Source: Candidatus Saganbacteria bacterium
GTDB taxonomy: Bacteria > Margulisbacteria > WOR-1 > JAKLHX01
Direction: 5' to 3'
DNA length: 32,000 nt
Assembly (NCBI GenBank): GCA_026387835.1
Contig: JAPLKZ010000007.1
Coordinates: 156,218 to 188,217 of the forward strand
Shown piece by piece: positions 1 through 32,000 of this stretch; the first letter of the stretch is position 1, and each line of letters opens with the position of its first letter. The position numbers were made by a program, and so were the translations under genes. Below the pieces are notes generated by a model. The model did not search any database. It worked only from the letters and a program-made list of their open reading frames with translations, and was not told the DNA's origin.

Positions 1-425
1 GAAACGCGATGGCTCTAGCGCTTGCTTTAAAATATGCTGTTCTTACAGAAAATGCGAAGCAAGGGATGCCGGTGTCTGTGGCGGCCGTATTAGGATATGA
101 GGCCGACACGACAAAAGTTTCCATACCGGGTCTTGATATGATAAATGCGTTGGGTGATATAGGCATAGGTGCTATCGTAAGTAAGATCATGGTTCCTTGG
201 GTGCCGTATGGCGCACTTGTTTACCACAGTCTGAATCAGAACAATTATCCTATACCCGGAGGGACAGCCACAACCACGGGTTCCAGGATAGAGGTTGCGG
301 TAGGCACACAGATGCTGCTATCAAAGAGTTCTGCTGTAGTTGGAGAGTTTTCATATAACTCATATAACTTTGGAACAAGTTATACTAACAACCAGATCTC
401 TATAGCTTATTCGGCGAAGATCTGA
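1..425 (+). CDS. C-terminal fragment of a beta-strand-rich protein, probable outer-membrane beta-barrel. The 5' end lies outside the window.
   Basis: The frame is open back to the window edge. The sequence shows repeated alternating hydrophobic/polar stretches (VSVAAVLGYEAD, RIEVAVGTQMLL, AVVGEFSYNSYNFG, NQISIAYSAKI) and many aromatic, Gly and Asn residues, as in porin-like barrels. No catalytic motif was seen. Confidence 0.4.
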   Translation, partial: NAMALALALKYAVLTENAKQGMPVSVAAVLGYEADTTKVSIPGLDMINALGDIGIGAIVSKIMVPWVPYGALVYHSLNQNNYPIPGGTATTTGSRIEVAVGTQMLLSKSSAVVGEFSYNSYNFGTSYTNNQISIAYSAKI

Positions 426-455
426 TCTTGAAGATCTAGTCTTCTAGAAGATATA

Positions 456-487
456 TGCTCCCCGATCCAATCGGGGAGCATTTTTTT
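456..487 (+). terminator. Rho-independent terminator
   Basis: Perfect 10-bp stem, tgctccccga (456-465) with tcggggagca (471-480), a 5-nt loop tccaa, then T7 (481-487). It lies 31 nt after the stop codon at 423-425. Confidence 0.85.
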
Positions 488-526
488 ACGCCTTAAATCC
501 GGGCCCTCACGGTCCAGTTCCATTTT

Positions 527-535
527 TGTTATAAT
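527..535 (+). promoter_or_regulatory. Extended -10 promoter element TGtTATAAT upstream of mraY
   Basis: tgt (527-529) plus tataat (530-535). Only 7 nt separate the hexamer from the mraY ATG at 543, and no Shine-Dalgarno sequence lies between them. Confidence 0.5.
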
Positions 536-542
536 ATATAGA

Positions 543-1487
543 ATGAATTCCATATTTCTGTTTTGCGTGTCTATCATTCTTTCAGCAAGCCTGATATATA
601 TAACCATCAGATTATTCAGGTTATTAATGATAGGCCAGGCGATCCGTGATGAGGGGCCCGCAGGACATCAAAAGAAAAAAGGCACAGCTACGATGGGAGG
701 GATCGCAGTCCTTCTGACTTTCACCATTATGGCCTCCATATTCGTGGACATCGACGGAAAGCTCCTGGCTCTTTTACTGCTGACGGTAGGTTTCGGTATA
801 ATCGGCCTGCTTGACGACCTTATAAAGGTCTTACTGAGAAAGAGCGATGCTCTCAGCCCTTCACATAAGATGTCTTTACAGATAATTATTGCGCTGTTGT
901 TCGGGGCATATATTCTTATGGCCGGGCATGAGACGGGCGCCTCAGGTATTTTGAAAGTATTTCATTTCGATCTCGGTTATCTTTATCTTCCGTTCGTAGT
1001 GTTTATGATAGTGGCTGCTGCGAATGCAACAAATCTAACGGATGGGCTTGACGGTCTTCTAGCGGGGACTTCTGTTATCGCTATCACATCATATTCCATA
1101 ATAGCGGGAAAGCTCGGTATGATTGATACCGCGTCTCTCTGCATTATAATGGCCGGAGCATTGGCGGGTTTTCTGATCTTCAATTTTAACCCTGCGAAGA
1201 TCTTTATGGGCGATTGCGGATCGCTTGCGGTGGGCGCGTTTTTAGCAGGGATGGCCGTATTGCTGCATAAAGAATTATTATTGATACTGATCGGCGGCGT
1301 GTTCGTCATAGAGACGCTCTCGGTGATCATACAGGTGATCTCGTTCAAGACCACAGGCAGAAGAGTGTTTAAGATGAGCCCTTTGCATCATCATTTTGAG
1401 TTGTCCGGGATGAAAGAGAAAAAGATCGTGTTCATGTTTTGGGCAACGGGCCTGATACTTGGAATACTCGGAGTTATCATCCGCTAG
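543..1487 (+). CDS. mraY: Phospho-N-acetylmuramoyl-pentapeptide transferase
   Basis: 314 aa, polytopic. MraY hallmarks are present: GQAIRDEGPAGHQKKKGTATMGG, NATNLTDGLDGLLAG, MGDCGSLAVGAFLAG and SPLHHHFELSG. It heads the dcw gene order. Confidence 0.95.
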   Translation: MNSIFLFCVSIILSASLIYITIRLFRLLMIGQAIRDEGPAGHQKKKGTATMGGIAVLLTFTIMASIFVDIDGKLLALLLLTVGFGIIGLLDDLIKVLLRKSDALSPSHKMSLQIIIALLFGAYILMAGHETGASGILKVFHFDLGYLYLPFVVFMIVAAANATNLTDGLDGLLAGTSVIAITSYSIIAGKLGMIDTASLCIIMAGALAGFLIFNFNPAKIFMGDCGSLAVGAFLAGMAVLLHKELLLILIGGVFVIETLSVIIQVISFKTTGRRVFKMSPLHHHFELSGMKEKKIVFMFWATGLILGILGVIIR

Positions 1488-1502
1488 GAGAAGCATTGGA
1501 AA

Positions 1503-2846
1503 ATGGATTATATAAATAAAAAAATATCAATAATAGGTTTCGGTAAAAGCGGACAGGCAGCCGCAAAGAGATTGTTGCAGTCGGGAGCTGTCGTGAAGGT
1601 TTCGGAATCGGGGAAGGCAGCCTCTCTTATGGATTGGATGAAGGATATCCAATTTGAATACGGCGGTCACACGTTCGATTTTATAAAGGACAGCGACCTG
1701 ATAGTCGTGAGCCCCGGCGTCCATATCGATATCCCCGCGATCGAAGAAGCAAAAAAAGCGGGTATTGCTGTTATTTCAGAAGTGGAACTTGCATTTTCAT
1801 TTTTCAGCAAGCCGGTGATCGCGGTCACGGGAACGAACGGAAAAACGACTACAACGACCCTGATTGGTGAGATATTCAGGAAAGCGGGATACAGGGTTGC
1901 TGTAGCAGGCAACATAGGCGACCCGCTTTCTGAAGTGGACGACAAAGATCTTGATTTCATCATTGCCGAAATAAGCAGCTACCAGCTTGAGGCGATAGAG
2001 AAATTCAGGCCTCAAATAGCTGTACTCCTGAATGTAACGCCCGATCATCTTGAGCGCTACAAGACAATGGAAGCTTATACGGCTGCGAAAGAAAAGATAT
2101 TCGAGAACCAGGTGCCCGGAGACTATCTGGTCTTTAATCATGACGACATCACGGTCAGAAAGATGGCCGACAAAGCTTCCTCCAGAAAATATCCTTTCAG
2201 CCGCGAAGTCGCTGTTGAAGGTGGCCTTTTTGTAAATGACGGCTATATCGTAAGGCTGAAAGAAAACTATTTGGAAGCTGTGATTAAGTTAGAAGATATC
2301 AAAATAAAAGGAAGTCATAATGTCGAAAATTGCCTGGCAGTAGCGGCAGCATCTTTGATTTGCGGGATATCTTGCGCCGATATAGAAAAGACAATGAAAG
2401 AATTCCCTGGAGTGGAACACAGGATAGAACATGTCAGAACGTTAAAGGGCATTGAGTTCTATAACGATTCAAAGGCTACCAATCCGGATTCGACTATAGT
2501 GGCATTGAAGACGTTGTCAAAGGGCGGAGAGCTTGTCCTGATACTAGGCGGCAGGGACAAAGGCACTGACCTTAAGCCGATGTGTTCTGTCATCCTCAAT
2601 ACTGCAAAGAAGGTCATTCTTATAGGGGAGGCCGCAAAAAGATTCGAAGAAGAACTGAGGGCTTCCGGTTTCACTGATATCGAGAAAGCGTCATCCATGG
2701 AAGAAGCGGTGCGGATATCTTTTGAAAGGTCAAAAGACGGAGGTATTGTCCTGCTTTCGCCGGCATGCGCGAGTTTTGACATGTTCAAGGATTATGAGGA
2801 CAGGGGCAGGGCGTTCAAAAAATCGGTGATGGAGATCGGGATCTGA
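1503..2846 (+). CDS. murD: UDP-N-acetylmuramoylalanine--D-glutamate ligase
   Basis: 447 aa with an N-terminal Rossmann motif (IIGFGKSGQAAAK), the Mur ligase P-loop (VTGTNGKTTTTTLIG), and GSHNVENCLAVAAAS. It sits between mraY and ftsW. Confidence 0.95.
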   Translation: MDYINKKISIIGFGKSGQAAAKRLLQSGAVVKVSESGKAASLMDWMKDIQFEYGGHTFDFIKDSDLIVVSPGVHIDIPAIEEAKKAGIAVISEVELAFSFFSKPVIAVTGTNGKTTTTTLIGEIFRKAGYRVAVAGNIGDPLSEVDDKDLDFIIAEISSYQLEAIEKFRPQIAVLLNVTPDHLERYKTMEAYTAAKEKIFENQVPGDYLVFNHDDITVRKMADKASSRKYPFSREVAVEGGLFVNDGYIVRLKENYLEAVIKLEDIKIKGSHNVENCLAVAAASLICGISCADIEKTMKEFPGVEHRIEHVRTLKGIEFYNDSKATNPDSTIVALKTLSKGGELVLILGGRDKGTDLKPMCSVILNTAKKVILIGEAAKRFEEELRASGFTDIEKASSMEEAVRISFERSKDGGIVLLSPACASFDMFKDYEDRGRAFKKSVMEIGI

Positions 2847-2856
2847 CGGGTGGACA

Positions 2857-3951
2857 ATGGATAAAAAAAGACCGGATATATTCCTGTTAATTTGCGTGAC
2901 AGCTCTCGTCGCTGTCGGACTTGTGATGGTGTTCAGCGCGACGACGACCCAGTCCCTGAGAGCGGGGAACCCGTTCATGTATCTTATCAAGCAGTCTTTG
3001 TATGTCGCGCTCGGGTTCATCGCGATGTACGCGGGCTACCGTATTGATTATGACAACTACAGAAAATGGACCGCCTGGATAATGGGGGGCTCGCTGTTCC
3101 TTCTCGCGGTCGTTTTTCTGCCTATGATCGGCCACTCGGCCGGAGGCGCTTCCAGATGGATCGATCTCGGGTTCATTTCATTTCAGCCTTCCGAGCTCGC
3201 AAAGATCGCTGTCGTTATATACCTGGCGGACGTGCTGGCACGCAAAGGAGCTGTCATCCGCGAATTCATAAAAGGGCTTTTTCCTCCTCTTCTTGTGGTC
3301 GGCGGATTCTGTTTTATCGTGCTTATACAGCCGGACCTCGGTACAGTGTTCGTGATATTCGGGACCGCTTTTATCATGTTCTATCTCGCGGGGGCAAAAG
3401 CGGTACACCTGTCTTTGCTTTTCGCGGGTGGCGTAGCGGCATTTCTGTTATCAAGTTTTGTCAGCTCCTACAGATGGCAGCGTATCATAACTTTTATCGA
3501 CCCGTGGAAGGATCCGAGAGGAGCAGGATTTCATATCATACAGTCGATGATCGCGGTGGGTTCCGGCGGGTTCATGGGCCTCGGACTTGGTGCGAGCAGA
3601 CAAAAATTCCTCTATCTTCCGGAACAATACACGGACTTCATCTACGCCATACTTTGCGAAGAGGGCGGGTTTTTGGGGGCTTTGGGAGTAATACTGCTGT
3701 TCATATGGTTCATAGGAAGAGGATTGAAAATATGCAGGCAGTGCCCTGACCGGTTCGGGATGCTTCTGGCCGGCGGCCTGACATCATTTATAGCTTTAGA
3801 AGCGGTCGTCAATATGGGCGTGGTCGTCGACTTGATCCCGACGACAGGGGTCCCGCTTCCGTTCATCAGTTACGGCGGCACATCCCTGATAGTGATGATG
3901 TTCACTGTCGGGATACTGCTGAACATCTCTTCTTTCCGTGAAAGAGCGTGA
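2857..3951 (+). CDS. ftsW: SEDS-family peptidoglycan glycosyltransferase (FtsW type, by dcw context)
   Basis: 364 aa, polytopic. SEDS motifs are present: QPSELAKIAVVIYLA, QPDLGT and GVPLPFISYGGTSL. Located between murD and murG. Confidence 0.9.
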   Translation: MDKKRPDIFLLICVTALVAVGLVMVFSATTTQSLRAGNPFMYLIKQSLYVALGFIAMYAGYRIDYDNYRKWTAWIMGGSLFLLAVVFLPMIGHSAGGASRWIDLGFISFQPSELAKIAVVIYLADVLARKGAVIREFIKGLFPPLLVVGGFCFIVLIQPDLGTVFVIFGTAFIMFYLAGAKAVHLSLLFAGGVAAFLLSSFVSSYRWQRIITFIDPWKDPRGAGFHIIQSMIAVGSGGFMGLGLGASRQKFLYLPEQYTDFIYAILCEEGGFLGALGVILLFIWFIGRGLKICRQCPDRFGMLLAGGLTSFIALEAVVNMGVVVDLIPTTGVPLPFISYGGTSLIVMMFTVGILLNISSFRERA

Positions 3952-3957
3952 CAGCCG

Positions 3958-5070
3958 ATGATTAAGACATTAAAAGAAATAAGGATCGCCGTGTGCGCGG
4001 CAGGTACCGGCGGCCATATTTATCCCGGGATAGCGGTCGCGAGGAGCATACTTAAAGACCGCCCCGATGCAAAGATCCTGTTCTTCGGTTCAGGAAAGAA
4101 GATAGAAAAAAGCATATTTAACAGCGAAGGGCTGGACGCGAATTATATTTTATCTTCCGGTCTTCAAAAAACGACGCCGTTCGATATTTTAAAGGCGCTT
4201 GTATTATACCCTGCCGGTCTTTTTCAGGCTGCTGTAAAGTTGTTGTTTTTCAAGCCGGATGTCCTGCTTTCAACCGGAGGATATTCCAGCCTGCCGGTAG
4301 TTTTTGCCGCCGTGATGTTAAATGTGCCGGTCATACTCCATGAGCAGAACGTCCTGCCGGGCAGGGCGAACCGCATAGTTTCAAAACTGGCAAAAAAAAT
4401 CGCGGTCTCTTTTGAAGAGAGCGCAAAATATTTTGATCCGGCCAGGACCGTTGTCACCGGAAATCCGGTAAGAGAAGGCATCGTTTCAGCGAACGGGCAG
4501 GTCTCGAAAAATAAACTGGGGATAAATCCCGGGGCCAAGACGGTCCTTGTTGTCGGAGGAAGCCAGGGGGCGCGCTCCCTGAACAAATATATCCTTGAGG
4601 CCGTGCCGTTGATGAAGGACAGAAATATCACTCTGGTCCATCTGTGCGGTGAAAGTGATTTCATATTGTTAGAAGACAAGATCGCAGGGATCGACAAAGG
4701 CATCTTAAGCATAAAATTATTCCCGTATACGCATGATATGGGGACTGTCCTTGCGGCGAGCGATCTTGTAATAAGCAGGGCGGGAGCTACTATCCTTGCC
4801 GAGATCGCTTCAAGGGGGCTTCCTTCGGTGCTTGCGCCGTATCCTCACGCGGCCGAAGATCACCAGCGTTATAACGCCGAGGTATTCGGTAAAAAAGGGG
4901 CTTCTTTGGTGATCGAGGACGCTTCATTGTCGGGAAAGATGCTCTCGGATATGATCAAAGATCTGCTCTCTGACAGAGGCAGATATGAAAAAATGTCGGC
5001 AGCGGCAAGATCGATGTATAAGAGTGACGCGGCGTCAAAGATCAAGGAATTGATATATGAAACAGTTTGA
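3958..5070 (+). CDS. murG: UDP-N-acetylglucosamine--N-acetylmuramyl-(pentapeptide) pyrophosphoryl-undecaprenol GlcNAc transferase
   Basis: 370 aa with the N-terminal G-loop AAGTGGHIYPGIAVA, VVGGSQGA, and the C-terminal SRAGATILAEIA motif. dcw context. Confidence 0.93.
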   Translation: MIKTLKEIRIAVCAAGTGGHIYPGIAVARSILKDRPDAKILFFGSGKKIEKSIFNSEGLDANYILSSGLQKTTPFDILKALVLYPAGLFQAAVKLLFFKPDVLLSTGGYSSLPVVFAAVMLNVPVILHEQNVLPGRANRIVSKLAKKIAVSFEESAKYFDPARTVVTGNPVREGIVSANGQVSKNKLGINPGAKTVLVVGGSQGARSLNKYILEAVPLMKDRNITLVHLCGESDFILLEDKIAGIDKGILSIKLFPYTHDMGTVLAASDLVISRAGATILAEIASRGLPSVLAPYPHAAEDHQRYNAEVFGKKGASLVIEDASLSGKMLSDMIKDLLSDRGRYEKMSAAARSMYKSDAASKIKELIYETV

Positions 5071-6475
5071 TATGACGCGCGCCAAGAACATCCACCTTAT
5101 CGGCGTAGGGGGATGCGGGGTCGGGGCCATTGCCAAGATACTGATAGAGATGGGATACAAAGTGTCCGGTTCCGACCTGAAGGAAAGCGCCAATACCATA
5201 AGGCTCCGTGAAATGGGGGCCCACATTTTTTTCGGGCACGCGGCTTCCAACGTCAGGGAAGCCGACATAGTAGTATATTCTTCGGCGATCTCAAAGGAAA
5301 ACCCGGAGTTAGCGGAGGCCGGCGCGTCGCAGATAAAGACCATAGCAAGAGCGGAAATGCTTTCCTGGATACTTTCACAATCAAAGACCCCTATAGCGAT
5401 AGCGGGGACCCACGGAAAGACAACGACCACATCGATGACATCGCTGGTATTTACGAAATGCGGGTTCGAACCGACATTTCTTATAGGCGGCGAGACCAAT
5501 GATGTCGGAGGGAATGCCAAACTCGGCAGCGGCAGATTTGCCATAGCCGAAGCGGACGAGAGTGACGGGTCGTTTTTGTTCCTGAGGCCGAAGATGAGCG
5601 TAATTACCAACATAGAGGCCGATCATCTCGACCATTACAGCGGGATAGACAGCATAATGGAAACCTTCAGGGATTTTGCCGATTTGCTGCCTCCTGACGG
5701 GCATCTGATAATCTGCGCGGACCATCCCAATAACAAGCTGCTTCTGAAAAAGATCGAGACTGAGGCTTCAACTGTACTGTACGGGTTCAGCGAGGATGCC
5801 CAGATAAAGGCAAAGAACATGATCTCGGGTGAGGGCAGCGTGAAATTCGAGGTCTTAAATAACGGCAGGACGCTGGGCGAGGTCAAGCTTAATGTTCCCG
5901 GCAGCCAGAATGTCGAGAACGCGCTTGCTTCGATAGCCGTGGGCCTCGAAGCCGGGATAGATTTTATGAGCATAAACACGGCTTTAAGGTGTTTTACCGG
6001 AGTGAGGAGAAGGTTCCAGCTGATAGGAAAAGTAGGAGGCATACTTATATATGACGACTACGCGCATCATCCCACCGAGATCGCGGTGACGCTCAGATCG
6101 GCAAAACAAAGCTGGTCCACGGTAAAAAGATTGATATGCGTGTTCCAGCCTCACAGGTATTCGAGGACCATGCATCTGAAGGAGGATTTCGGAAAAGCTT
6201 TTGGATTTGCGGACGAGGTTATCATCACCGATATCTATTCGGCGGGAGAAAATCCTATATCCGGCATCACCGGCGAGACGATCGTCGAAGAGATCAGAAA
6301 GAACAAAAAGAACGTGCTGTATCTCCCTAAAAAGCAGGAGATCGCCGATCACCTCATAAACTCCTTGAAAGAAGGGGACCTTGTCCTTACAATGGGAGCC
6401 GGGGATATACACGTCATCGCAAAGGAAATATACAGCCGTCTGAGGGAGAAACAAAGAAATGAAAAACTTATTTGA
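5057..6475 (+). CDS. murC: UDP-N-acetylmuramate--L-alanine ligase
   Basis: 472 aa with IHLIGVGGCGVGAIAKIL, the P-loop IAGTHGKTTTTSM, and DDYAHHPTEI. It overlaps the murG end by 14 nt. An alternative ATG at 5072 is possible. Confidence 0.93.
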   Translation: MKQFDMTRAKNIHLIGVGGCGVGAIAKILIEMGYKVSGSDLKESANTIRLREMGAHIFFGHAASNVREADIVVYSSAISKENPELAEAGASQIKTIARAEMLSWILSQSKTPIAIAGTHGKTTTTSMTSLVFTKCGFEPTFLIGGETNDVGGNAKLGSGRFAIAEADESDGSFLFLRPKMSVITNIEADHLDHYSGIDSIMETFRDFADLLPPDGHLIICADHPNNKLLLKKIETEASTVLYGFSEDAQIKAKNMISGEGSVKFEVLNNGRTLGEVKLNVPGSQNVENALASIAVGLEAGIDFMSINTALRCFTGVRRRFQLIGKVGGILIYDDYAHHPTEIAVTLRSAKQSWSTVKRLICVFQPHRYSRTMHLKEDFGKAFGFADEVIITDIYSAGENPISGITGETIVEEIRKNKKNVLYLPKKQEIADHLINSLKEGDLVLTMGAGDIHVIAKEIYSRLREKQRNEKLI

Positions 6476-7361
6476 CGAGCTTTGCAAGCAATGCAAGGGA
6501 GAGGTCCTGAAAAACGAGCCCATGGCGAGGCACACCACATTCAAGGTCGGCGGACCGGCTGACATCATGTTCTCTCCCGAAGATGCCGGGAGCCTTAAAA
6601 AAGCGTTGAAAATATTGAATTCCCATAAAACTTCTTTCATCGTGATAGGCAAGGGGTCAAACCTCCTGGTCTCGGACGAGGGCATCAGGGGAGTCGTGAT
6701 AAAACTTGCGGGGAACATGAACGGCATTAAAATAAAGGGTACTTCGGTCACCGCGCAGGCGGGCGTTTTTATGAAAACGCTTATTTATAAATGTTCCGAG
6801 TCCGGCCTTTCGGGCCTTGAACCGCTTATAGGGATCCCGGCGGCTTTGGGAGGCGCTATAGCGATGAACATGTCAGCCTGGGGGACGAGCATAAGCAGCC
6901 TTGTAAGGTCCGTCACGGTCCTGACAAAAGAAGGCAAGGTCAAAAAGATACCGAAGATCGCTTGCGGATTTTCTTACAGGGGCTCCGATCTTGATAAAGG
7001 CTCTCAGATCATCATAGAGATCCTGTTGGAGCTCAAGCGCGAAGATATTCAAAAGATATCGGAAAGACAGGAAGAGATCCTTTTTCTTAAAACCGCATCC
7101 CAGCCGATAGGTCTTCCTTCGGCCGGGTGTGTTTTTAAGAATACTACGGGAGAACCTTCAGGCAAGATCATTGAAAAAGCGGGGCTCAAGGGAGAAAGGA
7201 TAGGAGGCGCCGAAGTTTCAAATATCCACGCGAATTATATCGTCAATACCGGCGGCGCCAAAGCCGCGGATATAAAGCTCCTTATCGAACGTATCAGGGC
7301 GATAGTCATGGATAAATTCGGCATAAAACTTGAGCTGGAAATAAAAACATCAGGTTTTTGA
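6459..7361 (+). CDS. murB: UDP-N-acetylenolpyruvoylglucosamine reductase
   Basis: 300 aa with MARHTTFKVGGPADIMF, a GKGSNLLVSDEGI FAD-binding fold, and GCVFKN...AGLKGERIGGAEVS..HANYIVN. It overlaps murC by 17 nt. Confidence 0.92.
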   Translation: MKNLFDELCKQCKGEVLKNEPMARHTTFKVGGPADIMFSPEDAGSLKKALKILNSHKTSFIVIGKGSNLLVSDEGIRGVVIKLAGNMNGIKIKGTSVTAQAGVFMKTLIYKCSESGLSGLEPLIGIPAALGGAIAMNMSAWGTSISSLVRSVTVLTKEGKVKKIPKIACGFSYRGSDLDKGSQIIIEILLELKREDIQKISERQEEILFLKTASQPIGLPSAGCVFKNTTGEPSGKIIEKAGLKGERIGGAEVSNIHANYIVNTGGAKAADIKLLIERIRAIVMDKFGIKLELEIKTSGF

Positions 7362-7406
7362 CTTTATAAAGATGTTCGTGATATCCTGAATATATAAAGA
7401 AAAAAT

Positions 7407-8240
7407 ATGATTTCTAAAGAAAAAATAAAAGAGATCGAGGCGAAAGCCAACCAAATAAAGATAGACATCATAGAGATGATAGGCAGGTCGGGTTCAGGCC
7501 ATCCCGGCGGTTCTCTTTCTATATCAGATATTGTTGCCGTTCTTTATTTTGAAAAAATGAGGTATAGATCTGACGATCCGCAGTGGGAGGACAGGGACCG
7601 CCTGGTCCTTTCCAAAGGCCACGCTGCCCCGGCAGTATATTCCGCGCTTTCGCTTGCAGGTTTTTTTTCGAGGGATTACCTGAAGACATTAAGGCAGATC
7701 GGGACATCGCTTCAGGGACATCCGGACAGGACTTCGCTTCCTGGCATTGATATGTCGACAGGATCGCTGGGCCAGGGACTTTCTGTCGCGGTGGGAATGG
7801 CGCTGGCGGCAAAAATGGATAAAAAAGAACACAGGATCTACTGCATAATAGGGGACGGTGAATCGCAGGAAGGCCAGATCTGGGAGGCAGCGATGAGCGC
7901 CGGCCACAGGAAGACAGATAATCTGACCGTGATACTGGACCACAATAAATTGCAGATCGACGGACGTGTCGAAGATATAAAAGGGCTCTCTCCTGTGGCC
8001 GATAAATGGAGGGCTTTCAGGTGGAACGCCATCGACAAAGTAGACGGGCATGACGTGCGGGCGCTGTTAAAAGCGTTCGATGAGGCGGAAAAAACGAAAG
8101 GCAGGCCTACGATAATAATCGCGGACACTGTCAAAGGAAAAGGCGTTTCTTTTATGGAACATAACGTGGATTTTCACGGCAAGGCTCCCAACAAGGAAGA
8201 GACGGAAAAAGCGCTTTCCGAGCTGAGGTGCCGCCAATGA
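7407..8240 (+). CDS. tkt: Transketolase, N-terminal (thiamine-diphosphate-binding) subunit
   Basis: 277 aa with SGHPGGSLSISDIVAVLYF, LSKGHAAPAVYS, GSLGQGLSVAVGMALA and GDGESQEGQIWEA. This is the split-gene form. Confidence 0.92.
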   Translation: MISKEKIKEIEAKANQIKIDIIEMIGRSGSGHPGGSLSISDIVAVLYFEKMRYRSDDPQWEDRDRLVLSKGHAAPAVYSALSLAGFFSRDYLKTLRQIGTSLQGHPDRTSLPGIDMSTGSLGQGLSVAVGMALAAKMDKKEHRIYCIIGDGESQEGQIWEAAMSAGHRKTDNLTVILDHNKLQIDGRVEDIKGLSPVADKWRAFRWNAIDKVDGHDVRALLKAFDEAEKTKGRPTIIIADTVKGKGVSFMEHNVDFHGKAPNKEETEKALSELRCRQ

Positions 8241-9184
8241 GCAGGCAGCTTGCTTCGACAAGGGATGCTTACGGAAAAACCCTTGTAGAGCTGGGGAAAC
8301 AGAACAGGGACATAGTGGTCCTTGACGCAGATCTCGCGTGTTCCACAAAGACAGCGTCTTTTTGCAAGGCATTTCCCGACAGGTTCATCAACTGCGGGGT
8401 CGCGGAGCAGGACATGATCTCTACTGCCGCGGGACTTGCGGCCAGCGGAAAGATCGCGTTCGCTTCGACTTTCGCGGTATTCGGGGCGGGCCGGGCGTGG
8501 GATCAGGTCAGGATCTCGGTAGCCTATCCGAGATTGAACGTGAAGATCGTCGTCACGCACGGAGGGATCACCGTGGGCGAGGACGGGGCTACGCATCACG
8601 CGCTTGAAGATATCTGCCTGATGAGGGTGCTGCCCAATATGACGGTAGTAGTCCCGGCTGACGCGGTTGAAACGGAAAAAGCTATCCGTGCTGTCGCTCA
8701 GTTCCACGGCCCGGCATATGTCAGGCTCGGCAGGTCAGCGGTACCGGTAATAAACCAAGATAAAGATTACGATTTCAGGATAGGCAAAAGCGTCGAGTTC
8801 AGAAAAGGAAAAGACGTCACTCTCATAGCTTGCGGGATAATGGTAGCGACCGCTCTTGACGCGGCTGATATCCTCGAAAAAGAAGGGCTCTCGTGCCGGG
8901 TGATAAACATGCATACGATAAAACCGCTTGACAGAGAAGCGGTATTATCGGCCGCCAGGGAGACAGGCGCCATCGTGACAGCCGAGGAACATTCCGTATT
9001 GGGCGGGCTCGGCAGCGCGGTGTGCGAAACGGTCGCCCAGGATTTTCCCGTTCCTGTGATAAGGGTGGGTGTCGCCGATATGTTCACCGAGTCGGGTAGC
9101 CCGTCAGAACTTCTCGAAAAATACGGCCTGATGGCGAAAGACATAATAGATGCGGCAAAAAAAGCGATCTCCAAAAAAAGATAA
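8237..9184 (+). CDS. tkt: Transketolase, C-terminal (pyrimidine-binding) subunit
   Basis: About 315 aa with [44 protein letters not shown] and a [17 protein letters not shown]-type region. The ATG at 8237 overlaps the upstream TGA (ATGA). The ORF track also allows 8228. Confidence 0.9.
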
Positions 9185-9650
9185 ACCGCTGAAGACGGCA
9201 AAACGGCCGACCTGGGACGAATATTTCATGGAAATAACCAGGGTGGTCGCAAAGCGTTCCGCATGCCTGAAACGCAATGTGGGGGCAGTTGTCGTCAAAG
9301 AAAAAAGGCTTCTCTCCACAGGATATAACGGCGCCCCTAAAGGCCTTGCTCATTGCGAGGCCGTGGGCTGCATCAGAAAAGAGATGAATATCCCTTCGGG
9401 TCAAAGGCATGAGCTGTGCCGCGGACTTCACGCCGAGCAGAACGCAATAATACAAGCAGCCTGGGACGGAGTGAAGATAGAAGGCTCGACACTTTACTGC
9501 ACGCACCAGCCGTGCGTCATTTGCGTGAAGATGATGATAAACGCGGGGATAAAAAGAGTGGTATTTGAAGGCGATTATCCCGACGACCTTGCGTCAAACA
9601 TGCTTATAGAGTCAGGGCTTGAGATATCCCGCTTTAAAGAGGTAAAATAG
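9150..9650 (+). CDS. dCMP (deoxycytidylate) deaminase, ComEB/CDA zinc family
   Basis: Has [11 protein letters not shown], the zinc motifs HAEQNAI and [17 protein letters not shown]. The start is uncertain. ATG 9150 overlaps the tkt C-subunit by 35 nt, and no other canonical start lies upstream of the conserved TWDEYF. Confidence 0.85.
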
Positions 9651-9655
9651 ATCAA

Positions 9656-10498
9656 ATGACAAAGAAGATAGGCTACCTGGGGCCTGAAGGTACGTTTTCC
9701 GAAGAAGCGGGGCAGGTATATTTAAAAAAACTTGAAACTAAAGCCGACCTGGTGCCGATGCCTACTTTCCATGATGTCTTATTTGCCGTTGACAGGGAAG
9801 AGGTTGACGAGGGGATAGTCCCTGTAGAGAACTCGATCGAAGGTACTGTCGGCGTCGTGCAGGATATGCTCGCGAAAGAAGTGGACCTGAAGATCAAAGG
9901 CGAGATCATACTGCCGGTGCATCAAAGCTTGATGGCAAAAAAAGATATCACGCTATCTGAAATAAAGGAAGTGATATCGTTCACCCAGCCGATCGAACAG
10001 TGCAGGACGTGGCTGAGGAAAAATCTGCCGCACGCAAAGATCCGGTTTTCGTCCAGCACTTCGGAAGCGGCAAGAACAGCGGCTTCCTCCGCGGAGGAAG
10101 GGATCGCGGCAATAGGTTCATCGGGATCCGCTAAGATCTACGGGTTAAAAGTGCTTCTGAAGGACATCACGGATTACAGCGATAATGCGACCAGGTTCAT
10201 CGTGCTTTCAAAGACCGACCATAAACCGACGGGCAGTGACAAGACATCAATAGTGTTTTCTGTGATCGCCGATAAGCCGGGAGGCCTTTTTGCCGTGCTT
10301 GGCGAGTTCGCGTCAAGGGGGATAAACCTGACCAAGATCGAGTCACGCCCCTCCAAGAAAGCGCTCGGGGATTACTTTTTCTTTGTCGACATGGAGGGAC
10401 ACCGTAAGGACAAAATGATATCCGAAGCGGTCTCCGATATTACGAATAAAGTGGCGTTCCTGAAGATACTGGGTTCTTATCCAAAAGGGGGTGCGTGA
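9656..10498 (+). CDS. pheA: Prephenate dehydratase with C-terminal ACT domain
   Basis: 280 aa with IGYLGPEGTFSEEA, NATRFIVLS and INLTKIESRPSKKALGDYFFFVDMEGH. Confidence 0.9.
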   Translation: MTKKIGYLGPEGTFSEEAGQVYLKKLETKADLVPMPTFHDVLFAVDREEVDEGIVPVENSIEGTVGVVQDMLAKEVDLKIKGEIILPVHQSLMAKKDITLSEIKEVISFTQPIEQCRTWLRKNLPHAKIRFSSSTSEAARTAASSAEEGIAAIGSSGSAKIYGLKVLLKDITDYSDNATRFIVLSKTDHKPTGSDKTSIVFSVIADKPGGLFAVLGEFASRGINLTKIESRPSKKALGDYFFFVDMEGHRKDKMISEAVSDITNKVAFLKILGSYPKGGA

Positions 10499-10499
10499 T

Positions 10500-10805
10500 A
10501 TGTCCGGCAGAAGCAGGCTTTCTTTTGGCGGATTCTTTCTCGGGGCTGCGGTCGCGGGCGCCGTCGCGGCGCTTTTTACGCCTTTTTCGGGTAAAGAATT
10601 GCGGGAAAAAGTAAAAGAAAAGGTAGACGAGGCAAAAAAAGGATGCGGCGACACGGCCGAGGACATCAGGCATAACAGCGATGAAGCAATAAGCGGCACT
10701 ATCAGTTCCATAGAGGAAGGCATAAACAGGCTGACAGAAGCCATAACCGAAGCACAGAAAGCTGCCGAGGAAAAGCGGGAAGAATTAACCGGAGGTGAAC
10801 AATGA
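10500..10805 (+). CDS. YtxH-domain small membrane-associated protein
   Basis: An N-terminal Gly-zipper helix followed by the YtxH signature (FFLGAAVAGAVAALFTPFSGKELREKVKEKV), then a charged helical tail. ATG 10500 lies 9 nt after AAAGGGGG. GTG 10491 is an alternative start. Confidence 0.7.
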   Translation: MSGRSRLSFGGFFLGAAVAGAVAALFTPFSGKELREKVKEKVDEAKKGCGDTAEDIRHNSDEAISGTISSIEEGINRLTEAITEAQKAAEEKREELTGGEQ

Positions 10806-11185
10806 ACATCAATCTTGTCCTGATCATATGTCTGGTCGCGGTCACCATAGGTATCCTGGTAATGATAGCCTACGTTATAATGCTTCTGTCACATGTCAGG
10901 AGGATCCTCAAGCCGGTGGACAAGATGCTGAACGACCTCAGCGCCGAGTTCCGGCCGCTTTTAAACGATATGTCTGGCATATCGGGTTCGGTCAATAGTT
11001 TTCTCGGCCGGTTTGACAGGATAACGGGGCTGGTGTTCGGGAAGCTCGACATGATGGCTCAGGGTATGGAAAAAGCAAACACTTATGTCCAGCGGTTCGT
11101 GAAAAATCCGAAGGTCGAGATCGAGAGCATAGGCGCCGGCCTCAAAAAAGCTGCTCAGATATTATTTAGAAAGAAAGGAGAGTGA
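10802..11185 (+). CDS. DUF948-like single-pass membrane protein
   Basis: 127 aa with an N-terminal TM helix (LVLIICLVAVTIGILVMIAYVIMLL) followed by helical repeats (KPVDKMLNDLSAEFRPLLNDMSGISGSVNSFLGRFDRITG), typical of DUF948. A GGAGG Shine-Dalgarno sequence is present, and the start overlaps the upstream stop (ATGA). Confidence 0.65.
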   Translation: MNINLVLIICLVAVTIGILVMIAYVIMLLSHVRRILKPVDKMLNDLSAEFRPLLNDMSGISGSVNSFLGRFDRITGLVFGKLDMMAQGMEKANTYVQRFVKNPKVEIESIGAGLKKAAQILFRKKGE

Positions 11186-11188
11186 GAT

Positions 11189-11398
11189 ATGGGTAAGATC
11201 AAAAGTTTCCTCACGGGCGGGATGGTCGGAGCGGTGATCGGGATGCTGTTCGCTCCGCAGAAGGGTGACGAGTCCAGAAAAAAGCTCCAGGAAGAAAGCG
11301 ACAAATGGAGCCCTAAAATAAAAGAGATGGCGGCAGGAGCGAAAGACACCGCGCAAAAGACTATCGATAAAGCCAAGGAAATATTCGGCAAAAAATAA
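11189..11398 (+). CDS. YtxH-domain small protein (second copy)
   Basis: 69 aa with FLTGGMVGAVIGMLFAPQKGDESRKKLQEE. AAAGGAGAG Shine-Dalgarno sequence upstream. Confidence 0.7.
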   Translation: MGKIKSFLTGGMVGAVIGMLFAPQKGDESRKKLQEESDKWSPKIKEMAAGAKDTAQKTIDKAKEIFGKK

Positions 11399-12507
11399 TG
11401 GCTAATCTCGGCCTCGCGGTCGATATCGGCTCGACGAATATCGCCGGTTTCATGATAGACCTTGACAAGAGAAAGGATCATTTTTCTCTGTCGATAAAGA
11501 ACAGCCAGGCTTCCCACGGATCTGACGTGGTAAGCCGGCTGACTTTCGCTTCTCAAAAACAGGACAATGTCAAAGCCCTTCAAAAACAGGTCGTCACCGA
11601 TCTTAACAACCTCATTTTTGCTCTTTCAAAAAGACTTCACATCAACAGAAAGCGGCTCAGCAAAATAATCGTTTCAGGCAACACGATAATGCTGCACCTG
11701 CTGCTTGGTTTGGATATATCAGGATTTCTGAAATACCCGTTCAAGTCGGAGATCAAAGGTCCTGTTGAAATAAATGCCGAGGAAATCGGAGTAGTCGCTT
11801 CAAAAAAAACAAAACTAATAACACTGTCTGTTATTTCACCGTATGTTGGAGCGGATGTCGTTTCCGGGATCTTATACACAGGAATGCATAAGCTTTCCGG
11901 CAGGAAGCTGCTGATAGACCTAGGGACAAACGCTGAAATCGTTCTTGGCAACAAAGACCGTTTGATCGCGGCTTCAGCCGCGGCAGGCCCTGCATTTAAA
12001 GGGAAAGATATCGTTCTTGGATCGGAGATAATATCATCGGTTGCGAGGATGTTAAAAAACGGACTTATAGATAAAAACGGGAATTTAAAACAATCAAAAG
12101 GGAACCCTCTCCCTTTGGGAGAGGGGAAGGGTGAGGGTTGTAAGGTCCTTTCCCAAGACGACATCCGCTCTTTTCAGCTGGCTAAAGGCGCTGTCAGAGC
12201 CGGTATCGAAATATTAATGGAAAAATACGGGATCAACCTTTCCGATGTCAAAAAAATACTGATCGCCGGCCTGTTCGGAAAAAAGATCGACAGGCAGGAT
12301 GCTATTACAACAGGTTTGATCCCTTCAGTCCCAAGAACAACTGTCCGGGCAATAGGCAATTCATCTTTAGGCGGGGCGAAAAAAGTTCTGCTCGACCCCG
12401 GATTACTTGAAGAAGTAAAACAGATCGCAAAAACAGCCGAGCCCGTAGAACTTTCTTTGGAAAAAGGTTACCAGGAAAGATTTATTTTCCGTATAAACTT
12501 TGATTGA
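11398..12507 (+). CDS. Stand-alone ASKHA-fold ATPase of the DUF4445 / RACo C-terminal type. It has no ferredoxin domain.
   Basis: 369 aa with LAVDIGSTNIAGFMIDL, HGSDVVSRL, VSGNTIMLHLLLGL, PYVGADVVSGIL, LLIDLGTNAEIVLG, ASAAAGPAFKG, DDIRSFQLAKGAVRAGIEIL, IAGLFGKKI and IGNSSLGGA. The start overlaps the upstream stop (TAATG). Confidence 0.7.
   Translation: MANLGLAVDIGSTNIAGFMIDLDKRKDHFSLSIKNSQASHGSDVVSRLTFASQKQDNVKALQKQVVTDLNNLIFALSKRLHINRKRLSKIIVSGNTIMLHLLLGLDISGFLKYPFKSEIKGPVEINAEEIGVVASKKTKLITLSVISPYVGADVVSGILYTGMHKLSGRKLLIDLGTNAEIVLGNKDRLIAASAAAGPAFKGKDIVLGSEIISSVARMLKNGLIDKNGNLKQSKGNPLPLGEGKGEGCKVLSQDDIRSFQLAKGAVRAGIEILMEKYGINLSDVKKILIAGLFGKKIDRQDAITTGLIPSVPRTTVRAIGNSSLGGAKKVLLDPGLLEEVKQIAKTAEPVELSLEKGYQERFIFRINFD
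12103..12139. repeat. GC-rich nested palindromic element inside the DUF4445 CDS
   Basis: ccctctccc (12105-12113), ttt, gggagaggg (12117-12125) form a perfect 9-bp hairpin. An outer pair is aaccctc (12103-12109) with gagggtt (12133-12139). The element is translated as NPLPLGEGKGEG. Confidence 0.6.
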
Positions 12508-12523
12508 TCCTCGGGCCCGATCA

Positions 12524-12853
12524 TCACGGTAAGTCGCGGAATTTCTCGGGGAGCTTATTGAGCAGGTTTTCCTTATCAAGTTCGCATATCATAGCCGATC
12601 TGATATTTGTCGAGATAAATCTGCAGCACTCTTTAAATCCCATTATCCATCTGGCCTGAAAACCTGCTGATATTGAATCTTCAAACATAGAAACGATCTT
12701 TTGTTTCCCGAAGCCGTTCTTTGATACCGCGTTGGCAATGCTTGCCAGCTTGATCGCTCTTTGTATGGGATGCTCTATCCTTCTCGAAGCCCTTATTACC
12801 TTCAATATCTTTTTTTTCTGTAATATCTCAAGATCCTTGGTTATGTCTCCCAT
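12524..12853 (-). CDS. Hypothetical 109-aa helical protein, possibly a diverged four-helix-bundle (23S rRNA IVS / Avd-like, TIGR02436-type) protein
   Basis: It is the only minus-strand gene between two long plus-strand arrays. A GGAAGG Shine-Dalgarno sequence lies 7 nt upstream. There is loose similarity by eye to the four-helix-bundle family (DLEILQKK.. and ..QRAIKLASIANAVSKNGFGKQKIVSMFEDSISAGFQA versus the family pattern DLxVWQKA / QLxRAxxSIxxNIAEGxGR..EFxxFLxIAxGSxxE). The assignment is tentative. Confidence 0.55.
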   Translation of the reverse strand: MGDITKDLEILQKKKILKVIRASRRIEHPIQRAIKLASIANAVSKNGFGKQKIVSMFEDSISAGFQARWIMGFKECCRFISTNIRSAMICELDKENLLNKLPEKFRDLP

Positions 12854-12964
12854 GATACCCTTCCTTTAAACAGGGTCCTTGCGGTCTGTTATGCTATCCC
12901 CCCTGTATATATTTATCGTCAAATATTCGGTGGAATTCCGCTTATTATTGCCCATTCCGCCTTG

Positions 12965-12973
12965 TGCTATAAT
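12965..12973 (+). promoter_or_regulatory. Extended -10 promoter element TGcTATAAT upstream of argS
   Basis: tgc (12965-12967) plus tataat (12968-12973). A possible -35 ttattg lies 17 nt upstream. Only 8 nt separate the hexamer from the argS ATG (12982), and no Shine-Dalgarno sequence is present. Confidence 0.5.
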
Positions 12974-12981
12974 CGCTGTAT

Positions 12982-14556
12982 ATGCGGGAAAGAATAATAG
13001 AAATCATAAGGTCTGCAACTGGGATAAACGAAATCGACCTGGAGGTCCCGAAAGAAAAAAAATTCGGGGACTTTTCGACGAATATCGCGATGTCGGCCGC
13101 AAAATTACAGGGTAAAAATTCCAGAGAGACGGCAAACGACTTTAAGAAAAAAATAGAAGATAATGATAAACAAAACCTCATTAAAAAAGTAGAAATTGCC
13201 GGCCCCGGCTTTATTAATCTGTTCATCAATGATGCCGAAATAAATGCCGGGCTTAACGGGATAATCAGAGAAGGCGGCGCGTACGGGGCAAATAATACAG
13301 GCAACGGTAAAAAGGTCCTGATAGAGTTTGTCAGCGCCAATCCGACGGGGCCTCTTCATATAGGCCACGGCAGGTGGGCGGTGATCGGGAGCTCGCTGGC
13401 AGAAATACTAAAGGCGAACGGATACAGCGTAGAAACAGAGTTTTATGTCAACAATATCGGCCGGCAGGTGGATCTTTTGGTGGAATCGGTGCTTTCATCA
13501 GTAAAAGATCTTGAGATTCCTGAGGGAGGGTACGGCGGAAGTTATGTCAAGGATATAGCGGAAGAAATTAAAAAGGAAGCTCCTGAAGATGTCAAACAAT
13601 ATATCTTTGACAGGATCATATGCGGGCAGAAACAGACTCTCCTTGACGCAGGGGTGGAGTTTGACAACTGGTTCTTTGAGAACACGCTCCACGAGAACGG
13701 AGCTGTCGCAAAGACGATAGAGCGTCTGAAGAAGAACGATATGACTTACGAAAAAGACGGTGCCGTCTGGTTCAGGTCAGAGCAGTTCGGGGATGACAAG
13801 GACAGGGTCCTTGTGAGGGAGAACGGGGAGCCTACATACTTTACGGCTGATATAGCGTATCACAGCGATAAGTTCAAAAGAGGCTATGACCTTCTCATCA
13901 ATGTGTGGGGCACCGACCATCACGGTTATGTGAAAAGACTGCAGTCGGCGATGGAAGCCCTGAAGCTGCCCAGCCACAGGCTGGAAATAATAATCGGCCA
14001 GCTTGTGACCCTTTACCGGGGAAAAGAACCTGTCAGGATGTCAAAAAGGACCGGCGAGATGATAACCCTTAAAGAAGTGATAGATGAGATCGGCTGCGAC
14101 GCGGCAAGGTTCTTCCTTCTGATGACGGGGGCGGACACGCACATGGACTTTGACCTGGAGCTGGCCAAGAAAAGATCTCTGGACAATCCGGTATACTATA
14201 TCCAGTACGCTTACGCGAGGATATGCAATATCCTGAAGAACAGCGTTGTCCCGGTCCCTCAACCTGAGCAGGCAGATCTCAGCCTTTTGAAAGAAGAAGC
14301 CGAAAGGGATATCATCCTGAAACTGACGGAGTATCCCAAAGAGCTTGAAGAAGCGGCAAAGGCGATGCAGCCGCACCATCTCGTAAGGTATTTAAGGCAG
14401 GTCGCTTCCCTTTTTCATTCCTATTACCACAAGTGCAGGGTGATATGCGAGGACAAAGAGGTCATGAAAGCAAGGCTTCTTTTGATAGAATCCACTCGAA
14501 TAGTGCTCTTAAACGTGTTAAAATTATTAAAAGTTTCGGCACCTGAAAGGATGTAA
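12982..14556 (+). CDS. argS: Arginine--tRNA ligase
   Basis: 524 aa with an N-terminal Add-1-like region (FGDFSTNIAM), the class I HIGH motif (SANPTGPLHIGHGR), the KMSK-like MSKRTGE, and a C-terminal anticodon-binding region. Confidence 0.93.
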   Translation: MRERIIEIIRSATGINEIDLEVPKEKKFGDFSTNIAMSAAKLQGKNSRETANDFKKKIEDNDKQNLIKKVEIAGPGFINLFINDAEINAGLNGIIREGGAYGANNTGNGKKVLIEFVSANPTGPLHIGHGRWAVIGSSLAEILKANGYSVETEFYVNNIGRQVDLLVESVLSSVKDLEIPEGGYGGSYVKDIAEEIKKEAPEDVKQYIFDRIICGQKQTLLDAGVEFDNWFFENTLHENGAVAKTIERLKKNDMTYEKDGAVWFRSEQFGDDKDRVLVRENGEPTYFTADIAYHSDKFKRGYDLLINVWGTDHHGYVKRLQSAMEALKLPSHRLEIIIGQLVTLYRGKEPVRMSKRTGEMITLKEVIDEIGCDAARFFLLMTGADTHMDFDLELAKKRSLDNPVYYIQYAYARICNILKNSVVPVPQPEQADLSLLKEEAERDIILKLTEYPKELEEAAKAMQPHHLVRYLRQVASLFHSYYHKCRVICEDKEVMKARLLLIESTRIVLLNVLKLLKVSAPERM

Positions 14557-14560
14557 TAAA

Positions 14561-15472
14561 ATGAAAGAATGTTTTTTTGAAGGAAATTTCGTCCCTTTTG
14601 AGAAGGCGAACATCTCGATAATGACGCACGCGTTCAATTACGGCACCGCGGTCTTTGAAGGAATACGCGGATACTGGAACCCCGAAAAGAAACAGAAATT
14701 CATACTGAAGCTTTCAGAGCATTACGAGCGTCTTTTAAGGTCGTGCAGGGTCATCAGGATAGAATCAAAATACTCCCTCAGGGAACTTTGCGACATAACG
14801 ATCGACCTAGTCAGAAGGAATAATTACAGAGAAGATATCTATATCAGGCCTTTAGCATATAAATCAACGAAAAAAATAGGCCTCGGGCTTGTCGGGGTCG
14901 AAGATGACCTGTGCATATTCCTGTCACCTTTCGGCGACTACCTTGATATCTCCAAGGGCATACGCGTCTGCACCTCTTCGTGGAGAAGGCTGGATGATAT
15001 GGCGATACCGACGCGGGCAAAGATAACAGGGTCTTATATCAATTCTTCCCTGGCGAAATCGGAAGCGATCGAAGGCGGGTTCGAGGAAGCTATAATGCTC
15101 TCGCATGACGGGCACGTCTCCGAGGGCAGCGGCGAGAATATTTTTATGGTCAGGGACGGAAAGCTTATAACACCGGTAGTCACCGACAATATCCTTGAAG
15201 GCATCACAAGAGGCTGTATAATACAGCTTGCAAAGGATAAGCTCGGGATAGATGTCATTGAGCGGTCGGTCGACAGGTCGGAGTTATATATTGCCGATGA
15301 ACTTTTCTTTGTCGGCACAGGCGCTCAGGTCTCTCCGATCATAGAGGTCGACAGGCGTGTCGTCGGAAACGGCCAGATGGGCCCCATGACATCAAAACTG
15401 CAGAAAGCCTATTTTGCCGCTGCAAGAGGGGACGACCATACATATAAAGACTGGATCACGCCGGTATATTGA
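14561..15472 (+). CDS. ilvE: Branched-chain amino acid aminotransferase (fold type IV PLP)
   Basis: 303 aa with FEGIRGYWNPEKKQ, AKITGSYINSSLAKSEA, EGSGENIFMV, ILEGITR and ELFFVGTGAQVSPI. Confidence 0.88.
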   Translation: MKECFFEGNFVPFEKANISIMTHAFNYGTAVFEGIRGYWNPEKKQKFILKLSEHYERLLRSCRVIRIESKYSLRELCDITIDLVRRNNYREDIYIRPLAYKSTKKIGLGLVGVEDDLCIFLSPFGDYLDISKGIRVCTSSWRRLDDMAIPTRAKITGSYINSSLAKSEAIEGGFEEAIMLSHDGHVSEGSGENIFMVRDGKLITPVVTDNILEGITRGCIIQLAKDKLGIDVIERSVDRSELYIADELFFVGTGAQVSPIIEVDRRVVGNGQMGPMTSKLQKAYFAAARGDDHTYKDWITPVY

Positions 15473-15480
15473 TCATATAA

Positions 15481-15831
15481 ATGATAAAAGGGATCGGCAT
15501 TGATATAGTTGAGATCGAGCGGATAAAGAACGCTGTCAAGCGCCACGGCGATAAATTTCTCAATAGAGTGTACACTTCTTCGGAACTGTCTTATTGCAAA
15601 AAGTTCAGCAAGTTCCGGTTTCCCGAGCTGTCGGTGCGCTTCGCGGCAAAAGAAGCGTACGCAAAAGCGATAGGCACGGGGATGAACGGCATCCACTGGA
15701 GACAGATAGAGGTGCGCAACGATAAAAAAGGCAAGCCGTATCTTAAGCTCAACGGCAGGACAGTGAAAAAGGCGCACGTCACGCTTTCTCACAGCAGGGA
15801 TTACGGCGTGGCATGCGTGGTGCTGGAATGA
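15481..15831 (+). CDS. acpS: Holo-[acyl-carrier-protein] synthase
   Basis: 116 aa with MIKGIGIDIVEIERI, RFAAKEAYAKA and the C-terminal LSHSRDYGVACVVLE. Confidence 0.9.
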   Translation: MIKGIGIDIVEIERIKNAVKRHGDKFLNRVYTSSELSYCKKFSKFRFPELSVRFAAKEAYAKAIGTGMNGIHWRQIEVRNDKKGKPYLKLNGRTVKKAHVTLSHSRDYGVACVVLE

Positions 15832-17384
15832 GATCGATCTCAACAGCCGAGATGAAACGTATCGATGCCCGGGCCATCAATGACCTCGGCATCCCTCAGA
15901 TCGTCCTGATGGAAAATGCCGGGTTAAGGGTCATGGAGGCGATAAAAGAAAACTACGGCATCCCGGAAAGCGCTGTAGTCGTATGCGGTAAAGGCAGCAA
16001 CGGCGGGGACGCCGCCGTTATAGCAAGGCATCTGTACAACAGCGGTTGTGACGTCTCGGTATTTCTCGCCGGTTCTAAAAGCGATCTAAAAAAAGGCGCA
16101 AGAATAAACTTTCAGGCAGCCAAAAATATCGGCATCAATATTGCCGAGATAACTAAAAAAACACAGCTCGAGATCCTTTATGATGAGCTTCAAAATACCG
16201 GTATAGTGATCGACGGGCTGTTCGGCATAGGCCTCAACAGTGATGTGAAAGGCTTGCACGCCGAGATCATCGATCTGATAAATAATAATAGAAAACGCGG
16301 ATATAAGACCGTTTCGGTCGATATACCTTCGGGGCTTGATTCTGATACCGGCAAAATAAGAGGACGCTGTGTCGAAGCGGATATGACGGTGACGTTCCAC
16401 CTGCCGAAAACAGGGATGTTAAAAAACAGCGGACCGGAAAAGTCAGGGAAAATAGTAGTAGGGGATATTTCCATACCTTATACAGGCCCAAGATCACAGG
16501 ATCTAAGCCTTAAAAAAATCGCAAATCGCAGATCGCAAACCGCAAAAAACAAAAACCTGACAGATATTGTTTTTGTAAAAGAAAGACTTCCGAAGAGAAA
16601 AAAGGATTCAAATAAAGGAGATAACGGACGGGTACTGATAATCGCCGGATCAGAAAACATGGCCGGAGCGGCGATCCTGACGTCAAAGGCCGCTTTAAGG
16701 GCAGGCTCCGGATCAGTATATTTATCTATACCCGGATCGATCCGGTCGAATATAAATAAAGCAGTACCTGAAGCTATAACTTATTTTGACCTTAAGGTCT
16801 CCGAAATTAAAAAGATGAAATTAGATGCGATCGCCGTCGGTCCCGGTATAGGCCAGGGGAAAAGAGAGTTTGTAAAAAAACTTATTAAAGCCGACCTGCC
16901 TTGTCCCATGGTGATCGATGCTGACGGTCTGAACTCGATTGCCGGCGAGCCGAAGGTCCTTCTTTCAAGGACATTCCCGACCGTAATAACTCCGCATCCC
17001 GGAGAAATGGCAAGGCTAATAAAGACGACCGCTTCAAAAATCCAGTCTGACAGGACAGGCAATGCTGTGAGGTTTGCAAGAAAAAACAATGTCATCGTAG
17101 TGTTAAAAGGTTTTAATACTATTATTTCCGACCAGAGAGGCGGATATTTTATTAATCCCACGGGAAACCCCGGAATGGCTTCCGCGGGCGCGGGAGATGT
17201 TCTGACCGGGATCATCGTCTCGTTGATAGGGCAGGGGATGGAGACATTTGATGCGGCCGTATGCGGGGCTTATATACACGGCTTGTCCGGCGACCTGGCG
17301 GCGAAAGAAAAAGGCAGGATAGGTATCATAGCTTCTGATATAATTGAGGCAATAACGGGAGCTTTAAAATGCGTTTCGGCCTGA
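15828..17384 (+). CDS. nnr: Bifunctional NAD(P)H-hydrate repair enzyme (YjeF_N epimerase plus YjeF_C ADP-dependent dehydratase)
   Basis: N-domain: CGKGSNGGDAAVIARHL and VDGLFGIGL. C-domain: KGDNGRVLIIAGSENMAGAAILT, VGPGIGQ, VIDADGL and GNPGMASAGAGDVLTG. ATG 15828 overlaps the acpS TGA (ATGA). The ORF track also allows 15813. Confidence 0.9.
   Translation: MRSISTAEMKRIDARAINDLGIPQIVLMENAGLRVMEAIKENYGIPESAVVVCGKGSNGGDAAVIARHLYNSGCDVSVFLAGSKSDLKKGARINFQAAKNIGINIAEITKKTQLEILYDELQNTGIVIDGLFGIGLNSDVKGLHAEIIDLINNNRKRGYKTVSVDIPSGLDSDTGKIRGRCVEADMTVTFHLPKTGMLKNSGPEKSGKIVVGDISIPYTGPRSQDLSLKKIANRRSQTAKNKNLTDIVFVKERLPKRKKDSNKGDNGRVLIIAGSENMAGAAILTSKAALRAGSGSVYLSIPGSIRSNINKAVPEAITYFDLKVSEIKKMKLDAIAVGPGIGQGKREFVKKLIKADLPCPMVIDADGLNSIAGEPKVLLSRTFPTVITPHPGEMARLIKTTASKIQSDRTGNAVRFARKNNVIVVLKGFNTIISDQRGGYFINPTGNPGMASAGAGDVLTGIIVSLIGQGMETFDAAVCGAYIHGLSGDLAAKEKGRIGIIASDIIEAITGALKCVSA
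16517..16544. repeat. Tandem heptanucleotide repeat (AATCGCA-like, 4 copies) in the nnr interdomain linker
   Basis: aatcgca / aatcgca / gatcgca / aaccgca at 16517-16544, decaying into an A-rich tail. It encodes part of KKIANRRSQTAKNKN between the two Nnr domains. Confidence 0.7.
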
Positions 17385-18169
17385 GCATTAAAAAAGAAGA
17401 AAAATATTTCGATTATGTCGGCAAGGAGACTCTCCTGTTCTTCAGGGATTTTGGCGGCATCTGCATCCTTCTATGGCAGGCGCTGACGAGGTCTTTCACT
17501 AAAAAGCTGAATATAAAAAATGTGTATGATCAGCTGGTCAGAATAGGCAACGATTCGATCCCCGTTTCACTCATAACGGCATTTTTTGTCGGCATGGTAT
17601 TTGCTGTGCAGATCGCTACGGAGTTCACAAAGTTCGGCGCAGGCAGGATGGTAGGCGCAGTGATGGCCCTGGCAATCGCAAGGGAACTGGCCCCGATCTT
17701 GACGGCAGTGGTCCTGGCGGGGCGCGTGGGCGCGGCGATCGCCGCGGAGATCGGCACGATGAACGTCACTCAGCAGATCGATGCGATGAGAGCCCTGGGA
17801 ACGAATCCTATAAACTATTTGGTAGTGCCAAGGTTCCTGGCGTCGGTGATAATGTTCCCTGTTCTTACGCTTTTTGCCGACCTGATTGGCTTCATCGGAT
17901 CTTTTCTTGTCTCTGTATTTCTCGCAAATATCAATCCGTACAGCTATTTAGAAGCTACTGAACAATTCCTTAAGACGGGAGATATCCTGGCAGGGCTGTT
18001 GAAAGCTGTCGTGTTCGGTGCTCTCGTCTCGATCATCGCCTGCCAGATGGGGCTCAATTCAAAGAACGGGGCAAAAGGCGTGGGAGAAGCCACCACGGCT
18101 TCGGTCGTGATCTCTCTGATAACGATATTTGTGGCGAACTATTTCATGTCAGTGGCATTGTTCAAATGA
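17369..18169 (+). CDS. mlaE: MlaE-family lipid ABC transporter permease
   Basis: 266 aa, polytopic, with IGNDSIPVSLITAFFVGMVFAVQ, GRVGAAIAAEIGTMNVTQQIDAMRALG and an EATTASVV-type C-terminus. It is followed by the ATPase and the MCE protein. Confidence 0.88.
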   Translation: MRFGLSIKKEEKYFDYVGKETLLFFRDFGGICILLWQALTRSFTKKLNIKNVYDQLVRIGNDSIPVSLITAFFVGMVFAVQIATEFTKFGAGRMVGAVMALAIARELAPILTAVVLAGRVGAAIAAEIGTMNVTQQIDAMRALGTNPINYLVVPRFLASVIMFPVLTLFADLIGFIGSFLVSVFLANINPYSYLEATEQFLKTGDILAGLLKAVVFGALVSIIACQMGLNSKNGAKGVGEATTASVVISLITIFVANYFMSVALFK

Positions 18170-18894
18170 TAAAAATAACATCTCTGACAAAAACATTCGG
18201 TAATAAAAAAGTTCTTGACGATGTCAGCCTTGAGATACCCGACGGCCAGAAGCTGGCAGTTATAGGCCCGTCAGGCTGCGGCAAAAGCACTTTGCTCAGG
18301 TTGTTGATAGGTCTCACCGGACCGACAAGAGGATCAGTGAATATTAACGGCAAAGAGATAACCGTGATGAGCGAAGACAGGCTGATGAAGATCAGGGCCG
18401 GCATCGGCATGGTATTCCAAAGTTCGGCTCTGTTTGATTCGATGAGCGTGTACGAGAACATCGCTTTCGGGCTCAGACAGAACTCCGGGCTCCCCGAGGA
18501 CCTTATCAGAAAAAAAGTAGCGGAAAAACTTGAGATGGTAGAGCTCCCGCATATAGAAGGACTTATGCCCGGGGAACTGTCCGGCGGGATGCAGAAAAGG
18601 GTAAGCTTCGCGAGGGCGATCGCAAATGACCCTTCAATAATCCTTTATGATGAACCGACTACAGGGCTTGACCCCGTGACTTCCACTGTGATCGAGGACC
18701 TGATCAACAAACTGACAAGAGAGCTTAAAGCTACGGGTGTATTGGTGACCCATCAGTTGTCTACGATATTTAGGACAAGCGACAGGATAGTGATGATGAA
18801 CGAAAGTAAATTCATCGAGGCCGGGTCGGTAGAGCAGGCAATAAATTCATCTAACCCGATAGTAAAAAACTTCATTAAAGGAGGTCTTCCGTGA
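18166..18894 (+). CDS. mlaF: MlaF-type ABC transporter ATP-binding protein
   Basis: 242 aa with Walker A GPSGCGKST, signature LSGGMQKRVSFARA, and Walker B ILYDEPTTGLD. The start overlaps the mlaE stop (ATGA). Confidence 0.9.
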   Translation: MIKITSLTKTFGNKKVLDDVSLEIPDGQKLAVIGPSGCGKSTLLRLLIGLTGPTRGSVNINGKEITVMSEDRLMKIRAGIGMVFQSSALFDSMSVYENIAFGLRQNSGLPEDLIRKKVAEKLEMVELPHIEGLMPGELSGGMQKRVSFARAIANDPSIILYDEPTTGLDPVTSTVIEDLINKLTRELKATGVLVTHQLSTIFRTSDRIVMMNESKFIEAGSVEQAINSSNPIVKNFIKGGLP

Positions 18895-20006
18895 TGTCAA
18901 ATCAAATAAAAGTGGGGATAGTCGTCTCGATCGCTATTTTGCTTTTAGGGGCGATCGTGACATGGAAAAGCGCCATACTGATGCGTTTTACCGGCTATGA
19001 GATGATCGGTTCGTTTGAAAACATAGAGGGGCTTACGACCGGTTCGGAGATCAGGTACAGGGGTTTTAAGGTGGGTAAAGTGATGCGGATCGATCCGGGC
19101 ACTGAGGACATAAGGATCTATTGTAATATCGATAACAGCATCAAATTTCCGGCGGATTCGACCTTGCGCGTGGCATTTGACGGGCTTGTCGGGATGAAAT
19201 TCCTAGAGGTCAGGCCGGGACATTCTCAAGCGCTGTACAAGCCTTCACAGGTATTATACGGGCAGAAGACCTCAGGGATCGTTGATTTTGTCGATATGGG
19301 CACGCAGAACCTTATAGAAACAAAAAAAATCCTGATTTCGATAGCAAATATTGTCGAAAGGCCGGAAATACAACAATCATTCGTAAATGCCGTCTTTAAC
19401 ATCGAAAAAGCCACTGAAGAGATAAACCGTCTGACTAAGGAGCTGATCGTGCTGGCTAACTCGATCAACAATATCGTTGCGGACAAGAGTTTTCAAAATA
19501 ACGTGAAAGGCATCGCAAATTCAACGGACAAGACACTTTCATCCGCAAATAAATTCTTTGAAGGTGTCGGGAACATGCAGATAAAGCCGAGCGGTGATCT
19601 GCTGTTCGGAGGCCTGTCTAATCAGATAAAAGGAAACCTTGATTTTTCGACCGGAGGCGACACGCATGTTTTATTGGCAATGGGGGAGGGCGGGCCTACC
19701 AGAAATCTCTCGATGCTTGATGTGCAGGTCGCGAGCACCGTTGCAAAGAATCTGGGCTTAAGAATAGGAATGATCAATACTTATCTCGGCGGCGGTGTCG
19801 ATATGAGGTTCAATGACAGGTTCATGCTGAGCGGCGACATCTATGACTTCAACAATCCGAAACCTAATTATCCCAAGCTCAGACTTACAGGAGAATACAA
19901 GTTCGTGGATTATGTGAACCTCCTGTTCCAGGCGGATGATTTTCTTAACGGTCGCGCGAATGCCAATTATTCTCTGGGTGTGAGGATAAAGAGCAGCGTT
20001 GATTAA
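18894..20006 (+). CDS. mlaD: MCE-domain protein (long MlaD) with helical and beta-rich C-terminal extension
   Basis: N-terminal TM helix (VGIVVSIAILLLGAIV). MCE domain (GSFENIEGLTTGSEIRYRGFKVGKVMRIDPG...LVGMKFLEVRPG). A roughly 100-aa helical segment, then about 145 aa with alternating-polarity strands (RLTGEYKFVDYVNLLFQADDF, NANYSLGVRIKS). An AAAGGAGG Shine-Dalgarno sequence is present. GTG 18891 is an alternative start. Confidence 0.85.
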   Translation: MSNQIKVGIVVSIAILLLGAIVTWKSAILMRFTGYEMIGSFENIEGLTTGSEIRYRGFKVGKVMRIDPGTEDIRIYCNIDNSIKFPADSTLRVAFDGLVGMKFLEVRPGHSQALYKPSQVLYGQKTSGIVDFVDMGTQNLIETKKILISIANIVERPEIQQSFVNAVFNIEKATEEINRLTKELIVLANSINNIVADKSFQNNVKGIANSTDKTLSSANKFFEGVGNMQIKPSGDLLFGGLSNQIKGNLDFSTGGDTHVLLAMGEGGPTRNLSMLDVQVASTVAKNLGLRIGMINTYLGGGVDMRFNDRFMLSGDIYDFNNPKPNYPKLRLTGEYKFVDYVNLLFQADDFLNGRANANYSLGVRIKSSVD

Positions 20007-20056
20007 TGTCAATTGAACAACTGCTTTACGGTCAATAACCAAGGTAAGATACTTAT

Positions 20057-20470
20057 ATGTCAGGACAAATGGATATAACAACAGGTTTACTCTATAAAGG
20101 CGACCAAAAATGGCTGGATTACTCATTGAGTGCTTACTCGGATTTCTGTAATAATTTTATAATATTGAACACATCTAATAAGAATTCCACGATCACAGCG
20201 CGAACGGCCAATAGCTGGCGACAAAAAGGATTAAATGTTTCATTAGTCTCAACAGCCGGCGTCAATAAAGAGCCAAAGGCATATCTTTATAAAATGGTGA
20301 AAAAAGAACGGACAAAATGGATGTTGTTCTTGAACGAAGGAGAGATACTAGGAGAGGAAGCAAAAGACCAGATGCCTGTGTTATTGGATGATAATTCTGC
20401 TCAGGGTTTCAGATTTTTTGTGAGGACATTATGGGATTCTAAAAAAGAGTTCAGGTGCGATAAGGGGTAG
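20057..20470 (+). CDS. N-terminal piece of a catalytically degenerate GT2-like domain
   Basis: 137 aa. It matches the pattern of the downstream GT2 domain but has lost the acidic residues: FIILNTSNKNST versus the usual VVDTGSTD-type motif, and WMLFLNEGEIL versus WLDADD. Confidence 0.45.
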   Translation: MSGQMDITTGLLYKGDQKWLDYSLSAYSDFCNNFIILNTSNKNSTITARTANSWRQKGLNVSLVSTAGVNKEPKAYLYKMVKKERTKWMLFLNEGEILGEEAKDQMPVLLDDNSAQGFRFFVRTLWDSKKEFRCDKG

Positions 20471-20749
20471 ATAAGGACCAGAGCTGGGATATTCAGAGAT
20501 ACGATTGCGGGTAAGGAACAGGATGTTCTTACAGCCAGATTAATCAGGAATAACAGGCCTGATGAGGGGCTGGGAGATGCAGGGCAGTGTGAATTCGGGG
20601 GTTATATTCCGGCATACATTGATAAGATCTCTATTAAGAACGTATATATTAGATTAATAGAAGATATATTCGAAACAAATGCAAAAAGAGTCAGATTCGT
20701 TTCAAAGGTAAAACAATATGATAGAAAAGCAGCAAAAGAATATCAGCGC

Positions 20750-21877
20750 ATGCTCAGGAACAATTCTAAAGAAAAGACTTTAGGGCTGATGATAGAGGAT
20801 GCAAAGACAGAAGCTACGGTATCGCTGTGCATGATTGTAAAAGATGAATATAAAGAGCTTGAAAAATGTCTTGAAAGTGCAAAGGGCATGTACGACGAAC
20901 TTGTGGTCGTATGGAATGGAAATGATCCGAAAACAATGGATGTTATGGAAGAAAATTGTGCCAAGGTGATTAAGTACAGATGGAAAGACGATTTTTCAGA
21001 TGCAAGAAATCTTTCATTAAAGAATGCTAGCTGTAAGCGGGTACTCTGGCTTGATGCCGACGATGTAGTATCGAAAGACTGCGGTGCCGATCTGAAAGAA
21101 TTTCTGAGATACTGTGAAAGTGCGGCACTCCATCTGCCGGTCGAGATGTCGGGCAATTCCGGACAAAAAGCCCATTCAATAAGGGTAATAAAAAATGGCT
21201 ACAAGGTAAAGTTTAAGAACAAAGTGCATGAAGTATTAAAATTCCCAAAAAGGTATCTCGTATCATATTTTCCACTGAAGATAATACATGAAGGCTATAC
21301 GGATAGCGTGGCGCTTGAAAATAAGGAGCAAAGGAATGAAAAAATACTAAAAAGGATGCTGAAAGACAAGCACGACAACAGCAACGCACTGTTTTATTTA
21401 GGGATGAATGAAACAAATATCAAATCAAGTACAAAATACATTAATAAATATTTAAAACTCAACAGGGGAACAAATGACCTTAAAGAGATGGCACTTACGA
21501 AACTAGCTGCAAATTATCTCAAGAACGGAGATCTTAAAAAAGCCATAAAGTTCGGGTATAAAGCTTTGGAATATAATAATCTGCTGGCAGCGGCATATAT
21601 CATTATCGGGAACGCTTTGGAGATGGAATATAAATACCATCAGGCGGTAACTATGTATGAAACGGCCAAAATATCAAAGCCAAATGAAACGGCAATGTTT
21701 CTGAGCGATGTAAATGATTATACGTATACCCCAAGGCTCAATCTCGGAAAATTGTATATTAAAATGGGGGATCTTGAAAAAGCAAAAGAAAATTTGACCG
21801 AAGCCTTGAAATACAGGCCTGGCGATGCCGAATGCACTCAGATCTTATCCAACAGATTGATTTTCCCTGCAAGTTAA
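20750..21877 (+). CDS. Family-2 glycosyltransferase with C-terminal TPR repeats
   Basis: 375 aa with VSLCMIVKDEYKELEKCLES, DELVVVWNG, WKDDFSDARN, a DxD motif in VLWLDADDVV, and IIHEGY. The C-terminal half has TPR-like repeats (ALFYLGM, LAANYLKNGDLKKAIKFGYKALEYN, LGKLYIKMGDLEKAKENLTEALKYRP). The true start is uncertain (see the TAG finding). Confidence 0.75.
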   Translation: MLRNNSKEKTLGLMIEDAKTEATVSLCMIVKDEYKELEKCLESAKGMYDELVVVWNGNDPKTMDVMEENCAKVIKYRWKDDFSDARNLSLKNASCKRVLWLDADDVVSKDCGADLKEFLRYCESAALHLPVEMSGNSGQKAHSIRVIKNGYKVKFKNKVHEVLKFPKRYLVSYFPLKIIHEGYTDSVALENKEQRNEKILKRMLKDKHDNSNALFYLGMNETNIKSSTKYINKYLKLNRGTNDLKEMALTKLAANYLKNGDLKKAIKFGYKALEYNNLLAAAYIIIGNALEMEYKYHQAVTMYETAKISKPNETAMFLSDVNDYTYTPRLNLGKLYIKMGDLEKAKENLTEALKYRPGDAECTQILSNRLIFPAS

Positions 21878-22239
21878 AAGTTATTGATATCATTGATACA
21901 AATATGCATCAAATCGATAAATAACGTGCCTATAAAAGCGTTTAAATATGGCTTTTTTGAGTCATTTAGCCTCTATTTCGTCCTATTTCTGCATAATCTT
22001 TTAAAAAGGGCCTAAATCAGCCATGTTCTCCGCTGCCTGAGTATGGGCCGAAAGACCTGCAGCCATACATTATATAGATATCCACAAGGGCAAACCATAA
22101 GCGTCGCATAATATATCTTATGTCAAGTTATGGTAAGGGGGGTATGTGTATGGATTATTTGTGGAACCGTGTTTTTTATGATAATTATCAGTGCAAGTTA
22201 TTTGATAGTGGCAACGATAGATAATTGAGGAAAGAAAAA

Positions 22240-22437
22240 ATGACAACTGGTAACCTTGGAATATATATTGATATTAACAAAAATGGAACAGTCGATGCTG
22301 ATGAAAAAAAGTGGATGGATGATTATTTGCAGAATGAAGTGAAAGATATTAATGATAAGATGAAAAAACTCAATAAGAACCTTATTAATCAATTATCGGG
22401 AAATGATGAAGACGATCCGACATCCTCTGTTGCATAA
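22240..22437 (+). CDS. 65-aa acidic protein with one canonical EF-hand calcium-binding loop
   Basis: The ATG at 22240 follows a GAGG Shine-Dalgarno sequence (22227-22230). The loop DINKNGTVDADE fits the 12-residue EF-hand pattern D-x-N-x-N-G-x-V-D-x-x-E. It is followed by a helical K/N-rich segment and an acidic tail. The ORF track starts at TTG 22225. Confidence 0.55.
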   Translation: MTTGNLGIYIDINKNGTVDADEKKWMDDYLQNEVKDINDKMKKLNKNLINQLSGNDEDDPTSSVA

Positions 22438-22476
22438 ACCTGTCTTGCTCCTTGATCTAGAACAGGGTTTATTTTT
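22436..22476 (+). terminator. Probable intrinsic terminator, possibly bidirectional, between the small ORF and purQ
   Basis: Imperfect stem, aaacctgtct (22436-22445) with agaacagggttt (22459-22470), containing two single-nucleotide bulges. It is followed by atttttcc. An A-rich run on the opposite side faces the purQ end. Confidence 0.45.
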
Positions 22477-22523
22477 CCTCCTACCCTATCAAGATAATTA
22501 AAACCGATAGTAGTATTACCAGA

Positions 22524-23210
22524 TCAGGAATTAAGTATCGATCTGAATATATACACGCCATCCTCGCAGCCGAGGACCTTTTCCGTCACCCTTTCCGGGT
22601 GAGGCATCATACCCAGAACATTGCGAGCTTCATTGCAGATACCGGCTATATTGTTCATTGAACCATTGGGATTATATTTTGCTGACACTGAACCGGACGG
22701 GCTGCAGTAGCGGAACACTACCTGCCCTTTCTTTTCGATCTTAGCAAGGGTCTCTTTATCGGCAGTATAATTGCCGTCAAAATGGGCTATCGGTACCGTC
22801 AGGACCTGTCCTTTTTTACATTTATTAGTGAAGGGTGTCTTGGCGTTCTCGACACGGATACTGACGTTCTTGCAGAGGAACTTGAGGTGCCTGTTCTTCT
22901 GGAGCGCTCCCGGCAAAAGTCCGGCCTCGGTAAGTATCTGGAACCCGTTGCATATCCCGAGCACCAGCCCCCTGTCCTTCTTTACATATTCTATTATGGA
23001 GTTCATCACCGGCGAGAACCTGGCTATTGCGCCTGACCTGAGGTAATCCCCGTAGGAAAACCCGCCCGGGACGATTATAAGGTCATAGCCTTTTATGCTG
23101 CTTTCCTCATGCCACACGAGGTCTGTCTTGGCGTTAAGGACCTTCTTCGCGACATGGTAGCAGTCCCAATCGCAGTTGCTTCCTGGGAACACTATTACGG
23201 CTGCCTTCAT
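22524..23210 (-). CDS. purQ: Phosphoribosylformylglycinamidine synthase, glutaminase subunit
   Basis: 228 aa with [19 protein letters not shown], the catalytic Cys context [10 protein letters not shown], and the C-terminal MMPHPER. Confidence 0.93.
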
Positions 23211-23211
23211 C

Positions 23212-23460
23212 CTAGATTTCCTCGATCTCGAAGGTGTATTGTTCGACCACGGGGTTTGCCAGGAGTTTCTTGCACATCTCGCTCACCTGGTGCCTTGTGT
23301 CTTCTATGCTTTTAGCGTCTATCTTTATATCTATCAGTTTACCGATCTTAACCTCGGACACGCTAGTGTATTTGAGCGCGTGAAGGGCGTCCTTTATCGT
23401 CTTGCCCTGCGGATCAAGTATCCCTTTCTTGTGCCTCACAAAAACTTTTACCAGATACAT
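23212..23460 (-). CDS. purS: Phosphoribosylformylglycinamidine synthase subunit PurS
   Basis: 82 aa with [26 protein letters not shown].. and [14 protein letters not shown]. It lies immediately upstream of purQ. Confidence 0.9.
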
Positions 23461-23663
23461 CCTTTTCTCCTTCTTGTCAAATATATTTTAAGAGCTAAAA
23501 ACCGGTGTTCCGATATGGGTGACGATTAAGCCTTATTCATCACCCCTTTGGTCACTTTGAACCTTTCAGCCCTTCCTCTTAAGCCTTTTAAAACCGTTTA
23601 AATACACTGCAAGGCATAGATATCATAATCGGCGCTATATATGGTGCCCCCATATCTGGAGTG

Positions 23664-24956
23664 TCACAGGCCGAATCTCTTGTAGACGGCATAAAGATTC
23701 CTGGTGAAATAGTTCAGGTCGAACAGACCTTCGATCTTGTCTTTTGGTATATGTTTTTGGAGCTCGCTGTCCTGCATGCAGACATCCTTCATTGGCCTGC
23801 CTTTTGACCTGGCTTCCATGGCGCATGCCTGGACGATTTTGTACGCATCTTCCCGGGTCAGGCCGCTGTCTACAAGGGTCAACAGGATCCTTTGTGAAAA
23901 GACGATCCCTCCGGACCTTTCAATATTGGCGAGCATGTTCTCGGGATGCACGACAAGCCCGTCCATCAAAGAGGTGAACTTGTTCAGCATGTAGTCGATA
24001 AGGATATTCGAGTCGGGGATGATGATCCTTTCCCCTGCCGAGTTGGAAAGGTCCCTTTCGTGCCACAGGGGAATATTTTCCATTGCAGCCAGGCAGTTAC
24101 CCCTGATCACCCTTGCAAGGCTTGTTATGCGTTCGGATATTATAGGGTTCTTTTTATGAGGCATTGCGGACGAACCCTTCTGTCCCTTTTTAAACGGCTC
24201 CTCTACCTCAAGTATCTCGGTCCTTGAAAGGTTCCTTATCTCGGTCGCGAACTTTTCCAATGAGCCGGCGATCAAGGCGAGGGTCGCCATGTACTCCGCT
24301 ATCCTGTCCCTCTGGAGCACCTGGGTAGAGGCGGGAGAGGGCTTAAGTCCCAGTTTGTTGCATACCATCTCCTCTATCTTCGGTTCAAGGTTGGCATAAG
24401 ACCCCACGGCGCCGGATATCTTGCCGACGTTTACTGACTCCTTTGCCTTTTTCATCCTTTCAAGGTTACGTTCCATCTCAGCTATCCATACGCAGAGTTT
24501 GAAAGCAAAAGTTATTGGCTCGGCATGGACCCCGTGTGTCCTGCCCATCATCATCGTGCCCTTGTTCTCTCCAGCCCGTTTTTTTAGTGCCACTATAGTC
24601 TTTTCAATATCCTCTATGATGATGTCAGAGGAAGCTTTTAATCGCAGGGAAAGCGCCGTATCTTCCACGTCATAAGAGGTCAGTCCTATGTGGATATAGC
24701 GGGAGTCCTCCCCCACTTTTTCGGCGACGCACGTGGTGAAAGCGATCAGGTCGTGGTCGACTATCTTCTCGATCTCATTTATCCGCTCGATCGAAAAAGA
24801 TGCATTTTTCCTGATATTTTCGAGGGACTTGCCGGGGATCTTGCCGAGCTCAGACCAGACCTCGCATACGGCCAACTCAACGTCAAGCCAGCTCTGGAAC
24901 TTGGCCTGCTCGTTCCATATGGCCCCCATTTTTGGAAGAGTGTATCGGTCGATCAT
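23664..24956 (-). CDS. purB: Adenylosuccinate lyase
   Basis: 430 aa with MIDRYTLPKMGAIWNEQ, IHIGLTSYDVEDTA, MMGRTHGVHAEPITF and the signature GSSAMPHKKNP. Confidence 0.94.
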   Translation of the reverse strand: MIDRYTLPKMGAIWNEQAKFQSWLDVELAVCEVWSELGKIPGKSLENIRKNASFSIERINEIEKIVDHDLIAFTTCVAEKVGEDSRYIHIGLTSYDVEDTALSLRLKASSDIIIEDIEKTIVALKKRAGENKGTMMMGRTHGVHAEPITFAFKLCVWIAEMERNLERMKKAKESVNVGKISGAVGSYANLEPKIEEMVCNKLGLKPSPASTQVLQRDRIAEYMATLALIAGSLEKFATEIRNLSRTEILEVEEPFKKGQKGSSAMPHKKNPIISERITSLARVIRGNCLAAMENIPLWHERDLSNSAGERIIIPDSNILIDYMLNKFTSLMDGLVVHPENMLANIERSGGIVFSQRILLTLVDSGLTREDAYKIVQACAMEARSKGRPMKDVCMQDSELQKHIPKDKIEGLFDLNYFTRNLYAVYKRFGL

Positions 24957-24976
24957 TACTTTCTCCTTGCAGGATA

Positions 24977-24985
24977 ATTATAACA
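24977..24985 (-). promoter_or_regulatory. Extended -10 promoter element TGtTATAAT for purB (minus strand)
   Basis: The reverse complement of attataaca (24977-24985) reads TGTTATAAT. It lies about 20 nt upstream of the purB ATG, and a GGAGAAAG Shine-Dalgarno sequence lies between them. Confidence 0.5.
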
Positions 24986-25038
24986 TATGGCTGAAATCTG
25001 ATGATTATTATTTCGATAATAAAATAGAGGGTCCTTCA

Positions 25039-26157
25039 ATGAATAGATATGAATTAAGAAACCCAACAGGGCATAATATAGTATTGCCCCAGCATTTTAA
25101 TCCCGGAGCAAGTGTCCGTCTGTCGATGTTGATCTCAGATATTGACCGCACAGCAATCAGCACAGGAATATCAAGGATACAGGGTTCCAACCGTGTTCAA
25201 TTAGTAAGAAGCCTGCTTATGGGTAAAGATGTTCATCTTATCAGCGGCAGCCCTTACCACCCTCAATATGCAGGGCTTGATTTTTCAAGGGAATCTATTC
25301 AAAGAAGGGTCGCTGAACCGGTCTTCAATAGTCTTCAAAGACTTAGGTCCATTGAAATGATGCCGCATCTCAAAATACATTATATTTCCGGGAAAGGGAA
25401 AGTGACTTTTACCGGGTCCGGAACAGAGCAAATGACCGAAGATAAAGAAAATCTTATTCCAGATGATATTAACTTCAAGATCGCGGTTGCTTTAGCGGGC
25501 GGGTTCTGTGCAAGGGTTAAGGGAATATGCTTGAATGGGTTCATGAGAGGTGATCTTAAAAGGTCTTTGGATTCTTCAGTTGATTTAAAAGCAATTGAAG
25601 CTGTTGTCAGGAAGGCTACTGGGATCGAAGCTGTGAGGTTCTGGCCCTTTGGAAGCGAATTGGCATTAATTTTCCATAGCCCAAAAGCTCCGAACGGTGA
25701 TGGTGTTGATAAATTTGCGAGATCAGTATTAGAGGCGGAAGGCATTATACTCCCTGAGGATAATTACTCTTTTTCAGGCGGAGGCGCTTATGCCAAAGTT
25801 GCCAGGATTAAAAAGAGAGATGTTATTGAAAAAGAACTGGCCGCCTTGAATCCAAACGGTGCTGTCCTTGGGCTTGGCGATTCAAATGCGGATGATTTCC
25901 TGCTTTTAGACCCGGATAGTTTTTTATTCTTCCCGGTCTATTTAGGGGCCGAAAAGGATATGGAACAGCATCCCCAGATATTAACTGCCTTGGACCGTTT
26001 TGGAAAAGACAGGATGGAGGCAAGAGGATTCGGCCGCACAGTCAAAACCTTCCTCGACGCCGAAGAGGCCGGTAAAACATACTATGACCTGCCGATCTTT
26101 TTAAAAGGCCAATCAATAAATCAACTTATCCAAATGGGGTTCAGGCTTCAAAACTAA
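25039..26157 (+). CDS. HAD-superfamily (IIB-like) phosphatase with an enlarged cap region
   Basis: 372 aa from the ATG at 25039, with an AGAGGG Shine-Dalgarno sequence 7 nt upstream. HAD motif I MLISDIDRTAI (DxDxT), motif II HLISGSP, and motif IV LGLGDSNADDFLL. The 5' part of the 474-aa track ORF is antisense to purB and is not counted. Confidence 0.6.
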   Translation: MNRYELRNPTGHNIVLPQHFNPGASVRLSMLISDIDRTAISTGISRIQGSNRVQLVRSLLMGKDVHLISGSPYHPQYAGLDFSRESIQRRVAEPVFNSLQRLRSIEMMPHLKIHYISGKGKVTFTGSGTEQMTEDKENLIPDDINFKIAVALAGGFCARVKGICLNGFMRGDLKRSLDSSVDLKAIEAVVRKATGIEAVRFWPFGSELALIFHSPKAPNGDGVDKFARSVLEAEGIILPEDNYSFSGGGAYAKVARIKKRDVIEKELAALNPNGAVLGLGDSNADDFLLLDPDSFLFFPVYLGAEKDMEQHPQILTALDRFGKDRMEARGFGRTVKTFLDAEEAGKTYYDLPIFLKGQSINQLIQMGFRLQN

Positions 26158-27219
26158 TTACAGTTTATATGCCATTGACTCGATCTCTCTGAGCAGCTCT
26201 GATACCATATCCTCTTCTCTGACCTTTTTTATCAGCTCACCTTTTTTAAAGATCATCCCCTGCCCTTTTCCTCCTGCAAGTCCGAGGTCGGCTTCTGCAG
26301 CTTCTCCCGGACCGTTCACGACGCAGCCCATTATGGCGATCTTAAGCGGAACTTCTATATGCCTTGTATTTTCTTCGATCTCTTTGACGACATGCTCCAT
26401 GTCATATTCAAGCCTGCCGCAGGTCGGGCACGAGATGATCGTTACCCCTTTGTTGAACATATTAAGCGATCTTAGTATCTCAAAACCGACCCTGACTTCT
26501 TCAACCGGGCTTCCGGTAAGAGAAACTCTTATCGTATCCCCGATGCCCTGCGACAAAAGAGAACCTATCCCGACTGCAGACCTGATGATCCCCGTTTTGG
26601 GGATGCCTGCTTCGGTTATCCCGACATGGAGAGGATAATCGACCTTCTTTGAAAGTATCTGATAAGCTTCGATCGTCTTTGGCACGTCGGAGGCTTTTAT
26701 TGAAACGACGATATCACTGAACTTCAGCTTTTCAAGTATTTTAACGTGTTTTAAAGCACTTTCCACAAGGGCCTGAGCTGTAGGGTGCCCGTGCTTTTTC
26801 AATATTTCCTTATCAAGCGAGCCGCTGTTCACGCCTATCCTTATGGGAACTTTCTTTTCTTTGGCCGAAGAGACGACGGCTTTTATCCTTTCAATATCAC
26901 CGATATTGCCGGGATTTATCCTCAGCTTGTCGATCCCCGCTTCAAGGGCCGTGAGGGCTAATTTATGATCAAAATGTATGTCTGCGACAAGAGGTATTGA
27001 AATGGAACGCTTTATTATCCCGAGAGCATTGGCGTCGGCCTCGTCTTTTACGGCGACGCGCACTATCTGGCATCCCGCCTCTTCGAGCATTTGGATCTGT
27101 TTTATGGTAGCTTCGGCATCGCTCGTGAAGGTCTTTGTCATCGACTGGACAGATACAGGGGATAAGCCTCCGATCGTCACGTTCCCGACTTTTACAGGTC
27201 TTGTCTTTTTGCGGGGCAT
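26158..27219 (-). CDS. ispG: 4-hydroxy-3-methylbut-2-en-1-yl diphosphate synthase (MEP pathway)
   Basis: 353 aa with VKVGNVTIGGLSPVSVQSMT, VRVAV, LVADIHFD, LRINPGNIG, the Fe-S Cys motif ISCPTCGR, and IAIMGCVVNGPGEA. Confidence 0.94.
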   Translation of the reverse strand: MPRKKTRPVKVGNVTIGGLSPVSVQSMTKTFTSDAEATIKQIQMLEEAGCQIVRVAVKDEADANALGIIKRSISIPLVADIHFDHKLALTALEAGIDKLRINPGNIGDIERIKAVVSSAKEKKVPIRIGVNSGSLDKEILKKHGHPTAQALVESALKHVKILEKLKFSDIVVSIKASDVPKTIEAYQILSKKVDYPLHVGITEAGIPKTGIIRSAVGIGSLLSQGIGDTIRVSLTGSPVEEVRVGFEILRSLNMFNKGVTIISCPTCGRLEYDMEHVVKEIEENTRHIEVPLKIAIMGCVVNGPGEAAEADLGLAGGKGQGMIFKKGELIKKVREEDMVSELLREIESMAYKL

Positions 27220-27247
27220 TTCAGAAGTATTATAACACAGCCAGCGC

Positions 27248-29056
27248 TTAATCCTTAAAACTTGATCCCAGCAACCTGTGCTTTATTGCATGTCCTATGA
27301 ATTTTACGAGATTTGCCTGTCTTTTTATTCTTTTGGGTTCTTTAGTCAGGCGGTAAAGCCATTCCAGCCCGATCTTGCGGACTATTTCAGGAGCTCTTTT
27401 TGCCCTGCCTGATATTACATCAAGGCTCCCTCCGATGACCATGCTGACGGGTATCCCGAGCTCTTTATAATGTTTTGCCAGCCATTTTTCCTGCCTTGGA
27501 GCGCCGAGACCGACGAAAAGTATATCAGGTCTTAATGCTTTTATCCCGCGGATTACGTCCTTCTCCTCATTATCCCTGAAATAACCGTGAAGCGTTCCGA
27601 CCACATTGACGCCTTGAAGTTTCTTTACGGCCTTTTCAGCGACTCCCGGAGCAGATCCGAGTAAAAAGACTTTATATCCTTTTTCTTTTGAAAGTTCCAA
27701 AAGTCTTATCATGAGGTCTATTCCTGCGACCCTTTCAATAAGCGGCATATTAAGAAGTTTTGCCGCTCCGACGACGCCGATACCGTCTGGAATGCCGATA
27801 TCGGCCGAGTTGATTATTTCACGCAGCTCGGTATCTTTCTGGGCCGCCATGATTATTTCAGGATTAGTGGAGAGTACCAGGCGGGGTTTTCTGCCGCGGA
27901 TATATCCTTCGATCATTTCGGCCGCGGCTTCGAGGCCGATATTGTTGACCTTAACCCCAAAAAGATAGATCTCTTTCATAGTATCGGCGAACTCGAAGAA
28001 AGCGCTGAAATTCAATTCTGCTCTCTTTATAAGTATCTTGGCATTTTCTTTTATTAATGAGACATAATGGTCTCTATTTTCGTAGACCTCGTCAAAAGCC
28101 CTTATCATATCATCGGCGGAGAAATTGAGCCCCAGTAACGGGCAGTCGATCTCTTTCATCAGATTATCGACCTTAGGGTCATAGTCTATTCCGATCATTG
28201 GAACATGTGAAACCGAAGCAAATATCAGGCAGTGAAGCCTCATGCCTATCAGGACGTCAAGTTTTGATATCAGGCACATCAGGTCTTTTGCCTCGTGCAC
28301 CTGCGCCAGGATCCCTGGCCTGTGCTTCATAAGGGAAGCGACGTTTGCGGATTCATCGGCATCAACGGGCTGCTGGAAAGGGATGAAAATGACATTAGCA
28401 TGATGTTTTTCAACTATACGATCAAGCGCTGAAGCGAGCCTCATGTACATGTCAGGAGACCTGTGTTTGAGCGGCCTTATGCAGACCCCGACCAAAGGCT
28501 TGCGGCCAAGGTCGAGATTTTCTTTCTTTAAGAGTTCTTCGATGCTGCCTTTTTCAAGGAGGAACGCCGGGTCGGCTGCGATCAGCATCAAAGGTCTGTT
28601 CACCCGGTCTTTCTGAAGGGCAACAAAAGAACCGAAATCCCTTACCGTGATAAGGGTGACATTGTTCAGAATATTCCTGACAAGCCATTTGTTGACGGTT
28701 CTTTTCACGGGGCCGTAACCTTGCCCCATGACCGCGACCTTCTTCTTTAATAACAGACCGAGCCAGATGATCCCGAGATAATAAGGGATGGACAAAGGCC
28801 CTGTAATGTCCTGCAGCAGTCCTCCCCCTCCGCTGATAAGCGTATCGCAGGACATTATCTCTTTGACAACCTGAAAAACGGAGAACCTTCTTATAGATCT
28901 TACATTGAACTTTTTAGAGGTCGCTCTCGGGTCGGCGGACAGAACAGTGGCCCTTATTTTTGGATTGCTCTTCTTTAGACGGGTGATGATAGATTCAAGA
29001 ATTGCTTCATCGCCGGTATTCCCTGTGCCGTAATAACCGGATATGACTACCTTCAT
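27248..29056 (-). CDS. csaB: Fusion protein: polysaccharide pyruvyl transferase CsaB (N-terminal, about aa 1-350) plus a WecB/TagA/CpsF (GT26) glycosyltransferase (C-terminal, about aa 360-600)
   Basis: 602 aa. N-terminal part: MKVVISGYYGTGNTGDEAILESI, MGQGYGP, RDFGS and SHVPMIGIDYDPKV. C-terminal part: LFGVKVNNIGLEAAAEMI, LSTNPEIIMAAQKD, ADIGIPDGIGVVGAAKLL, FLLGSAPGVAEKA, LFVGLGAPRQEKW and LEWLYRL. Confidence 0.85.
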   Translation of the reverse strand: MKVVISGYYGTGNTGDEAILESIITRLKKSNPKIRATVLSADPRATSKKFNVRSIRRFSVFQVVKEIMSCDTLISGGGGLLQDITGPLSIPYYLGIIWLGLLLKKKVAVMGQGYGPVKRTVNKWLVRNILNNVTLITVRDFGSFVALQKDRVNRPLMLIAADPAFLLEKGSIEELLKKENLDLGRKPLVGVCIRPLKHRSPDMYMRLASALDRIVEKHHANVIFIPFQQPVDADESANVASLMKHRPGILAQVHEAKDLMCLISKLDVLIGMRLHCLIFASVSHVPMIGIDYDPKVDNLMKEIDCPLLGLNFSADDMIRAFDEVYENRDHYVSLIKENAKILIKRAELNFSAFFEFADTMKEIYLFGVKVNNIGLEAAAEMIEGYIRGRKPRLVLSTNPEIIMAAQKDTELREIINSADIGIPDGIGVVGAAKLLNMPLIERVAGIDLMIRLLELSKEKGYKVFLLGSAPGVAEKAVKKLQGVNVVGTLHGYFRDNEEKDVIRGIKALRPDILFVGLGAPRQEKWLAKHYKELGIPVSMVIGGSLDVISGRAKRAPEIVRKIGLEWLYRLTKEPKRIKRQANLVKFIGHAIKHRLLGSSFKD

Positions 29057-31059
29057 ATTTTAATAAGCTTTTTTGCCGCCAGGTATAAGCAGTAATAGAT
29101 CAGTCCGAATAAGAGTCCGAGTATTAAGCCATATGCCGACCTTATAAGCGATATCAAAAGCGGCGAATGCACATGGCAGAAAGTATTGACCGTTGAGACA
29201 GGTGCGACCATGCCGATCACAAGGAAAGGCCACAGCCATTTTTTGCCGCCCGACAAAAAGTAGATGGCTCCCAGGAACAGCGCCGGATATCCTATGAGGA
29301 ACTCTTTGGTCCGCGGCCTTATCAGCATTATTTTCTCAAGGAATGTCCTCGCGAGTTTTTCGGTGTCCAATATGCCTATGCCGAAATTGCCGCTGCGCAA
29401 TATGTAGAGAGCGGCGACGCCCAAAAGCACTGCGGCTACAATGACGGCCAGTACAGTTATCGGTGAATTGAGCCACTCCGTCAGGTCATCTTTCAGGCTT
29501 TTTATCTCATCCTTTTCGATGACCGCGCAATAGAATGCGACCAACAGGACCGGCAGAATGAAAGCCAGCTTTATCCCGGTAAATTGCTGGGAGCCCACCA
29601 TGAAAATCGTGTCCGCCAAGAAGCCTACTATCAGGACAGCTCCCGCCATGCTTATGCAATAAACTGAGATCACCATGAGAACGGCTTTTGCGAACGGCGG
29701 GAAAAACTGTTTATCCATCTGCTTTATCTTAAACACGGAAGTGATGGCGAGTGTCGGAAAGACCACCGCGCAGCACAAAGCGGCCATTTTCTGAAAAAAC
29801 ACTGCCCCCCCTATCGCATTAAAAGCCAGCGGTTTTATTACCGAAACTGCCAGGACGAGCAATATAAACCACAGAGGGACCTGCCATAACACAGAAAGCA
29901 AAAGGATGATCCCCGCGCTTAGACCCAGCGTCAACAATACCATGGAAGGAGCCTTTAGACTTATCAATCCCGGCCTGTCTGCCTTTCCGATGGAATGAGA
30001 TGTTTTAAGCATCAAGGTCCGTATGGATCTCACATAATCAGTGTTCGTTGAAGTCAGGTTCTTCCCGGCATCGGGGATATAGAAAGGTCTTATGAAAAGA
30101 AGCCTTACCCCTCTTTCGTTCACGGCGCGGTCAAAACGGTCTATTGCCTCCTGTTTTATCATCTTTTTAAGCATCTCGTCCTCGGAGATGCTGTGGACCC
30201 TGATAATATCGGTCCTCAGGTATTTTAAAAGTTCGCTGTCCCCTTTTTGCTCGGCCATCTCGATATAGCCGTAATTGATACCTGATGAAATAATAGCTTT
30301 TGCGACCCCGGGGATGTTGTTCTTATAGCCGGCAACCTCTTCGCCGTCAAAAATCACCGTAGTGAAAGGCCCTTCGGAACGAAGGATCTCCAGTTTTTTT
30401 TGGACGATCTTGCCGTTAAGCCGGAAATTGTTCTTCAGGCGCGGAAGGACAAAAAAGCCGCGGTCAATTACAAATTTGAAAGCCTGCGGTGATATTCCAA
30501 GCCCCAGTTCCATCAGGTCTTCTTCATCATCGGTTATCTCAAGCTCATCAGGAACTGTCAGACTTACATTCCTTTTTCCGAGGACGATCTCAAGCTGGGA
30601 CTTTATCCGGTTTAAAACATCCATGTCTTCAGTGATAGCGTAGCTCAGCGAAGGATTTGGTTTGGCCTCTCTTTTTGGTGTCTTTAAAAGCGGATTACTT
30701 ATACTTTTTGCGTAAGATGAAAGTCTGCCTTTTATCTTATAGGTCTTGCTTATATTCCGGAGAGTGTCCTGTTCATAGCCGGTAAGCCATGAAAGCTTTC
30801 CCTGAAGTTCAAGAGTTTCAAGAGTATCTTCGGCCAGCGCTATCGATGTTATACCGGCGTCTTTAAACTGTCTTAGAACCGCATCTACAGGGAGGCCGTC
30901 GCGCAGGGAGATCTTTTTGATGTCACTGAGGTCCATAGCGAGTTCAACCGAGGTGTTCTTTGCCTCGACAACTATCCTTTTGTAGCCCTCTATAGCACCG
31001 GCGGCGACACCAATAGCAAGTATTGCGATAAGAAGATATAAAATTATTTTGTTCTTCAT
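29053..31059 (-). CDS. Large polytopic membrane protein of unknown function. By recollection it resembles the DUF5693 family that neighbours csaB/tagA genes.
   Basis: 668 aa. N-terminal anchor helix (LYLLIAILAIGVAAGAI), a roughly 350-aa soluble domain, then about 9-10 hydrophobic helices (for example MVLLTLGLSAGIILLLSVLW, VLMVISVYCISMAGAVLIVGFLA, VLAVIVAAVLLGVAALYIL, GLILGLLFGLIYYCLYLA). Its stop overlaps the csaB-tagA start (ATGA at 29053-29056). Confidence 0.6.
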   Translation of the reverse strand: MKNKIILYLLIAILAIGVAAGAIEGYKRIVVEAKNTSVELAMDLSDIKKISLRDGLPVDAVLRQFKDAGITSIALAEDTLETLELQGKLSWLTGYEQDTLRNISKTYKIKGRLSSYAKSISNPLLKTPKREAKPNPSLSYAITEDMDVLNRIKSQLEIVLGKRNVSLTVPDELEITDDEEDLMELGLGISPQAFKFVIDRGFFVLPRLKNNFRLNGKIVQKKLEILRSEGPFTTVIFDGEEVAGYKNNIPGVAKAIISSGINYGYIEMAEQKGDSELLKYLRTDIIRVHSISEDEMLKKMIKQEAIDRFDRAVNERGVRLLFIRPFYIPDAGKNLTSTNTDYVRSIRTLMLKTSHSIGKADRPGLISLKAPSMVLLTLGLSAGIILLLSVLWQVPLWFILLVLAVSVIKPLAFNAIGGAVFFQKMAALCCAVVFPTLAITSVFKIKQMDKQFFPPFAKAVLMVISVYCISMAGAVLIVGFLADTIFMVGSQQFTGIKLAFILPVLLVAFYCAVIEKDEIKSLKDDLTEWLNSPITVLAVIVAAVLLGVAALYILRSGNFGIGILDTEKLARTFLEKIMLIRPRTKEFLIGYPALFLGAIYFLSGGKKWLWPFLVIGMVAPVSTVNTFCHVHSPLLISLIRSAYGLILGLLFGLIYYCLYLAAKKLIKI

Positions 31060-31065
31060 CGTTTA

Positions 31066-32000
31066 TCAGACCTTCGGAAGATCTTTCAAGGCCTCCCGGA
31101 CAAGCTCTTCGGGATATTCAAAATCCTCAAGCTTTCCCTCGAGATAATTGTCGTACGCTGCAAGGTCAAAATGACCGTGCCCGCTAAGGTTAAAGACGAT
31201 GCATTTGTCTTCGTTCTTTAAAGCTTCGTCGATAGCCGCTCTGATCGCGTGCGCTGTTTCGGGAGCGGGCAGGATTCCCTCGGTCTTTGCGAACAGGACC
31301 GCGGCTTCGAATACTGTTGTCTGCTTGACTGCTTTCGCTTCTATCAATTTCTTTTTTACCAGCATAGAAAGTATGGGCGCCATGCCGTGATAGCGCAGAC
31401 CTCCTGCGTGAATGCCCGGGGGCATGAAACCATGGCCGAGGGTGTACATTTTTACCATCGGGGCAAGTTTAGCGGTGTCGCCGAAATCATAGGCATACGG
31501 GCCTTTTGTCAAGGTCGGGCATGCGGACGGTTCTACCGCTATCATCTTTATATTTTTCCCTTTCATCTTTTCGGATATGAACGGGATAGCAAAGCCGCCG
31601 AAATTGCTGCCTCCGCCGACACATCCGATAAGGACATCCGGATTTTCACCGGCAATTTTTAGCTGTTCCTTTGTCTCGAGGCCGACAACGGTCTGGTGAA
31701 GAAGCACGTGGTTCAGAACGCTGCCTAGCGAGTATCTTGCGTCGTCATGGGTCGCTGCGTCCTCTACGGCTTCAGATATTGCCATTCCCAGGCTTCCGTT
31801 GCTGTCAGGGTCAGCCTTTAAAATTCCTCTTCCGGCATTTGTCAGATTAGACGGGGAAGCATGTACTTCAGCACCCCAGACCTTCATCAGGGATTTCCTG
31901 TAAGGCTTCTGGTGGTAACTGACCTTTACCATATAGACCGTGCATTTCATTCCGAACACGTTGCATCCGAAAGCGATGGACGATCCCCACTGCCCTGCCC
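31066..32000 (-). CDS. trpB: TrpB2-type tryptophan synthase beta-like PLP enzyme. Partial: the N-terminus lies beyond the window.
   Basis: The frame stays open to the window edge (..[45 protein letters not shown]..). Has [11 protein letters not shown] and [11 protein letters not shown]. No trpA is adjacent. Confidence 0.85.

Follow-up and report, generated by a model that had tools for sequence, protein, structure and literature searches.

In Paenibacillus alvei, lipid-PP-GlcNAc-ManNAc is formed by TagA, after which CsaB adds pyruvate to it from PEP; these two steps are carried out by separate enzymes and have been shown biochemically (PMC6030368). The pathway logic of an initial annotation of the DNA studied here, TagA first and CsaB second, agrees with these data. 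The DNA, a stretch of 32 kb from a Candidatus Saganbacteria contig that was analysed as a whole (the window), holds a gene in which both enzymes appear to be joined, and this raises the question of whether the fusion is genuine, on which glycan it would act, and what the joining means. The gene and its parts have the following positions in the window:

27248..29056, minus strand: csaB::tagA fusion ORF with an ATG start, 602 aa, uninterrupted in the ORF list
28121..29053, minus strand: CsaB ketal-pyruvyltransferase domain (aa 2-312), placed by TIGR03609, PF04230, model fold and residue mapping
27977..28075, minus strand: long connecting helix (aa 328-360) between the catalytic domains, predicted as helix H328-360 of the AlphaFold2 model
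27278..27976, minus strand: putative GT26 TagA-type glycosyltransferase (aa 361-593) with N398, D424, Y492 and Q522, placed by 7mpk alignment, Foldseek and residue mapping
27269..27388, minus strand: TagA C-terminal tail (aa ~557-596), basic and amphipathic, with E565, R569, R576 and R579, placed by TagA residue equivalents

The annotation had placed a CsaB and a TagA-type half in one 602-aa protein. Pfam and NCBIfam searches both exceeded their family thresholds for the two halves, with Pfam boundaries at aa 13-294 and aa 418-580, and the order, CsaB N-terminal and TagA C-terminal, was borne out by the profiles, the 7mpk alignment and Foldseek. Many genomes have csaB and tagA split by just one in-frame stop, so a single base error in sequencing or assembly (a lost stop or a frameshift) could join two genes and mimic a fusion. 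No stop codon or frameshift interrupts the ORF, and the same holds in independent assemblies. Reading 11 contigs showed the identical 602-aa product in no fewer than three separate sequencing runs; a 249-kb NCBI contig also encodes it, and an NCBI protein with 100% identity comes from a Ca. Saganbacteria MAG. Among diverged relatives at 42-52% identity, dozens that stem from independent projects are equally uninterrupted, with unchanged length and architecture, and the fusion also occurs in finished genomes of cultured strains. Because the identical ORF recurs in independent assemblies, the fusion is confirmed as a real gene, and the probability that it is an artefact is close to nil. A scan of the full protein revealed no transmembrane segment, and its AlphaFold2 model has a pLDDT of 90.4 and a pTM of 0.66. 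Promoter and terminator scans around the fusion operon gave results at chance level only, and tRNA and Rfam feature searches found none.

The N-terminal half passed the CsaB equivalog TIGR03609 in the NCBIfam search (aa 2-312, 286.7 bits against a cut-off of 213.1) and matched Pfam PS_pyruv_trans (PF04230; aa 13-294, E 1.9e-41, 143.3 bits against 25.3). Its key residues are Y9, R139, R194, R273-L-H275 and K295; among 22 aligned fused homologues R139, R194, H275 and K295 are invariant, and R273 is conserved in at least 90%. Four residues of P. alvei CsaB that were critical in mutagenesis, R148, R306, H308 and K328 (PMC10435577), map to R139, R273, H275 and K295, and the PEP-binding residues are all present. 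This numbering was mapped piecewise via Paenibacillus homologues, not from the P. alvei sequence itself, using three species for the N-terminal residues and three others for the C-terminal ones; the P. alvei loop residue R207 would correspond to R194. The fold was judged from the model because the PDB, searched with the single sequence as well as with a profile of 22 sequences, yielded TagA structures only, and no structure of a CsaB. The model predicts a GT-B-like fold with two Rossmann-like alpha/beta/alpha halves, GT-B enzymes being retrieved by Foldseek at TM ~0.65; Pvg1p was absent from the top 50 structure matches.

For the C-terminal half, Pfam Glyco_tran_WecG (PF03808) matched aa 418-580 (E 2.2e-59, 200.5 bits against a cut-off of 27.4) and TIGR00696 (wecG_tagA_cpsF) scored 156.9 bits against 69. 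The TarA equivalog NF041710 aligned over aa 360-594 with 194.1 bits, under its strict cut-off of 350; because this cut-off was missed, we do not call the half a TarA orthologue and file it, on its sequence, as a GT26, TagA-like enzyme. It aligns with full-length Thermoanaerobacter italicus TagA, tail included (7mpk residues 2-238, E 4e-60), and its model closely matches the TagA crystal structures 7mpk, 5wb4 and 5wfg (TM 0.93-0.94, rmsd 1.2-1.4 A in Foldseek). The GT26 family also holds ManNAcA transferases and other transferases. As the family thus spans other donors and the TarA cut-off was missed, the assignment of ManNAc as the sugar draws on two features, the conserved contact residues and the CsaB to which the half is fused, which together suggest ManNAc specificity. 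By script mapping, TagA D65, N39, Y137 and Q167 correspond to D424, N398, Y492 and Q522, and E210, R214, R221 and R224 of the tail correspond to E565, R569, R576 and R579. The roles of these eight TagA residues have been described, N39 and Q167 being contacts to UDP-ManNAc and D65 the catalytic Asp (PMC8784642). With the exception of Y492, all the mapped residues are among the invariant columns of the 22 fused homologues. The tail presumably serves as an element for membrane association and as a lid of the active site.

How the two genes came together can be read from their distribution. The survey of databases suggested by the initial annotation revealed an architecture that is widespread across several phyla rather than rare: CsaB-TagA fusions make up 110 clusters or more at 90% identity and 39 or more at 50%, with hosts that include finished genomes of cultured Caldicellulosiruptor, MAGs of Actinomycetota and Bacillota, and Margulisiibacteriota. 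NCBI and UniRef already list them, with unremarkable names. No relevant paper came up in literature searches for an earlier description of such a natural fusion or for a Caldicellulosiruptor CsaB; a 2019 sequence-space review restricted its networks to 250-600 aa, so that many fused proteins would fall outside them. Other fusions were found as well, namely TagA-CsaB in the opposite order, GT4-TagA-CsaB, GT4-CsaB-TagA and TagO-TagA. Two candidates for TagA-CsaB fusions, P0183 and P0217, proved to be TagA-TagA tandems.

A frame and stop-codon check was applied to the tblastn matches, since two unfused neighbouring genes can likewise cover residues 1-594; true single-ORF fusions were then found in 6 of 80 surveyed loci. 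Both genes lie within 700 nt on one strand in 41 loci, as separate neighbours in 35 and fused in six. In most of 29 loci with the order csaB>tagA the genes are 0-15 nt apart or overlap by 1-8 nt, and four loci (L007, L010, L012 and L013) keep both genes in one frame, where a lone stop codon is followed directly by a start codon. A single stop codon is thus all that sets the usual gene pair apart from the fusion, which would have arisen by its loss between the adjacent csaB and tagA of a conserved DUF5693-csaB-tagA operon. The P. sinensis locus, DUF5693-csaB-tagA-tagO-SLH-SLH, matches the published P. alvei cluster. That the later enzyme comes first had been singled out as a feature of the protein; the order simply copies the ancestral csaB>tagA(>tagO) gene order known from P. 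alvei, which accounts for the N-terminal position of CsaB. The description of the protein as a Rosetta-stone fusion holds, with separate neighbours in many genomes and fusions in both orders, with GT4 and as TagO-TagA, and the functional coupling of CsaB and TagA is well supported. It is nonetheless an ordinary fusion of operon neighbours, common in public genomes, and changes no concept.

The gene directly upstream belongs to the same arrangement:

29053..31059, minus strand: DUF5693 gene, 668 aa (PF18949, E 7e-148), directly upstream of the fusion gene
29053..29056, minus strand: ATGA overlap of the DUF5693 stop and the fusion start, read directly as ...AAA ATA TGA / ATG AAG GTA...

From this overlap, the two genes are predicted to be translationally coupled. 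The DUF5693 protein has an N-terminal TM helix, a beta/alpha domain (aa ~37-352) and ~10 TM helices (aa ~370-667); a structure search with its model (pLDDT 83.7) found no solved fold relative, and literature searches found no mention of DUF5693. In 39 of 62 csaB-bearing loci, across phyla, the gene immediately upstream of csaB is a homologue of it; seven Paenibacillus/Chengkuizengella loci have this neighbour. The fused genes of Aquicultor and Caldicellulosiruptor have no neighbouring DUF5693, which is therefore not obligatory. The probable role of DUF5693 is in a subsequent step at the membrane, be it export, polymerisation or attachment of the same polymer. In a bolder version, it would be the missing membrane component (flippase, polymerase or ligase) of pyruvylated-SCWP assembly, forming a module with CsaB(-TagA) in which the fused enzyme hands over the finished pyruvylated lipid-linked unit, and this module would be one core element of the ancestral machinery of Terrabacteria for wall anchoring and outer-membrane tethering; we regard this version as possible, if rather doubtful.

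Another set of genes in the window concerns the cell envelope in which the enzyme would work:

17369..20006, plus strand: mlaE-mlaF-mlaD, lipid transport of the diderm type (Pfam MlaE E 1.6e-78, ABC_tran, MlaD E 1.6e-14)

These genes substantiate one of the diderm markers that had been reported for the window. The other, a beta-barrel-like fragment (ORF 9-425), has sub-threshold matches only (DUF5777, 18.6 bits against 23.1; OMP_b-brl, 17.6 against 28.7), and the window showed neither Bam nor LPS genes. Searches with an SLH regex and then with a purpose-built SLH HMM found no SLH protein in the 32-kb window or in an extra ~4.5 kb of the native contig, and the window holds no tagO, mnaA or LCP ligase genes. 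The same SLH searches recovered 35 SLH proteins adjoining csaB/tagA in 17 related loci, six of them beside the fused gene of Ca. Aquicultor. [quoted passage not shown] In keeping with these lineage-level data, outer-membrane tethering via OmpM/SLH is plausible in the Saganbacteria host.

We consider it likely that the gene encodes a bifunctional peripheral-membrane enzyme of the pyruvylated SCWP pathway, a reading that takes in the following mechanism, the origin by stop-codon loss, and the proposed roles of DUF5693 and in tethering. The GT26 domain would transfer ManNAc from UDP-ManNAc to undecaprenyl-PP-GlcNAc, with D424 as general base and the participation of the arginines of the C-terminal tail. 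The CsaB domain would then use PEP to place a 4,6-ketal pyruvate on this ManNAc, and the pyruvylated ManNAc would be the epitope bound by SLH domains. The benefit of the fusion would lie in equal amounts of both activities, kept together at the membrane, rather than in a structural channel. In the diderm host, the product would most likely dock SLH-bearing outer-membrane proteins of the OmpM type to the wall.

Substrate channelling had been taken to follow from the fusion, which would then exist to pass the lipid-linked disaccharide from the TagA site to the CsaB site by a defined inter-domain path. The two domains do catalyse consecutive steps, helix H328-360 is confidently predicted to join them with almost no spacer ahead of the first TagA strand, and the fusion has recurred in several lineages, as judged from a rough NJ tree. 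However, no part of the protein is less conserved than the joining segment, which varies among homologues in sequence and by tens of residues in length (alignment columns ~400-512); the domains are found in either order, and a GT4 domain may be inserted on one side or the other. Many lineages keep csaB and tagA separate, unfused neighbours being at least as common as fusions, and the intermediate is membrane-anchored, so that simple co-localisation at the membrane already accounts for the benefit. Moreover, the model is weakest in its inter-domain geometry, the relative orientation of the domains being less certain than the domains themselves (pTM 0.66). With linker length and domain order both variable, channelling is not supported and seems unlikely; what the data demonstrate is co-localisation with a fixed stoichiometry rather than a channel.

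A fused gene may also, as a general possibility for which we have no direct evidence here, carry one half as a degenerate remnant and be effectively monofunctional. The acceptor-site residue F16 of P. alvei CsaB, which is T11 in the fusion, could be read in this way, but the F16A and F16R variants of P. alvei CsaB are still active (PMC10435577). Both halves lie far over their family thresholds, keep every tested catalytic or substrate-binding residue, are modelled with high confidence, and are retained in homologues down to ~34% identity, all of which leaves the loss of one activity very improbable. A more serious alternative is that both halves are active on another glycan, for instance the repeat of a capsule or exopolysaccharide, or a polymer containing ManNAcA, unrelated to SLH anchoring or tethering. 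Capsule, EPS and ECA pathways have enzymes from GT26 as well as from PF04230, weaker matches to WecG, EpsA and WcaK models were found, and the missed TarA cut-off and the window without an SLH gene point the same way. Against this, the S-layer-type CsaB equivalog was passed, whereas the WcaK models cover the first ~50-65 residues only; homologous loci repeatedly hold SLH proteins and tagO; and the UDP-ManNAc contacts equivalent to N39 and Q167 are conserved. We therefore hold a different glycan to be quite improbable and retain the bifunctional enzyme of the pyruvylated SCWP pathway as the preferred reading.

As such, the fusion confirms, independently and from genomic data, that ManNAc transfer of the TagA type and pyruvylation by CsaB form one functional unit, and extends this unit beyond Paenibacillus and Bacillus to monoderm and diderm Terrabacteria. 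The structure and kinetics of saccharide-pyruvylating enzymes could become easier to study with one polypeptide that has both predicted activities; pyruvylation of lipid-PP-GlcNAc-ManNAc can be assayed by Malachite-green or NMR (PMC8615578 / PMC6030368), and cultured Caldicellulosiruptor strains that carry the fusion offer a practical handle. DUF5693, an unstudied candidate for later steps of SCWP assembly, is in our view more interesting than the fusion itself.

The closest characterised counterpart is the orf1-csaB-tagA-tagO SCWP operon of P. alvei (PMC6030368, PMC10435577), which has the same two families in the same csaB-first order; loci of this type have the same upstream neighbour, DUF5693, and their PEP-binding and catalytic residues are conserved in the fusion. 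In contrast to P. alvei, a monoderm Firmicute, the Saganbacteria host belongs to a diderm candidate phylum, has a single polypeptide, and lacks adjacent tagO and SLH genes. T. italicus TagA/TarA (PDB 5WB4, 5WFG, 7MPK, 7N41) is 42% identical to the GT26 half over the whole enzyme and shares its catalytic Asp, UDP-ManNAc contacts and Arg-rich C-terminal tail. The fusion differs from it in bearing a 360-residue CsaB domain N-terminally and in falling under the TarA equivalog cut-off, and its product likely feeds pyruvylated SCWP, not the linkage unit of wall teichoic acid. Tethering by SLH porins of the OmpM/Slp type in Thermus, cyanobacteria and other diderm Terrabacteria involves the same enzyme family (bioRxiv 10.1101/2021.05.31.446380, which makes no mention of a CsaB-TagA fusion); the mla genes of the Saganbacteria window fit a diderm envelope, and no partner SLH/OmpM protein was seen in the window or the adjoining ~4.5 kb. 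Among database fusions, those of Caldicellulosiruptor hydrothermalis 108 (612 aa), Ca. Aquicultor (581 aa) and Margulisiibacteriota (597 aa) agree with the Saganbacteria protein in architecture, length and conserved residues, with identities of 37-52%; hosts and neighbourhoods differ, Aquicultor having a MurJ-like flippase and the six SLH genes alongside. Finally, the TagO-TagA, TagA-CsaB, GT4-TagA-CsaB and GT4-CsaB-TagA proteins differ from the Saganbacteria fusion in domain order and partner enzymes, but likewise join consecutive steps at the cytoplasmic face on an undecaprenyl-PP-linked intermediate.

The fusion gene and the gene for the membrane protein DUF5693 (Pfam PF18949) upstream of it are arranged as follows:

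27248-29056, reverse strand: csaB::tagA, an ATG-initiated single ORF of 602 codons
29053-31059, reverse strand: DUF5693 gene, sharing an ATGA overlap with the start of the fusion gene

The initial annotation had read the 602-aa product as a CsaB pyruvyltransferase fused to a TagA-type enzyme, with CsaB at the N-terminus, and this was borne out by Pfam and NCBIfam searches, which found both domains full-length and in one frame. PS_pyruv_trans matched at aa 13-294 (E 1.9e-41) and Glyco_tran_WecG at aa 418-580 (E 2.2e-59). Residues 2-312 correspond to the CsaB equivalog TIGR03609 (286.7 bits versus a cut-off of 213.1), and the C-terminal half exceeds the cut-off of the GT26 superfamily model; the strict TarA equivalog model reached 194 bits over aa 360-594, under its cut-off of 350. 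An NCBI entry from a Candidatus Saganbacteria MAG (249-kb contig) matches the protein at 100% identity, the same ORF is present on independently assembled contigs from several sequencing runs, and relatives from unrelated projects, at 42-52% identity, share its length and architecture. These independent assemblies and diverged relatives rule out, for practical purposes, a frameshift or lost-stop artefact.

The C-terminal half aligns with the whole of Thermoanaerobacter italicus TagA, including its C-terminal tail (crystal structure 7mpk, residues 2-238, E 4e-60). In an AlphaFold2 model of the fusion built on 22 fused homologues (mean pLDDT 90.4), this half superposes on TagA crystal structures with a TM score of 0.94 and an rmsd of 1.3 A. 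The TagA residues known to be experimentally important, D65 and the tail arginines R214, R221 and R224 (PMC8784642), map to D424, R569, R576 and R579, while the UDP-ManNAc contacts N39, Y137 and Q167 and the pore residue E210 (PMC8784642) map to N398, Y492, Q522 and E565; all except Y492 lie in invariant columns of the alignment of the 22 fused homologues. No transmembrane segment was found in the fusion protein, which would, by analogy with TagA, be a peripheral membrane enzyme.

For the CsaB half, PDB searches detected no solved structure by sequence. The modelled half adopts a GT-B-like double-Rossmann fold, the fold type described for the yeast pyruvyltransferase Pvg1p. In Paenibacillus alvei CsaB, PEP binding was assigned to R148, H308 and K328 by mutagenesis and to R306 by docking, and acceptor binding to Y14 and F16 by mutagenesis (PMC10435577). 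Through a partly inferred correspondence, assembled piecewise via several Paenibacillus homologues, the first four map to R139, H275, K295 and R273 and the last two to Y9 and T11. Among the 22 fused homologues, R139, H275 and K295 never vary, and conservation of R273 is 90% or more. As separate enzymes, TagA forms lipid-PP-GlcNAc-ManNAc, and CsaB with PEP then pyruvylates the lipid-linked disaccharide. Because both active sites are intact, the fused protein most likely would carry out both steps, at the cytoplasmic face of the membrane.

Of the 120 top-ranking database clusters (90% identity), nearly all contain both Pfam domains; their named sources include Saganbacteria, Margulisiibacteriota, Caldicellulosiruptor/Anaerocellum, Ca. 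Aquicultor/Actinomycetota, Firmicutes MAGs and Caldisericia. When 1.84 billion 50%-identity representatives were searched exhaustively, end-to-end, single-stretch alignments were obtained for 39 of the top 150 matches, and a 612-aa version is encoded in the finished C. hydrothermalis 108 genome (CP002219.1). Other arrangements exist: TagA-CsaB (P0111), GT4-TagA-CsaB (P0104, P0115, P0206), GT4-CsaB-TagA (P0071, P0180), and TagA joined to the enzyme of the step before it, a TagO-like PF00953 protein (P0269, P0283). TagA-TagA tandems were also seen (P0183, P0217), the latter with a C-terminal STAS domain. The fusion is an ordinary one: widespread, annotated in databases, and joining two well-understood enzymes that are operon neighbours. 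No published description of a natural CsaB-TagA fusion was found in the literature searched, which may be because the main sequence-space survey limited length to 600 aa or less.

Structural channelling of substrate between the TagA and CsaB sites, which the initial annotation took the fusion to imply, is not supported. The alignment of the 22 fused homologues is least conserved in the connecting segment, a helix in the model (aa 328-360), whose length differs among them by tens of residues; both domain orders exist, and unfused forms are widespread. The fusion can be explained well enough by a fixed 1:1 ratio of the two enzymes and their co-localisation on a membrane-bound substrate.

A role of the fusion product in outer-membrane tethering in this genome is plausible, and the concept is already known. 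CsaB-dependent OmpM/Slp anchoring has been documented in Thermus and cyanobacteria, OmpM has been reported for Saganbacteria, the host's own lineage, and the same work found CsaB and SLH domains together in most diderm Terrabacteria. As to the diderm markers proposed for the window, mlaEFD is present, consistent with a diderm envelope, and the beta-barrel-like fragment gave sub-threshold matches only. This 138-aa ORF (9-425, forward strand; DUF5777 and OMP_b-brl the families concerned), just upstream of mraY at the window edge, probably represents the C-terminal end of a gene truncated where the window begins. Neither the window nor the extra native flank encodes an SLH protein. Related loci hold 35 SLH proteins in 17 loci, often beside csaB/tagA; in Ca. 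Aquicultor, six are encoded upstream of the fused gene, no more than 10 kb away (L004, 23-8778), with partner domains including CAP, NAGPA and carboxypeptidase-regulatory-like.

Several other genes were recorded. In Caldicellulosiruptor and a Clostridia MAG, tagA or the fused gene is immediately followed by a YitT-family gene (YitT_membrane and DUF2179), possibly a further operon member; the N-terminus of a Thermoanaerobacterium ORF at this position closely resembles it. ORFs at the YitT position:

L084: 10840-11691
L002: 11775-12674
L019: 4603-5448

Split transketolase genes (N- and C-terminal subunits) occur in the window (7407-9184, forward strand) and shortly downstream of csaB/tagA in Caldicellulosiruptor (L084, 11802-13593); ORFs after tagA in two Bacillota MAGs (L002, 12675-14431; L009, 11846-13659) resemble them in size and N-terminal sequence. 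This recurrence is probably coincidental. A 372-aa ORF (25039-26157, forward strand) lies between ispG and purB, on the strand opposite to theirs, and matched no Pfam or NCBIfam family. Independent assemblies call it as a gene; at this position, neither of the related loci L001 and L022 conserves it, and L001 carries there a 622-aa protein with EF-hand-like repeats. Positions 20001-22000, with a G+C of 0.37-0.38 versus ~0.47 elsewhere, are possibly a horizontally acquired island and include a GT2 glycosyltransferase whose C-terminus bears TPR repeats (20750-21877), together with a 137-aa ORF without family match (20057-20470). A 369-aa protein (11398-12507, forward strand) has the middle and C-terminal ASKHA domains of RACo, the reductive activator of corrinoid proteins; no ferredoxin domain was found at its N-terminus.

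Of all these findings, the linkage of DUF5693 to csaB most deserves follow-up. In 39 of the 62 csaB-bearing loci, the gene immediately preceding csaB on the same strand encodes a DUF5693 homologue, usually with a gap of 0-140 nt; such loci span Bacillota (including Negativicutes) and Margulisiibacteriota and include both fused and unfused csaB. The model (pLDDT 83.7) has an N-terminal TM helix, then a beta/alpha domain and roughly ten TM helices, and matched no solved structure; invariant charged motifs include R581-P-R583-x-K585-E586-F587 and H629. No mention of the family was found in the literature searched. The Aquicultor fused gene (L004) is without DUF5693 and has instead a MurJ-like flippase gene directly downstream (11787-13373), a single, weak hint that DUF5693 may have an export-type role.

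A frame and stop-codon check sorted the 80 top-ranking loci of GTDB species representatives as follows:

Fused csaB::tagA, single ORF: 6 of 80
Adjacent separate genes, csaB then tagA: 29 of 80
Separate genes, tagA upstream of csaB: 11 of 80, 6 of them within 200 nt
One of the two genes alone in the fetched stretch: 34 of 80

Nearly all 29 csaB-then-tagA pairs are spaced by 0-15 nt or overlap by 1-8 nt. In four loci (L007, L010, L012, L013) the genes are in frame, with a lone stop codon followed directly by a start codon, the direct precursor state of the fusion; the junction lies near locus position 11100-11160. In a rough NJ tree of CsaB halves, which is indicative only, the fused forms are spread over at least three clades, with unfused ones in between. 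Saganbacteria (WOR-1) RIFCSPHIGHO2_01_FULL_53_15 encodes a standalone 242-aa tagA (L022, 1341-2069, forward strand) at the syntenic tagA...ispG-purB position, followed by purC, a small membrane protein, ispG and purB, with no csaB half in the 1.3 kb of sequence upstream; fused and unfused states therefore coexist within this candidate phylum. Recurrent fusion and fission would be the simplest reading of these sequence comparisons.

The published P. alvei cluster orf1-csaB-tagA-tagO is co-transcribed and lies beside the SLH genes slhA and spaA, and its gene order is reproduced by the P. sinensis locus (DUF5693-csaB-tagA-tagO-SLH-SLH). The N-terminal position of the later enzyme, correctly noted in the initial annotation, is inherited from the csaB-tagA gene order. 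From the operon and spacing comparison, DUF5693-csaB::tagA of the window is thus the same operon as the P. alvei type, in the same order, but with the csaB stop codon lost.
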